Source of the DNA: Candidatus Binatia bacterium
GTDB lineage: Bacteria > Desulfobacterota > Binatia > Bin18
Direction: 5' to 3'
NCBI GenBank assembly: GCA_963664395.2
Contig: OY761159.2
Location: 3,488,001 to 3,552,000 of the forward strand
Length of the DNA: 64,000 bases
Below the pieces are notes generated by a model. The model did not search any database. It saw only the letters and a list, made by a program, of their open reading frames with translations, and was not told where the DNA came from. The position numbers and the translations under genes were made by a program. Shown in pieces: positions 1 to 64,000 of this stretch (within the stretch, counting starts at the first letter, position 1; each line of letters opens with the position of its first letter).

Positions 1-108
1 ATCAATGAACACAAGATCAATGACCCCAAGTTCAATGATAATCTTATCGCCCGCAGTATCAGGCGCTTCATCCAAAAGGAGAAACCCAAGATCGAAAGCC
101 ACCAATAG
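1..108 (+). CDS. 3' end of an unidentified CDS (partial)
   Basis: Frame 1 is open from base 1 ([35 protein letters not shown]) to TAG at 106-108; a terminator-like hairpin follows. Confidence 0.4.
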
Positions 109-148
109 CCTGCCGTACACGGGCTCAGGAGTGTCCGGACCGAAAGAA

Positions 149-186
149 TCGCAGCGGTCTCTCTTCGGAGCCCTGCGATTTTTCTA
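149..186 (+). terminator. Probable intrinsic terminator
   Basis: AATCGCAG...CTGCGATT stem followed by a T run. Confidence 0.5.
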
Positions 187-257
187 TGTCTGTGAGGCGT
201 GATGAGGGCGGGAACAGTTCGACCCTGAGGGGTGCTGGAGGGATAAGGAGCGCTGGT

Positions 258-1517
258 ATGATAAGTGATCTGGCCCATCAAGACCCCGATGTCTACGCCG
301 CTATTCAAAAGGAGACGCAACGCCAGGAGTACAATCTTGAGCTCATCGCGTCAGAGAATGTGGTGAGTGAGGCTGTGCTGGAGGCGCAGGGGTCGGTACT
401 CACGAATAAGTATGCAGAAGGCTATCCCCGGAAGCGCTACTACGGTGGCTGCGAGTATGTGGATGTGGTCGAACAGCTCGCCATTGACCGAGCCCAGGCG
501 TTATTTGGTGCCGAGCATGTCAATGTCCAGCCGCACTCCGGTGCCCAGGCCAATATGGCGGCGTATTTCTCTCAGCTCCAACCAGGAGATACCATCCTGA
601 GCATGAACCTGTCGCACGGTGGACATCTCACCCACGGCAGTCCGGTCAATTTCTCCGGGAAATTCTTTCGGGTCATACCGTATGGCGTCCGAGAGGATAC
701 TCAACTCATTGACTACGCTGAGATTGCTGCACTGGCTCGTCAACATCGGCCCAAGATGATTGTGGCTGGACACAGTGCCTATCCACGCCAGATTGACGCT
801 GCGCCCTTTCGACATATTGCCGATGAGGTAGGGGCCCTGTTGATGGTCGATATGGCCCACTTTGCCGGGCTGGTTGCTGCTGGGCTGCATCCCTCCCCTG
901 TGCCGTATGCCGATCTTGTGACGACGACGACGCATAAGACGCTTCGAGGACCACGCGGTGGGATGATTCTGTGCCGCCAGGACTTGGCCAAAAGCGTGGA
1001 TTCGTCCGTCTTCCCTGGCAACCAGGGTGGGCCGCTTATGCATGTGATTGCGGCCAAGGCCGTAGCCCTGAAGGAAGCGGCCACGCCAGAGTTTCGCGCC
1101 TATCAGCAGCAGATTATCACCAACGCGAAAGCCCTGGCTGACAGCCTCACGCGGCGTGGGTTTTGCCTTGTCTCGGGCGGCACGGATAACCATCTGATGC
1201 TGCTTGATCTGCGCGAGACCGAGCTGACAGGCAAAGTCGCTCAGGAAACCTTGGATCAGGCTCGGATTACGGTCAATAAAAATGCGGTCCCCTTTGATAC
1301 GCGTACTCCCTTTGTGACAAGTGGGGTTCGTATCGGCACTCCGGCGGTGACGAGTCGGGGTATGAAAGAGGCCGAGATGGATCACATTGCCGCCCTCATT
1401 GCCCGCGCTCTGCAGCGGGTTGGCGATGCGCCGGGATTGGCGGCCATTGGTGAAGAGGTCCGTGCGCTGTGCCAGCAGTTCCCCGTCTATGAACACCGCA
1501 TTGCGCGGGCCGCATAA
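258..1517 (+). CDS. glyA: Serine hydroxymethyltransferase
   Basis: [21 protein letters not shown] and PLP-lysine [13 protein letters not shown] motifs; AAGGAG RBS before ATG 258. Confidence 0.97.
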
Positions 1518-1588
1518 GCTGAAACGAGACAAAGAGGAGGGCAGGAGTCGTGCGGTGAGCTCTTGAGCGTCGCTCCCTCCTGCATCAT

Positions 1589-2098
1589 ATGAAGTGTCCC
1601 TTTTGTTCTCACCTGGAAAGTCGCGTCATTGACTCGCGTTTGAGCCGGGACGGTGATGTCACCCGTCGGCGGCGTGAGTGTGAGGAATGTGAGCGACGTT
1701 TTACGACCTATGAACGGGTTGAAGAAATTCTCCCTCTGGTCGTAAAGAAGGATGGGCGGCGGGAGACGTATGACCGGATGAAAATTATCACTGGTCTCAA
1801 AAAGGCGTGTGAAAAACGTCCGATCAGCATTGAGATCATAGAAAATATTGCGGATCACATAGAGCGGACACTCCAGGGACGAGGCGAGAAAGAAATATCG
1901 GGCGCCGTTATTGGTGAAGAAGTCATGCGCCGCTTGTATGATCTGGACAAGGTTGCGTATGTCCGGTTTTCTTCCGTGTATCGCTCTTTTCAAGATATTG
2001 ATGAGTTCATGTCCGAGCTCAAGGACTTAATTCGGGAACGCAGTACGGACGATGACAAACGGTCGCGAGGCGCGAAGCAGGAAAAGACAAGATCATGA
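1589..2098 (+). CDS. nrdR: Transcriptional repressor NrdR
   Basis: MKCPFC...RRRRECxxCxxRFTTYE zinc ribbon plus ATP-cone; VAYVRFxSVYR. Confidence 0.97.
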
Positions 2099-3186
2099 AC
2101 ACTGATGAAGTGTTTATGCAGCGCGCGGTGGACTTAGCCACGCGGGCGCAGGGGCGTACGAGTCCGAATCCCATCGTTGGTGCCGTTATTGTCCGCGGCC
2201 GTCGTATTATTGGCGAGGGGTATCACCGTCGGGCGGGACTGCCGCACGCTGAGATTGAAGCGCTGCGCAAAGCAACCCACGCGGTCCGTGGTACGACGGT
2301 CTACGTCAATCTGGAACCGTGCTCGCACTACGGCAGAACTCCCCCCTGTGCAAATGCCCTGATTGAGGCCGGCGTCGCGCGAGTGGTTGTTGGCATGACC
2401 GATCCGAACCCCTGTGTCCGTGGACGCGGTATTCGGCGCCTGCGTCGTGCTGGAATTGCGGTTACGACCGGTGTGCTCAAAGCGGTCTGCCAGCGCGCAA
2501 ACGAAGATTTTGCGGTTGCGATTCAAACCGGACGGCCCTTTGTCACCTTAAAATTGGCCGCTTCCCTCGACGGACGGATCGCTACCGCGAGTGGAGATGC
2601 CCGCTGGATTAGTGGGGATACGTCACGCCGCACAGTCCATGAGTTGCGCAACCATGTGGACGCAATACTGGTTGGAGCAGAAACGGTCAAAGCCGATGAT
2701 CCCCAGTTGACGTGTCGAATCCGTGGGGGGCGAGATCCCCTGCGCGTCATTCTTGACGGACGGCTCAGGATCAGCCCACAGGCTCAAGTGTGTTGTCTCT
2801 CTTCCAAAGCCGCGACTGTGATTGCAACGACACGCCGCGCCGCCCAACTCCGTGGGGCCGCCTTTGAGCAGCGCGGCGTTGAGGTCTTGGCCTTTCCCGG
2901 GAAGGGGGGGAAGATTTTGCTCCGACCGGTGCTCGAAACACTGGCTCAGCGCGGTGCGAAGCACGTCCTGATTGAGGGGGGCGGACAGATTGCGGCGGCA
3001 GCCTTGCGCGAAGGACTGGTGAATAAGCTCTTATTTTTTTATGGCGCCGTCCTGCTCGGCGGCGATGGGCGGGCCATGCTCGCTCCGTTAGGGGTTGGGC
3101 GGGTTGCCGAGGGAATAAAACTCCATACAATGCGGGTAGATCGAATTGGGCAGGATATGGTGGTATCAGGATACATTCGGACATAA
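2095..3186 (+). CDS. ribD: Riboflavin biosynthesis deaminase/reductase
   Basis: PNPxVG, HAE, LEPCSHxGRTPPC, KxAxSLDG and EGG motifs. Confidence 0.96.
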
Positions 3187-3195
3187 GGAGTAGCT

Positions 3196-4419
3196 ATGTC
3201 AATCGCGTTATCACCAGTAGAAGAGGCGCTCCAACAGCTCAGCCAAGGAAAGATGGTTGTCTTGGTTGAAAACGACACTAGTGAAGGAGAAGCCGACCTG
3301 TGTCTGGCTGCTGATTCGACCACACCGGCTGGAGTCAACTTCATGGCAACCCATGGCCGTGGGTTGATTTGTTTGGCTCTGACAGAAGAGAAAATACGCG
3401 AGCTCGGGATTCCTATGCTCGGGCATGGACACGAAGGGAGTCGCCCCCGGGTCTTTGGTGCCTCGATTGAAGCCCGCCGTGGCGTCACAACTGGGATATC
3501 AGCCTACGACCGCGCGGTGACCATCACGACTGCGGTACGGGATGACGCTCGCCCGGCTGACCTCGTTATGCCAGGCCATGTCTTCCCGCTCTTTGCTCAC
3601 CGGGGTGGCGTGTTGGCTTGGCGTGGTTTATCTGAAGCCAGTATTGATCTGGTCCGACTGGCCGGCGTCAAGCCGGCGGCCACCTTATGCACAATTCTGC
3701 GCGACGATGGAGAGCTTGCCCAGGGCCAAGAGGTCGAAGCCTTTGCGCGCGAGCACGCCCTCCCGATTGTGAGCATAGCCAGCCTGACAACCTATCGTTT
3801 ACGGACAGAATCCGTCATTCACCGGGTGGGTGAGGGGGAAATCACGAGTCCGTTTGGCGGGAAATTTTTAGCCATCGTCTATCGAACCGAAGTCGATAGC
3901 CATGAACATATTGCCCTGGTCAAAGGGGAGATTGCTATCCCGGAGCCGATCTCTGTCCGGATTCATTCGCAATGTTTAACCGGTGATGTGTTTGGTTCCG
4001 AACGCTGTGATTGTGGCGAACAGCTCACGTATGCCATGGAGTATATTGCCGAGAAAGGCCGTGGTGTCGTTATCTATTTGCAGCAAGAGGGCCGCGGGAT
4101 TGGTCTGGCCAATAAGATCCGTGCCTATGCACTCCAGGATAAAGGGCTGGACACGGTTGAAGCCAACCTCCATCTTGGATTTGAGGAGGATCTCCGAGAT
4201 TATGGCATTGGGGCCCAGATTCTCCGTGATTTGCGTGTTTCGCAGGTGCGTTTGCTGACGAATAATCCGCAGAAAATTAGTGGGCTCGAAGAATACGGGG
4301 TGAAGGTCATTGAACGACAACCCATTGAGATGCCGCCCCACAAGGGTAATATTCACTATCTCCAGGCCAAGAAAGACAAACTGGGGCATTTATTCTCTGA
4401 GCTCAAACCGTTGCTCTAA
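3196..4419 (+). CDS. ribBA: RibBA-type fusion: degenerate DHBP synthase domain plus intact GTP cyclohydrolase II
   Basis: C-terminal RIHSQCLTGDVFGSERCDC, QEGRGIGL, RDYGIGAQIL, TNNP; N-terminal RibB-like domain with altered catalytic motifs. Confidence 0.9.
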   Translation: MSIALSPVEEALQQLSQGKMVVLVENDTSEGEADLCLAADSTTPAGVNFMATHGRGLICLALTEEKIRELGIPMLGHGHEGSRPRVFGASIEARRGVTTGISAYDRAVTITTAVRDDARPADLVMPGHVFPLFAHRGGVLAWRGLSEASIDLVRLAGVKPAATLCTILRDDGELAQGQEVEAFAREHALPIVSIASLTTYRLRTESVIHRVGEGEITSPFGGKFLAIVYRTEVDSHEHIALVKGEIAIPEPISVRIHSQCLTGDVFGSERCDCGEQLTYAMEYIAEKGRGVVIYLQQEGRGIGLANKIRAYALQDKGLDTVEANLHLGFEEDLRDYGIGAQILRDLRVSQVRLLTNNPQKISGLEEYGVKVIERQPIEMPPHKGNIHYLQAKKDKLGHLFSELKPLL

Positions 4420-4460
4420 TCGCGTCAATTGGATGAACCATTGCTTGAATAGGGGAATAT

Positions 4461-4937
4461 ATGGCCCGGATCATTACTGGCAAGCTTGATGCCACGGGGA
4501 TGCGGTTCGGCGTCGTCGTGTCGCAGTTCAATAGTTTGATCACCGAGCGGTTACAGGCTGGCGTGATTGATGCCTTCTGCCGCCATGGCGCGCGGGACGA
4601 AGACATTGATGTGGTGTTGGTGCCTGGGGCGTTTGACATCCCCCTGTTTGCGAAGCAGATGGCAACCAGCGGGCGCTACAAGGCCGTGGTGTGTGTTGGG
4701 GCGATCATCAAAGGCGAGACGCCCCACTTCGATTATATTGCCGCTGCCATGACCCAGGGCATTAAAGAAATCATGCTCTCCTCCGGCGTGCCCGTCACAT
4801 TTGGGGTGTTGACCACGGACTCGGTTGAGCAGGCGCTTGACCGGGCGGGAGCAAAACTTGGGAATAAGGGCTGGGAAGCCGCGCTGTCCGCTATTGAGAT
4901 GGTCCACGCCCTCAGGGCGTTGCAGGACATCGAGTAA
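4461..4937 (+). CDS. ribH: 6,7-dimethyl-8-ribityllumazine synthase
   Basis: VPGAF, GETPHFDY, FGVLT and GNKG motifs. Confidence 0.95.
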   Translation: MARIITGKLDATGMRFGVVVSQFNSLITERLQAGVIDAFCRHGARDEDIDVVLVPGAFDIPLFAKQMATSGRYKAVVCVGAIIKGETPHFDYIAAAMTQGIKEIMLSSGVPVTFGVLTTDSVEQALDRAGAKLGNKGWEAALSAIEMVHALRALQDIE

Positions 4938-4944
4938 GTATTGT

Positions 4945-5388
4945 ATGGGAGCCCGCGGAACCCGACGCCAGAAGCGTGAGTATGCCCTCCAAATCTTGTA
5001 CCAGATTGATGTCAGCGGGGTGACCCCGCGGCAGGCGCTCGCGCTATTCGAGCAGTGCTTTGCCCAAGCAACCGAGGTCCGGGGGTTTACCGCAGATTTG
5101 GTGAACGGGACATGGAGCGAGCGGCGGCAGCTTGACAGTATGATAGCCGATGCCGCCGAACACTGGCGGATCGGTCGTTTGCCCAAGGTTGATTTGAATC
5201 TTTTACGCCTCGGCGCGTATGAATTGGGAGCCTACCCCGACTTATCTGCGGGGGTAACGATTAACGAAGCAATTGAAATTGCTCGCCGCTATTGCAGTGA
5301 TGATGCGCCGACCTTTGTCAATGGTGTGCTCGATCGGATAGCAGGTGTTGTTGGGAAGAAAGCACAGCCGCATGAGTCTCTCGAATAA
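4945..5388 (+). CDS. nusB: Transcription antitermination factor NusB
   Basis: RRxxRExALQxLYQ, [15 protein letters not shown]; follows ribH; start inferred at ATG 4945. Confidence 0.93.
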
Positions 5389-8086
5389 GCCGTCCAACGG
5401 AGCCGCGCCGGAAACGCCCGCAGGCGGCAAAGTGCGCTATCAGCCCAGCGTCATCGAGCCCAAATGGCAGCGTTATTGGCTGGAGCACAAGACTTTTCGT
5501 GCTGAGATCGATCGGCACAAGCAAAAATACTACATCCTGGATATGTTCCCATATCCGAGTGCCGCCGGCCTGCACGTCGGACACCCTGAAGGCTATACCG
5601 CAACCGATATCCTGGCCCGCTATAAGCGCATGCGGGGATATAATGTCCTGCATCCCATGGGCTGGGATGCGTTCGGACTGCCGGCGGAACAATATGCGAT
5701 TGAGACGGGCACGCATCCGCGTGAAACAACGGCCCGCAATATCGATACCTTTCGGCGTCAAATCCAAGCCCTGGGCTTTTCCTACGATTGGGACCGGGAG
5801 ATTGCTACTTGTGCGCCTGATTACTATCGCTGGACGCAATGGATTTTCCTCAAACTCTATGAGCGCGGTCTGGCCTATATGGCAGAGGTAGCGGTCAATT
5901 GGTGTCCGGCCCTGGGCACGGTACTGGCCAATGAAGAAGTGATAGACGGCAAGAGTGAGCGCGGCGGACACGAGGTCATCCGCAAGCCCATGCGGCAGTG
6001 GATGCTGCGGATTACGGCCTATGCGGAACGGCTGTTAGCCGGACTCGACGACCTGGATTGGCCGGAAAATGTCAAGGAAATGCAGCGCAACTGGATCGGG
6101 CGGAGTGAGGGCGCCCGTATTCGTTTCCGGCTGTGTCACGGCGATGGTACTGCGTTTGCGGAAGAGGATGCCTTTTTCGATGTCTTTACCACGCGCCCGG
6201 ATACGCTGTTTGGCGCGACCTATTGTGTCCTGGCCCCGGAACATCCCTTGGTTGAGCGTATCACCACCCCGAAAAATCGGGACGCGGTTGCGGCGTATAC
6301 ACAAGAGGCGCTACGCAAGTCCGACCTGGCCCGCACGGAATTGGTGAAAGAAAAGACCGGGGTCAACACGGGCGGCTATGCATTGAACCCCGTTAATGGC
6401 GAGCCGATTCCGATTTGGGTCGCCGACTATGTCCTGTTCACCTATGGAACCGGGGCGATTATGGCTGTGCCGGGCGGAGACGAGCGAGACTGGGCTTTTG
6501 CCCGCCAGTTTGACATCCCGATTGTTGAAGTGGTCCAGGGTGGGGATATCGAAACCGGAGCCTATACCGGAGACGGACCCCATGTGAACTCGGGCTTTTT
6601 GGATGGTCTCGACGTAGCCGCAGCCAAGAAAAAGATGCAGGCCTGGCTGGAGGAAAACGGACACGGCGAAGGCACGGTGAACTATAAGCTGCGGGACTGG
6701 CTGTTCAGTCGCCAGCGGTATTGGGGCGAGCCGTTTCCGATTCTCCATATAGACGGACAACCTCAGCCGCTTGCGCCACATGACCTGCCCGTACTCCTAC
6801 CCGAAGTCGAGAGTTTTCGACCAACCGGAACCGGCGAGCCGCCGCTGGCCGCGGCTCGGGGGTGGGTGGAGACGACCGAACCGGCATCGGGTCAGCCGGC
6901 GTTACGGGAAACAAACACTATGCCCCAGTGGGCCGGGAGCTGCTGGTACTTTTTGCGTTTCCTGGACCCGCAGAATGCGGACAAGCCGTGGGACGCGGAC
7001 CCGGAGCAATACTGGATGCCGGTGGATTTATATGTAGGGGGAGTGGAGCATGCCGTGCTGCACTTGTTGTATGCCCGTTTTTGGCACCATGTCCTGTATG
7101 ACTGTGGCCTTGTATCCACCCCTGAACCGTTCCAGCGCTTGGTCAATCAAGGTATGATCCTGGGCTTCAGTTATCGGTACTACCAAGACGAGCAGGGTCA
7201 TCGCTATGCGGCGCACGCCGTTGAGAAGATCACTCGAGACGGCAGCGAGGGGGCCGAGTACTCGCTCAAGGCGGACCCGACGAAACACCTCAGTGTGGAG
7301 TATGTGCCGGTAGACCAAGTGGTGTGGCGAGACGACAAGCCCTATCACCCGGATGATACGGACCTGGAACTGGAGCCCCAAACCGACAAAATGTCGAAAT
7401 CGCGGGGCAATGTCGTGAATCCTGATGTCGTGATTGCGGAGTATGGGGCCGATGCGTTGCGCTGCTATGAGATGTTTATGGGGCCGCTGGAACAGGTCAA
7501 GCCATGGAATACGCGCTCCGTTGCCGGGGTGTATCGTTTCCTGCACCGGGCCTGGGCGTTGATTGTCGCCGACACCGGCAGCCTGCGCTCGGACATTGCC
7601 GACATGGAACCGCAGCCCGACGCAGCGCTCACCCGCCTCTTTCATAAAACGGTGAAAAAGGTCAGGGAAGACATCGAAGGTATGCGCTTCCACACCGCGC
7701 TGAGCGCCCTGATGGTGTTTGTGAACGACGCGCAAAAGGCGGCTCGCCTGCCGCGGGTGCTGGCTGAGGGCTTTGTGCTGTTGCTCGCTCCCTTTGCGCC
7801 CCATCTGGGCGAAGAATTGTGGCAGCGTCTTGGGCACGCGGATACCCTGACATACGAAACCTGGCCGGCGTACGACCCGGAGCTCACTCAGGATGATACG
7901 GTCACCATCGCGGTACAGGTCAACGGAAAATTCCGGGCGACCATCGAACTTGCCGCTGACGCGGATAAAGAAGCGACCTTAGGCGCGGCTCGAAACCAAG
8001 ACAAAGTGGCCGCATATTTAGCCGGCAAGACCATCCGGCGCGAAATCGTTGTGCCGGGGCGACTGGTGAACTTCGTTATCGCCTAG
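5372..8086 (+). CDS. leuS: Leucyl-tRNA synthetase
   Basis: [20 protein letters not shown] and KMSKS motifs; start uncertain. Confidence 0.97.
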
Positions 8087-8120
8087 CGTCTTGTTGAAGA
8101 CTTCCCGGCGCAGGTCTTTC

Positions 8121-8699
8121 ATGAAGAAAGTGTGTTCCATTTTGATCGCCGTGTGTGCCTGCCTGTGGAGCGCGTGTGGCTATCATTTTTCTGGGGTCAC
8201 CTCCTTGCCGCAGGGCATCGACAGTGTGAGCTTTGCTGAATTCTCCAATCATACGCTTGAGACCGGTGTGGAAAAGGAACTCCAGTGGGCCATTGAGCGA
8301 GAGTTTCGGACGCATAGGAATATTCGGATAACCGACATTGGCGAAGGTGTGGTCTCCGTCCAACTCCAGAGGTTAGACCTGCGTCCGTTTTCATTTGACC
8401 GCCGCGCTCAGGTCCTTGAGTACGAAATGGTGCTTGCCCTCGATATCCAGCTCACCGACCGAGGGAGCGGGAAAGTCCTGTGGCAGGCAAACGATCTGCG
8501 GGTGACGGAATATTACAGCGCTATTCCCCAGGTCTTGGTGACGACCTCGCCTGAATTTCTGCAGGGAACGCTCGACCCTGGAGACCTGCCTGGCCTCACG
8601 GACGTGCAGTTCTCGGAGACGCAACGCCGCCTCACCATTACGCGCCTCTTTGCAGCGGCAGCACGTGAAGTCTATTTTCGCTTGGGCGACAATTTCTAA
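8121..8699 (+). CDS. lptE: LPS assembly lipoprotein LptE family
   Basis: Lipobox SACGYHF; conserved position after leuS. Confidence 0.75.
   Translation: MKKVCSILIAVCACLWSACGYHFSGVTSLPQGIDSVSFAEFSNHTLETGVEKELQWAIEREFRTHRNIRITDIGEGVVSVQLQRLDLRPFSFDRRAQVLEYEMVLALDIQLTDRGSGKVLWQANDLRVTEYYSAIPQVLVTTSPEFLQGTLDPGDLPGLTDVQFSETQRRLTITRLFAAAAREVYFRLGDNF
8656..8699 (+). repeat. Left att-like direct repeat (lptE 3' end)
   Basis: 44 bp, matches 19949-19992 with 3 mismatches. Confidence 0.9.
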
Positions 8700-8780
8700 C
8701 TGTTTTTACTCTACCTCTGTATTGGTGGAGTTGCTGTTCCGCGTCCACGGATGAGGATTCCGATTCAGGGCGGCCCTGCT

Positions 8781-8816
8781 CCCCTCTCGGGAGGGGTGGC
8801 CGTAGGCCGGGGTGGG
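8781..8816. repeat. REP-like double hairpin (DUF559-associated family)
   Basis: CCCCTCTCGGGAGGGGTGGCCGTAGGCCGGGGTGGG; same family as the copies at 50-64 kb. Confidence 0.8.
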
Positions 8817-8949
8817 TCTCCCCCCAGGTACGCCCATATTTGAGAGATAAGAGCTGAGCAGCGGTCAAGTGAGCTTGACTCATACATGCCGATTGTTACC
8901 ATCTCGCATTTCCAGCAGTCGGTCCTTTTCCCGAGAGAGGAAATATCAC

Positions 8950-9417
8950 ATGCCCCGCAACGACCAAGTCATGCGCCAGTTGGTGCTGTTGCAGAAGTTA
9001 GACGGCTCCCGAGGAGCGACGCTACAAGAGTTGGCCGCATCCCTGCCTGAAGATTTATCGCGCCATCCGCGGACTATTCGGCGCGACCTCGAAGCTCTGG
9101 AACTCCGTTTTCCTCTGGTCATAGAGCAGAGAAACGGTCAAACGCGCTGGCGTCTCATGGACGGCTATCGCACGGCGCTTCCCCTGACGCTATCGGCAAC
9201 GGAACTCATGGCTCTGGTCTTCAGCCGAGATTTGCTGAAACCCCTGGAGGGGACTGAAATCAAGGCATCTCTGGACTCGGCCCTCAACAAGGCTGCGGCA
9301 GCGCTGCCGACTGACGGGGTGCGGCACCCTGAGCAGCCCCAGGGACATTTTTCTGTTGGGCTGGGCTCTCACAAGAACTACCGTCAACATCGACGTACCA
9401 TAGACCAACTCTCATAT
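8950..9417 (+). pseudogene. Truncated HTH-WYL (YafY/PafB-like) transcriptional regulator
   Basis: wHTH RTIRRDLEAL and LTLSxxELxAL linker; sequence breaks off before the WYL domain at a REP-like element. Confidence 0.75.
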
Positions 9418-9451
9418 CCCCTCTCCCCCTGGGAGAGGGTTAGGGTGAGGG
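9418..9451. repeat. REP-like element
   Basis: CCCCTCTCCCCCTGGGAGAGGGTTAGGGTGAGGG at the WYL truncation point. Confidence 0.7.
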
Positions 9452-9468
9452 AGAAAGGAACGCAGCGT

Positions 9469-9594
9469 ATGCCCTCGATTGATTTAGCGTTTCGCCTGAC
9501 TGGATCAGCCGTTCCGGTTGACCACGGCTATGCGTTGTACGCCGCGCTAGGCCGGATGCTGCTCTCAACCTTCAGCAAAATATCCGCCTCTTAA
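9469..9594 (+). pseudogene. cas6: N-terminal fragment of Cas6 (I-MYXAN Cmx6-like)
   Basis: MPSIDLAFRLTGSAVPVDHGYALYAAL resembles the Cmx6 N-terminal DLxFxxxGxxxPxDHGYxLY motif; own RBS (GAAAGG). Confidence 0.7.
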
Positions 9595-9611
9595 ATAGAA
9601 GGACCATTTTT

Positions 9612-10598
9612 ATGGATGATTTCTCACCGTCTGATCTCAAAACCATTCTCCACTCAAAACGTGCCAATATGTACTACCTTCAACACTGTCGGGTATTGGT
9701 TAATGGCGGCCGAGTGGAATACGTAACCGATCAGGGTAAACAGTCGCTCTACTGGAATATTCCAATCGCCAATACGACATCTTTGCTTTTGGGGACGGGC
9801 ACCTCAATAACACAAGCAGCTATGCGCGAATTAGCCAAGGCTGGAGTATTGGTCGGGTTTTGCGGCGGTGGAGGCGCACCGCTGTTTGCGGCAAACGAAG
9901 TCGAAGTAGAAGTAGAAGTGTCTTGGCTTAGTCCACAGAGTGAGTATCGGCCTACGGAGTATTTACAGCACTGGGTCAGCTTCTGGTTTGACGAAGGCAG
10001 CCGTGTTGCCGCTGCGAAAGCGTTTCAACGCGTGCGCTTTGAACAGATTAGAAAACACTGGTTTGACTCAACAATGCAACGGGAAAGCGCATTTGGTCTC
10101 AGCGCCGCTGATCTCATTGCGATTCTTGATACGACACAAAAATCGCTGGAATCGTGTCAAACAACCAATGCCATTCTTTCGCTGGAGGCCCAGATTACAA
10201 AGCGCCTGTACAGACTCGCGGTCAATGCTGTTGGCTATGGAGAGTTCGTCCGCGCAAAACGTGGCTCAGGCTCCGATCTGGCCAATCGATATCTTGACCA
10301 TGGGAATTATCTCGCTTACGGATTAGCGGCCACCGCGGCTTGGGTACTTGGCTTACCTCATGGTCTCGCTGTACTGCACGGAAAAACCAGGCGTGGAGGG
10401 CTGGTTTTTGATATTGCCGATCTGGTGAAGGACGCTCTGGTCCTCCCGCAATCCTTCATTTCTGCAATGGCCGGTCAAGATGAACAAGAATTTCGCCAAG
10501 CCTGCATCCAACGATTCAACCAAGCCGAAGCGTTAGACACCATGATAGACTCAATCAAGTCTGCTGCCATTGAGTTCAGTAAAGTGCCGAAGCCATGA
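9612..10598 (+). CDS. cas1: Type I-F Cas1
   Basis: LKTILHSKRAN, YWNIPIANT, EYRPTEY, HGKTRRGGLVFDIAD. Confidence 0.96.
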   Translation: MDDFSPSDLKTILHSKRANMYYLQHCRVLVNGGRVEYVTDQGKQSLYWNIPIANTTSLLLGTGTSITQAAMRELAKAGVLVGFCGGGGAPLFAANEVEVEVEVSWLSPQSEYRPTEYLQHWVSFWFDEGSRVAAAKAFQRVRFEQIRKHWFDSTMQRESAFGLSAADLIAILDTTQKSLESCQTTNAILSLEAQITKRLYRLAVNAVGYGEFVRAKRGSGSDLANRYLDHGNYLAYGLAATAAWVLGLPHGLAVLHGKTRRGGLVFDIADLVKDALVLPQSFISAMAGQDEQEFRQACIQRFNQAEALDTMIDSIKSAAIEFSKVPKP

Positions 10599-13500
10599 AT
10601 ATATTACTGATCTCTCAGTGCAATAAAAAAGCCTTGGTCGAAACGAGACGTGTTCTGGACCAATTTGCAGAACGCAAGGGTGAGCGTACCTGGCAAACAG
10701 CGATCACGCTGCAAGGTTTGCAGACACTCCGCAAAATGTTGAAAAAGTCAGCGCGGAGGAATACCGCCGTGGCCTGCCACAGAATCGGCGGGAAGAATTA
10801 TAGTGAATTGCTGTGGGTTGTGGGCAACACCAATAGGTTCAATACCGAAGGCACCATACCAACCAATTTCACCAGTCGGGACGTACTGAAGACGGATGAT
10901 GAGAACCAATGGCACACGGCAGAAGACATCGCCTTGCTTGCCGCGCTTGCCGCGCTGTTTCACGATTTTGGTAAAGCAAATGCGCTGTTCCAGAAAAAGC
11001 TGAAAGAACACAGAAACCTCTCGGAACCTTATCGTCACGAATGGGTGAGTTTAAGAATGTTCCAGTCTTTTGTTCGTGAAGATATGGACGAACAATGGCT
11101 GAGTCGATTGACCAAAGTTTCGAGTGAAGATGACGCACCCCTTTTGCAGTATCTCGAAACAATACAAGACCATCCAGACACGTTTCGTGCCCAACCATTC
11201 ACCGCCATGCCTCGCCTCGCTCAGGCTGTAGGCTGGCTCATCCTCACCCATCATAAATTACCCCGCTCGGTCGATCCTGTAGTAAACCTCAAGTGGATTT
11301 CCAACTTTCTGCACCAATCACTGTTGCCGAATTGGAATTCACCCCAAATCGCGACATATAAAGGCCACGATCTGACGGCTGCCATGAGAAAGGAATTACA
11401 CCAAGTCTGGCACTTCCCGGCAGGTACTCCATTTAGAAGCGACACGTGGTGCTCAAAAGCGCAGCGGATAGCTCGACGGCTGCTTGGCCGTCAGAGTATT
11501 TTTGTGCGTGACTGGCTTGATGACAGCTTCAGCATACATGTTTCGCGCATGGCGCTGATGCTGGCCGACCACCATTATTCGTCTTGTCCCAGCACCCCTG
11601 CCTATGGCGATGCCCGTTATACAGCGTATGCAAACACCGACAGAAAAACACGTCAATTAAAACAACAACTCGATGAACACCTGGTAGGCGTCTACAAACA
11701 TAGTTTGTGGCTTGTGCGCACCCTCCCAGGGCTGAGGAACACCCTGCCGGCAATCGGGCGGCATTCTGCCTTCAAGAGACGCACGCGGGACGGACGATTT
11801 CTCTGGCAGAACAAGGCCTATGACCTGGCCTATTCCCTGAAGGACCAGGCTCAGGCAGGCGGTTTTTTTGGGGTCAACATGGCGTCAACCGGTTGTGGCA
11901 AGACTTTCGCCAACGCGCGAATCATGTACGCCCTGGCTAATGAAAAACGCGGCTGTCGGTTTAGTGTTGCGTTGGGTTTACGAACCCTGACGCTACAGAC
12001 CGGCGACGCCTTCCGGCAGATATTGAATTTGGACGAAGACGATATGGCAGTTCTGATCGGTTCCGCTGCGGTCCGTAAACTCCATGAAGAGAAAAAGAAA
12101 GATGAAGATAATTTCAGCGGCTCAGAATCTGCTGATCCACTATTGGATACGGACTATCACGTGAGATATGAGGGGGCGCTTGCTGATAGTGCCCTCAGAC
12201 GCTGGTTAGAAGCCTCACCAAAACTCAACAGCATGGTCAGTGCGCCTATACTGGTCAGCACCATAGATCATCTCATGCCGGCGACGGAAGGCACTCGCGG
12301 CGGCAGGCAGATTGCCCCTATGCTCCGCCTGCTTACCTCAGACCTTGTGTTGGATGAGCCGGATGAATTTGGGCTGGCGGATGTGCCGGCGCTGACCCGC
12401 CTAGTGTATTGGGCTGGAATGCTGGGCAGCAAAGTCGTTCTGTCTTCCGCAACTCTGGCGCCCGCTCTCGTTGAAGGACTCTTCAAGTCGTATAGCGCCG
12501 GGCGGAATGCCTATAACAACAGTTGCGGGGACCCCCATCATCAGCCGCCTGTCTGCTGTGCCTGGTTTGATGAGACGAAGGCCGAGCACGCAACAATTGC
12601 CAATGCGGAAGATTTTTGTCAGCAGCACTCCGTCTTCACAGATAAACGTGCGGCTAGACTGGCGAACCTCCCTCCAAAACGAAAAGCCGAATTGTTGCCG
12701 CTGCCTGGCCAGACACAGAGCGCTCATGATGCGATAGCCACCTTCGGTGAGGCCATATCTGAAGGCATGCGGCAACTACATCAGCAACACTATCAGGAGA
12801 ATCGGGAGAACAATAAAAAGGTCAGCATCGGCTTGGTACGTATGGCCAACATCAGGCCACTCGTTGCAGTGGCGAAGTACCTGCTTCAATCGTCACCCCC
12901 GACTGATACGACTGTCCACTACTGCATTTACCACAGCCGGTTTCCACTGATTGTTCGTTCTGAAACCGAAGGTATTCTCGATGCGGTACTGAACAGAAAA
13001 GACCCGAAGAATATCTGGCAATTCCCCACCATCAAAAACGCGCTCAAGAGCACCGATACCACACACCATATATTTGTCGTGTTAGCCTCGCCCGTAGCCG
13101 AAGTAGGACGCGACCACGATTACGATTGGGCCATAGCCGAACCAAGCTCCATGCGCTCAATAGTGCAACTGTCCGGGCGTGTTCTGCGTCATAGAGATAC
13201 GCTGCCGGGAAAGCCGAACGTGCTCCTGCTGGAAAAGAACTACAGAGGCATGACAGGCAAACGGCCTGCTTTTTGTCGTCCCGGTTTCGAGCATAAAGAC
13301 AGGCCGCTTCAAACACGGAAATTGTCAAACAATTTACTCCCCGAGCAATATCGCGTGATCGACGCACGGCCCTGCCTCGTTCCGAGACCCCCCCTCCTTC
13401 CTACTCAAAACCTGGCTGATATGGAGCACAGAGAAATTTCTTTAACTTTCGACGACCCTGAAGATCCGCGTACCCCTCACGCCTTACAATGGCTCAAGCC

Positions 13501-13867
13501 CCATGCCACGCTGACCGGCGAGCTACAGCAACGCACCCCGTTTCGGCTATCGCTCAAAGAAGACGACTATTTTCTACAGCTTGAGGAAGATGATGAAGAA
13601 TTTACCGTTATGAAGTGGCATGAAACGGGCGAAGCAAAAGAATGCAACGAGATAGAATCCATCCCGCTTGAACTGAAGTCCGGGAATACAATCTGGGGGC
13701 ACGTCAGTTATACGGACGCCATGAATCGTCTGGCACAGCGGGAAGATATTGAGATGGAAGAACTCAGCCGTATCTACGGAGTCTTTTCACTGCCACAGAA
13801 TAAACGGACCGGCCGGCCTTGGTGCTATACCCCGGAACTCGGTTTCTATAAACCGCTGACGGACTGA
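10595..13867 (+). CDS. cas3: Type I-F Cas2-Cas3 fusion nuclease/helicase
   Basis: N-terminal Cas2 (SQCxKKALxETRRVLDQFAER), HD motif FHDFGK, MASTGCGKT, LDEPD, EVGRDHDYDW. Confidence 0.96.
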   Translation: MNILLISQCNKKALVETRRVLDQFAERKGERTWQTAITLQGLQTLRKMLKKSARRNTAVACHRIGGKNYSELLWVVGNTNRFNTEGTIPTNFTSRDVLKTDDENQWHTAEDIALLAALAALFHDFGKANALFQKKLKEHRNLSEPYRHEWVSLRMFQSFVREDMDEQWLSRLTKVSSEDDAPLLQYLETIQDHPDTFRAQPFTAMPRLAQAVGWLILTHHKLPRSVDPVVNLKWISNFLHQSLLPNWNSPQIATYKGHDLTAAMRKELHQVWHFPAGTPFRSDTWCSKAQRIARRLLGRQSIFVRDWLDDSFSIHVSRMALMLADHHYSSCPSTPAYGDARYTAYANTDRKTRQLKQQLDEHLVGVYKHSLWLVRTLPGLRNTLPAIGRHSAFKRRTRDGRFLWQNKAYDLAYSLKDQAQAGGFFGVNMASTGCGKTFANARIMYALANEKRGCRFSVALGLRTLTLQTGDAFRQILNLDEDDMAVLIGSAAVRKLHEEKKKDEDNFSGSESADPLLDTDYHVRYEGALADSALRRWLEASPKLNSMVSAPILVSTIDHLMPATEGTRGGRQIAPMLRLLTSDLVLDEPDEFGLADVPALTRLVYWAGMLGSKVVLSSATLAPALVEGLFKSYSAGRNAYNNSCGDPHHQPPVCCAWFDETKAEHATIANAEDFCQQHSVFTDKRAARLANLPPKRKAELLPLPGQTQSAHDAIATFGEAISEGMRQLHQQHYQENRENNKKVSIGLVRMANIRPLVAVAKYLLQSSPPTDTTVHYCIYHSRFPLIVRSETEGILDAVLNRKDPKNIWQFPTIKNALKSTDTTHHIFVVLASPVAEVGRDHDYDWAIAEPSSMRSIVQLSGRVLRHRDTLPGKPNVLLLEKNYRGMTGKRPAFCRPGFEHKDRPLQTRKLSNNLLPEQYRVIDARPCLVPRPPLLPTQNLADMEHREISLTFDDPEDPRTPHALQWLKPHATLTGELQQRTPFRLSLKEDDYFLQLEEDDEEFTVMKWHETGEAKECNEIESIPLELKSGNTIWGHVSYTDAMNRLAQREDIEMEELSRIYGVFSLPQNKRTGRPWCYTPELGFYKPLTD

Positions 13868-13911
13868 AACCGGTATGTTCACCGCCGGACGGACCGCTAA
13901 GAAAGGATTTT

Positions 13912-15177
13912 ATGGACGGACTTGCCACACACATTCTGGAATATATCCAGGAGCGTAGAGATGAGAAACTGAAAAAAGAAAAGGACGCTGCCAAGCAACT
14001 GGAAATTACAGCTAAGCACGAGCCTGAAACCTGGCTGAGCGATGCGGCCCGGCGAGCAAAACATCTCACCCTTGCCACTCATTCTCCTAAATATGTTCAC
14101 CCGGACGCTAATGGCACCAGCATCAACTCTATGAGTTCGGACAAAGTCGGTGACGGATACATCTCCACGCAGAGCGTGTCGGAGATTCCATACGACGTGG
14201 TTGGGACCGCCGCTGCACAGGCTGTCGGGAATTTCCTCTTGCTTGAGCACGAAGGGCAAATCCTGATTGACACCTTACGGCGGGGCGAGAATGCGCCGCT
14301 CCTCGCAATTGCACCCGATGCGGATACGGCCCAAGAGTGGGCGGATGGGTTTTTGTCAGTGCTGGCGTCGTCGGAGCCGAGCGCTCACAAGTTTTCAAAG
14401 CAGTGTTATTGGCCGGTGAAAATCGATGAATACCATATCCTCATTCCTCTCTACGCCACCTCACTGGCGCACACGCTCCACTCTACTATTCAACACGCAC
14501 GATTCTCCGACGAAGCCAAAGCAACCCGTGAACTTCGTCGAAAGGAAGAGTATTCCGAGCAGGAAGATATCCGTTATCTGGACATTGCCGTTCAGGGCTT
14601 TGGCGGAACGAAACCCCAAAACATCAGCCAACTGAACAGTCAGCGTGGCGGCAAAGCCTATCTTGTTTCGTGCGAACCGCCGGATTGGCAACAGCAGGCC
14701 ACCCCACCCCTGCACATCAGTTCCATTTTTCACCAGCGCTTTGAACGCAGTTTGTATCGTGAACACATTCAGCCGTTACACGATTTTCTCCAGCGCGTCG
14801 CCGACAAGCCCAATAATGACAGAATCAAAAAACAACGCGCCCAACGTCTGGATGAAATTGTCTACGAGATTTTGAATCTGGCCGCGTTTATCCAGAACTT
14901 ACCGCCTGGGTGGAGTAAGGACCCTGCCTGCCAGTTGAAACATGAGGAACAATTCTGGCTCGATCCTGGTAGGTCCGAGACGGATGAGGAGTTCCGGGCT
15001 CAGCGGGACGCAACGGACTGGCCGGTCCAGGTCGCGCAGAACTTCGCCATCTGGCTCAGTCAAAAACTTGAGAGCGACACGCTTGCCTTCGGCGCGATCG
15101 AACAGCGTGAATTGCGATCTCTTCTGGAACCTGAACTACGGCACAATTTTATGACAGCGGAGGAGGAAGGACTGTAA
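13912..15177 (+). CDS. csy1: Csy1/Cas8f
   Basis: WLxDAARRA, THxxKxxHPDA, FGGTKPQNISQLNSxRGG. Confidence 0.94.
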   Translation: MDGLATHILEYIQERRDEKLKKEKDAAKQLEITAKHEPETWLSDAARRAKHLTLATHSPKYVHPDANGTSINSMSSDKVGDGYISTQSVSEIPYDVVGTAAAQAVGNFLLLEHEGQILIDTLRRGENAPLLAIAPDADTAQEWADGFLSVLASSEPSAHKFSKQCYWPVKIDEYHILIPLYATSLAHTLHSTIQHARFSDEAKATRELRRKEEYSEQEDIRYLDIAVQGFGGTKPQNISQLNSQRGGKAYLVSCEPPDWQQQATPPLHISSIFHQRFERSLYREHIQPLHDFLQRVADKPNNDRIKKQRAQRLDEIVYEILNLAAFIQNLPPGWSKDPACQLKHEEQFWLDPGRSETDEEFRAQRDATDWPVQVAQNFAIWLSQKLESDTLAFGAIEQRELRSLLEPELRHNFMTAEEEGL

Positions 15178-16103
15178 TGGATTTTGTGATTATATTACGA
15201 AACCTGAAGGTCCACGGAGCCAATGCCATTACCGGCTTTACCTGGGGTTTTCCGGCGATCACTCACTTTCTGGGTTATACGCATGCCTTACAACGAAAGT
15301 TGCCGGAAAAGTTCGACCTCAGTTTTGACGGCTGCGGCCTCGTTTGCCACACACACCAAGTGCATGCGCATAAACCCTCTCCCTATGCTGACTCTCGTTT
15401 TGCGTTGAGTAGAAATCCGCTCGACAAGAGCGGTAAGTCCGCTTCATTTGTCGAAGAGGGCAAGATGAATATGGAAGTCACGCTTCTCATATCGGTTACG
15501 GAAAATTCTCAGGTTGATGTAGAGGGAAGAGAAGAACTCATTGGCTTTTTGTCACAGCAATCGGCAAGGCAGCGCTTGGCCGGTGGCCTTATTACGAACG
15601 CGCCAACCGTTGAGATTGCGGATGTCCAGGACGAGAAGCACAGCAAGAGATTGCTCCGCAGCCTGTTGCCGGGTTTTACGCTGGTGAGTCGTCACGATGT
15701 ATTGCTTGCCGAGCAGGACCGACAACGGAAGGCCAACACACCGGAGCCGGAATTGGCGGCTTGGTTGTCGTTTTCTTCCCTGCGGTATGCCGCCGATCAG
15801 GACAAAACAAAGGATGGGAAGACTCCGTGGCGATTACAGGAAAAATCCTACAAAGGCTGGGTCAAGCCAATCGCCATTGGCTACAAGCGCATTTCGCAGT
15901 TGTATGAACCCGGCGCAATCGCTAAAACACGCGATGCTTCTTCGCCGGCCTGTTTTGTTGAAAATCTTTATTCCATAGGGCAATGGCTCAGCCCGCACAG
16001 AATCAGAGAACTGAGCCACCTGTTCTGGCAGTATGAATACACCGAGTCAGGTGCATACGTATGCAGCAATAATTACCGACCCGCAATTGACTACATAGAC
16101 TGA
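15177..16103 (+). CDS. csy2: Csy2/Cas5f
   Basis: ANAIxGxTWGFPAxTxFxGxxHALxR and GQWLSPHR. Confidence 0.94.
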
Positions 16104-16128
16104 GAGATTGACGAGGAGGAGAGTGAAT

Positions 16129-17157
16129 ATGGCACAGTTAAAGACCGCATCAGTTTTGGCGTTCGAGCGTAAATTGGCGAATTCCGATGGCCTGATGTAT
16201 TCGGGCAGTTGGGAGAATCGAGACAAGGTGGAGTCCTGGTCTCCGGTGACGCTCCACGAGAAATCAATACGCGGCACCATCTCAAATCGCCAGAAAAACG
16301 CTATTGCTTCAGACCCCTTGAAACTCGACAACGAAATCCAAAAGCCCAATTTGCAGACAGTCGATGTGGCCGTATTACCGTTCCAACATGACACGCTGAA
16401 AGTGTCGTTCACGCTACGGATATTAGCCGGGCTGGACCAGCCGTCAGCCTGTAACAGCCAGGACTATCAGGAGGCATTGGGTAAAACGATCAATACGTAT
16501 ATCGCCGAGCACGGTTTTGCCGAATTATCCAAACGCTACGCCACAAACATTGCCAATGGCCGCTTCCTGTGGCGGAACCGGGTGGGAGCCGAGGCGGTCA
16601 ATGTCAGTGTGACCCGGTATCGAGACCGGGAACCGCTGGGCAAATGGCGCTTTGACAGTAACAGCATCTCCTTACGTAAATTCGACACGACGGACACACA
16701 GGTATCCGAGCTTGCAGCCGCCATTGAAGCCGGCCTGAAGGGAGACGAGTTTACGTTTTTGAAGATAGAAGGCTTTGCCCGTCTCGGCGAGGGACAGGAG
16801 GTGTTTCCCTCACAAGAACTCATTTTAGACGGACGCAACAACAGGGAGGGCAAGAAGAGTAAAACGCTCTACCAAGTCGGGGACATCGCCGGTCTTCATT
16901 CTCAAAAAATTGGCAACGCCCTGCGAACAATCGATACCTGGTATCCCGAAGCGGACCAATTCGGCCCCATATCGGTCGAACCTTTTGGCTCCGTCACCAA
17001 TCGCGGGAAGGCATATCGCCAGCCCAAAGACAAGCTGGATTTCTACACACTTCTTGACGGTTGGGTATTAAGGGGAAAGACACCTGCGGTAGAGCAGCAA
17101 CATTATGTTATGGCGGTGCTGGTTCGAGGCGGCGTGTTCGGAGAAAAATCAGAGTGA
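16129..17157 (+). CDS. csy3: Csy3/Cas7f
   Basis: [46 protein letters not shown]. Confidence 0.96.
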
Positions 17158-17166
17158 GTTGACACA

Positions 17167-17718
17167 ATGGACCACCACGTTGATATCACAGTGCTTCCCG
17201 ACCCGGAATTTCCAGAAACCACATTGATGAATGCACTTTTTGCCAAGTTGCACCGGGCGTTGGGCAAACACGGTCACGGCAAAATAGGGGTGAGTTTTCC
17301 AGACCACAGCAAGACGCTTGGGGCACGCCTCCGTCTGCATAGCAGCAAAGGAGCGCTTGAAGAGTTCATGCAAACGAGTTGGATCACTGGCATGACGGAT
17401 TATTGTCATGTCGGTGATGTTCAACACGTGCCCCCTCTGACCTTATTTTGCACAGTCAGGCGAGTCCAAGCGAAAAGCGCCTCCAATAAACGGAAACGTT
17501 CGGTGGCAAAGGGCTGGTTGGATGAATCCGAAGCGCAGAAGCGTATTCCTGATTCTCAGCAGCGAACGCTTGATCTGCCCTACGCTCAACTACGCAGCTT
17601 ATCGAATGGGAATATGATGCGCATTTATATTGAGCATGGTGAGCTGGTCCAACAATCGGTAGAAGGGCCATTTTCCGCCCATGGTCTCAGCAGCACTACT
17701 ACCGTACCCTGGTTTTAA
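17167..17718 (+). CDS. cas6f: Cas6f/Csy4 endoribonuclease
   Basis: LPDPEF, LHRAL, IGVSFP, GLSxxxTVPWF. Confidence 0.95.
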   Translation: MDHHVDITVLPDPEFPETTLMNALFAKLHRALGKHGHGKIGVSFPDHSKTLGARLRLHSSKGALEEFMQTSWITGMTDYCHVGDVQHVPPLTLFCTVRRVQAKSASNKRKRSVAKGWLDESEAQKRIPDSQQRTLDLPYAQLRSLSNGNMMRIYIEHGELVQQSVEGPFSAHGLSSTTTVPWF

Positions 17719-17847
17719 CCCTTTTTTTCCAGGTATCCATAACATCTTGATTTACCTACAGATTTTTTAGGGGTTCGTATTAAGGTAAAATTACTGCGTT
17801 TTACCCGAACTCCTGAAAAATCAACAGCTTACGCGTATATTCCTACG
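17719..17847 (+). promoter_or_regulatory. CRISPR leader with two IHF-consensus sites
   Basis: AT-rich; WATCAANNNNTTR matches at 17819-17831 (+) and 17740-17752 (-); inverted repeats AACCC/GGGTT and GGTAAAA/TTTTACC, as in type I-F leaders. Confidence 0.85.
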
Positions 17848-19531
17848 GTTCACTGCCGGACAGGCAGCTAAGAAATAGCCCAACCGGGATACTGTGATCG
17901 GAACATCGTTCACTGCCGGACAGGCAGCTAAGAAAATTGGGGGGCACCAGTCCCGAGACGGTAAGTGTTCACTGCCGGACAGGCAGCTAAGAAAAGAACA
18001 AACGGACGGGCTAGACCAGCGGTTCACTGCCGGACAGGCAGCTAAGAAATAAGAGGGCAGCCTTGGAGCGCTAACCCGTTCACTGCCGGACAGGCAGCTA
18101 GTCGTTCACTGCCGGACAGGCAGCTAAGAAAAGCTAAGAAATCCATGGCCACGATACTGCCGGACAGGCAGCGAAAACAAACTGTTCACTGCCGGACAGG
18201 CAGCTAAGAAATACGTCAATGCAGGAACCCGCCGAACGAAGAGTTCACTGCCGGACAGGCAGCTAAGAAAACTACACGTCCGCCACGTCCTCCCCCGTCG
18301 TTCACTGCCGGACAGGCAGCTCCACCGTCCTAGGTTCACTGCCGGACAGGCAGCTAACGGCCTTCCAAGACGTCGTTCACTGCCGGACAGGCAGCTAAGA
18401 AAGAAGATGGCGCATACGTTGTCATTGAATGTTCACTGCCGGACAGGCAGCTAAGAAAAAAGCCGCGTTCCGATCGCATAGAGGAGATAGGTTCACTGCC
18501 GGACAGGCAGCTAAGAAAACCTACATGGACATCCTGAGGCCGACGGCACGGTGTTCACTGCCGGACAGGCAGCTAAGAAATTACATGTTGCGGGCACGGC
18601 ATGCTTTTGAGTTGTTCACTGCCGGACAGGCAGCTAAGAAAACCAGAGCAATGCGCGTACATGGGCCGACCTCGTTCACTGCCGGACAGGCAGCTAAGAA
18701 ATTAGCCTGGGCCGCTCTCGCTGGTATGGTATCGTTCACTGCCGGACAGGCAGCTAAGAAAAAGGGGTACGACCTGGGCCAAAAAGGCACCCAGTTCACT
18801 GCCGGACAGGCAGCGAAATCACCGAACGCTGCACCCGTTGCTGTCCCGCCGTTCACTGCCGGACAGGCAGCTAAGAAAATGCACACTGCCGGACAGGCAG
18901 CTAAGAAAATGAGCAACGCCGAGTCGCCTCCAGGTTCACTGCCGGACAGGCAGCTAAGGGTAGCGTTCACTGCCGGACAGGCAGCTAAGAAAAAGAGAGA
19001 AAGCTAATCTTTTTCTGTCGGAGGTTCACTGCCGGACAGGCAGCTAAGAAAATAAATATACAAGACTGCGCGGCAGCCGAACCGTTCACTGCCGGACAGG
19101 CAGCTAAGAAAAGCAGTACGACCTTGATCGAGAATAAAGCGACGTTCACTGCCGGACAGGCAGCTAAGAAATTGATACCCAGACGATATCCGGCCTTATT
19201 CGGGTTCACTGCCGTACAGGCAGCTAAGAAATACAACACCAACGTCGTTCATTACGACCGGAAGTTCACTGCCGTACAGGCAGCTAAGAAAAACGATGGG
19301 GGATGTGTCAGGGTTGAGGGGCTGTTCACTGCCGTACAGGCAGCTAAGAAATAATACGGCAGACCTGGAGAGCCAGGCATGACGTTCACTGCCGTACAGG
19401 CAGCTAAGAAAAAGAGAGAAAGCTCTATCTTTTTCTGTCGGAGGTTCACTGCCGTACAGGCAGCTAAGAAAAAGAACGGCCCCCACGGGTAGGACGGCCT
19501 GTAGTTCACTGCCGGACAGGCAGCTAAGAAA
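17848..19531 (+). CRISPR. Type I-F CRISPR array, ~32 repeats including several partial ones
   Basis: 28-bp repeat GTTCACTGCCG(G/T)ACAGGCAGCTAAGAAA; 32-nt spacers and 60-bp period where regular. Confidence 0.98.
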
Positions 19532-19809
19532 TTACTGACAAAACTTCTCCATCAAGAAGGGCATCGTCTCCATGTTCACGCATGTGGCGAAATGCGTCAT
19601 CCCAGCGGCTCCGGGGCTGTCTGGCCGGACGCCAATTCTAAGGAAGTCAACTACTTAGGCCGTCGTGCAGCCCCAAAATCAAAGTCGATTGGAAATTTTC
19701 CCCGGAAAGGGGGGGATAAAGGGGCGGTACAGGGCCTTTGAAGCCCCGAAAAAAGGGCCGAATTACGATCAGGCCCTCCCTTGGCCGGCTTTTACAGAAA
19801 TTCGGCCTC

Positions 19810-19836
19810 TGGATGCCGGATCACGTCCGGCATGAC
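19810..19836. repeat. GTCAT-type REP-like palindrome
   Basis: Reverse complement reads GTCATGCCGGACGTGATCCGGCATCCA. Confidence 0.6.
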
Positions 19837-19912
19837 AAGAGCGTAGCGGCATGGCTACAGCGTGAAACACTCTCGTTGAGTGAAAAAATCACCGGCCTTG
19901 CCTGACAGGGAA

Positions 19913-19950
19913 TGCCTGCTGGATACCAATATCGTCTCGGAACCGCTACG
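19913..19950 (+). pseudogene. PIN-domain (VapC-like) N-terminal fragment
   Basis: CLLDTNIVSEPLR matches the VapC start motif and is cut at the right direct repeat. Confidence 0.55.
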
Positions 19951-19992
19951 GCGGCACGCGAAGTCTATTTTCGCCTGGGCGACAATTTCTAA
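19949..19992 (+). repeat. Right att-like direct repeat (copy of the lptE 3' end)
   Basis: CGGCGGCACGCGAAGTCTATTTTCGCCTGGGCGACAATTTCTAA. Confidence 0.9.
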
Positions 19993-20033
19993 TGGAAATG
20001 GAAAAGGGGCCAAAGTGCCCCTTGACGACGGAG

Positions 20034-20306
20034 TTAGGCCGAAGCGGCGGTCTTGTGTTTGTGGACGAGTTTTGAAAGCTGACCCACATGACGGTCTGCG
20101 GCTTTTTTGGGAATAAGACGTTTCTGACCCGCCCGATGGAGTGCGCTGACCGCCGTCCGCAGAGAACTCTCGACTGCGTCGCTCTCTCCCCTCACGACCG
20201 CTGCTTCTACTTGTTTCATGAAGGTCTTCACCCGTGATTTTGCTGCGTGGTTACGGACTTTCCGAACCTCGCTCTGACGATGTCGTTTCTTTTCTCCTGA
20301 TGCCAC
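20034..20306 (-). CDS. rpsT: 30S ribosomal protein S20
   Basis: KKRxRQSExRxxRNxxxKSRVKT; basic, 90 aa. Confidence 0.9.
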   Translation of the reverse strand: MASGEKKRHRQSEVRKVRNHAAKSRVKTFMKQVEAAVVRGESDAVESSLRTAVSALHRAGQKRLIPKKAADRHVGQLSKLVHKHKTAASA

Positions 20307-20516
20307 GTAATACTCCTCTCTTGAACATTATTCCTACCATGGGTAGGGAGACTGATCAATGTCGGGCAAGAGCTGGTGGCCGAGGAGGACGGCCGGGCAA
20401 AAGGGCAAAGGTGGACACCGTGCTGGCCCGGTCGCTGACGCATTTTTTGTTGCGTTCCGCATTCCCAATCTTCTCCGGCGTCTCGTCGGTGAGGGGGCAA
20501 AGATGAACTACCGGCC

Positions 20517-21347
20517 TTACTGGGTATCCTGCCCCAACGCCTGCTTGGCCTCCTGCCACAATTCCTCCAGCCGCGTCAGTGAGGTCTGATGGATATCCTC
20601 CCGGCTGTGTGCGAGTTGCTCTTCGATGTAACGAAAGCGTTTGTTGAAACGCCCGTTGGCTTTGCGCAGGGCAGACTCGGCATCCAGGTCAAGATGGCGG
20701 GCCAGGCTCGTCAAAGCAAGCAACAGGTCTCCGAGCTCATGTTCCTGGTGCTGTGTGTGAGTGGTTGCCAGTGCTGCTTCCAATTCCTTGTACTCTTCCG
20801 CCACCTTTTCAAAAACCGCGGTGGCTGACGGCCAGTCAAAGCCGACTCGGGTGGCCTTTTCGCCTAAACGCTGAGCCTGGATTAAGGCTGGCGCGCCTTT
20901 GGGAACACCCGCCAGGATGGATTGATCCGCGGTTCCTTTTTTGTCCTTTTTTGCCTCTTTTTCTTTTTTTTCTTGGGCTTTAATTTTGGCCCAGTTCCGA
21001 CTGACCTCTTCGGCGCTCTCGACTTTCAGGTCACTGAACACGTGCGGATGGCGGCGGGTCATTTTATCGGTAATGGCTTGGGCAACATCGTCAATAGTAA
21101 ATTCACCAGCTTCGGCCATCAACTGAGAGTGAAAAACGATCTGGAGGAGTAAATCGCCCAATTCCTCTTTCAGCTCAGTCCAGTCTTCAGCCTCAAGCGC
21201 CTCCAGCACTTCGTAGGTCTCTTCGACGAGGTAGGGCTTGAGTGTCTGCGGCGTTTGCTCTTTATCCCACGGGCAGCCGTTTGGACTGCGGAGGGTCGCC
21301 ATAATTTCGACGAGTCGATCAAATGCGGGATGGGTAGGGCCTGCCAT
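20517..21347 (-). CDS. mazG: Nucleoside triphosphate pyrophosphohydrolase MazG
   Basis: LRSPxGCPWDxEQT, EELGDLLLQ, RRHPHVF, GFDW; start inferred. Confidence 0.95.
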   Translation of the reverse strand: MAGPTHPAFDRLVEIMATLRSPNGCPWDKEQTPQTLKPYLVEETYEVLEALEAEDWTELKEELGDLLLQIVFHSQLMAEAGEFTIDDVAQAITDKMTRRHPHVFSDLKVESAEEVSRNWAKIKAQEKKEKEAKKDKKGTADQSILAGVPKGAPALIQAQRLGEKATRVGFDWPSATAVFEKVAEEYKELEAALATTHTQHQEHELGDLLLALTSLARHLDLDAESALRKANGRFNKRFRYIEEQLAHSREDIHQTSLTRLEELWQEAKQALGQDTQ

Positions 21348-21435
21348 GGCAGACGGCATAAAGGAAAAGCGGACAGAAGGCAAGAACCGAGCCGGACTGA
21401 AGCACGTAGGCTGATGGGCCATATCCCGTGCAACC

Positions 21436-22072
21436 CTAATCAATCACTTTTTTCGTTGTCCGAAAATGCAGCTTGGCAACTTGGCTCAACGTCGCCGCGT
21501 CATACTGCTCCACAAAAGCTTTGCCGGCGCTGATGACTTGCATACTTGCGCCTTTGGGCAAAGTGATCGCAAAGCGGCTGCTTAAATCCTGCAAGCGCCG
21601 TAAGAACTCTGCCCGTGCGACAATTGAGGCTGCTGCCACAGCCAGCTCTTGTTCGGCGCGCGGCTTTTGAATGAGCTTGACCGTGCGGCCTTTTTGCATG
21701 AGGGCATTATTGAGAAAGCGCGCATTCCCGAATTGGTCGGCAATCACCTGTTCACACGTGACTGTTTCCAAGAGATTTTCTATGGCGCGGGCATGTCCCC
21801 AGGCGAGCATGGTGTTGAGATTCTTGAGCGACGCATACAGGCTGTTATAGCGCTCAGGGACCAATGGTCACGAGGGTGGTCGTACACAGCGTGCGGATGT
21901 GGGCGGCCAATATGCCGGCGCGTTTATCGGACAGGGTCTTGCTATCCCGCACTCCCAAGTCGCGGAGCTGTGCTTCTTGGTCTGGAGTAACGTGTGCCCC
22001 GGCGATGACCAGCGGGCCGAAATAATCACCCTTGCCGGATTCATCAATCCCAATCGTACCAGCTGTAGTCAT
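21436..22072 (-). pseudogene. rnhC: Ribonuclease HIII, split by a 1-nt frameshift near 21858 (possibly a sequencing error)
   Basis: IGIDESGKGDYFGPL and GVRDSK in ORF 21854-22072; DQF, VAAASIVAR, LPKGAS and KLHFRT in ORF 21436-21864. Confidence 0.85.
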
Positions 22073-22728
22073 GCTGCGTCGGGAGAGTGGAGTGCGGTTT
22101 CCGGACGATGCTGCTCGTCACGAATGATGACTGAACTCCCTTGGACGGCCACCCGGCCTGCGGCAAAGAGCTTGATGGCAGCCGGGTAGATGCGGTGTTC
22201 CTGGGCCAGAATCCGCGCGCTCAAACTGTCTTCCGTATCGTCAGGATATACGGGCACGGCGGCCTGTATGATAATTGGGCCATGATCCATTTCTTCATCA
22301 ACCAGGTGGACGGTTGCGCCAGCAATCCGCACTCCTCGTGCCAGCGCTTGGCGTTGAGCGTGCAGACCGGGGAAGGCCGGCAGGAGGGCTGGGTGGATAT
22401 TCAAAATACGCTGTGGGAACGCCTGAATAAAATGTGCCGAGAGCAGACGCATAAAGCCGGCCAGAACGACCAGCTCAACCTCATGTTCTTTCAAGAGGCT
22501 GACCAGATGTTGGTCAAACTGTTCCCGAGAAGCAAAGTCCGTGTGAGCAATCACCTCTGTTGAGAGACCGTGCCGCTGTGCGCGCACCAGGCCATAGGCA
22601 TCACGCCGGTTACTCATCACAACACGGATTTGGGCAGGCAGGTCTTTACGCTCGATGGTATCGATAAGGGCCTGTAGGTTGGTACCGCCCCCGGAAATGA
22701 GAACCCCAAGAGAAAGAGGTGTCGTCAT
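22069..22728 (-). CDS. purN: Phosphoribosylglycinamide formyltransferase
   Basis: LISGGGTNLQA, LAGFMR, NIHPALLP, GATVHxV, DHGPII. Confidence 0.97.
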   Translation of the reverse strand: MTTPLSLGVLISGGGTNLQALIDTIERKDLPAQIRVVMSNRRDAYGLVRAQRHGLSTEVIAHTDFASREQFDQHLVSLLKEHEVELVVLAGFMRLLSAHFIQAFPQRILNIHPALLPAFPGLHAQRQALARGVRIAGATVHLVDEEMDHGPIIIQAAVPVYPDDTEDSLSARILAQEHRIYPAAIKLFAAGRVAVQGSSVIIRDEQHRPETALHSPDAA

Positions 22729-22743
22729 GTGTCGGCTACGCTC

Positions 22744-23535
22744 TTATAGATCAACGACTCGGGCTACAGTGAAAACATCAACCCTGCGCGCCCCATTCTG
22801 GTACAGGGTTCGGGCACACTCTTCAACCGTAGCGCCGGATGTATATACATCGTCCACAAGAAGCAAGCGTTTTCCCTTCGCCTGGGTGTTCACCTGAAAG
22901 GCTCCTCGGACATTGGCGCGCCGGTCCTCTCTACTCAGCTTCGTCTGGGGTGGGGTAGGCCGGGTGCGACTGAGCAGCCAGGGATCAACTGGCGCTTTGA
23001 TACGCTGTCCAATGGCACGGGCAAAGATGAGAGATTGATTGAACCCCCGCCAGCGCAGTTTGGTAATGTGCAGGGGAACCGGCACAATGCTGTCATAGTC
23101 TTCCCCTCCTTGCGGCTCCGTTTGCGGCTGCTCCGCTTGCGGCTCCTGCGCGAGAGGAAAATGATGCGCCGTTAACCCTGCGAGTGCCTTTCCGGCTCTC
23201 ATATTACGGCCATATTTGAATCGGAGGAGGCTCTGACGTAGGGGCTGAGGTGAGTCGATTGGCGTCCGATACGCAGCCCACGCACGCGCCTGGCGAAAAA
23301 TGGGTGGTTGTGTCAAGCACTGGTGACACACATGATCGGGTCCGACTCCGGAGGCAAAGGGCCGGCCGCAACAGGTGCAGAGCGGGGAGCGGATGAATTG
23401 AATCCAGCGCTGACACTTCAGGCAGAATGCTTGGCCCGGAGGAGGACAGACGTGGCAGTTGAGACAGCGCCACGGATACAGCAGGGTGAGTGCTGTCCGA
23501 GCTGCGGTGTTGATCCGCTGAAGCCCGGCTTGCAT
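22744..23535 (-). CDS. comF: ComF family double zinc-ribbon/phosphoribosyltransferase protein
   Basis: CxxC pairs, VPLH, RGFNQS, LLVDDVYTSGAT; start inferred. Confidence 0.9.
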   Translation of the reverse strand: MQAGLQRINTAARTALTLLYPWRCLNCHVCPPPGQAFCLKCQRWIQFIRSPLCTCCGRPFASGVGPDHVCHQCLTQPPIFRQARAWAAYRTPIDSPQPLRQSLLRFKYGRNMRAGKALAGLTAHHFPLAQEPQAEQPQTEPQGGEDYDSIVPVPLHITKLRWRGFNQSLIFARAIGQRIKAPVDPWLLSRTRPTPPQTKLSREDRRANVRGAFQVNTQAKGKRLLLVDDVYTSGATVEECARTLYQNGARRVDVFTVARVVDL

Positions 23536-23824
23536 GTAACCCTTCTGAATACTTATGATTTTCCCTCTCCCTGGCGATTTCTTGTCGTATGAAAATTTTT
23601 TTGTGGACTTGTTTTGGGAGCGGCGCTCGTATATTGGTAGCTGCACTATACGCAGATTTTTTCTTGGCCCTGCTCCATTAGGGATACGGCTGATAGGTAG
23701 CGCTCCTAATCCATAACAGAGGGACGAGACCTCCCTCTTCCAGTATTCCGCCAGAGCCAAAAGCGCTACCCTAACGCTACCCTGCCAAGCCGAGACAGGT
23801 GTGGGCCAGAGAGAGGAATTGGTC

Positions 23825-24271
23825 ATGGCGAATACCCAACGTGCAATCGCGCCAATGTTGCGATTGCCCGCTGCTCTGGACGAAAGACCTTATCTTGTCG
23901 GGTATCAGTGCCCCGATTGTGACGCAACCTATATCGGTGGGAACCGGGTCGGGTGCGGTAAGTGTACGTATATCGGAGATTTGCCCGAGGTGCAGCTCAG
24001 CGATCACGGCACGCTCTACGTCTATTCTATTGTGCACCAGTCCGCACCGGGTATCCCTGTCCCGTACGTATCCGCAATTGTTGACCTCCCGGAAGGGGTG
24101 AGCGTTCGGTGCAATTTAGTCGATATCGAGCCCGATCCTCAAAAGATTGAATTCGGCATGCCCGTAGACATGGTGACGCGTAAGGTGCGGGAACGGAAAG
24201 AAAAAAATGCCGATGGAGATGAACAAACAATTGACATTATTGCTTTCTTTTTCAAGCCGCGCAAAAATTGA
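23825..24271 (+). CDS. DUF35-type zinc-ribbon/OB-fold protein
   Basis: CPDC...CGKC, GTLYxYSIVH, PYVxAIVDLPEG; directly upstream of a thiolase. Confidence 0.85.
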   Translation: MANTQRAIAPMLRLPAALDERPYLVGYQCPDCDATYIGGNRVGCGKCTYIGDLPEVQLSDHGTLYVYSIVHQSAPGIPVPYVSAIVDLPEGVSVRCNLVDIEPDPQKIEFGMPVDMVTRKVRERKEKNADGDEQTIDIIAFFFKPRKN

Positions 24272-24303
24272 AGGCAGGCCGATAACCGCAAAGGGGTGTA
24301 GGT

Positions 24304-25440
24304 ATGAGAGACGTATATGTGCTCGGTGTTGGCATGATCAAGTTTGGACGCTACCCGGACAAGGACGTGTCCCAAATGGGAGCAGAAGCGGGAGTCCTCG
24401 CACTCAAAGATGCCGGGGCATCCATCAAGGATGTTGAGTTGCTTGTGTGCGGGAACTTGTTCCAAGCCAGTGCCATGAATGCCCAGAAGATTCTGCAGCA
24501 AATTGGCCAAACCGGTATCCCTGCCCTGAATGTAGCCAATGCGTGCGCGACTGGTTCGACAGCCTTTCGCGAGGCCTATATCGGTGTCGCGTCGGGTATG
24601 TACGATGTCAGCATGGCCGTTGGTGTTGAGCAGATGGGTAAGATGGGCCTGCTCGGTGGCGGAGCACGGAGCGGAGGAGAGAGCGTCGAAGGTGTGTTGG
24701 GCAGTGGCCTCATGCCAGCCGTCTTTGGTCAGGCCGGCGTAGAACATATGCGCAAGCACGGAACGACGGCTGAGCATTTCGCGAAAATCTCGGTGAAGAA
24801 TCATAAACATTCAGTCCACAACCCCTTGTCCCAATATCAGGTTGAAGTGTCGCTCAATGATGTGATGAATGCCCGTATGGTTGCCTATCCCAATACGCTG
24901 TATATGTGTTGTCCGACTGGAGATGGGGCCGCCGCCGCGATCTTAATGTCAGAAGACAAGATGAAGCAGTTCACCAGTAAGCCGGTAAAAGTCGCGACTT
25001 CTGTCTTAACCTCGGACCCGTATACCGATCGGGATCTGACGATGCCGGATGTCAATACGTTGACTCAGAATGCGGCAAAAGAAGCCTATGAAAAAGCCGG
25101 CATTGGACCGCAAGACCTGAGTCTGGTCGAACTCCACGATTGTTTTGCCACAGCTGAGCTGTTGCATTATGAAAACTTGGGCCTGTGTGCTGAAGGCGAA
25201 GCCGGACGGATGATTGATGAAGGACGGACCGAGCTGGGTGGAGATATTCCAGTCAACGTGAGTGGGGGCCTGCTCTCCAAGGGTCATCCGCTTGGGGCAA
25301 CCGGGATCGCGAATATCTATGAAATCGTGACGCAGCTTCGAGGCCGGGGGGGCGCGCGCCAAGTTGAAGGCGCAAAGGCCGGTCTCGCCCATGTGATCGG
25401 CCTTGGGTCGGCCTGTACGATCCATATCCTGACTGCCTAG
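24304..25440 (+). CDS. SCP2-type thiolase family protein
   Basis: NACATGS, ELHDCF, NVSGGLLSKGHPLGATG. Confidence 0.9.
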   Translation: MRDVYVLGVGMIKFGRYPDKDVSQMGAEAGVLALKDAGASIKDVELLVCGNLFQASAMNAQKILQQIGQTGIPALNVANACATGSTAFREAYIGVASGMYDVSMAVGVEQMGKMGLLGGGARSGGESVEGVLGSGLMPAVFGQAGVEHMRKHGTTAEHFAKISVKNHKHSVHNPLSQYQVEVSLNDVMNARMVAYPNTLYMCCPTGDGAAAAILMSEDKMKQFTSKPVKVATSVLTSDPYTDRDLTMPDVNTLTQNAAKEAYEKAGIGPQDLSLVELHDCFATAELLHYENLGLCAEGEAGRMIDEGRTELGGDIPVNVSGGLLSKGHPLGATGIANIYEIVTQLRGRGGARQVEGAKAGLAHVIGLGSACTIHILTA

Positions 25441-25554
25441 TTGCCGGGTTGTACGATTGTTTTGTGTAGGGGTTGTGCATAAGAGTCACCAACTCCTACC
25501 GTGCCTGTGCGGAACGTACCTGCACGACAGAAGACGGACCGTGTGAGGGGGGAT

Positions 25555-26043
25555 ATGGACCTACCAATTGTAAAAAAGCTGAGAAAAGAGCTTGACGAGT
25601 TATACCGCGAGCTCAATGTCCGCATTCCAAAAGACCTCCAAGAGGCTGCCGCTCATGGTGATCTGAGTGAAAATGCCGAGTATGACGCGGCTCGGGCGCG
25701 TCAAGATTATGTCCAAGCCCGCATCGCCCAACTCACTGGACGGATGCAGCAACTCTCGCTGTATGATCTATCGAGTATTCCAAAAGCTTCGATTGCCTAT
25801 GGCAGCCGGGTAAAACTTGAAGAAGTCGGTTCGGGTGATGTTGTTGAGTATCAGATTGTTTTTCCCGAAGAAGTTGACCCCGCTGTGGGACAAATTTCAC
25901 TCCACTCTCCGATTGGTCAGGCTCTCTTGCACAAGGAGCTCGACGACGAGGTAGAGATAGTAACCCCTCAGGGGAAGCAGTCCTACACTATTATTGATCT
26001 GGCAACACTGCGTGATATTGAGAACGGTAGAGAGAAGGAATGA
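25555..26043 (+). CDS. greA: Transcription elongation factor GreA
   Basis: HGDLSENAEY and ISxxSPIGxAL. Confidence 0.9.
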   Translation: MDLPIVKKLRKELDELYRELNVRIPKDLQEAAAHGDLSENAEYDAARARQDYVQARIAQLTGRMQQLSLYDLSSIPKASIAYGSRVKLEEVGSGDVVEYQIVFPEEVDPAVGQISLHSPIGQALLHKELDDEVEIVTPQGKQSYTIIDLATLRDIENGREKE

Positions 26044-26106
26044 GGTGGGATACGCCTCTTGCGTGATGGGAGCGGATCGTTTAGCGTAGTGGAGGAAAGC
26101 GAGGGG

Positions 26107-26134
26107 AAAGTGGGCGGGAGCCCACTTTTTTTTT
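26107..26134 (+). promoter_or_regulatory. Hairpin plus T tract upstream of rimP (leader/attenuator-like)
   Basis: AAAGTGGGC-GGGA-GCCCACTTT followed by T run. Confidence 0.65.
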
Positions 26135-26138
26135 CAAT

Positions 26139-26669
26139 ATGCAACCCTCAGTCCAAGAGATTATTCAGCAGATTGAGAAAATTAGCACTCCTCTAGCCGA
26201 GGATGAAGGCTTTGAGCTGTGGGGTGTGGCTCTGTTGACCGAGGGAGGCCGTTGGGTACTGCGGGTTTTGCTTGAAAGCGAAAATGGGGTGACGCTTGAC
26301 GATTGTACGCGAGTCCATCGACAACTTAACGATTTGCTTGATGTTCATGACCCTATTCCATGGCGCTATACACTTGAGGTGTCTTCTCCGGGCATTAACC
26401 GTCCGCTCTTTCGCCTCAGCCATTATCAACGCTACCTGGGACAACCGATCCGCTTACAGACGAAGACCGCCCAGGATGGTAAGCGGGCTTTCATTGGCCC
26501 TATATGTGAAGTAGAAGAGAGCGCTATTAGCCTAGTTGACCAAGAAAGAGGAAAGGTTCGTATTGGCTGGGCAGATGTGGCGCGTGCCCATGTTGATCTT
26601 CCCCCACCCCTGCCTGGTAAAAGTCCTGGGAAGAAGAAACGCAAAAGCGGACGACGTCAGATGAGGTAA
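26139..26669 (+). CDS. rimP: Ribosome maturation factor RimP
   Basis: GVTLDDC and YTLEVSSPGINRPL. Confidence 0.95.
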   Translation: MQPSVQEIIQQIEKISTPLAEDEGFELWGVALLTEGGRWVLRVLLESENGVTLDDCTRVHRQLNDLLDVHDPIPWRYTLEVSSPGINRPLFRLSHYQRYLGQPIRLQTKTAQDGKRAFIGPICEVEESAISLVDQERGKVRIGWADVARAHVDLPPPLPGKSPGKKKRKSGRRQMR

Positions 26670-26674
26670 CCGTT

Positions 26675-28127
26675 ATGCCGTCAGACTTGAATCGTGTGAT
26701 CGAACAAGTCAGTAGAGAAAAAGGGATGGACCGGAACGTCATTGTTGAGGCGCTTGAGAGTGCCATGCTGTCTGCGGCCCGTCGGACCTTTGGGCAAAAG
26801 CAGATCGAAGCGAAGTTTAATGAGGAAATAGGTGAGGTTGAACTCTTTGAAATTAAAACTGTTGTCGGGAGCGTGACAGACGCGGAAACCGAAATAGGAA
26901 TGACTGACGCGCAAGAGACACTCGACCCTGAGGCGCAGATTGGCGACGAGCTGCTCAGCAAGCTCCCGACGGCTTCTTTTGGACGCATTGCAGCCCAAGT
27001 GGCAAAACAGAGCGTCATCCAGAAGGTGCGCGAAGCAGAGCGCGAGCTGATCTATAATGAATTTAAGAATCGTAAAGGCGAAATCTTCTCGGGGATCGTC
27101 CAACGAGTCGAACGGCGTAACATCATTGTCAATTTGGGTCGCACTGATGCGATTCTGCCCGAAAAGGAGCAGATTCCATGGGAGCGCTACCGTCAGGGAG
27201 ACCGTATACGGGCGTATATCCTTGATGTCGATATGGCGCAAAAAGGCCCCCAGATAGTTCTCTCTCGAACCCACCCCGGATTCTTGATCAAGCTGTTCGA
27301 ACAAGAGGCCCCGGAGGTGTACGAAGGGATTGTGGAAATCAAAGGTGCAGCCCGAGAACCGGGGGCGCGCGCAAAGATAGGTGTGTACTCAACCGACTCG
27401 GATGTCGATCCTGTTGGAGCCTGTGTTGGGATGAAGGGGACGCGTGTCCAGGCGGTTGTCCAAGAACTCCGGGGAGAACGGATAGACATCGTTCCGTGGA
27501 CGTCTGACCCAGCTGAATATGTCTGTCGAGCCATCCTGCCGGCCAAGGTTGCCAAAATTATTCTTGATGAAGATGAAAACACGATGGAAGTGATCGTCCC
27601 GGATGATCAGCTCTCTCTTGCCATTGGGAAGAAGGGCCAAAATGTCCGCCTGGCTTCACGTCTGACAAACTGGAAGCTGGACGTCCGGTCTGAGTCAGAA
27701 GTAGAGTTGGAACATGCCCAAGTACTTGAAGTGTTGAATGCCATCCCGGGGATAGGGGAGTCGAACGCAGATATTACGGCAGAGCTCTTGTATCAGCAAG
27801 GCTTTAAGTCGGCCCAAGAGATAGCAGGTGTCGATATTGATGCGCTGCTTGAAATCGAAGGGATCGGACCAGAGCGGGCTCCTGCGATTTGGGAAGCGGC
27901 CAGGCAGCAGGCGGAGAAAGTAGCGGCGGAACAAGAGGCTGGGCTCGGTGATCAGGGCACAGCGGCTGTTGCTGTGCCGGAAGCACAGGTCGGAAGCACA
28001 GGTGCCGGAAGCACAGGTGCCGGAAGCACAGGTGCCGGAAGCACAGGTGCCGGAAGAACCCGCCGAGGCAAGCGACAGTGAGGGAGACGGCGCAGAGACG
28101 ACAGCGGAAGTCTCTGAGGACGCATGA
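26675..28127 (+). CDS. nusA: Transcription factor NusA (ORF as given ends 28081; corrected frame ends 28127)
   Basis: FGRIAAQ, REPGxRAK, DPVGACVGxKG, LSLAIGKKGQNVRLA; C-terminal repeat contains a 2-nt deletion. Confidence 0.95.
27974..28055 (+). repeat. 15-bp tandem repeat GTGCCGGAAGCACAG, ~5.5 copies
   Basis: Direct reading; the second copy lacks GC. Confidence 0.9.
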
Positions 28128-28390
28128 AGCACAACGAGCCGATTCGGACCTGTCTGGGATGTAGCCGGCGAGAGAAGAAAAGCCGGTTATTACGGTTGAC
28201 GGTGACGTCTGAGGGGCGGATCGTTCCCGATCAAAGACGGGGTCGAGGTGGGTATCTTCATTCAAGCCGAGAATGTGTTAATGCTTTTGTCAATACACGG
28301 ACGAAGAATTGTCGTTCATTACGAGCGGTATTCTCCCGGGAGGTACGGGCCAGCTACGCTGCCCTGATTGAATCCAGCCTGTCGGTGTGA
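28124..28390 (+). CDS. ylxR: YlxR/DUF448 RNA-binding protein
   Basis: PIRTCxGC...GRGGYL; lies between nusA and infB. Confidence 0.85.
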   Translation: MKHNEPIRTCLGCSRREKKSRLLRLTVTSEGRIVPDQRRGRGGYLHSSRECVNAFVNTRTKNCRSLRAVFSREVRASYAALIESSLSV

Positions 28391-28410
28391 AGAGACGGCG
28401 ATGAGGTCAT

Positions 28411-31272
28411 ATGTCACGGAAGCGTATCCATGAATTAGCCAAGGAATGGGGAGTCGGAACGCGGCAAGTTCTTACTCAGCTTGAAGCGCAGGGTATCCAT
28501 CGGAAAAAAGCCCAGAGCATGCTCTCGGAACAAGAGGCCGCCGCCGTGCATCAGGCTATTCAGCCACCCGCGGCTCCCTCGCTGGTGCTCGGGGAAGAAA
28601 AAGTCGTTGCCGAGCGTGTTGTCACCGAGCTTGACCAGCAAAGAGAGCATGTCGTTACGGCTCGGGAAGAGATTCGCGAGAATCGAATTCGCCCAAACGT
28701 TATTCGACGCCGAAAGCGCGTCGAAGTCCTGAACGCTGATACGGCTACGTGGTCTGAATCCGCACCTGTCGCATTTTCAGCGCCAACGGTCGAAGAGCCG
28801 CTTCCGACGTTTGCTCCTACAGCGTTTGATCTCCCGGTACAAGATCCAGCTCCGAGCATGCCTGAATCCCACTCTGCCGAGGCACCCGCCGTTGAGCCCC
28901 CTCCTGCAGCAGTGGATGCGCTCCACCAACAGGAGTCCCCTGGCGACGTTGCTGACCTATCCGTACCAGTGTCGGTTGACGGCGGAACAGCGAGCGCAGA
29001 GGAAGGAAAGGGGTCTCCTGAACAAGCGGCGCCCAGTTCCGTAATCACCAGCGGTGACATCCCTGCCGAGGCACAGCAACGCGCGGTTGTGACAGCAGCA
29101 CCCACTCCAGGAGACGCCAGTAAAAATTTGGTCCCAGCGTCAATGAACCTCAGCAGCGAGGGTCCTCGTTCGGCACGTGTGCTTGGACGGATTGATCTTG
29201 GCAAATTCGCCGTGCCCCCTGCCCCGCGGCGGGATGGTTTCACCCGGCCGGGCTCTTCTACCCCCTTTGCTACCGATGCCGGCATCCGTGAGCCTACGAG
29301 TGGTGAAGGAACAGCTGCTCCTGGGAAAAAGCGAGGCAAGAAGCGCAAGGTCATCCGGAACGCAGAGTCGCTCGATGTCCAAGAGCGAGCGACGCACGTC
29401 GCGCGCGGGGCCAAAAAGAGACGGCTGCTTCCGAGCAAGGATCAGCGCCAGACCGAAATTACGGTTCCCAAGGCCAGCAAGCGAGTTGTTCGTATATCCG
29501 AAGTGATTACCGTTGGAGATTTGGCCCATAGCCTCGGAGTGAAGGTTGGGGAGGTCATTAAAAAGTTGATGGGTCTTGGGGTCATGGCGACCATTAATCA
29601 GATCCTCGATCATGATACGGCTTCGCTTGTGGCTGCTGACTTCGAATATACGGTCGAGAATGTTGCCTTTGATGCGGAGTCTGTTCTGGAAGACGAGCAC
29701 GAAGCTCCAGAGGATGAGGGCGCGCTCGAGACTCGGCCGCCGGTTGTGACCATCATGGGGCATGTAGACCATGGGAAAACGTCGCTGTTGGATAAAATCC
29801 GGCAGACGAATGTCACCGCTCACGAACAAGGCGGGATCACTCAACACATTGGGGCATATAGCGTGCCGGTCGAAAACCGCAGTGTGACGTTTCTTGACAC
29901 CCCGGGCCATGAGGCATTCACGTCTATGCGTGCCCGTGGAGCGAAGGCAACGGATATTGTCACGCTCGTAGTGGCTGCGGACGATGGCGTCATGCCCCAG
30001 ACGATCGAGGCCATTAATCACGCCCGGGCAGCCGAGGTGCCCATTATTGTTGCGGTGAATAAAATAGACAAACCAGGCGCAGATAGTGAACGGGTAAAGC
30101 GCGAATTGATATCTCATGGTCTGGTCGCAGAGGATATGGGCGGGGACATTATTTTCGCTCCGATTTCAGCACTCACCGGAGAGGGGATTGAGCATCTCTT
30201 GGAAATGCTTATTCTCCAGGCTGACATCATGGAGCTGCGAGCAAATCCGAACAAATTTGCTCGCGGGGTCATTGTGGAAGCCCAGCTTGATCGGGGTCGT
30301 GGGCCGGTCGCTACCGTGCTGGTCCAAGAGGGAGAGTTGAAAGTCGGTGACTCATTCGTGTGTGGTACGAAACACGGCCGGGTCAGGGCAATGCTTGATA
30401 GTTTGGGCAAGAAGGTGCCAGTTGCCTCTCCCTCGATGCCTGTAGAGATTCTTGGTCTGACCGGAGTGCCTGAGGCGGGGGATACGTTTGTCGCTATTGG
30501 TGATGAAGCCAAGGCGCGCCAGATTGCAGAACACCGCACCGAGAAGCGACGTGAGAGCCAATTGACAAAGAGTAGCCGGACCTCACTTGAAGACTTTTAT
30601 CAACAAGCCCAAGCCGGAGAAGTGCAAGAGCTTCGGGTTATTATTAAAGCAGATGTCCAAGGCTCCGCCGAAGCTGTGCGCGATGCCCTGACTCGGTTGT
30701 CTACCGACGAGGTAAGGCTCACCGTGCTCCACGCGTCTGTTGGCGGCATCTCCGAATCCGATGTCTTACTCGCCTCAGCCTCGAAGGGCGTTATTATCGG
30801 ATTTAATGTCCGTCCCGAGGTCAAGGCCGCTCAGCTTGCGGACCGAGAGGGCATCGATCTGCGACTGTACGGCATTATTTATAATGCCATTGCTGATGTT
30901 CGTGCGGCTATGGAGGGCATGCTTACTCCGACCTATAAAGAAAAGCCGCTTGGTCGAGCAGAAGTCCGAGAGGTCTTCTCGGTTTCAAAAATGGGACTGA
31001 TTGCCGGTTGCATGGTTGTGGAAGGCGGGGTCACTCGCGGTGCTCAGGTCCGGGTTGTGCGTGATCACGTTGTGGTCCACACCGGTCGCCTTTCGACGCT
31101 GCGTCGATTTAAGAACGATGTGCGAGAGGTCGCAGCGGGAACGGAATGCGGGGCCAGTGTCGAAAATTTTCAGGACGTCAAAGTGGGCGATGTCTTGGAG
31201 GTGTATGAGCTCGAAGAAGTCGCGCGCCACCTCGAACCACGCTCCCAAGAAGTGGAACGCCGCGCTTCGTAG
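28411..31272 (+). CDS. infB: Translation initiation factor IF-2
   Basis: [27 protein letters not shown]. Confidence 0.98.
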
Positions 31273-31361
31273 TCGGTACAGGGGGAAAGCGGGGAGTTGG
31301 TGCGGACAGGCGACTCTGGCCTGCCGCCTATCCGCTCCCGTGTCATATCGGGAGGTGGCCG

Positions 31362-31649
31362 ATGGTTGTGGGCGTGCTCCGACTGATCCTCTACTGTCAT
31401 GCGAGTCATTCCTTAAAAGAGAAACGTGGCGTCGTTCGGAAGATAAAGAGCCGCGTCCGGAACGAATTCAACGTTTCAGTCGCAGAGTGCGCCGAGCAAG
31501 ACCAGTGGCAAACCATTGTTCTCGCGGTCTGCCAAGTCGGCTCCGATCATGCCTATGTTGAGGGAACATTACAGGCAGTGACGAACTTTATTGAACGGCT
31601 GCATGTGGCTGAGCTGGGTGAGACGCAGGTCGAAATCCTGCATTGCTAA
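31362..31649 (+). CDS. DUF503 family protein
   Basis: SHSLKEKR...FNVSVAE; typical position after infB. Confidence 0.88.
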   Translation: MVVGVLRLILYCHASHSLKEKRGVVRKIKSRVRNEFNVSVAECAEQDQWQTIVLAVCQVGSDHAYVEGTLQAVTNFIERLHVAELGETQVEILHC

Positions 31650-31693
31650 AGGCGATGTGGTGATCTCAATGCGCCGCCTGAATAAATATTATT

Positions 31694-32050
31694 ATGCCTG
31701 TCCGTCGTCCTGAACGTGTGAGTGGCCTGCTCCTCCACGCTGTTGCCGATATTGTGTTGCGAGAAGTGAGAGACCCCAGAGTAAGCGGGGTGACCGTCAC
31801 TGCCGCGACACTGAGTCCTGATCTCCGCCTGGCGCGTATTTTCGTGCGGACCCTCCAGGGCAACACGGACGAAACACGGGCCGACGCACTGGCCGGTCTC
31901 CAGAGTGCGGCTGGCTATATCCGCCGTCAGGTGGCAGCTCGTTTGCAACTCCGTTATACCCCAACGCTTAAATTTACCTATGACAATACACCGGATGAGG
32001 TAAACCACCTGGAAAATATTTTTCATAAAATAAAACAGGAAGATCACTAG
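31694..32050 (+). CDS. rbfA: Ribosome-binding factor A
   Basis: DPR, SPDLRxA, LRYTPxLxF. Confidence 0.93.
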   Translation: MPVRRPERVSGLLLHAVADIVLREVRDPRVSGVTVTAATLSPDLRLARIFVRTLQGNTDETRADALAGLQSAAGYIRRQVAARLQLRYTPTLKFTYDNTPDEVNHLENIFHKIKQEDH

Positions 32051-32934
32051 TGGCCGGACTTGATGGCATCCTCCTCATTGATAAGCCGGCAGGGCCTGCG
32101 TCTGCGGAGGTTGTCCGTATTCTCAAAAAGGCGTTGCGGGTCAAAAAAATTGGTCATCTCGGGACGCTTGACCCCTTTGCCAGTGGCCTGCTGCCCCTAT
32201 GTCTTGGTGCTGGAACCAAACTCTCGCAGTTTCTCATGGCGGAACGCAAGTCCTATGCAGGGACGTTACAGCTCGGCGTCGAGACCGATACGCTCGACTG
32301 TACTGGGACGGTCACGCGCACAGTCCCTATTCCGGATTATACTCCGGCGCTGTTGAAAAAGCTCGAGCAGCGGTTTGTCGGCGCCTATTGGCAGACCCCG
32401 CCTATGTATTCCGCGCTCAAACGACAAGGTGTCCCTCTGTATAAACTGGCCCGCCAGGGTATTGAAGTGGAGCGAGAGCCGCGGCAGGTGCAGGTGTACC
32501 ACCTCGCGCTGGCACTCGGAGAGCAGCACGCTATTCATTTTTCTGTCTCGTGCTCAAAGGGAACATATATTCGGGTCCTGGCCGCAGATATCGGAGCGGC
32601 TCTGAACAGTGTCGCCCATCTGACGAGTCTCCGTCGGACGACTTTTGGGTCGTTTACCATCGACCAAGCCATCCCGCTCTCTCGGGCCCAGGATCCACAC
32701 CAGGGGCAGGTTCTCCCCCTGCTGTCATTAGTCCAAGCGACCCAGGCCTACCGGACCTTTTTCGTATCGGCCCAGGACGTAGCGCTCCTCCGGCGTGGAC
32801 AGCAGTCCGTTTTACAGACCCTCCCGGCAGCCCAGGCTGCAGGAGAGACTGCCCGGATTCTTAGTTCAGACAGTGAATTGATTGCCATTGTCACATTTGA
32901 GGCGATGGCGTGGAAGCTCGTCCGCGTCTTTTAA
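32050..32934 (+). CDS. truB: tRNA pseudouridine(55) synthase
   Basis: [28 protein letters not shown]. Confidence 0.96.
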
Positions 32935-32998
32935 CTTTACACTAGGCAAACAGCGTGTTAAGAGCGGGAAAAGGAATAACCAAGGAGAAGGAAGAGAT

Positions 32999-33265
32999 AT
33001 GCAGGAGGCTGAACAGAAAAGCGAAACCATCAGTCAGTTTCGGGTGCATGACACGGATACGGGATCACCCGAAGTACAGATTGCCATTCTGACCAAACGG
33101 ATCGTACACCTCATCGAGCATTTCAAGATCCACAAAAAAGATCACCTCTCTCGGCGTGGCCTGCTCAAAATGGTTGGTCGTCGTCGTCGTTTGCTCGACT
33201 ACCTACGGCGTGAGGATGTGCAGCGGTATCAAAGTATGCTCCAACGCCTCGGACTGCGACGCTAG
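32999..33265 (+). CDS. rpsO: 30S ribosomal protein S15
   Basis: [10 protein letters not shown], HKKDHxSRRGL, LGLRR. Confidence 0.97.
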
Positions 33266-33355
33266 GTCAACTCTCGCGTCCCTTTTGTCCAGCGTTGTGG
33301 AGAGAGCTGCCGCTGTGTCGTAAGGACCGCGGCGCGGAAAAAATTGAAGGAAGAT

Positions 33356-35449
33356 ATGTATAAAAAGATCGAAATGGAATATTACGGACGCCCGCTGTCC
33401 ATTGAAACCGGTCGTCTTGCCAAACAGACGAGTGGCGCGGCCCTCGTGCAATACGGGGAAACCGTTGTCCTTGTGACTGCGGTTGCATCACATTCGCCAC
33501 GTGAGGGGATCGACTTTTTCCCTCTGACTGTTGACTACCAGGAACGCACCTATGCGGCAGGAAAAATTCCTGGGGGATTTTTTAAGCGGGAAGGGCGTCC
33601 GGCAGAGCGCGAGGTTCTCACCTCGCGGGTTGTAGACCGAGCGATTCGGCCGCTCTTCCCAAAGGGCTTCGCCTGTGAGACCCAAATTGTCGCGTCTGTC
33701 TTATCGGTTGATCGAGAGAACGATGCCGATACGTTGGCCTTAATCGGTGCCTCTGCAGCCCTGCAAGTCTCCGATATCCCTTTCGGGGGGCCAATTGCCG
33801 GAATACGGGTTGGACGCTTGCAGGGGAAACTGGTGGTCAATCCGTTGCAGAGCCAATTCCAGGACAGCGATATTAACCTGTTTGTTGCCGCTGGCCGGGA
33901 TGCCATTGTCATGGTTGAGGGCGGCGCGCGCATGGTATCTGAAGAAGACATGCTTGAGGCACTGTTCCTTGCTCAGGAAGCCGCGGCTCCGGTTCTCGAC
34001 GTGCAGGACGAACTTGTCCGGGTCGCCGGAAAGCCAAAACGACAGTTCGCGGAGCCCGCGATTGATACCGAGCTGGCTGATCGTGTTCGGGCCGCAGCGA
34101 CCCAAAAGCTCAGTGCGGCTCTGACGATTGCGGCTAAACTGGAGCGCGGGGATGCCATCAAGTCCGCCAAGAAAGAAGCGACTGCGGCGCTCGGGGAAGA
34201 GTTCGCCGACCGAGGCGGGGAGGTTGCAGAAGCCCTGGAAAAGCTGACCGGCGAAATCATGCGCACGGCGATTGTTGACCAGAGCCAGCGCGTAGATGGG
34301 CGCGGATTGACTGATATTCGTCCCATCTCGTGTGAAGTCGGCATGCTGCCCCGAACGCATGGCTCGGCCCTTTTCACCCGAGGCGAAACGCAAGCCCTGG
34401 CGGTTGCGACGCTGGGTACATCCGCAGACGAGCAACGGGTGGATGCCTTGATCGGTGAGCAGTACAGGAAATTCATGCTGCATTACAACTTCCCTCCTTT
34501 TAGTGTGGGGGAAGCACGTCCGATGCGGAATCCCGGACGGCGAGAGATTGGGCACGGCGCACTTGCCGAACGGGCCCTGCTGGCCGTTCTCCCGGCGGGA
34601 AATGAATTCCCCTATACTATCCGGGTAGTGTCGGAAATCCTGGAATCAAACGGCTCTTCCTCCATGGCCACCGTGTGTAGCGGCGCGCTTTCACTGATGG
34701 ACGCTGGCGTCCCGATCGTGGCACCGGTCGCTGGCATTGCGATGGGACTGATCAAAGAAGGGGAAGAAGTCCGGATTCTCAGTGACATCCTGGGTGATGA
34801 GGATCATCTCGGCGATATGGACTTCAAGGTTGCGGGAACGGCTGACGGCATTACCGCGCTCCAAATGGATATCAAAATTGCCGGTGTAACGCGTGAGATT
34901 ATGCGCCAGGCCTTGTATCAGGCCCGTGACGGGCGTTTACACATTCTTGGGAAGATGGCCGAGTCGCTCGAAACTCCCCGTGAACATATCGCAGAACATG
35001 CCCCGAGGATTCTGACCCTTAAAATCAAGTCGGATAAAATTCGTGATCTCATTGGCCCGGGCGGGAAAATGATTCGCTCCATTGTCGAAGAGACTGGGGT
35101 GAAGATTGATGTCGAAGACGACGGGACGGTGTCTGTTGCCTCCTCCGACGGAGACTCAATGGATCGGGCGATCAGTAGAATCTATGCCGTCACGGCTGAT
35201 GCCGAGATAGGCAAGCTCTACACCGGAACGGTCAAGAAAGTGGTCGATTTCGGGGCTTTTGTCGAGATCCTACCCGGTAAAGAAGGGCTTGTGCACATCT
35301 CCCAACTTGCACCTGAACGCGTACGGCAGGTGACCGATATTGTTGATGAGGGGGATGAGATTATAGTCAAAGTCCTTGAGATCGATCGGCAGGGAAAAAT
35401 TCGTCTCAGTCGGCGTGAAGCATTGGCCGACCAGGATGCTGCACGCTAG
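33356..35449 (+). CDS. pnp: Polyribonucleotide nucleotidyltransferase
   Basis: [24 protein letters not shown]; KH and S1 domains. Confidence 0.98.
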
Positions 35450-35482
35450 CAGTACAGAGCACCACTGAAGGAGCACTATCGG

Positions 35483-35995
35483 GTGAGCGCACAGATCGTC
35501 GTTCCCATTACGCGCGTGCGCCAGGCTGAACCGGGCGCGCCGTCGATCCCGCTTCCCCGCTATATGACTCCCGGCTCTGCCGGGATGGATATTGCCGCCG
35601 CTCTTACGGAAAGCGTCGTCCTTGCGCCGCTCCAACGGTGTGTGATTCCGACCGGATTCGCCTTGGCCCTGCCGCAGGATTACGAAGCCCAGATTCGCCC
35701 GCGCAGCGGACTCGCGCTGCGCCACGGGCTTACCATCCTGAATGCTCCGGGAACGATAGACGCCGACTATCGGGAAGAGGTGAAGGTCTTACTCATTAAT
35801 CTTGGCGACAAACCGGTTGAGGTCAAACGGGGCGACCGCGTCGCCCAGCTCATCGTCGCTCCAGTGGCACGTGTCTGTTGGGCTGAAGTCGATACGCTCG
35901 GTTCCACGCGACGGCAGGGAGGGTTTGGTCATACGGGGACGGCAGCCTGCGCAGACCAGGACCCGACCGAAAAGAGTAAACGTGTCCTCCAATAG
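35483..35995 (+). CDS. dut: dUTP diphosphatase
   Basis: [19 protein letters not shown], RxxGGFGHTG. Confidence 0.95.
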
Positions 35996-36025
35996 ACATC
36001 AGATGCTGGACACGTTTACTCTTTT
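35970..36025. repeat. Long palindrome of the AAACGTGTC family; probably also acts as a terminator
   Basis: AAAAGAGTAAACGTGTCC...GGACACGTTTACTCTTTT. Confidence 0.8.
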
Positions 36026-36083
36026 TTGCAGTTGACTCTCGGCTGAAGTGTGGTAAATTCAGCATCTAATTATTGCACTCAAC

Positions 36084-36157
36084 GCGGGTGTAGCTCAGCT
36101 GGCTAGAGCGTGTGCTTGCCAAGCACAAGGTCGCCGGTTCGACCCCGGTCACCCGCT
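36084..36157 (+). tRNA. tRNA-Gly(GCC)
   Basis: Full cloverleaf; anticodon loop TTGCCAA; GGTTCGA T-loop; CCA not encoded. Confidence 0.95.
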
Positions 36158-36183
36158 TTCTTCTCTCCTGCCCCAGTTGCGTT

Positions 36184-38880
36184 GTGACACCATTACCTAC
36201 ACCCGTTTTTCTCGTTGATGGGCAGTCGTATATCTATCGTGCCTTTTATGCGGTCCGGGATCTGACCAACTCCCAGGGGTTTCCAACCAACGCCATCTTT
36301 GGCTTTGTGAACATGCTCCAGCGTATTCATGACGAGCATGCGCCAAGTCATCTCGGGATGGTTCTTGACTCACCGGGAAAGAATTTTCGCCATGATATCT
36401 ATCCGGAGTATAAGGCCAACCGGACCACAATGCCGGATGAGTTGCGGGTCCAGATCCCCCGCATAAAAGAGATTATCCAAGCCTATAATATTCCCATTCT
36501 TGAACTGGCAGGCTACGAGGCGGATGACATTATCGCCACGCTGGCTACGCGTTGGGAGCAGGCCGGGGTAGAGGTGGTCATTGTTTCCGGGGATAAAGAC
36601 TTTATGCAGGTTGTCTCGGAGCGAGTGAGCATGCTCGACACCATGTGGGACAGGCGCATCGGCCCTGCCGAAGTGCACGCGAAATTCGGCGTCGAGCCGG
36701 GGCGCGTTGTCGAAGTGCAAGCGTTGATGGGCGACTCCACCGACAATATCCCCGGCATCCCCGGTATTGGTGAGAAGACCGCTATCAAGCTGATTACGCA
36801 GTGGCAGAACTTGGACGGCGTCCTGAATAATGCGGCCGCTATCAAAGGCAAGCTTGGCGAGCGTATCCGGGAGAACGCCGGGTTGGCTCGCCTTTCGAAA
36901 ACGCTGGCGACCCTGAAACAGGATGTGCCGTTGACTCCGGCTCTTGAAGAACTTGCGCTGACAGCGCCAGACCAAGACCGTTTACGTGAGCTTTTTACCG
37001 AGTTTGAATTCCGTCGCTTCCTGGCTGATTTGGACACGACCTGGGAGTTTTCCTTGGATGATGAGCGCACTGCACCCGCGGAACCACCCGGTGAATACGA
37101 ACCCGTGCGCAGCGTGCGGCAGCTCGACTCTCTCATCACAAACATTCAGGCAGCCAAAACCTACTGTCTCGATACGGAAACGACGGCGCTTAACCCGCTT
37201 GATGCCCAACTGGTCGGCGTTGCGCTGGCTATTGAAGAGCGGAAGGCGTGGTATATTCCGGTTGCGCACCGCTCAGACGATGCCGCCCCTCAAGTGCCAC
37301 CAGAAAAGACGCTTCACGCGCTCCGCACTCTTTTTGCTGATACCTCGCTGACACTCATTGGCCAGAATCTTAAATATGATCTCATGGTCCTAGCCAACTA
37401 TGGGCTGCAATCGCACAATCGTCTGGCTGACACCATGCTGGCCTCTTATCTATTAAACCCAGCCCACCGCCATAACCTGAACGCCCTCGCTCAAGAACAT
37501 CTTCATTACACCATGCTCACATATGAGGCGGTGACCGATGGCGCAAAAAAGAACTTTGCTGAAGTGCCGGTCGAGGACGCCACTCGCTATGCCGGGGAAG
37601 ACGCAGATATTACCCTGCGTCTTGCGCACCGGTTGTTCCCCCGTGTCGGAGAAGAAGGCATGGACAGCCTGTTCGCCGATATTGAAGCACCGCTCGTTCA
37701 GGTGCTGGCACAAATGGAACGGACCGGGATGCGGGTTGACCCCCAAGTGCTCGCAGGACTCTCTGACGAATTCGGGCAGCGGCGAGACCAGCTCGAAGCG
37801 GAAATCCACGCCCTGGCCGGGGAGCCGTTTAATATCGCCTCCCCGAAGCAGCTCCAGGCCATCCTGTTCGATAAGCTCGGACTGCCGCATGGTAAAAAGA
37901 CCAAGACGGGATTGTCGACCGATTCATCCGTACTTGAGCGTCTGGCTGAAGAATATCCTCTGCCGGAGAGGATATTAGTCTATCGGAGTTTTGCCAAACT
38001 CCAGAATACGTATGTTGACTCTTTGCCCAAGCTTATCCGTGCAGATACAGGCCGAGTGCATACGTCGTTCAATCAGGCAGTGACGGCTACGGGTCGGCTG
38101 TCTTCCAGCAATCCGAATTTACAGAATATTCCCATCCGGACTGAAGAGGGGCGTCGCATCCGAACGGCCTTTGTGCCGGAACCGGGCTGGCGCCTCCTCT
38201 CGGCAGACTACTCTCAGATTGAGTTGCGCCTCTTGGCCCATCTGAGTCAGGACCCCGTCCTGGTCGAATCCTTTCAAAAAGGTCAGGATGTCCATGCCCG
38301 AACCGCGGCAGAAATCTTTGCGACGTCCATACAGGATATTTCGAGTGACCAACGGCGTGAGGCCAAAACGATTAATTTCGGTCTGATCTACGGCATGGGA
38401 GCGAGGCGACTGGCTCGCACTTTACGCATTCCATTCAAGACCGCCCAAGCGTATATTGACCAGTATTTCAGTCGCTACGCTGGGATCAGGACCTATATGG
38501 AAGGAACGCTGGTCAGCGCCAAAGAATGCGGCTATGTCACGACGCTCTTTGGCCGCCGTCGCTATGTGCCGGACCTTGGGAGTAAAAGCCCACAACTGGC
38601 CAGTGCTGCGGAGCGGATCGCGATCAACACCCCCATCCAGGGAACGGCGGCTGATCTGATTAAAGGCGCAATGGTCACCATTGCGCGACAGCTCAGCCAG
38701 GAGCGGTTGCAGACGCGCATGCTCCTCCAAGTCCACGACGAGTTATTATTTGAAGTGCCGGACACAGAGCTTGCGCGCATACAAGCCCTCGTCCGTGAGC
38801 GCATGGAAGGGGTGATGGCACTCACCGTTCCACTCTGCGTTGATATCGGAGTTGGCGGCAATTGGGCCGAAGCACACTGA
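36184..38880 (+). CDS. polA: DNA polymerase I
   Basis: 5'-3' exonuclease (YKANR, GDSTDNIPG), 3'-5' exonuclease DTET, polymerase DYSQIELR and QVHDEL; start inferred after the tRNA. Confidence 0.98.
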   Translation: MTPLPTPVFLVDGQSYIYRAFYAVRDLTNSQGFPTNAIFGFVNMLQRIHDEHAPSHLGMVLDSPGKNFRHDIYPEYKANRTTMPDELRVQIPRIKEIIQAYNIPILELAGYEADDIIATLATRWEQAGVEVVIVSGDKDFMQVVSERVSMLDTMWDRRIGPAEVHAKFGVEPGRVVEVQALMGDSTDNIPGIPGIGEKTAIKLITQWQNLDGVLNNAAAIKGKLGERIRENAGLARLSKTLATLKQDVPLTPALEELALTAPDQDRLRELFTEFEFRRFLADLDTTWEFSLDDERTAPAEPPGEYEPVRSVRQLDSLITNIQAAKTYCLDTETTALNPLDAQLVGVALAIEERKAWYIPVAHRSDDAAPQVPPEKTLHALRTLFADTSLTLIGQNLKYDLMVLANYGLQSHNRLADTMLASYLLNPAHRHNLNALAQEHLHYTMLTYEAVTDGAKKNFAEVPVEDATRYAGEDADITLRLAHRLFPRVGEEGMDSLFADIEAPLVQVLAQMERTGMRVDPQVLAGLSDEFGQRRDQLEAEIHALAGEPFNIASPKQLQAILFDKLGLPHGKKTKTGLSTDSSVLERLAEEYPLPERILVYRSFAKLQNTYVDSLPKLIRADTGRVHTSFNQAVTATGRLSSSNPNLQNIPIRTEEGRRIRTAFVPEPGWRLLSADYSQIELRLLAHLSQDPVLVESFQKGQDVHARTAAEIFATSIQDISSDQRREAKTINFGLIYGMGARRLARTLRIPFKTAQAYIDQYFSRYAGIRTYMEGTLVSAKECGYVTTLFGRRRYVPDLGSKSPQLASAAERIAINTPIQGTAADLIKGAMVTIARQLSQERLQTRMLLQVHDELLFEVPDTELARIQALVRERMEGVMALTVPLCVDIGVGGNWAEAH

Positions 38881-38899
38881 CACACAAGGAGGAAGCAGA

Positions 38900-39709
38900 A
38901 TGGCATACCGAGAAAACTACGAACATCTTATCATCGAGAAGAACGACGGGATTGCGCTCTTGACGATTAACCGGCCTGAGTCCCTCAACTCGACGAATTT
39001 CCGCCTGCACTATGAACTGAGCAAGGTCTGGCTCGATATTGCAGACGACCCGGCAGTGCGGGTGGCGGTGATTACGGGCGCCGGGCGGGCGTTTTCGGCT
39101 GGCGGAGACTTTGACGTTGTTGAGAGATCAATAGATAACCTCGACGTGGTAGCCCAGACTATGAAAGAAGCCCGGGACATCGTCCACAATATGATCAACT
39201 GCGATAAACCTATTATCTCGGCGATTAACGGCGTTGCGGTCGGGGCAGGGCTGGCGGTCGCCCTGCTGGCCGATATCAGCATTGCCTCGGAGAAGGCGCG
39301 TTTCACTGACGGGCATACCCGGCTCGGGGTTGCCGCCGGAGACCACGCCGCGATTATCTGGCCCCTCCTGGTCGGCATGGCCAAGGCCAAATACTACCTG
39401 CTGACGTGTGACATGCTGGACGCCAAAGAAGCTGAGCGGATTGGTTTAGTCAGCATGGTTGTTCCACCGGACGAACTCATGCCTAAAGCGATGGAAGTGG
39501 CGAACAAATTGGCGACGGGCGCACAGCAAGCTATTCGTTGGACCAAGCAGTCGCTCAACCAGTGGCTTCGTGCGGCAGCGCATACGTCGTTCGATTACTC
39601 GCTCGCCCTGGAGATGTTGGGCTTCTTTGGCAAAGACGTGGGCGAGGGGCTGAGTGCGGTGAAAGAACGTCGCCCCCCGGTTTTTCCATCCGCGCAAGAT
39701 AACACATGA
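38900..39709 (+). CDS. Enoyl-CoA hydratase/isomerase family protein
   Basis: AFSAGGD, [15 protein letters not shown]. Confidence 0.92.
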
Positions 39710-39975
39710 CAACTCCGGAACGCATCGAGCACACGCTCCGACACGCGCTGTCCGCAACCGAGGTGCAGGTCGAAGACGAGAGTGCCCTGCACGCGGGTCA
39801 TGCCGGAGCTGCGTCCGGCGGCGGGCACTACCGGGTCACCGTGGTGTCTCCACTGTTTGCCGGCAAGAACCCCGTCCAGCGCCACCGTTTAGTCTACGCT
39901 GCGTTGGCGGAAGAAATGCAGCAGGCGATCCACGCCCTGGCGCTGACAACCCTCACGCCCTCCGAACGCACATAG
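39706..39975 (+). CDS. bolA: BolA family protein
   Basis: DESxxHAGH, F.GK..V.RHRLVY, IHALAL. Confidence 0.93.
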   Translation: MTTPERIEHTLRHALSATEVQVEDESALHAGHAGAASGGGHYRVTVVSPLFAGKNPVQRHRLVYAALAEEMQQAIHALALTTLTPSERT

Positions 39976-40014
39976 ACGCAGAGCCACCCCGTCCGGGTGG
40001 CTCTGCGTCTGTCC

Positions 40015-41022
40015 TTAGACTTTGTAATACGTCCGGTACCATTCCACAAAGCGGGGAATGCCTTCCTCAATCGGCGTGGCCGGGCGAAAGCCCACGGCCT
40101 GCATGAGGTCCTCAACATCGGCGCACGTTGCCGGGACATCTCCAGCCTGCATGGGGAGGAGCCGTTTTTCGGCTTTCCGCCCGAGGGTTTTTTCCAGCAC
40201 CTCAATAAAATACAGCAGCTCAACCGGACTATGATTGCCGATATTATAGACGCGGTAGGGAGCCGTACTCGTTCCGGGGTCCGGTTTCATGCCTGACCAC
40301 TGTGGATTGGGTTGCGCGATACGGTCATGAACGCGCACGACCCCCTCAACAATATCGTCAATATAGGTAAAGGCACGCCGCATCCTGCCATGATTAAACA
40401 CCTCAATCGGTTCACCGGACAGAATAGCTTTGGTGAAGAGAAACAAGGCCATATCCGGCCTGCCCCAAGGGCCATAGACGGTGAAAAATCGCAGCCCCGT
40501 CGTCGGGAGAGCATGGACATGGCTATACGTATGGGCCATAAGCTCATTTGCCTTTTTTGAGGCCGCATATAAAGAAATCGGATGATCAACATTGTCATGG
40601 ACAGAGAAGGGCATATGCGTATTCGCGCCATACACCGAGCTGCTCGACGCATACGTCAGATGCTGCACGTTGGTATGCCGACAGCCCTCAAGAATGTTCA
40701 TGAACCCGATGAGATTGCTATCGATGTAGGCATGCGGGTTGGTGAGTGGGTAGCGTACCCCGGCCTGGGCCGCCAGATGGATAACCCGCTCGGGCGTATG
40801 CCGGACGAATAGGTCTTCCATGCCTGGTCGGTTAGCCAGGTCGAGACGCACAAATGCAAACTGTTCGGAATCGTTGAGCTGGGCTAAGCGGGCTTCTTTC
40901 AGACGCACATCATAATAGGTATTCAGGTTGTCGAGTCCGACGACGGTATCGCCTCGTTTGAGTAGATACCTGCTGACATGAAAGCCAATAAACCCGCCCA
41001 CGCCGGTCACGAGTACCTTCAT
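40015..41022 (-). CDS. NAD-dependent epimerase (UDP-glucuronate 4-epimerase-like)
   Basis: TGxx[35 protein letters not shown]. Confidence 0.92.
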
Positions 41023-41678
41023 GCTGAATTTCCTTGGCGCCGTATAGGGCTATCCTTTTGCGGCAGGGTCGAAGGCTGCGTGGCGGCGTGCTGCGCAGGG
41101 TCCGCAGACGTGCCGGGTACGGTCCGGTATTTGCCCAGGATATGGCGCGCCACTGTGACATGATAGGCAAGGCCCGACCACACGCCGACGACAAGGGCAA
41201 TCCACAAAAAATACATACCCACCAGATGAAAATCGATGAAGCCGTACTGATAGTGAATAATCAATCCGTGCAGGGCACACATTTGGAAGAGGGTCTTATA
41301 TTTGCCAAGTTGGTCAGCGGGTACTAGCAGGCCCTCTCCGGCGGCGATACTCCGCAACCCCGTCACCGCCATTTCCCGCCCGAGTATGACAACGACCATC
41401 CAGACCGGCAGGCGGGGAAAACGGTCGCTTGCCGCCAGCATAATCAGGGCTGCCATAACAAGCAGCTTATCGGCCAGAGGGTCGAGAAACGTGCCGAGGA
41501 GCGTCGTGTAGCCGTGCTTGCGGGCGAGATAGCCATCGAAATAATCAGTCAGACAGGCAATGAAAAAAATACCGGCCGCCATCAGGCTCGATACCGGGTC
41601 CGTATCAGCCAGGCAATAGACAAGAAAAGGAATGAGCGCAATGCGTAAGAGGCTCAAAAGATTTGGGAGAGCTGACAT
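41019..41678 (-). CDS. pgsA: CDP-diacylglycerol--glycerol-3-phosphate 3-phosphatidyltransferase
   Basis: LPNxLS and the CDP-alcohol motif DxxDGxxARxxxxxTxLGxxLDPLADK. Confidence 0.93.
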
Positions 41679-41898
41679 GCTGAGTTCCGGTCGTTCATAG
41701 CCCAGGTGTTAGCGAGATGATAGCCTACGATAAAAGATTTCTTGGGGAAGGGTCAAACGCCGGTCCCCTTGCCAGTCCAAATCATGCCGGCCCAGCTTGA
41801 CGTGGATACGCGGGCGTGCCAGCCGGCGCAAAGAGGGCCCCTGCCTGCCACGGTTGACTATCCTGACACGGATGAGGCCCACTGGCAGCGAGATACGG

Positions 41899-43407
41899 TC
41901 ATTGCCGCTCTCCAAACAGCTCTCCAAACAGCGACAGCTGACTCCCCTTCGGACGGCTGCCTAAAGCCAGAGGATAGCGGCCGGTAAAGCAGGCGGCGCA
42001 GAAATCGCTGCCGGGTGCTTGGAGTCCGGCGTACATGCCGGCTTCACTCAGATAGGCGAGACTATCGGCCGTGACGTAGCGTCTGATTTCTTCGACTGAA
42101 TGGGATGCCGCGATCAGCTCACTCCGGGTTGGCGTATCCACCCCGTAAAAGCATGGAGAAATAGTCGGCGGCGCACTGATGCGGACATGGATTTCGCGGG
42201 CGCCGGCCGCACGAATCATTTTAACAATTTTCCGGCTCGTCGTCCCGCGGACAAGGGAATCGTCTACCACGATGACCCGTTTGCCACGCAGAATCTCGGC
42301 CTGGGCATTGAGCTTGACCTTCACCCCAAAATGGCGGATGGACGATTGGGGTTCAATGAAAGTCCGACCCACATAGTGATTGCGGATCAGGCCCATTTCA
42401 AACGGCAGCCGGGCTTCTTTTGCATAGCCCAAGGCGGCCGGCACCCCGGAGTCCGGAACGGGAATGACGACATCCGCCTCGACCGGAGCCTCTTGCGCCA
42501 ATTGACGCCCAAACGCTTTCCGTGCGAGGTAGACATTCTGCCCGAACATGGTGCTGTCCGGTCGCGCAAAATACACATGCTCGAAAATACACTGGGCGGA
42601 CGGCGCCTGCGGGAACGGAGTGTAGGATGTCATGCCCTGGGCATTAAAGAGGAGGACTTCTCCGGCCCGGACTTCCCGCTCATATGTCGCCCCAATGAGG
42701 TCCAGGGCACAGGTTTCGGATGTGACCACATAGCCCAGATGGCCCGCGTGTTTGACGCGACCCAGCACCAGCGGACGAAAGCCGTAGGGGTCACGCGCCG
42801 CCACCATATGATCTTCGCTCAAGAAGACCAGCGAGTACGCCCCCCGCACTTGGGATAAGGCATCGATAATCCGGTCAATCGGGGGGGTGGCTTGTGAGGC
42901 GGCAATGAGATGCAGGATGACTTCGGTATCGACCGTAGACTGGAAAATCGAGCCGCCCGCTTCAAGCTGGGCGCGCAGTTCTTCGGCGTTGACCAGGTTG
43001 CCGTTATGCGCAATCGCCACCGAGCCATGCGTATACTTGGCCAGCAGGGGCTGCGTGTTTTTGAGCATCGTCGAGCCGGTGGTGGAATAGCGATTATGGC
43101 CAATGGCGCTTGCCCCTTCCAGGCGACGAATCAACTTTTCGTCAAAAATATCGGCCACCAGGCCCATGCCTTTATGCGTCAGCAGGGCCTGGCCGTTTGA
43201 AGAGGTAATGCCGGCAGACTCCTGGCCCCGATGTTGCAAAGCATACAAGGCCAGATAGGCCAGATTGGCCGCTTCCGGATGGCCATAGACGCCCACGACT
43301 CCGCACTCTTCATGGAAACCATCGAACTGAGTGAACGTGCCCTCAACAGACGTACGGCTGTCGGCGCGTTTATTCATTTTCACCACCTCGGCTGTGTCGT
43401 GCGCCAC
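41899..43407 (-). CDS. purF: Amidophosphoribosyltransferase
   Basis: [33 protein letters not shown]; start uncertain. Confidence 0.97.
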
Positions 43408-43475
43408 GCTGTCCCTCCCCGCTTATGCATGAGTAAACGTGCCATCAACCATACGGCTGTCGGCGCGTTTATTCA
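43328..43475. repeat. Two ~47-bp palindromic repeats (43328-43376, 43430-43475)
   Basis: TGAGT(G/A)AACGTGCC.TCAAC...TACGGCTGTCGGCGCGTTTATTCA occurs twice. Confidence 0.75.
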
Positions 43476-45688
43476 GTTGTCAGTTTTTGGGCAAGAGCCG
43501 TTTGCCACTGCTGGCGTAACGCTGTTGTTGAGATTTTCATATAGCCCGAAATTTCGAGCTGTGTGTCGGCAACTTCACCGAGGACGGAAAAGGGTAAGTG
43601 ACTCGCCCGGAGGAGCGCTTCGAGTCGATCCCAGTCAGCCGGTTGGACCGAAACAATAGCGCGCGATTGGCTCTCTCCAAAGAGTAAGGCGTCAGGACGT
43701 ATATCGCCTGTCAGCCTCACACGCGCTCCAAGAGTCCGGGCGGGATTGCTGATGCAGGCTTCCGCCAGGGCCACTGCCAAGCCGCCTTCCGCAACATCAT
43801 GGGCAGAGGCAAAGAGCCCTTCTTGGGCGGCCTGCACACACACCTGCTGGAGGAGCCGTTCCCGTTCCAGGTCAAGCTGGGGGGGCCGGCCACATTCCTG
43901 CTTATGGATCGTGGCCAGATATTCACTCGCGCCAAGTTCTTCGTGGGTCTCTCCCAATAAGACGATGAGATCGCCCGCGTGCTTAAACCACTGGGTGACA
44001 TGCTGCGTAACATTGTCCACAATCCCGACCATAGCAACCGTCGGGGTCGGAGGAATCGCCTGACCATCGGTTTCATTATAGAAGCTAACGTTGCCGCTGA
44101 CTACCGCCACCTCCAGCGCCTCGCAGGCCGCCCGCAGGCCGTCAATTGCCTGGGTAAACTGCCACATCACCTCGGGCTTCTCGGGGTTGCCGAAGTTGAG
44201 GCAATCGGACAGGGCAACCGGCCTGGCCCCGCTGACGGCGAGATTGCGCGCACTCTCGGCGACGGCAATCGCCGCTCCTCGATAGGGGTCAAGCGCGCAG
44301 TAGCGGCTATTGCAATCGACACTGATGCCCAGGCCCTTATCCGATTCTTTCAGCCGAATGATGGCTGCATCCGAGCCGGGCTGCACAACCGTATTTCCGC
44401 CAACGAGGAAATCGTACTGCCGATAGACCCACTCCTTACTGGCAAGATTCGGCGTGGTGAGGAGTGCGGTCAGGACTGCGGCATAGTCGGTGGGCAGCGG
44501 CAGGGTGTCGAGGTCGAGCTGTTGTTTCGACGTCAGGTCGGCCGGTCTGGCCGCCGGGCGTTCGTAGGCCGGTGCCTGTGAGGTCAAGGCCGAGACCGGA
44601 ATGCGGACGACTTCCTCTCCCTGCCACGTGGTGCGGAAGAGGCCGTCAGCCGTGACTTCACCAATGACGACGGCCTGGAGGTCCCAGGTGGCAAACACGT
44701 CTTTGACCGCCTCTTCACAGCCTTCCTTGGCGACAATCAGCATGCGTTCCTGGGACTCGGACAGCAGCAGCTCGTAGGGAGTAATGCCCGCTTCGCGGGT
44801 GGGGACGGTGTCAAGATCGAGGACGATGCCGACTTTGCCCCGGTCGGCCATTTCAACCGAAGAACTGGTCAGGCCGGCGGCTCCCATGTCCTGAATACCG
44901 ATAATCAGGTCCTGTTGCATGAGGGCCAGGCAGGCTTCGATCAGTACATTCTCGGTGAACGGGTCGCCCACCTGAACGGCCGGGCGGAGCGCTTCGGACT
45001 TGTCATCAAATTCCCGTGAGGCCAGCAGGCTCGCGCCGTGAATCCCGTCTCGGCCGGTGCGGGAACCCACATAGATGACCGGATTGCCCACCCCCGCGGC
45101 GGTCGCCCGAAAAATCCGATCGGTCGGCGCGATACCCAAGGTAAAGGCATTGACGAGGATATTGCCATTATAGCCAGGGTTGAAATAGACCTCACCACCG
45201 ACGGTGGGCACGCCGACACTGTTCCCGTAGCCGCCAATACCGGACACCACACCGGCGATCAGGTGGGGCGTGCGGGGATGATCAACCGTCCCAAAGCGGA
45301 GCGAGTTCAGCGAGGCAACCGGGCGGGCGCCCATCGTAAAGACATCGCGTAAGATACCGCCCACGCCGGTTGCGGCCCCGTGATACGGCTCGATAAAAGA
45401 CGGATGGTTATGGCTTTCGATCTTGAAGACCGCGGCCAGCCCGTCGCCAATATCGACGATGCCGGCATTCTCACCCGGCCCCTGCAGGATGGCCGGTCCG
45501 GTGGTCGGCAGCCGCCCCAGAAAGCGCCGGGAACTTTTATAGCTACAGTGCTCCGACCACATCACGGAGAACACGCCCAGCTCTTCGAAGGTCGGCGTGC
45601 GCCCCAGGGTCTGGACGATGCGGTCGTATTCGTCGCTTGACAGACCGTGGTCGTGAGCGAGTTGCAGATCAACCGGTATGGATGCCAT
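43469..45688 (-). CDS. purL: FGAM synthase subunit PurL
   Basis: [37 protein letters not shown]; start inferred. Confidence 0.97.
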
Positions 45689-45692
45689 AGGG

Positions 45693-46373
45693 CTACGCAA
45701 AGGCTGAGGTAAAGAGTTTACGCCCGTCTTCGCCCCCCAGCAGGGCTTCAACCGCATGTTCGGGATGGGGCATGAGTCCGACCACGTTCCCGTTCGCGTT
45801 AGTCACGCCGGCGATATTCTGCACGGCCCCATTCGGGTTGGCCGAGTCCAGCGCTTCGCCGGCCTGGTTCACATAGCGGAAGACGATTTGATCGTTGTCG
45901 TGCAGCGCCTTGAGGGTCGCCTCGTCCGCCACATAGCAGCCTTCGCCGTGTTTAATCGGCAGGGACAGACACTCGCCCGCCGAATACTGGGCCGTAAAAC
46001 GGGTCCGCGTCGTTTCCACCCGTATGGAGACCCACTCGCAGATAAACGCCAGCGAGCGGTTGCGGACCAGCGCTCCCGGCAGGAGCCCGCTCTCACACAG
46101 AATCTGAAACCCGTTGCACATGCCCAGCACCGGACCGCCGGCTCGGGCAAACGCAAGCACGCTGGACATGACGGGCGAAAAGCGGGCGACCGCCCCACAG
46201 CGTAAATAGTCGCCATAGGAAAACCCGCCCGGCAGCACAATCGCTTCGACGCCGAGCAGGTCCTGGTCTTTATGCCAGAGCGCGACCGCTTCCTGCCCGA
46301 GCACGGCTTCGAGGCAGTATCGCGCGTCCCGATCGTCGTTTGAGCCTGGGAAGGTGACTACGCCCCACTTCAC
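45693..46373 (-). CDS. purQ: FGAM synthase glutaminase subunit PurQ
   Basis: [16 protein letters not shown], GxCNGFQ, MPHPE. Confidence 0.97.
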
Positions 46374-46379
46374 TTTGTG

Positions 46380-46625
46380 TTACTCCTCGATAATCTCAAA
46401 GCGAAAATCTTCAATGATGAGGTTGGCCAATAAACGCCGGCACATCTCTTCGACGCGCTGCTCGGCCTGCTGTTTGGAGAGACCCGTCAGCCGGACCTCC
46501 AGATACTTGCCCATGCGAACCTCGCTGACTTCCGCATAGTCGAGGGCGTGCAGGGAGTGCGCAATGGCCTTTCCCTGGGGATCGAGAATCGCTTTTTTAG
46601 GCGTAACGTATACTTTCGCCAGCAT
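46380..46625 (-). CDS. purS: FGAM synthase subunit PurS
   Basis: LDPQG, VRMGK, LLANxxIE. Confidence 0.95.
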   Translation of the reverse strand: MLAKVYVTPKKAILDPQGKAIAHSLHALDYAEVSEVRMGKYLEVRLTGLSKQQAEQRVEEMCRRLLANLIIEDFRFEIIEE

Positions 46626-46664
46626 TACTCCGCCTCATGCCGCCTCATGCCGCCTCATGCCGCC

Positions 46665-47966
46665 TCATGCCGCAGGCGTAAACACGCGCTCGAAGATATG
46701 GTCGGTATGCCGCAGCGCGTGGCGCGCATCAAAGAGCTGATCGATTTCAGACGGACTCAGCAGCCGGGTAATATCCGGGTCTTGGCGGACCTCAAGGGCA
46801 AAAGAGGCATTGCGCTCCCAGACCTTCATGGCATTGCGCTGAACCCAGCCATACGCCTCTTCGCGGGAAATTCCTTTGCGGACTAACGCCAATAACAGAT
46901 GTTCGGAATAAATCGCTTCCCCGAGCATGGCCATATTGGTCTGCATCCGCTCGGGGTGAACAACCAGCCGGTCCGCGAGCGTGGTCAGCCGGGCCAACAT
47001 AAAGTCGAGCAGCGTGGTTGCATCCGGGCCAATCACGCGTTCGACCGAGGAATGGCTGATATCGCGCTCATGCCATAATGGGACATTCTCCAGGGCTGAG
47101 AGTGCGTAGCCGCGCAGCAGGCGCGCCAGTCCGCTCACATTTTCCAACTGCCACGGATTGCGTTTATGCGGCATGGCGGACGAACCCTTTTGGCCGGGGG
47201 TAAAGGGTTCTTGCACTTCAAAGACTTCGGTGCGTTGCAGATGGCGCAGCTCAGTCGCAATCCGGTCGAGCGAGCTGCCGATCAGCGCCAGCGTCGAGAA
47301 AAAGTGGGCATGCCGGTCACGCGGGATCACTTGGGTGGCAATGGTTTCCGGGGCGAGCCCCAAGCGCGCACAAATAGATGCTTCGACCGCGGGATCAATG
47401 TTGGCATACGTGCCAACCGCGCCTGAAATTTTGCCGACCGCAATCTCGCGCCGGGCGTGCACCAGGCGAGCCTTATTGCGCTCCATCTCGGCGAACCAGT
47501 GGGCGACTTTGAGGCCGAAGGTAATCGGCTCGGCATGCACGCCGTGGCTGCGTCCGATCATGACCGTGTGCCGATGTTCCTGGGCGCGCCGCTTCAGCAC
47601 GTCGAGTAAGGCATCCAGATCGGTCAGAATAACATCCGTTGCCTCGCACAGTTGAACGGCAAAGCCGGTATCGATCACATCGGACGAGGTCAGGCCAAGA
47701 TGCAGATAGCGTCCTTCTTGGCCCACACTCTCAGCCACCGCGGACACAAAGGCAACCACATCATGCTTGACCTCGGCTTCGATCTCTTGCATACGGCGAA
47801 TATCGACCTGCGCGTGTTGTCTCAGATGAGGAATCACTGCCGCTGGGATGTCACCGCGCTCAGCCAACGCTTCACACGCCAGCAGCTCGACTTCCAGCCA
47901 GGTGGAAAGCTTTTTCTCCTCTGACCAAATCCGGCGGAGGGCCGGACGGGTGTAGCGCTCGATCAT
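46665..47966 (-). CDS. purB: Adenylosuccinate lyase
   Basis: MIERY, GRSHGVHAEP, GSSAMPHKRNP, ERDISHSS. Confidence 0.97.
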   Translation of the reverse strand: MIERYTRPALRRIWSEEKKLSTWLEVELLACEALAERGDIPAAVIPHLRQHAQVDIRRMQEIEAEVKHDVVAFVSAVAESVGQEGRYLHLGLTSSDVIDTGFAVQLCEATDVILTDLDALLDVLKRRAQEHRHTVMIGRSHGVHAEPITFGLKVAHWFAEMERNKARLVHARREIAVGKISGAVGTYANIDPAVEASICARLGLAPETIATQVIPRDRHAHFFSTLALIGSSLDRIATELRHLQRTEVFEVQEPFTPGQKGSSAMPHKRNPWQLENVSGLARLLRGYALSALENVPLWHERDISHSSVERVIGPDATTLLDFMLARLTTLADRLVVHPERMQTNMAMLGEAIYSEHLLLALVRKGISREEAYGWVQRNAMKVWERNASFALEVRQDPDITRLLSPSEIDQLFDARHALRHTDHIFERVFTPAA

Positions 47967-48100
47967 GAGCGCAGTGCTATCAGAACTTCAGCCGCGACCA
48001 AAGAGGGGCGCTGTTTCTTTCCTGGGAGCAGGTCATCAAAAGGGTGTTGCAATCAGGTGAGAGGCGGGGTAAGTCAGAAGGCCCTGCTCCAAAGCAACGC

Positions 48101-48173
48101 GGCGGCGTACCCAAGTGGCTAAGGGAGAGGTCTGCAAAACCTCCATTCACCGGTTCGAATCCGGTCGCCGCCT
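48101..48173 (+). tRNA. tRNA-Cys(GCA)
   Basis: Cloverleaf; anticodon loop CTGCAAA; GGTTCGAATCC. Confidence 0.95.
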
Positions 48174-48175
48174 TG

Positions 48176-48973
48176 TCACTCTTCTTCATTCCGGCCCTGG
48201 CGCCGTGGCCCAAAACACACTCCCCTTTTCGAGTCTTGTATGAAACCCAGCAAGGCCCGGACATCTTGAGACGGAGCGGTCTCCCACAGTTGCGCGACTT
48301 TGTGTCGCATGTTTCCTCGCTGGCGGAACAACGTAGCAAACGCCTGTTTCAAGGCCGCAATCCGCTCTCGACTAAAGCCGGCGCGCCGCAGGCCGACGAC
48401 GTTTAAGCCCCGCACGGTATGGGTGCCGTCCATAATACAAAAGGGCGGGACATCCCGACTGGTCCGGGACAGCCCCCGCAGCAGGGCCAAGGTCCCGATC
48501 TTTACAAACTGGTGGACGACACAGTTGCCGGACACAAGGGCGCGGTCCGCGACCTCGACATAACCGGCCAGAAGCGCCCCTCCGGCAATGATCGTATTGT
48601 TCCCCAGCCGGCAATTATGCGCCACATGCGCATGCTGCATGAGATAATTATCGTTGCCGATAATCGTGGCACTCTCAGCCTGTGTCCCGCGGTGAATTTG
48701 GCTGTGCTCGCGCACGGTATTGCGGTGACCGATCCTGAGAAAACTTCTTTCACCCGAGTACGAGAAGTCCTGCGGGGCGTGGCCGATGACCGCCCCCATA
48801 TGGATTTCATTGTCTTCGCCGATTTCGGTCCAGCCGCTGAGTACGGCGTGGGCAAGAATCCGCGTTCCGCGTCCAATCCGGACAGCGCCGTCAATCACAA
48901 CATAGGGGCCGATGTCAACGCTGGGGTCAATGTCGGCTTGCGGGGAAATAATGGCTGTCGGATGGATCGCCAT
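48176..48973 (-). CDS. lpxA: UDP-N-acetylglucosamine O-acyltransferase
   Basis: IHPTA hexapeptide repeats, PQD, IHRGT, HVAHNC, VHQF, DVPP, GLNxVGLRR. Confidence 0.9.
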   Translation of the reverse strand: MAIHPTAIISPQADIDPSVDIGPYVVIDGAVRIGRGTRILAHAVLSGWTEIGEDNEIHMGAVIGHAPQDFSYSGERSFLRIGHRNTVREHSQIHRGTQAESATIIGNDNYLMQHAHVAHNCRLGNNTIIAGGALLAGYVEVADRALVSGNCVVHQFVKIGTLALLRGLSRTSRDVPPFCIMDGTHTVRGLNVVGLRRAGFSRERIAALKQAFATLFRQRGNMRHKVAQLWETAPSQDVRALLGFIQDSKRGVCFGPRRQGRNEEE

Positions 48974-48991
48974 ACGTGACAAGCGACTGTA

Positions 48992-49177
48992 TCAAAGCTT
49001 GTTTGGCTCGGTGTCCTCCGAGGGCGTCAGGTCTGCCTGCTCGCCAGGGATGTGATACGTATCACTCGCCCACGCACCAAGGTCAAGCGTCCGACAGCGC
49101 TCCGAACAAAAAGGGCGGTAGGCGTTGTCCTGCCACGGGGTTTCTTTACGACACTGTGGACACTTGACCGTTTGCAT
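48992..49177 (-). CDS. yacG: DNA gyrase inhibitor YacG
   Basis: CPxC...RPFCSERCxxxDLGxWAS.xYxIP. Confidence 0.92.
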   Translation of the reverse strand: MQTVKCPQCRKETPWQDNAYRPFCSERCRTLDLGAWASDTYHIPGEQADLTPSEDTEPNKL

Positions 49178-49277
49178 AAGCGCACACCTGTAAAATGAAC
49201 AAGCGTACCAACATCCGCATGCATCCGCATGCATCCGCATGGCTGTTGGAGGGCGCGTTTGCTCATTGCAAGGGAAA

Positions 49278-49349
<72 letters not shown>

Positions 49350-49417
49350 TCAGGATTATAGTTTACCCTCCGTCCGACGAGACTGCGAAAGAGAAAGGGA
49401 GTTGCTGAAAAAGAAAA

Positions 49418-49535
49418 CCCCGGCCTCGTCCTACTCTCCCACAGCATTCCGCTGCAGTACCATCGGCGCTGGAGGGCTTAACGGCCGTGTTCGGGATGGG
49501 AACGGGTGTGGCCCCTCCGCCATTGAGACCGGGGA
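49418..49535 (-). rRNA. rrf: 5S rRNA, stand-alone
   Basis: Reverse complement has CACACCCGTTCCCATCCCGAACACGG, GATGGTACTG and GGGAGAGTAGG; terminal CCCGG helix. Confidence 0.95.
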
Positions 49536-49551
49536 ATTTTCTTAGTCGCCT

Positions 49552-49580
49552 CTAATAACGGCCTCGGAGTGTGCTGTCAA
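49552..49580 (-). promoter_or_regulatory. Sigma70-like promoter for the 5S rRNA
   Basis: TTGACA-17 nt-TATTAG on the minus strand, just upstream of 5S. Confidence 0.7.
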
Positions 49581-49738
49581 GCCTCCCAGCCGGCGTCGGT
49601 TGACGACCCCGGCATCCGCCGTTACCGTGATGCACGGTTCCTGTACGGGCATAGAGGGAGCAGAATGGAGCCTCCCGAGTGCGGCTTCGAGTTGCTTGAC
49701 TCAGTATAGACGGCCTCCTAAGATCAGCAGCCTTGCTC

Positions 49739-50335
49739 ATGAAGGAAGAAATAGCACAGATTTTTCAGGCCAGTATTGAGGTAAAAGAACAGTTCTTGCG
49801 GGCGCATGGCAACGAATTGGTCGCCGCAACCAAGACCGTTATCCGGACGCTGCGTACGGGTGGAAAAATTCTCCTGTTCGGGAATGGCGGCAGTGCTGCC
49901 GATGCGCAGCATATCGCCGCCGAGTTCGTGAATCGCTACCTGATCGATCGCCCTCCGCTGCCGGCGATTGCGCTGACAACCGACTCCTCGGCTTTGACCT
50001 CGATTGCGAACGATTACGGTCCCACTGAGATTTTTGCCAAGCAAATACAAGCACTTGGTAAAAATAAGGATGTCGCTATCGCACTCTCGACAAGTGGCAA
50101 TTCATCAAACGTTCTCCGAGGACTTGAGTGTTGCCGCAGCATAGGGATGCGGACCATTGGGCTGACGGGCGGGAGTGGCGGGGCGATGGCCGCTCTGGTC
50201 GATCATTGTCTGTGTGTCTCGGCAACAACCGTCACGCCTCGGATTCAGGAAACGCATATTCTCATCGGACATGTGATCTGCGAAATGGTTGACCTGAGCC
50301 TCTATGGGGCCGGGCGCCCGGAGAGTGAACAGTGA
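49739..50335 (+). CDS. gmhA: D-sedoheptulose-7-phosphate isomerase
   Basis: GNGGSAADAQH, NDYG, STSGNS, RIQExH. Confidence 0.95.
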   Translation: MKEEIAQIFQASIEVKEQFLRAHGNELVAATKTVIRTLRTGGKILLFGNGGSAADAQHIAAEFVNRYLIDRPPLPAIALTTDSSALTSIANDYGPTEIFAKQIQALGKNKDVAIALSTSGNSSNVLRGLECCRSIGMRTIGLTGGSGGAMAALVDHCLCVSATTVTPRIQETHILIGHVICEMVDLSLYGAGRPESEQ

Positions 50336-50359
50336 AAAACCGAGCGTTCGGGGCCGGAA

Positions 50360-50467
50360 CCCACCCCGCCGCTGCGCGGCACCCCTCCAGGGAGGGGAGT
50401 TGGAAGGGGCCCGGTTCTGTTTTCTCTATCCCCTCCTCGGAGGGGTGGCCCGAAGGGCCGGGGTGGG
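50360..50467. repeat. Inverted pair of REP-like double hairpins
   Basis: CCCACCCCG...ACCCCTCCAGGGAGGGGA and an inverted copy. Confidence 0.85.
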
Positions 50468-50477
50468 TTAGGGCGCA

Positions 50478-51443
50478 ATGAAATTCCCTCCTATCGACCC
50501 GAGACTCGCCTCAACCTATCCGCTCAGTCAACGCCGCAGTAAAGTCGCCGTGCAGGGATTGGGCAAGCCGTGGCGGGTGGGTGGCAGTCTGGAGGAATTT
50601 CTGCACTCTCTGCCGCGTATTCTGGCCGCTACCGACCTGGGTGAAATCGCCGGCCGCATTGCGACCGCCGTCCGGTCCGGGCGACCCGTTGTCCTGGGCA
50701 TGGGTGCCCATCCGCTCAAAGTCGGTCTTTCCCCGCTTATTATCGATCTTCTGGAGCGGGGCATTATTGCCGCCGTTGCGCTCAACGGTGCCTGCATTAT
50801 CCACGATTTTGAACTGGCCTATCAGGGGGCGACTTCCGAGGATGTCGCCGCCAGTCTGGAGACGGGCCAGTTTGGCATGGCGCAGGAAACCGGAGAATTT
50901 TTGAACACTGCCATACAAACCGGGGTGACGCAGCAGGGGGTGGGTATTGGGCGAGCCGTTGGCGCGCGCATTCTGGCGGAACAATTGCCGTATGCCTCGC
51001 TGAGTGTGCTGGCCGCGTGCGCCCGGCTTGAGGTGCCGGCTTGTGTCCATGTCGCGATCGGGACGGATATTATTCATATGCATCCCAGCGTTGACGGGCG
51101 GGCAATCGGACAAGGCAGCCTGCGCGACTTTCACCTGCTGACTTCGGTTGTGGCCCAATTGGAAGGCGGGGTGTTTATCAACCTGGGCTCGGCCGTCATC
51201 ATTCCCGAAGTGTTTCTCAAAGCGCTCTCGCTGGCCAGAAATCTCGGCCATCCGGTGAAGACCCTGACTACGGTTGATATTGATTTCATCCGGCAGTATC
51301 GACCGACGGTCAACGTGGTGCATCGCCCCACCCAACAGGGCGGGCGCGGTTTTCAGCTAACCGGCCACCATGAAATTCTCTTCCCGCTGCTGTGTGCCGC
51401 GGTTTTGGAAGAACTGGGAACCGACGCGCCGGACAGGGCGTAA
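50478..51443 (+). CDS. Conserved hypothetical protein, possibly deoxyhypusine-synthase-like fold
   Basis: GAHxxKVG, IHDFE, GTDIIHMHP, GSAVIxPEVFLKA, GHHE. Confidence 0.7.
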   Translation: MKFPPIDPRLASTYPLSQRRSKVAVQGLGKPWRVGGSLEEFLHSLPRILAATDLGEIAGRIATAVRSGRPVVLGMGAHPLKVGLSPLIIDLLERGIIAAVALNGACIIHDFELAYQGATSEDVAASLETGQFGMAQETGEFLNTAIQTGVTQQGVGIGRAVGARILAEQLPYASLSVLAACARLEVPACVHVAIGTDIIHMHPSVDGRAIGQGSLRDFHLLTSVVAQLEGGVFINLGSAVIIPEVFLKALSLARNLGHPVKTLTTVDIDFIRQYRPTVNVVHRPTQQGGRGFQLTGHHEILFPLLCAAVLEELGTDAPDRA

Positions 51444-51484
51444 CCGCGCGTTCGACTGCCGGGGCTCCAAAAGATGTCCGGCAG

Positions 51485-51825
51485 ATGCACGTCTGGCGGA
51501 AGAGGGCATGGTCGGAGTAGGATATAAACGTTTCTGGGGCTATTTCGGGTTTTGGGAAGCGTTCCGGTTTCCCGAAGATGAACTCGAATATCCGAGTGGA
51601 AAGCAACGTCTTCCTCTACATGAATGGACGGTTGAGCGTATGATACGGGCGAATTACCTGTATGCCGGGCCTGTGGATGAGGTGGTGCAAGGGATGGATG
51701 CCTTGGCCGACGCGGTAAACCCGGAATGGTTTGCGTGGCTGTTTGACCAGGGGCTCCTGCCTCGGACAGAACTGAGGAAGCAGCTTGAACTATTCGGCAA
51801 ACATATTTTGCCACGCTATCGTTAA
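51485..51825 (+). pseudogene. C-terminal fragment of an LLM-class flavin-dependent oxidoreductase
   Basis: AGPVDEV...QLELFGKHILPRYR resembles the LLM C-terminus; no N-terminal part; left boundary approximate. Confidence 0.6.
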
Positions 51826-51892
51826 CGCCGAAAACGACGAAGAAAACACGCGCCCGCAACACGCGCAGGACAGAAATCAGACGGACCGCAGC

Positions 51893-53125
51893 ATGCCACA
51901 GTTCCAATACCAGGCGACCACCCCGCAAGGAAAAATCATTGAAGGCGTGCGGGAAGCGGGAGAGGAGCGGGCGGTCGTGGCGTGGCTCCATAAGCAGGGC
52001 TATATACCCCTCAGCGTCGCACTGCCGCACCGCCGGGAAGCCGCCCCCACGCGGAAATGGTTGTCTCTGCCGGCGCTGCCGTGGAGTGGCCACATCTCGC
52101 AGCGTGACTTGCTGCTCCTGACCCGCGAGCTGGCGACCATGCTCTCGGCCGGGTTGCCGCTGGACCGGGCGCTGGCGATCCTGGTCGGGCTCACTGAAAA
52201 AGCCGCACTCAGCCACGTGGTGGCTGAAGTGTTGAAGGCCGTCCAGCAAGGCCAATCGCTGGCAGAAGCTTTGGCCGAGTATCCCCACATCTTTCCGCCT
52301 CTGTATATTAATATGGCGCGGGCAGGAGAAGCCGGCGGCTTTCTGGAGACGGCCTTGCAGCGCGTAGCGGAATATCTTGAGCGTGCCCAAGAGGTCCAGG
52401 AGGAAGTGAAGTCAGCCCTCGCCTACCCCGTTATTCTGGTGCTCTTTGGCACTGGGGCTATTGTTTGCATGTTCATATTTGTCCTGCCGCGCTTTGCCGG
52501 CTTATTCGCCGATAGCGGCCAGACGCTCCCGGCTTCAACCCAGTTCATGTTGACGACCAGTGAGGTCCTGCGTGCCTATTGGTGGGGATTCCTGTTGTTC
52601 GGGGTTGGCAGCGTCTTCGGCTGGCGGCGCTACGTCGCCACTCCCCAGGGTCGCCTGACGTGGGACGGATTCTGTCTCCGCCTGGTGCTCCTCGGTCCCT
52701 TACTCCAAAAGCGCGAGGTGGGTCGTTTTTCCCGCACTCTGAGTACCCTGCTCAGCAGTGGGGTGCCGTTGCTCCAGGGACTTGAGATCGTGGAGGCCGT
52801 TATTGAGAATAAGGTCATTGGTCAGGCCGTCAAGGAAGTCCGGGCCGGGGTCCGGGAAGGGCAGGGGATTGCCGCACCGCTCGGACGAACCGGGGTGTTC
52901 CCGACGATGGCGCTTCAGCTGATCGGGGTGGGCGAGGAAACCGGTCGTCTGGATGAAATGCTGAAACAAGTTGCCGATTACTTTGAGCGCGAGACGCAGC
53001 AGCAGATCAGGCGAATGACCTCGCTGGTTGAACCGGTCCTGTTGCTGACCATGGGACTGATTATCGGCTTTGTCGTGATTTCCATGCTGGTCGGCATCTT
53101 CAGTATGAACGACATGGCCCTGTAA
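51893..53125 (+). CDS. gspF: Type II secretion inner membrane platform protein F
   Basis: RELATMLxAGLPL, AGExGG, AYP, GEETGxLDxML, EP. Confidence 0.92.
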   Translation: MPQFQYQATTPQGKIIEGVREAGEERAVVAWLHKQGYIPLSVALPHRREAAPTRKWLSLPALPWSGHISQRDLLLLTRELATMLSAGLPLDRALAILVGLTEKAALSHVVAEVLKAVQQGQSLAEALAEYPHIFPPLYINMARAGEAGGFLETALQRVAEYLERAQEVQEEVKSALAYPVILVLFGTGAIVCMFIFVLPRFAGLFADSGQTLPASTQFMLTTSEVLRAYWWGFLLFGVGSVFGWRRYVATPQGRLTWDGFCLRLVLLGPLLQKREVGRFSRTLSTLLSSGVPLLQGLEIVEAVIENKVIGQAVKEVRAGVREGQGIAAPLGRTGVFPTMALQLIGVGEETGRLDEMLKQVADYFERETQQQIRRMTSLVEPVLLLTMGLIIGFVVISMLVGIFSMNDMAL

Positions 53126-53146
53126 CGGACAGAAAGGAGACGGCGT

Positions 53147-53581
53147 ATGCAGCCCAACAAAAAGACTCTACTCAATCAAGCTGGCCAATCCGGCTTTACA
53201 CTTATTGAACTCCTGGTCGTGATGGTGATTATCGGTTTGCTGGTTGCGCTGGTTGGGCCGAACGTGATGGGCCGCGCCGAGAAAGCCAAGCCGCAGGCCG
53301 CCCGGGTGCAAATCGAAAATCTGTCCAGCGCGCTTGAGATGTTCAAGTTGGACGTCGGCAGGTATCCGACCGAAGAGGAAGGGCTGGCCGCGCTCCGTGA
53401 AGGGCTGTCCGGAGTGGCCCGCTGGGATGGCCCTTATCTCAGAAAAAAGGTGCCCAAGGACCCCTGGGACCAGGCCTATGTCTATCGCCGCTCAGGAAGA
53501 GAATTCGAGGTGCTCTCCTATGGGGCCGATGGTGTGACGGGCGGTTCCAGCGTTGACGCCGATATCCTCAGTTCCGAATAA
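53147..53581 (+). CDS. gspG: Type II secretion major pseudopilin G
   Basis: Prepilin site GFTLIELLVV; GRYPT, WDGPYL, DPW, SYGADG. Confidence 0.96.
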   Translation: MQPNKKTLLNQAGQSGFTLIELLVVMVIIGLLVALVGPNVMGRAEKAKPQAARVQIENLSSALEMFKLDVGRYPTEEEGLAALREGLSGVARWDGPYLRKKVPKDPWDQAYVYRRSGREFEVLSYGADGVTGGSSVDADILSSE

Positions 53582-53618
53582 GAGGCGGGGTCAGAGGCCG
53601 AATAATGAGGATGAGTGG

Positions 53619-55097
53619 GTGAATATAACAAAGAGTGTGCAACGCCTCACCAGGGTTGACTATCTCGACGGTCTCGGGATAGCGGTTGGCACGCACGATA
53701 TCAGCTTGGTGCAGAGTACCAAGCGCTTCTTTCAGGTTGCGCTCAAAGAAGTCCGCACGATCCCCCTGCCGGAATTCTCCGAACGCCAGCCGGACCGGTT
53801 GGATCAGCCGGACCAGCCGAACCAGCCGAACCAGCCGGACCAGCTGGATCGGCCCGCCTTCGTGCGGCGTGCAGTCGCGGACTTTCTGAAAGACATCGGA
53901 ACAATCCCGGACCAGACAGTCCTGTGTCTTCCCCGCAAAGAGGCCAGCGTGAGCCGGCTCGTCGTGCCGGAAACCGCGCGCGACTCGCTGGAACAGGTCA
54001 TCCGCTATGAAGTGGAACGCCTGCTGCCCTTCCGTGAGGAGGAGATTTATTACGATTACCTGCTCACTGAGGAGGGAGGGGAAGAGCGGCGGCTGGGAGT
54101 CGTCATTTTTTGTCTGCCCCGCCAGACCGTCGATCCGCTGGTAGAACTCCTGGCCGAGCAAAACCTGCGCCCGCAGAGTGTCACCCTGAGCAGTGCGGGG
54201 CAAACCACAACCCTGCTCGCCTGTTGTCCGGCCGAGCACGGGCGGCAGATCCTTGCCGCCCGGGAAGACGGCAGCCTGGAGCTGAACTTTCTGAGTGAGC
54301 AGCAGCTTGTGGCAAGTCAAACAGTACCGGCCGGGCGGGTTGCCGAGGCCGACGCCTTGGCCGATATACTCGCCCGGAGTGTTGCCAGGAATTTCCCCGG
54401 CCGTGCCCCGGACACGACGCCGGTCTTTACCTGGGACGAGCAGGGGAGGCTGCCCCTCAGCGTGGAGCCGGACCGCGACCTGGTGCATTTGGCCCGAGAG
54501 CGGTTTCCGGTATTAGAGGCGGGCAGGTCGCTGTCTGTCTCCACCTGCGCCGCCATTGGAGCCGCCCTCCAGGCTGTGGGGGAGGGCGGAGAGGTCAATG
54601 TCCTGCCGGCTGAAAACCGGGCGCATCGGGAAAAACTGCTCACCCCCCTCACCGTAGTGTTTGTTGGCTGCATCCTGCTCTTCAGCCTTGTCTGGGCGAC
54701 TGGAATTGTGATCCAGGATCGCCGCACCCTCAACCATGTCCAAGACCGGATTCAGACCCTGGCCCCGGACGTGCACAGCGTCCAGGATCAGGAAGAAGAA
54801 GCGCACCGCCTCCAGGCACAACTCCAGACCCTGCGGTCCGAGACACGCATCCGGCTGACACCGCTCCTGGAGGATATATCCGAGCGCATCCCCCAGCAGG
54901 TCTACCTCACCGCGTTCCGTTTTAAGAATGGCCGCGTTGAACTCACGGGCGTTGCCAAGACGGGATCGGCCTCCGATCTGGTCGGGGTCCTTGAGGGGTC
55001 GCCCTGCCTTCAGAACGTTGCGCCAAAATCGCCATTCAAGAAAACGGGAGCGGGCGAAACCTTCACGCTGGGCGCACGGGTGCAGACATGCGGCTAG
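53619..55097 (+). CDS. GspL/PilM-PilN-like assembly protein
   Basis: ExxLPF..EIYYD, VNVLP before a TM helix, PilN-like C-terminus; position in the cluster. Confidence 0.75.
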   Translation: MNITKSVQRLTRVDYLDGLGIAVGTHDISLVQSTKRFFQVALKEVRTIPLPEFSERQPDRLDQPDQPNQPNQPDQLDRPAFVRRAVADFLKDIGTIPDQTVLCLPRKEASVSRLVVPETARDSLEQVIRYEVERLLPFREEEIYYDYLLTEEGGEERRLGVVIFCLPRQTVDPLVELLAEQNLRPQSVTLSSAGQTTTLLACCPAEHGRQILAAREDGSLELNFLSEQQLVASQTVPAGRVAEADALADILARSVARNFPGRAPDTTPVFTWDEQGRLPLSVEPDRDLVHLARERFPVLEAGRSLSVSTCAAIGAALQAVGEGGEVNVLPAENRAHREKLLTPLTVVFVGCILLFSLVWATGIVIQDRRTLNHVQDRIQTLAPDVHSVQDQEEEAHRLQAQLQTLRSETRIRLTPLLEDISERIPQQVYLTAFRFKNGRVELTGVAKTGSASDLVGVLEGSPCLQNVAPKSPFKKTGAGETFTLGARVQTCG

Positions 55098-55723
55098 CCG
55101 CAATTCGGGCCGCCTGGCAACGATTCTCTCCCCGAGAGCGCACCTTGGCCGGTCTCGCCCTGGGCGCGTTGGTCGTGGTTGGTCTCCGCTATGGTATTGT
55201 CACCCCATACCTGGCGTATACAACCCGGCTCGAAGAGATGATCGACCGGGACGTGCAGCGTATTGCAAAAATGCAACGCCAGTGGGACCGGGCTGAAGAA
55301 GTCCGGAAGCGCGCGCGCACCCTGGAGAGGCGCTTTGCTGCGGCCTATAAACAACTGATCCCAGGGGAAACTCCTACACTCGCTGCCGCCCAGCTCCAGG
55401 AACGGGTCCAAACCCTGGCCGGTCAAAGTGGGCTGACAGTGGTCACGACTCAGGTGCGGAAAGAGAAATCGCTCGGATCATTGCGCAAGACCGCAGTCCA
55501 AATGACTCTTCGGGGGGACACGCCCGCTATTGCAGATTTTCTTTCACGCGTTGAGTATGGGAAGTGGTTGCTGTCCGTGTCCCGTTTAGAGGTCGGCCGG
55601 GGTACTACCCGCCGGAGAAGAAGAAAGCGGGCGGCGGCGGCACGCCCCCCACTCACGATTACGCTTGAGGTAGAGGGCGTCATGCAGGGAGCGCGGGCGA
55701 CACAGACGGCGCGGGCGGAGTAA
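55088..55723 (+). CDS. GspM-like protein
   Basis: SPRER followed by a TM helix; AAAxLQ; follows the GspL-like gene. Confidence 0.75.
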   Translation: MRLAAIRAAWQRFSPRERTLAGLALGALVVVGLRYGIVTPYLAYTTRLEEMIDRDVQRIAKMQRQWDRAEEVRKRARTLERRFAAAYKQLIPGETPTLAAAQLQERVQTLAGQSGLTVVTTQVRKEKSLGSLRKTAVQMTLRGDTPAIADFLSRVEYGKWLLSVSRLEVGRGTTRRRRRKRAAAARPPLTITLEVEGVMQGARATQTARAE

Positions 55724-55732
55724 AACGCAGTC

Positions 55733-56563
55733 ATGCGGGTTCGACGATTTTTACATGCTATTCTGGCGGTCACGGCCCTATGCCTGGCCTGGCAAATTAT
55801 TGCGACCTGGAACCGGACTCCGCCCATTCCCGGCGTTTCGCCGAGCCCGACTCAAGAAGAGGCTGTGGCCCTCATTTCCCTGCCGGTCCGCTCTCCTCAG
55901 ACGGGACAACGTTTAGTCAAACAGATCACTGCCAAAGACCTGTTTTCGCCGGAACGCAAGCCGCGGGAGGTTGTCGTGCAAACCGCTCCGACAGCGCCTG
56001 TCGAACCGCCTTCTCATCTCAAGCTAGTCGGCGTCCTGCTGATACCGGGCCGGGAAGAAGCCTTTCTGGCGGACTCCAAACAGAAGAATAAAGTCACGCG
56101 GGTGCGGAAAGGGGAGTACATCGGCGAGTATTATCTCGCCACCCTGACCGCCGCGCACGCCACCCTCTCGCGTAGCTCGGACGGCGAAGAATTCGCCGTG
56201 CCGTTAACGCTGCTCGACAGTCAAAGCGCAAAGAAGCTCCCCCGGCTGACGCCCAAGAAAGCATCGGTCCGGAAAACGTCGGGACAAGCCCGGCAGGCTG
56301 GTCAGGCCGGTGGGGACGCCGCCCAACAAAAAGGCGAGGATGCGGGGCAGATTCGACAGAATATTCGACAATTGCAAAAACGACTGCGCCAGCTCCGGCG
56401 ACAGGCGGCGCGTGATCGTCAGCCCAAGTCAGAGCCAGAGGCCAAGCCAAGTCAGAGGAACGCTAACGAGTGCGAGAGGCATACATGCGGATATGGCAGA
56501 CACGGGAGAGGATGGTATGGACGAGGTGCCGGGCGGTTCTGCTCGCAGGTGTTTTCCTGCTGA
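55733..56563 (+). CDS. GspC/GspN-like protein (true stop probably 56466 if one base is missing near 56446)
   Basis: N-terminal TM, LFSPER, LxLVGV, V..GE.I motifs; directly before the secretin. Confidence 0.6.
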   Translation: MRVRRFLHAILAVTALCLAWQIIATWNRTPPIPGVSPSPTQEEAVALISLPVRSPQTGQRLVKQITAKDLFSPERKPREVVVQTAPTAPVEPPSHLKLVGVLLIPGREEAFLADSKQKNKVTRVRKGEYIGEYYLATLTAAHATLSRSSDGEEFAVPLTLLDSQSAKKLPRLTPKKASVRKTSGQARQAGQAGGDAAQQKGEDAGQIRQNIRQLQKRLRQLRRQAARDRQPKSEPEAKPSQRNANECERHTCGYGRHGRGWYGRGAGRFCSQVFSC

Positions 56564-58713
56564 GTTCTTTCCTGCCGGGCCTTCCAGCGTCGGGCCGTGC
56601 TCAGACCGCTCCACCGGATCAACTTGATCAACTTGATCAACTTGATCGGATTGATTCCGGTGATCCGGCTGAGGTAACTGACAGTGAGGAAATGACCGAC
56701 AGTGCTGAGGAGTGTGTCCCTGTTGGCGAGACGGAATTCATTGAGTTCAACTTTGAAGGGGCCGACATTCGAGAAGTGATCCAGGGGATGGCCGCCGGGC
56801 TGTGCATTCACTATTCGATTGATCCTCGGGTGCAGGGAACGGTGACCATTCGGACGGCGAGCAAAATCAGTGGCCAGGATCTGTTCCCGCTGTTCCATCA
56901 GATCCTGCGTATCAATGGGATAGCCGCGGTGAAGGCCGGCGAAATCTACCATATTGCTCCGGTTGGAGAGGCAAAAACCAGGGTGCTGCTCATGCAGGAA
57001 AACACCCAGCGGTACGAAGCCTCCGCGCAGGACGAGTTCGTTATTGAACTGGTCAAGGTAGAGCATGTTGCGGTACAGAAAATCGTTGAAATCCTGCAAC
57101 CCTTTGTCTCGCCCGGTGGCGGGGCGGTCGCGTACGCGCGTGGCAATCTGATCATCCTGACGGACCTGGCGTCGAACGTGGTGCGCCTCCGAGACCTGAT
57201 CGCGACTTTTGATACCGATACGTTCCGGGAACTCCGCGCCCAGATATACCGGATTGAGCATGCCAATATCGAAGATATCGGCAAGGAGCTGGCCGCGATC
57301 CTCGAGCCCTACGGTGTGACGGTACAGAACATGGAAGAACGCGGGGTATATATTATTCCGCTCACTCGGCTGGACGCTATCGTCGTCATTGGCTTTAATG
57401 ACGAGATTTTCAGTCAGATTGAGAAATGGATCAAAGTCCTTGACGTCCCACCCGAAAAAGGCGGCAGTCGCGTAGTCCAGGTCTATTCGGTCGAGAATAC
57501 CAAGGCCGCCGACCTGGCCGGGGTGCTGGGTAATTTATACGGCGGCGGCGGAGGCCGAAGCAGCAGCGGGCGTGACCGGAAGAACGAGAATCGCCAGAAT
57601 GAATCGGGGGAGGGGCTGGGCCGCAGCGGTGGGCTCGGGGGGCGAGGGTCACGAGGGGGCGGAACCCAGAGTCTCCTGATCGATCCCAAAGAAGACGAGA
57701 ACCTGATATTCAAGGAAGAAGTCAGAATTGTCGCGGACGAGATCTCGAACTCACTCATTATTCTCGCCACCCCCCGCGATTACGACAGAATCCGGGACGT
57801 GCTGGTCCGCATCGACGTGGTTCCGCGGCAGGTGCTGATTGAAGCCATCATTGCGGAGATAACGCTCAATGACGACTTGCAGTTCGGGCTCGAATACGCC
57901 TTTGCCAGCGGGGGCTTGAAGAACCTGTTCGGCTCCGTAGGAGGGGGCGGCTCAAGTGGCATTGGGGTCGGAGAAGAAGGGGGTCTGAGCATCGGCAATA
58001 GTGCGCTGCTCCAGTCCGGAGCAAAGCGGGCGGTCAATATCGGCAAGAATGGGCTTTTTTCTTTTATCACCGACCAGGAGCATTTTCTGGCCCTGATACA
58101 CGCCGTCCACGCCCGCTCCAAGGTGAATATCCTGGCGACGCCGCATGTGATTGCCGCAGATAATCGTGAGGCGCATATCCTGATCGGTGAAGAGGTGCCG
58201 ATTCTGACCTCCACCCAACAGAGCACCCTGGCCAGCGCGAACATTGTGTCCAGCATCCAATATCGTGATACCGGCACGATCCTGACCATCCTGCCCCAGG
58301 TCAACTCGGCCGGGCTGGTGAATATGGAGATTCGCCAGGAAGTCAGCAACGTCGGGGTGACCTCGTTTGGCGATACCAACTCGCCCAGCTTCACTTCGCG
58401 TGAAACAGAAACAACCGTCGTCGTGCGCGACCGCGAGTCTGTCCTGATTGGCGGCATTATTGACGAACGGGTCGAGCGTTCCCGCAACGGCATTCCTTTT
58501 CTGATGGACGTACCGGTCCTGGGCCGCCTCTTCCGGGTCGAACAGGACAAACGGGAACGGACCGAACTGATCATTCTCATTACGCCCTACGTCATTCGAG
58601 ACCGGAACGAAGCACAAGCTGTGACTCAGGAGTTTACGAATCGGGTCGGCCGACTCCGAAAAATGATTGAAGGCGCCCGCCAGACCCAGCAGCCCGGCGC
58701 CGGCAAGAAGTAG
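56485..58713 (+). CDS. gspD: Type II secretion secretin D
   Basis: FNFEGADI, IDPRVQGTVT, QVLIEAxIxE, GGII, PFLxDxPVLGxLF, RTELIILITP. Confidence 0.95.
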   Translation: MRIWQTRERMVWTRCRAVLLAGVFLLSSFLPGLPASGRAQTAPPDQLDQLDQLDRIDSGDPAEVTDSEEMTDSAEECVPVGETEFIEFNFEGADIREVIQGMAAGLCIHYSIDPRVQGTVTIRTASKISGQDLFPLFHQILRINGIAAVKAGEIYHIAPVGEAKTRVLLMQENTQRYEASAQDEFVIELVKVEHVAVQKIVEILQPFVSPGGGAVAYARGNLIILTDLASNVVRLRDLIATFDTDTFRELRAQIYRIEHANIEDIGKELAAILEPYGVTVQNMEERGVYIIPLTRLDAIVVIGFNDEIFSQIEKWIKVLDVPPEKGGSRVVQVYSVENTKAADLAGVLGNLYGGGGGRSSSGRDRKNENRQNESGEGLGRSGGLGGRGSRGGGTQSLLIDPKEDENLIFKEEVRIVADEISNSLIILATPRDYDRIRDVLVRIDVVPRQVLIEAIIAEITLNDDLQFGLEYAFASGGLKNLFGSVGGGGSSGIGVGEEGGLSIGNSALLQSGAKRAVNIGKNGLFSFITDQEHFLALIHAVHARSKVNILATPHVIAADNREAHILIGEEVPILTSTQQSTLASANIVSSIQYRDTGTILTILPQVNSAGLVNMEIRQEVSNVGVTSFGDTNSPSFTSRETETTVVVRDRESVLIGGIIDERVERSRNGIPFLMDVPVLGRLFRVEQDKRERTELIILITPYVIRDRNEAQAVTQEFTNRVGRLRKMIEGARQTQQPGAGKK

Positions 58714-58728
58714 AATCAGCCTTACACA

Positions 58729-59640
58729 TCCCCTCCTTGGAGGGAAAGAGGAAACGTGTCCTCAACAGAGTAGGCAGATGTTGACACGTTTCCTCTTTGT
58801 GCCGCGTGAGCGGCGGGGTGGGTTTCTTCTGGGTTTCTTCTCTGGGGGGAAGCTAAGACAAAAGAGGCAGGGGGCAACCCACCCCGGCCCTTCGGGCCAC
58901 CCCTCCAAGGAGGGGAGCAGAGATTATGAAGCGGAAGATCGTGCCGTATAACCCGCGATTGAAGGAACTCGCTCGGCAACTTCGGAAGCAGATGACGCGG
59001 GCGGAGGCTCTGTTGTGGCAACAGCTCAAGGCACGGCAGATGGAGGGCTGTGACTTTGACCGACAGCGCCCTATCGATGAGTATATCGTGGACTTTTTTA
59101 GTAAGGACCTCATGCTGGCCATTGAGATTGATGGAGTAACACACGATACCGAAGCTGGACAGAAAAACGATCAGCGGAGGCAGAAACGCCTGGAAGCTCT
59201 GGGTGTCCGATTTTTGCGCTTTCAGGATGAGGAGGTCAAGCAGAATCTGGAAGGAGTGTTGACGGTCATTCGGGGGTGGATCGGGAAGAATAAACCCACC
59301 CCTCCGAGGAGCTAAGACAAAGGGGCAACCCACCCCGGCCTACGGCCACCCCTCCAAGGAGGGGAGCAGAACACATCCCCTCTCGGTCAAGGCTCTCACT
59401 ATCACCATAAGTGACATTTTTATCCCCTCCTCGGAGGGGTGGCCCGCAGGGCCGGGGTGGGTTCCTGGCACGCCCTCACGAGGAAACCCACCCCGCCGCT
59501 ACGCGGCACCCCTCCTGGGAGGGGATGGTGAAGGGAGCGCTACGCGGCACCCCTCCTGGGAGGGGATGGTGAAGGGAGCGCTGCGCGGCACCCCCTTCGA
59601 CTGGGCTCAGGACAGGCCCCCAAGAGGGGATGGTGAAGGG
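58729..59640. repeat. Cluster of REP-like double hairpins around the DUF559 gene, including direct repeats 58851-58921/59310-59370 and a 41-bp tandem
   Basis: About 7 copies of CCCACCCCG..ACCCCTCC..GGAGGGGA in both orientations. Confidence 0.9.
58926..59315 (+). CDS. DUF559 (Vsr-like PD-(D/E)XK) endonuclease-domain protein
   Basis: ARxLRKxMTxAExxLW, FxRQxPI..YIVDF, IEIDG..H, D..R...L...GxxxLRF. Confidence 0.92.
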   Translation: MKRKIVPYNPRLKELARQLRKQMTRAEALLWQQLKARQMEGCDFDRQRPIDEYIVDFFSKDLMLAIEIDGVTHDTEAGQKNDQRRQKRLEALGVRFLRFQDEEVKQNLEGVLTVIRGWIGKNKPTPPRS

Positions 59641-59692
59641 GGATGCGGGTGACTGCTTGACAACCGAAACCGGGTTTGAACTAATACGCCAC

Positions 59693-60001
59693 ATGGCCGC
59701 CGCCGAAGACACAAGCTGGGAATACACGTTAGGCCGCATTGATGAGCGGACCGAGAACCTGGAGAAGCGCGTTGATGAACGGTTCGAGAACCTGGAGAAG
59801 CGCATTGATGAACGGTTCGAGAACCTGGAGAAGCGCATTGACGAGCGGTTCGAGCATGTGGAACAGCGTCTTGGACGTGTGGAGTTTGATGTGAAGGGTA
59901 TTCAGAAGACGATTGACGAGAAGATGCTCAACAAGACAACCTTCTTCACGTTTACCAGCGTTGGCGCCGGTCTCCTGGCCGCGATGATCGCGCTGAAGTA
60001 G
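59693..60001 (+). CDS. Small coiled-coil protein with a C-terminal TM helix
   Basis: 33-bp repeats encoding IDERFENLEKR; hydrophobic C-terminus; TTGACA at 59657. Confidence 0.7.
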   Translation: MAAAEDTSWEYTLGRIDERTENLEKRVDERFENLEKRIDERFENLEKRIDERFEHVEQRLGRVEFDVKGIQKTIDEKMLNKTTFFTFTSVGAGLLAAMIALK

Positions 60002-60101
60002 CTGTTGTGAAACACTCCTGACTCAAGCCAACCCCTTTGCTATTGACACCTTTTCCAAGAGTACACTATAGTAATTTCATAATGCGCAAGGCTTTACGGG
60101 A

Positions 60102-60578
60102 GTGGGAAACGAGCACGTGGTGATGGAAAAGTCCGGACGCTACCAGCCAGCCATACGCGGCATCGTGGGGGGAGTTGTCCTAGTAGCAGCCCTGGCCGCA
60201 TTCCTTGGGTCGAGTCAGTCCGAAGCCGGGATTAAACAACGGGCCACGGCGTTCTGGGAAGCCCGTATCCAGGGTGACGACTTGACAGCCTATCAATACG
60301 AAACCTATGCCCACACCGGAGAGCTGACCGCCACGCAATATATCCAGGCCCTGTCGCCGATGCTGAAATACATGGCTTACACCATCGACACCATCCAGGA
60401 GCAGGAAAACGAAGCCTCGGTCACGGTCAATGTGCGATGCCGGATAGACATTCCGGGCATGCTTGACGTGCCCTTATCTATGCCGATAAAGGAGCGTTGG
60501 GTGCGTCTTGACGATAGCCAGTGGTACCGCAACGTCAAACCCGAAAAGCTCGGCAAGGCCGCCCGTCGGCAGGGCTGA
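60102..60578 (+). CDS. Exported hypothetical protein (T2SS-adjacent)
   Basis: N-terminal hydrophobic segment; RAxxFWxAxxxGDxxxAYxY and ExW...W motifs. Confidence 0.7.
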   Translation: MGNEHVVMEKSGRYQPAIRGIVGGVVLVAALAAFLGSSQSEAGIKQRATAFWEARIQGDDLTAYQYETYAHTGELTATQYIQALSPMLKYMAYTIDTIQEQENEASVTVNVRCRIDIPGMLDVPLSMPIKERWVRLDDSQWYRNVKPEKLGKAARRQG

Positions 60579-60586
60579 ATGTTTGC

Positions 60587-60615
60587 TTGACAGGGTATGG
60601 GATATTCACTATGGT
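60587..60615 (+). promoter_or_regulatory. Sigma70-like promoter with a ~190-nt 5' UTR
   Basis: TTGACA-17 nt-TATGGT. Confidence 0.6.
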
Positions 60616-60809
60616 GCTCAGCAATCACGCCACACGGGGAAAATCGAAAGGCAATATTGATGTTCGGGCCGGACCGGAAAGGGCCATATGAAGGAGGCGA
60701 GGTATTGGCGAACACTAACGAAAACAAGTCCCCGGTGCCAGGTGGATATATGAGCAACACGACACATAAAACAGAAGAAAGAAGTTTTCAGGAAGAAAGG
60801 AGAGACGTG

Positions 60810-62338
60810 ATGAAGATGAATAAAATGTTTACGGGCCTAATCGCGTTGGTGGCGGGCGTTGCCCTCTCGGCGGGGAGTGCCTTTGCAACCAAGGGTTACT
60901 ACCATAGGTGACCCGGCCAGGATGAAACTGGTCCCTTATTATGAGACCGGAGAGCTCGCTGACCGCGATTGTCAATGTCCAGAACCTGTCGCCGCAAGAG
61001 GCCACTACTGCGGCTCTGCAATGGCTGTTACGGCTGCTCAGGCTGCATTGGATGCTCTTAATGATATGGAGTTGAGCCTGACCATGCAGATACAATGCGG
61101 GCTGATGCTGAGATGGCCCTTGCGGATGCTATGGATGCGCTTTACACCGAACACCTCTTCGTTGTCGTGAATGTCCACGACGCAATGGGTATGATGATGG
61201 AGGATGCGTCAGAGAACTGTGTCTGGCAGAGAACCAGTTCGGATATGTCATTCTCACGGGGTTTGAGATGATGCATGGCGGAGATATCCCCAACCGCAGC
61301 GCTTGGTGCTCTCGATGGGCTGGTGACATCCCCGCATACGGCTATGTGAAGTCATGGCGGAGGGTCAGAAATGGTACGGCTGCGAGGGCCGCCCCGGCGA
61401 CCTGACGGATGGAGGCAGGTTACTGAGCCAGATTGCTGAGTAGCGGATTGTAGGCACTGAGTCCATTTGGCCAGCTCGCCGCCTGGACCATGTCCAGGAC
61501 ACTGGCACTGGTGCTTCTTCGGGACGGAAGTGATCGACCCTGCTCGATGGACCATTCTCCAGGACGTTGGGAGTGGTTTCTTCGGGACGGAATTGCATGC
61601 CCGACTGGCCTGCTATACAATTACAATGATGGCGGATGAGATGCTGAGCCACTCGATGATGCTACTGCCTGCCCGAATGATGCTACCGCTAAGTGTGACC
61701 CAGCAATATGACAATAGGAATCCGACTTCATGATCCGGTGCGGCTTGATTCCCGAACGGCATGATAACAGGGGCGATCTACCAATGCATGCGACGGTACT
61801 GGGACTGACTATGCCGCTGTCTGATGATGCGAGGCAACCACTCCTCGACTCCATGGTCATGCCATCGCCCGGTACGATACTGGGGCTGATGATTCCATGT
61901 CTTTGTGTGGTTGGCAACAGGCCACGACGATGAGGATGCCCCATGCGAGCGATGTCCCGGCCCGCTTGCGTAATCGTGATGCGAAGACGGGACGATGGCA
62001 TGATTCCAGGGGACCATGTATCGCCGGGTGATGATGGCCCATCGCAAGTCCCCGCCCCGACCATAAGGTCACCATGATAGACCCGATGGTGATGCTGGGT
62101 CATGTACACCGACATGTGATGCGGGCGACCGCGGTGTGCTGCGAATCACGATGCCGGATGGCAGCCACGCCGGCATGGTGTGGACCCATATCTCTCAGAT
62201 GAATGGAACAACTTCCGCATGAACTTCCCTGGGTACAACATGGCCAATCCGATGCCTGATGAGATGGGTGTTGCTGACGTGAGGCTGATGGAAACTGAGG
62301 TGGCTGCGGCCGCCTGCATGGCCCGTAACTCATCGTAA
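60810..62338 (+). pseudogene. Secreted, possibly S-layer-like protein with many frameshifts
   Basis: AAGGAG RBS; Sec signal ending AFA; coherent peptides in alternating frames (MKLVPYYETG, YTEHLFVVVNV, CLAENQFGYVIL, WTILQDVGSGFFGTE); terminator follows. Confidence 0.6.
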
Positions 62339-62352
62339 CACGGCTCTAACAG

Positions 62353-62389
62353 AAGGAGGCAAGGGTTTCGGCCCTTGCCTCCTTTTTTT
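62353..62389 (+). terminator. Intrinsic terminator
   Basis: AAGGAGGCAAGGG-TTTCGG-CCCTTGCCTCCTT followed by T run. Confidence 0.85.
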
Positions 62390-62580
62390 GTGTGTGATTG
62401 TCGGGCAGGACGAGGAGAAGGGGGTATGCGATGACCGGCTATGAAGAACCGGCCATGCGTGCGGCCCTGGCCCTGGAAGCGGCCAACCAATCCAATTGGG
62501 CAGAGATTGCCGGCGTCATGCTCATATAAACTCCCCCCCCCCCCAGATATTTTCGATTAAAAGGCAGATAGATTCTCCAT

Positions 62581-62667
62581 CCCCTCTTGGGAGGGGTGCC
62601 GCGTAGCACCTGTCCTGAGCCGAGTCGAAGCCTGTCCTGAGCCCTAGTCGAAGGGGGGCGGGGTGGG
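62581..62667. repeat. REP-like element interrupted by two CCTGTCCTGAGC..GTCGAAG units
   Basis: Direct reading. Confidence 0.8.
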
Positions 62668-62781
62668 TTTCGTCATCTCGCACCACCGGGCTGTCTTCAC
62701 GTAAGCCCTCTAGCCCTTGACGCTGTTTTGTGCTCTGCTCTATTCTCAAATGCACAGAAGGAGAAAGGGAGGACGTACCGT

Positions 62782-63006
62782 ATGACCCGTAAACGACCTG
62801 ATGGCACGACGGAAGGAATGCGGGCGCTCAGTGTGTCGGAGGGGAGGGGTGAAGCAGAAGCAAAAAAAATAGGGCGGAAGGCCCCTGTGGATTCCACGGA
62901 AGACGATTACGATTACATGATTGGGCAGGCGTGCGTTCGGGATTTGAAAGCTGGGCGCACCCACATCGTTCCTGACGAAGAATGGTTGCTGCGATTGATG
63001 AGCTGA
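62782..63006 (+). CDS. Putative antitoxin; C-terminus possibly altered
   Basis: GGAGG RBS; TTGACG-18-TATTCT upstream; acidic EDDYD motif; precedes a RelE-like ORF. Confidence 0.5.
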   Translation: MTRKRPDGTTEGMRALSVSEGRGEAEAKKIGRKAPVDSTEDDYDYMIGQACVRDLKAGRTHIVPDEEWLLRLMS

Positions 63007-63176
63007 AGTCTCCTGACGTGAGTCATAAGAAGGTGAAGAAGCTCAAAGGGCGGAAGAAGGGAGAACCACCGATCTACCGAGTCCGTGCTGGAAATTATCG
63101 GGCGTTGTACACGGTTGATGAGAATGATGGCGTGACCATCCTGCATATCCGTCACAGAAGCGACGCCTACAAGTAG
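62982..63176 (+). pseudogene. RelE/ParE family toxin, N-terminally truncated
   Basis: KKLKG...YRVRAGNYRALY...IRHRSDAYK; only 64 aa. Confidence 0.7.
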
Positions 63177-63282
63177 AATACCAAAAGCCCGGTCACATGG
63201 CCGGGCTTTCTATCTCCACCACCTCCCATGGGCTAGGGTGGGCAGAAGCTACTAACATCACCCCTAACACGGCTCAGACACA

Positions 63283-63318
63283 CGGAGGCAAGGGTTGCGG
63301 CCCTTACCTCCTTTTTTT
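63283..63318 (+). terminator. Second copy of the 62353 terminator
   Basis: GGAGGCAAGGG-TTGCGG-CCCTTACCTCC followed by T run. Confidence 0.7.
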
Positions 63319-63422
63319 GTCCGCGATCAGACGCGTATTTTGCTGGCAATAAAGACTTGGTGGCGGAGGAGAAATGAAAAAGCCCGGCTGATTGGCCGGG
63401 CTACAATGTTCGCAATGCCTGT

Positions 63423-63662
63423 CTACTCTGGTAGAAACTTTGCCGCCAGGGCGCCGAGAGAGAGCAACAAGGCTATCACGCTCACAAAAACACTGTTCTT
63501 GCCTTTGGTCGCCTCGTGTTTCGCCTCTTCCACTTCTGCTTTCGTCGCAATATGAGGGAGGGTCGCTTCTATTTTGGCAAGGCTCACTTTTATATCAGTG
63601 ACATCCGCCTTCATTTCATGGATGTCTGTTTCTATCCGCTGAAGGCGTTCATCTGTCTCCAT
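63423..63662 (-). CDS. Small coiled-coil protein with a C-terminal TM helix
   Basis: Heptads, ATKAEV motif, hydrophobic C-terminus; downstream GCCCGG hairpin at 63378-63402. Confidence 0.7.
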   Translation of the reverse strand: METDERLQRIETDIHEMKADVTDIKVSLAKIEATLPHIATKAEVEEAKHEATKGKNSVFVSVIALLLSLGALAAKFLPE

Positions 63663-63789
63663 GATCTCTTCCCTCTATCACATTATTCATCCGCATACCT
63701 TATAATACATAAACTATTGTGCAAGAACCTGCTATGCGGTCCAACTCCCCCCAGATATCTTCGATTAAAAGGCAGATAGATTCCCCATC

Positions 63790-63935
63790 CCCTCTTTGTG
63801 CCGCGTAGGGGCGGGGTGGGTTTCGTAGTTTCGCCGCGCTGCCCGAACGAAGAGGGAACCCACCCCGGCCTGCGGCCACCCCTCCAAGGAGGGGAGTATC
63901 CACCCCGGCCTGCGGCCACCCCTCCAAGGAGGGGA
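63790..63935. repeat. REP-like cluster including a 40-bp tandem pair
   Basis: CCACCCCGGCCTGCGGCCACCCCTCCAAGGAGGGGAG twice, plus an inverted partial copy. Confidence 0.88.
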
Positions 63936-64000
63936 GCTGGAGGGTCTTGGCTTTGTGTTCTGCCGGGCGAGTTGGTAGGGTGAGCGTCAAGGGTTGGGAG

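Follow-up and report, generated by a model that had tools for sequence, protein, structure and literature searches.

The lptE–rpsT gap of Binatia as a candidate integrase-free recombination hotspot for CRISPR-Cas and toxin-antitoxin cargo

Introduction

The closest described counterparts of the locus reported here are the defense hotspots cDHS1 and cDHS2 of Pseudomonas aeruginosa, where constant core flanks enclose variable cargo that includes CRISPR-Cas systems (PMC10250203). In the part of that account drawn on here, these sites show no obvious class of mobile element, and the authors raise homologous recombination through the conserved flanks; cDHS2 is flanked by the ssrA tmRNA, and the wording "similar to cDHS1" implies a non-coding RNA there as well (PMC10250203). 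The defense islands of Escherichia coli occupy discrete hotspots whose occupancy and cargo vary by genome; according to the portion of that study considered here, most ride on recognizable mobile elements and some have unclear mobilization (10.1101/2022.06.09.495481).

The gap between lptE and rpsT in Binatia shares constant core flanks and variable CRISPR-Cas cargo with the portrayed cDHS sites, and with the E. coli hotspots a discrete site at which occupancy and cargo vary between genomes. It differs from the cDHS sites in its phylum, in its convergent flanks lptE and rpsT, in cargo consisting almost only of class 1 CRISPR-Cas subtypes and toxin-antitoxin modules, and in the stranded 3′ ends of an essential gene; the part of the cDHS account drawn on here describes no gene-end duplication (PMC10250203). 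Unlike the E. coli islands as outlined there, no mobile-element gene was found at lptE–rpsT.

Integrase-borne islands target the 3′ ends of tRNA or protein genes and carry a replacement end, leaving the displaced end at their far side. The window (the whole stretch of 64 kb that was analyzed) likewise has direct repeats of a gene 3′ end, a gene kept intact via a new end and a displaced far end, but window and 13 occupied relatives are without integrase, the junctions are mixed, and the repeat edge coincides with microhomology in vapC. Homology-facilitated illegitimate recombination during natural transformation anchors one end by homology and joins the other at a microhomology of a few bases, and can duplicate a short recipient stretch; the mosaic leuS–lptE end of the window and its microhomology at the other end resemble this process, except that the window junction could equally be a later deletion. 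We know of no report of competence or transformation in Binatia. Our literature searches found nothing joining lptE, a genomic island and an integration site, and nothing specific on Binatota/Binatia and CRISPR or on subtype swapping at one locus.

Results

The features of the locus, in window coordinates, are as follows.

8121..8699, + strand: lptE, intact, 192 aa (Pfam PF04390; the ORF has an alternative start, TTG, at 8091)
8656..8699, + strand: left repeat copy, the lptE end now in use (last 14 codons and stop of lptE)
8700..8868, no strand: left-junction module A, non-coding, with a REP-like palindrome; matches relatives
8869..9594, + strand: chimeric relic ORF, N-terminal part of a CRISPR-associated WYL regulator plus residues 1–30 of a type I-MYXAN Cas6
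9612..10598, + strand: cas1f (TIGR03637, 501.8 bits)
10595..13867, + strand: cas2-3f fusion (TIGR02562, 1260.8 bits; residues 1-78 match the Pfam Cas2 domain)
13876..13903, + strand: degenerate solo sequence resembling a repeat, located between cas2-3 and csy1 (repeat families D3/D5)
13912..15177, + strand: csy1 (NCBIfam equivalog TIGR02564)
15177..16103, + strand: csy2 (NCBIfam equivalog TIGR02565)
16108..17157, + strand: csy3 (NCBIfam equivalog TIGR02566)
17167..17718, + strand: cas6f/csy4 (NCBIfam equivalog TIGR02563)
17848..19531, + strand: CRISPR array (27 repeats, 28 nt each) with additional truncated repeat pieces; spacing is irregular mid-array
19803..19948, + strand: phd/vapC toxin-antitoxin relics, similar to L006 and L008
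19949..19992, + strand: right repeat copy, putatively the displaced original lptE 3′ end, now non-functional; colinear with hairpin and rpsT
20004..20023, − strand: native hairpin lying between the convergent genes, a terminator-like element for rpsT; also present at empty sites
20034..20306, − strand: rpsT (ribosomal protein S20), right core flank (TIGR00029 and PF01649)

The two 44-nt direct copies of the lptE end are identical at 41 of 44 bases, and their three differences (8660 A/G, 8666 T/C, 8682 T/C) are all synonymous in the lptE frame, both copies reading ..AAREVYFRLGDNF*; the initial annotation had claimed a shared 44 bp including the lptE stop codon and exclusively synonymous differences, and recomputation agrees with it on both counts. 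Allowing up to three mismatches, the 44-nt pattern occurs exactly twice within the 64 kb, dinucleotide-preserving shuffles yielded a match to the repeat in 0 of 100 cases, and homology between the copies ends sharply at 8655/19948. The all-synonymous pattern has P = 0.016–0.032 against random changes and P = 0.06–0.11 against the least favorable null, selection on the left copy only; it is suggestive rather than decisive, and fits two alleles that both functioned up to the event. The LptE product scores 35.1 bits against a Pfam cut-off of 23; homologs of 192 aa are 84–100% identical, and the C-terminus ..RLG[DE][ND]F* is found in all 24 relatives.

At the empty sites of relatives, the lptE stop is followed by the same GGGGCC..GGCCCC hairpin as in the window. 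Because the right copy is colinear with this hairpin and rpsT exactly as at empty sites (L001, L010, L015, L016), it is probably the original chromosomal lptE end, the left copy having come with the inserted DNA; it also agrees with the closest relative, L016, at 2 of 2 informative difference sites, and the call is made from the flank and these only two sites. If the right copy is the displaced native end, the incoming DNA supplied the lptE end in use; the earlier suggestion that incoming DNA brought a replacement lptE 3′ end is borne out by this colinearity. Further out, ribBA–ribH and rpsT–comF of the window are closest to L016 (88–94%), and the leuS tracts at ~5900–6500 and ~7500–8100 are closest to L002 (94–96%, versus 85–88% for L016). 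The left flank of the window appears to be a mosaic; alternatively, it may be L016 or L002, and not the window, that recombined in leuS.

Inside the repeat pair lies, by gene content, a complete system of type I-F (I-F1): cas1f with the cas2-3 fusion, four effector genes (the NCBIfam equivalogs for Csy1, Csy2, Csy3 and Cas6f/Csy4 all exceed their cut-offs) and an adjoining 28-nt repeat array, whose repeat we take to be similar to canonical I-F repeats. The solo repeat at 13876–13903 was rejected as a Cas6f site; it has lost the canonical hairpin and folds no better than its shuffles do (z = −0.36). A type I-F3 CAST, which would carry tnsA/B/C and tniQ but neither cas1 nor cas2-3, was likewise rejected, with cas1 and cas2-3 present and no transposase family matched in the window. 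The cargo between the copies, with a GC content of 0.50–0.54 versus 0.57–0.60, is clearly foreign in composition. The I-F module itself extends only over ~9561–19802, within older relics; 9480–9660 and 19520–19960 share no direct or inverted word of at least 9 nt, so there is no sign of transposon ends around it.

Besides the I-F genes and the array, the copies enclose the chimeric relic ORF (241 aa) and ~420 nt of fragments. The chimeric ORF (PADLOC WYL at residues 33–155, Cas6 MYXAN at 201–230) has 79% identity to the regulator of L005 and 75% to the start of the L005 cas6, and window DNA homology to L005 ends at 9560; the I-F module would have taken the place of most of an older type I-MYXAN system, leaving stubs of regulator and cas6. 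The insertion junction after the left copy is common to six occupied relatives, with CTGTTTTTACTC.. in L006, L008, L009, L011 and L012, absent from empty sites, and the variant CTGCTTTTA.. in L005 and L006. From lptE through module A, up to window 8798–8817, the sequence matches L006 and L008 at 85–88%, and module A from 8749 onward is common to L003 and L013. On the far side, 19803–19836 matches L006 sequence upstream of phd, and 19909–19948 represents roughly the first 13 codons of vapC (..LLDTNIVSEPL). The pair is intact in L008 (Phd of 104 aa, PIN/VapC of 136 aa); vapC carries an internal deletion in L006 and is cut at about codon 13 in the window. Window alignments to L008 11179–11226 and 11634–11760 overlap by 11 nt (window 19946–19956), the signature of a microhomology junction, and the edge of the 44-nt repeat is such a junction inside the truncated vapC.

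The comparison set comprised 24 related Binatia loci, all from metagenome-assembled genomes, in which assembly errors may account for some frameshifts or joins. leuS–lptE was found in 23 of them (L024 is without leuS at a contig or locus end) and rpsT downstream in 22 (L004 and L007 are without it, again at contig or locus ends). The gap is empty in 10 of the 24, with ~40–100 nt from lptE to rpsT, and L007, which has the native hairpin on a contig ending 66 nt past the stop, is a probable eleventh empty site. Ten relatives carry small cargo, 0.3–2.2 kb of relics or toxin-antitoxin genes, and three carry CRISPR-Cas cargo of at least 8 kb (I-E in L004, I-MYXAN in L005, I-C in L014); in L002 and L003, relic CRISPR repeats survive singly or in pairs. 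Empty and occupied species are interleaved on the leuS tree, with empty L001 as sister to L005 (support 100) and empty L010 as sister to L009/L011/L012 (support 99). The first 4.7 kb of L004 were rejected as a CRISPR array, having only three 2-copy repeats; ORFs in this stretch had no match (10 searched in Pfam and PADLOC, 5 of them in NCBIfam).

Flanking direct repeats that take in the 3′ end of the target gene are present in the window and also in L006, L008 and L012. The lptE end is duplicated in L006 and L008, whose sole cargo is a phd/vapC module, with longer right copies of ~75–80 nt, and beside other small cargo in L009, L011 and L012; the extra ends of these five relatives begin at ~−72 to −82 nt from the stop, versus −44 in the window. 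L012 has, in addition, a tandem internal copy of the lptE end (45 nt, 100% identity), and it too runs into the shared junction sequence. In L002 the insertion point lies after the hairpin, and in L004 and L014 the insert abuts the stop itself, differs in sequence and lacks an lptE duplicate; such varied junctions speak against a single site-specific att site.

Searches of the 16 ORFs of 3196–23826 (NCBIfam, Pfam) and of 44 ORFs (90 aa or longer) elsewhere in the window matched no integrase, transposase or recombinase family, and no integrase or transposase was matched in the 65 scanned of 74 cargo ORFs listed for 13 occupied relatives. The lptE end with its junction (window 8600–8870) had no match in 72,556 plasmid and 50,697 phage records, a null that says little since these collections hold no obvious Binatia elements.

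Several proposals of the initial annotation can be judged from these comparisons. The absence of an integrase holds for all 60 window ORFs and for the 65 scanned cargo ORFs; the suggested comparison of related lptE–rpsT intervals yielded both empty sites and alternative cargo among the 24 relatives, in keeping with the proposed recombination hotspot. The repeat does not, as had been thought, bound a CRISPR-Cas island, since the same kind of duplication accompanies phd/vapC alone in L006 and L008 and the I-F module covers a narrower interval; nor does its 44-nt length mark an attachment-site boundary, being set by the junction inside vapC.

Discussion

We favor, at a probability of roughly 0.55, the reading that the lptE–rpsT gap is a long-standing recombination hotspot at which homologous and microhomology-mediated recombination, with no dedicated integrase, adds, exchanges and removes defense and addiction cargo. 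The relatives have the features of such a site: conserved core flanks on both sides, several defense systems alongside empty states, and no mobile-element hallmark genes among the ORFs scanned. The native copy, variable occupancy, relics, microhomology junction, mosaic flank and absence of integrase are direct observations, from which we infer how the DNA recombined in and in what sequence the events took place. A related lineage would have contributed DNA that entered through leuS–lptE homology and brought with it a full lptE end and junction module A, along with CRISPR-Cas cargo and a phd/vapC module. On the far side, a short CTGCGGC-type microhomology within vapC would have connected the insert with the resident lptE, ~44 nt short of its stop. 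This may have happened in one step, by homology-facilitated illegitimate recombination, or a subsequent deletion may have shortened a right copy that once measured ~80 nt, like those of L006/L008. The resident end would thereby be stranded as the right copy while the incoming end keeps the essential gene whole, and the type I-F system would be a separate cargo layer that displaced most of the older type I-MYXAN system at the same spot. No donor of the incoming DNA was identified. The recurring left limits and the L012 tandem are also the pattern of repeated att-site integration, which counts against the hotspot reading.

Integrative islands classically leave direct repeats of a gene 3′ end and supply a replacement end, and the lptE 3′ end could be a true attachment site for small integrative elements whose attP comprises the last ~72–80 nt of lptE plus CTGTTTTKACTC, with a recombinase encoded elsewhere or since lost, possibly repeated insertion, and the 44-nt pair as attL/attR trimmed on the right. 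We regard this as unlikely: extra lptE ends with similar left limits do lie beside different neighbors in five relatives (L006, L008, L009, L011, L012), the same junction follows both copies of the L012 tandem, and empty sites exist between species, but neither the 60 window ORFs nor the 65 cargo ORFs of 13 occupied relatives include a recombinase, the locus has at least three different junction types, the window repeat ends in truncated vapC at a microhomology rather than at a conserved core, and none of the plasmid and phage records searched has the lptE end with its junction. An in-place duplication, by local tandem or replication slippage during insertion or deletion, would make the right copy a decaying duplicate and its three differences later mutations, with no foreign lptE allele involved. 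The window copies (both EVYFR, GAAGTCTATTTTCGC) are indeed more alike than either is to the EVSFR alleles of most relatives, and L012 has an internal tandem of 185 nt at 91% identity; yet all three differences are synonymous and occur at positions where the right copy agrees with the sister species L016, the intervening cargo is foreign in composition, and the right copies of L006/L008 read TARLF.. against VGRLF.. in their own working copies, a sign of two alleles and not of a self-copy. We consider such a duplication improbable. The window probably derives from metagenome assembly, where repeats can cause errors; an artefactual right copy, or a chance match, is nonetheless highly improbable given the failure of the shuffles to match, the position of the right copy exactly where relatives have their native lptE end relative to hairpin and rpsT, and the same kind of duplicate in the independent assemblies L006, L008 and L012.

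A more speculative reading, which we hold only as a tentative and rather doubtful idea, is that the last ~70–80 nt of lptE plus CTGTTTTKACTC form a portable homology handle, by which integrase-free cassettes of lptE end, junction and cargo insert repeatedly via RecA-type recombination. If so, each insertion would renew the end of the essential gene and push the previous end downstream, producing tandem stacks as in L012; precise pop-out by recombination between copies would explain empty sites among occupied sister species, and CRISPR-Cas modules of four subtypes would ride on such cassettes. In that case, cargo would be directed to an essential gene's end with no integrase.

The spread of CRISPR-Cas systems that carry no mobility genes of their own is only partly understood. 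The lptE–rpsT gap offers a natural series within one clade, from empty sites through toxin-antitoxin modules only and relics to four class 1 subtypes, and shows in-place subtype replacement together with scars (stranded lptE ends, a microhomology junction and a mosaic flank) that record the route. lptE and rpsT provide a marker pair for locating defense cargo in the Binatia, an uncultured group known only from metagenomes.

A duplicated lptE end around the type I-F system

The two direct copies of the lptE 3' end that bracket the type I-F CRISPR-Cas system, at positions 8656-8699 (left copy) and 19949-19992 (right copy), agree at 41 of 44 bases; with up to three mismatches allowed, the 44-nt pattern occurs only these two times in the window and was matched in 0 of 100 shuffles. 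The duplication and its three synonymous differences, as described in the initial annotation, are upheld. The probability that all three differences are synonymous is 0.016-0.032 for random changes and 0.06-0.11 under selection on the working copy only, so that the synonymous pattern is suggestive, short of proof.

Features of the island in the window
8656-8699: left copy, end of an intact LptE of 192 aa (Pfam PF04390, with homologues of equal length)
8700-8868: non-coding junction module
8869-9594: chimeric relic; residues 33-155 resemble a CRISPR-associated WYL regulator, residues 201-230 a type I-MYXAN Cas6 over its first 30 residues
Downstream of the relic: complete type I-F set, in the order cas1f, cas2-3f, csy1, csy2, csy3, cas6f
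17848-19531: CRISPR array, 27 repeats
19532-19948: non-coding except for phd/vapC scraps

Family profile searches of 60 ORFs over the whole 64 kb gave no match to integrase or transposase families, in agreement with the earlier statement that the island lacks them; Pfam searches in related loci, covering 65 of the 74 cargo ORFs listed there (the nine left out are 60-101 aa long), likewise found none.

The array is irregular (18022-18965, 18993-19023, 19412-19443), its middle containing several truncated repeats spaced by 26-41 nt; five consecutive repeats share a G-to-T variant (19204-19471), and a near-duplicate spacer pair (AAGAGAGAAAGCT..ATCTTTTTCTGTCGGAG) occupies different positions, which suggests internal deletions together with segmental duplication or repeated acquisition. 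Between cas2-3 and csy1, which are 44 nt apart, a solo sequence (13876-13903) matches the CRISPR repeat at ~24 of 28 bases; its hairpin is not conserved, and it may be a relic of array/cas rearrangement or a regulatory decoy. Intergenic GC-rich palindromes (CCCCTCC..GGAGGGG) recur at 8770-8840, 59497-59594 and 63860-63936, and also within inserts at the hotspot in relatives (e.g., L012, 11304-11387); they look REP-type and might be recombination substrates.

Occupancy of the lptE-rpsT gap in related genomes

Scanning species-representative genomes with LptE yielded 24 loci (L001-L024), mostly from Candidatus Binatia, with LptE identities of 64-88%. Closer LptE proteins, at 96-100% identity, are encoded on several multi-megabase contigs. 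The gene order ribBA-ribH-leuS-lptE, followed by rpsT on the opposite strand, is kept in all loci where the contig allows.

Gap between lptE and rpsT, and cargo, in the 24 loci
~40-100 nt: 10 loci (L001, L010, L015-L019, L022-L024)
Contig stops 66 nt past the lptE stop, native hairpin already visible: L007
0.3-2.2 kb: 10 loci (L002, L003, L006, L008, L009, L011, L012, L013, L020, L021)
At least 8 kb: 3 loci
Cargo of L004: type I-E (Cas3, Cse1, Cse2)
Cargo of L005: type I-MYXAN (WYL/WCX regulator, Cas6, split Cas3, Cas8a1/Cmx1, DevR, Cas5/DevS, Cas4-Cas1, Cas2)
Cargo of L014: type I-C
Cargo of L003: DUF433/DUF5615 pair
Cargo of L008: Phd and VapC
Cargo of L011: HTH protein

Empty sites and alternative cargo, as implied by the initial suggestion that lptE is a hotspot for defence genes, are thus both found among the 24 loci; far from all relatives carrying both copies with no variable cargo, 10 gaps are empty and type I-E, I-MYXAN and I-C systems sit in others. 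In the leuS tree, empty and occupied species are sisters several times, which implies many gains and losses. Type I-F genes or repeats were found at the lptE-rpsT site in no relative among the loci compared. One repeat family is common to L005 (I-MYXAN), L014 (I-C) and the single relic repeat left in L002; L003 retains two repeats, which are presumably type I-E.

Some cargo stands apart. In L004, 4.7 kb (10580-15300) separate lptE from the cas3 of the type I-E system; 10 of its ORFs tried in Pfam and PADLOC, five of these also in NCBIfam, gave no match, a CRISPR array was considered and rejected, and the stretch could be uncharacterised cargo, such as a defence system not yet described, or filler that encodes nothing. 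The cas3 gene is broken up, into two or three ORFs, in L005 (11858-14084) and in L014, where cas7 is split too (10689-12928 and 15434-16305), reflecting either decay of systems at the hotspot or assembly frameshift errors.

Native and incoming lptE ends

In the empty loci L001, L007, L010 and L015, the sequence after the lptE stop reads TGGAAA..GGGGCC..GGCCCCTT, with the rpsT end next; L016 has a variant with a different opening and the same hairpin. The right copy in the window continues into this same native sequence, a predicted terminator-like hairpin for rpsT, and has the same base at both informative difference sites as L016, the nearest of the relatives sampled. The left copy continues into CTGTTTTTACTC.., a junction common to L006, L008, L009, L011 and L012 (with a variant, CTGCTTTTA.., in L005 and L006); L003 and L013 match the junction module from 8749 onward. 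Since the right copy has the empty-site flank and the left copy the insertion junction, the right copy is the old chromosomal lptE end, and the left copy arrived with the inserted DNA, as the initial annotation had proposed in its replacement of the lptE end by incoming DNA.

Its use of the repeat as a delimiter of the CRISPR-Cas island did not hold, and lptE-end duplication is not peculiar to the I-F island. In L006 and L008 the lptE-rpsT gap measures just ~1.1-1.2 kb and contains no I-F system; each nevertheless carries a right-hand lptE end of ~75-80 nt beside the native hairpin, with a mutated stop codon in L006. Truncated internal copies occur in L009 and L011. L012 has an internal copy whose last 45 nt match the lptE end of that locus exactly, and the same junction follows it again. 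The extra copies carry a common allele signature (..LATARLFTAAAR..), unlike the adjacent working copies (..VGRLF..) and like the working gene of L013; because of this signature, they represent different alleles, recombined over time. A small coiled-coil ORF, whose Pfam match (CCDC90-like) is weak, accompanies the copies in L009 (10596-11122), L011 and L012 (10585-11100); in L005 it lies inside the cas operon, on the opposite strand (17338-17808, minus strand).

The 44-nt boundary itself can be traced through L008, where an intact phd and a gene for a 136-aa PIN/VapC immediately precede the right copy; in L006 this vapC is present but internally deleted. The window aligns to the L008 vapC start (11179-11226) and to the L008 right copy onward (11634-11760), and 11 nt of the window (19946-19956), at a CTGCGGC-type motif, are covered by both alignments. 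Because this motif is common to vapC and lptE, the 44-nt limit is a microhomology junction rather than the core of an att site. The first ~13 vapC codons (LLDTNIVSEPL) continue directly into the right copy in the window; in L009, L011, L012 and L013 the right copy has been lost and the vapC start is joined straight to the hairpin.

Layered cargo and mosaic flanks

The chimeric relic (8869-9594) is 75-79% identical to the L005 regulator and cas6 start. Since this homology ends at 9560 and homology to the L006 toxin-antitoxin region restarts at 19803, the I-F module spans ~9561-19802 and appears to have replaced the greater part of an I-MYXAN system. The module has a GC content of 0.50-0.54, versus 0.57-0.60 in the flanks; no repeats marking its ends were found. 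Csy3 relatives at 80-90% identity are attributed to the genomes of L016, L005, L001 and L006, whereas gammaproteobacterial Csy3 is 64-71% identical to that of the window; type I-F systems of this lineage therefore seem to circulate within Binatia, located elsewhere in those four genomes.

By sliding-window identity, the window is nearest the empty L016 across ribBA-ribH and over the rpsT-comF stretch, and nearest L002 in two leuS tracts (~5900-6500 and ~7500-8100; 94-96%, vs. 85-88% for L016), so that its placement in the leuS tree is unsure. On the other side, the rpsT-mazG gap measures 1.6-2.0 kb in most relatives (L001-L003, L006, L008-L013, L015-L021); in L001, whose gap content was identified, it holds a 585-aa murJ, the lipid II flippase (10948-12705; TIGR01695). 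Because just three short fragments of the L001-type gap (20251-20405, 20422-20500, 20493-20650) are left in the window (20307-20516), ~1.4 kb of murJ was apparently deleted beside the hotspot; either another flippase must exist elsewhere in the genome, or the assembly must be wrong at murJ. In L023 and L024, rpsT and mazG are close to each other as well.

Proposed mechanism of insertion

Sequence comparison documents variable occupancy (four CRISPR-Cas subtypes), a native right copy, cargo relics, a microhomology junction and a mosaic left flank. DNA of a related lineage, with its own lptE end, probably came in through homologous recombination for which leuS-lptE was the anchor; its far end would have joined the resident lptE at the microhomology, directly or via a later deletion that removed vapC along with the leading part of a right copy that was once longer. 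Cargo would then be swapped through further recombination between the conserved flanks and common internal modules. Inserts between these convergent essential genes would be tolerated because no promoter or operon is cut.

An att site at the lptE end served by a recombinase in trans is less likely: the left limits of the lptE-end copies recur and L012 has a tandem copy, but the junctions are heterogeneous and no recombinase was found in the 60 window ORFs or the relatives' 65 cargo ORFs. The sequence signature of such a site, or of a portable handle for integrase-free cassettes inserting by host RecA-type recombination, would comprise the last ~70-80 nt of lptE plus CTGTTTTKACTC. Both the allele signatures and the synonymous pattern speak against duplication in place, and misassembly is unlikely because duplicates of this kind recur in independent assemblies.

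In its behaviour the lptE-rpsT hotspot resembles the core defense hotspots of P. aeruginosa (PMC10250203) and E. coli hotspots, for some of which the mode of mobilisation is unclear (10.1101/2022.06.09.495481). What is new here is the lineage, the flanking genes, the near-exclusive cargo of CRISPR-Cas and toxin-antitoxin systems, and the fact that ends of an essential gene are left stranded.
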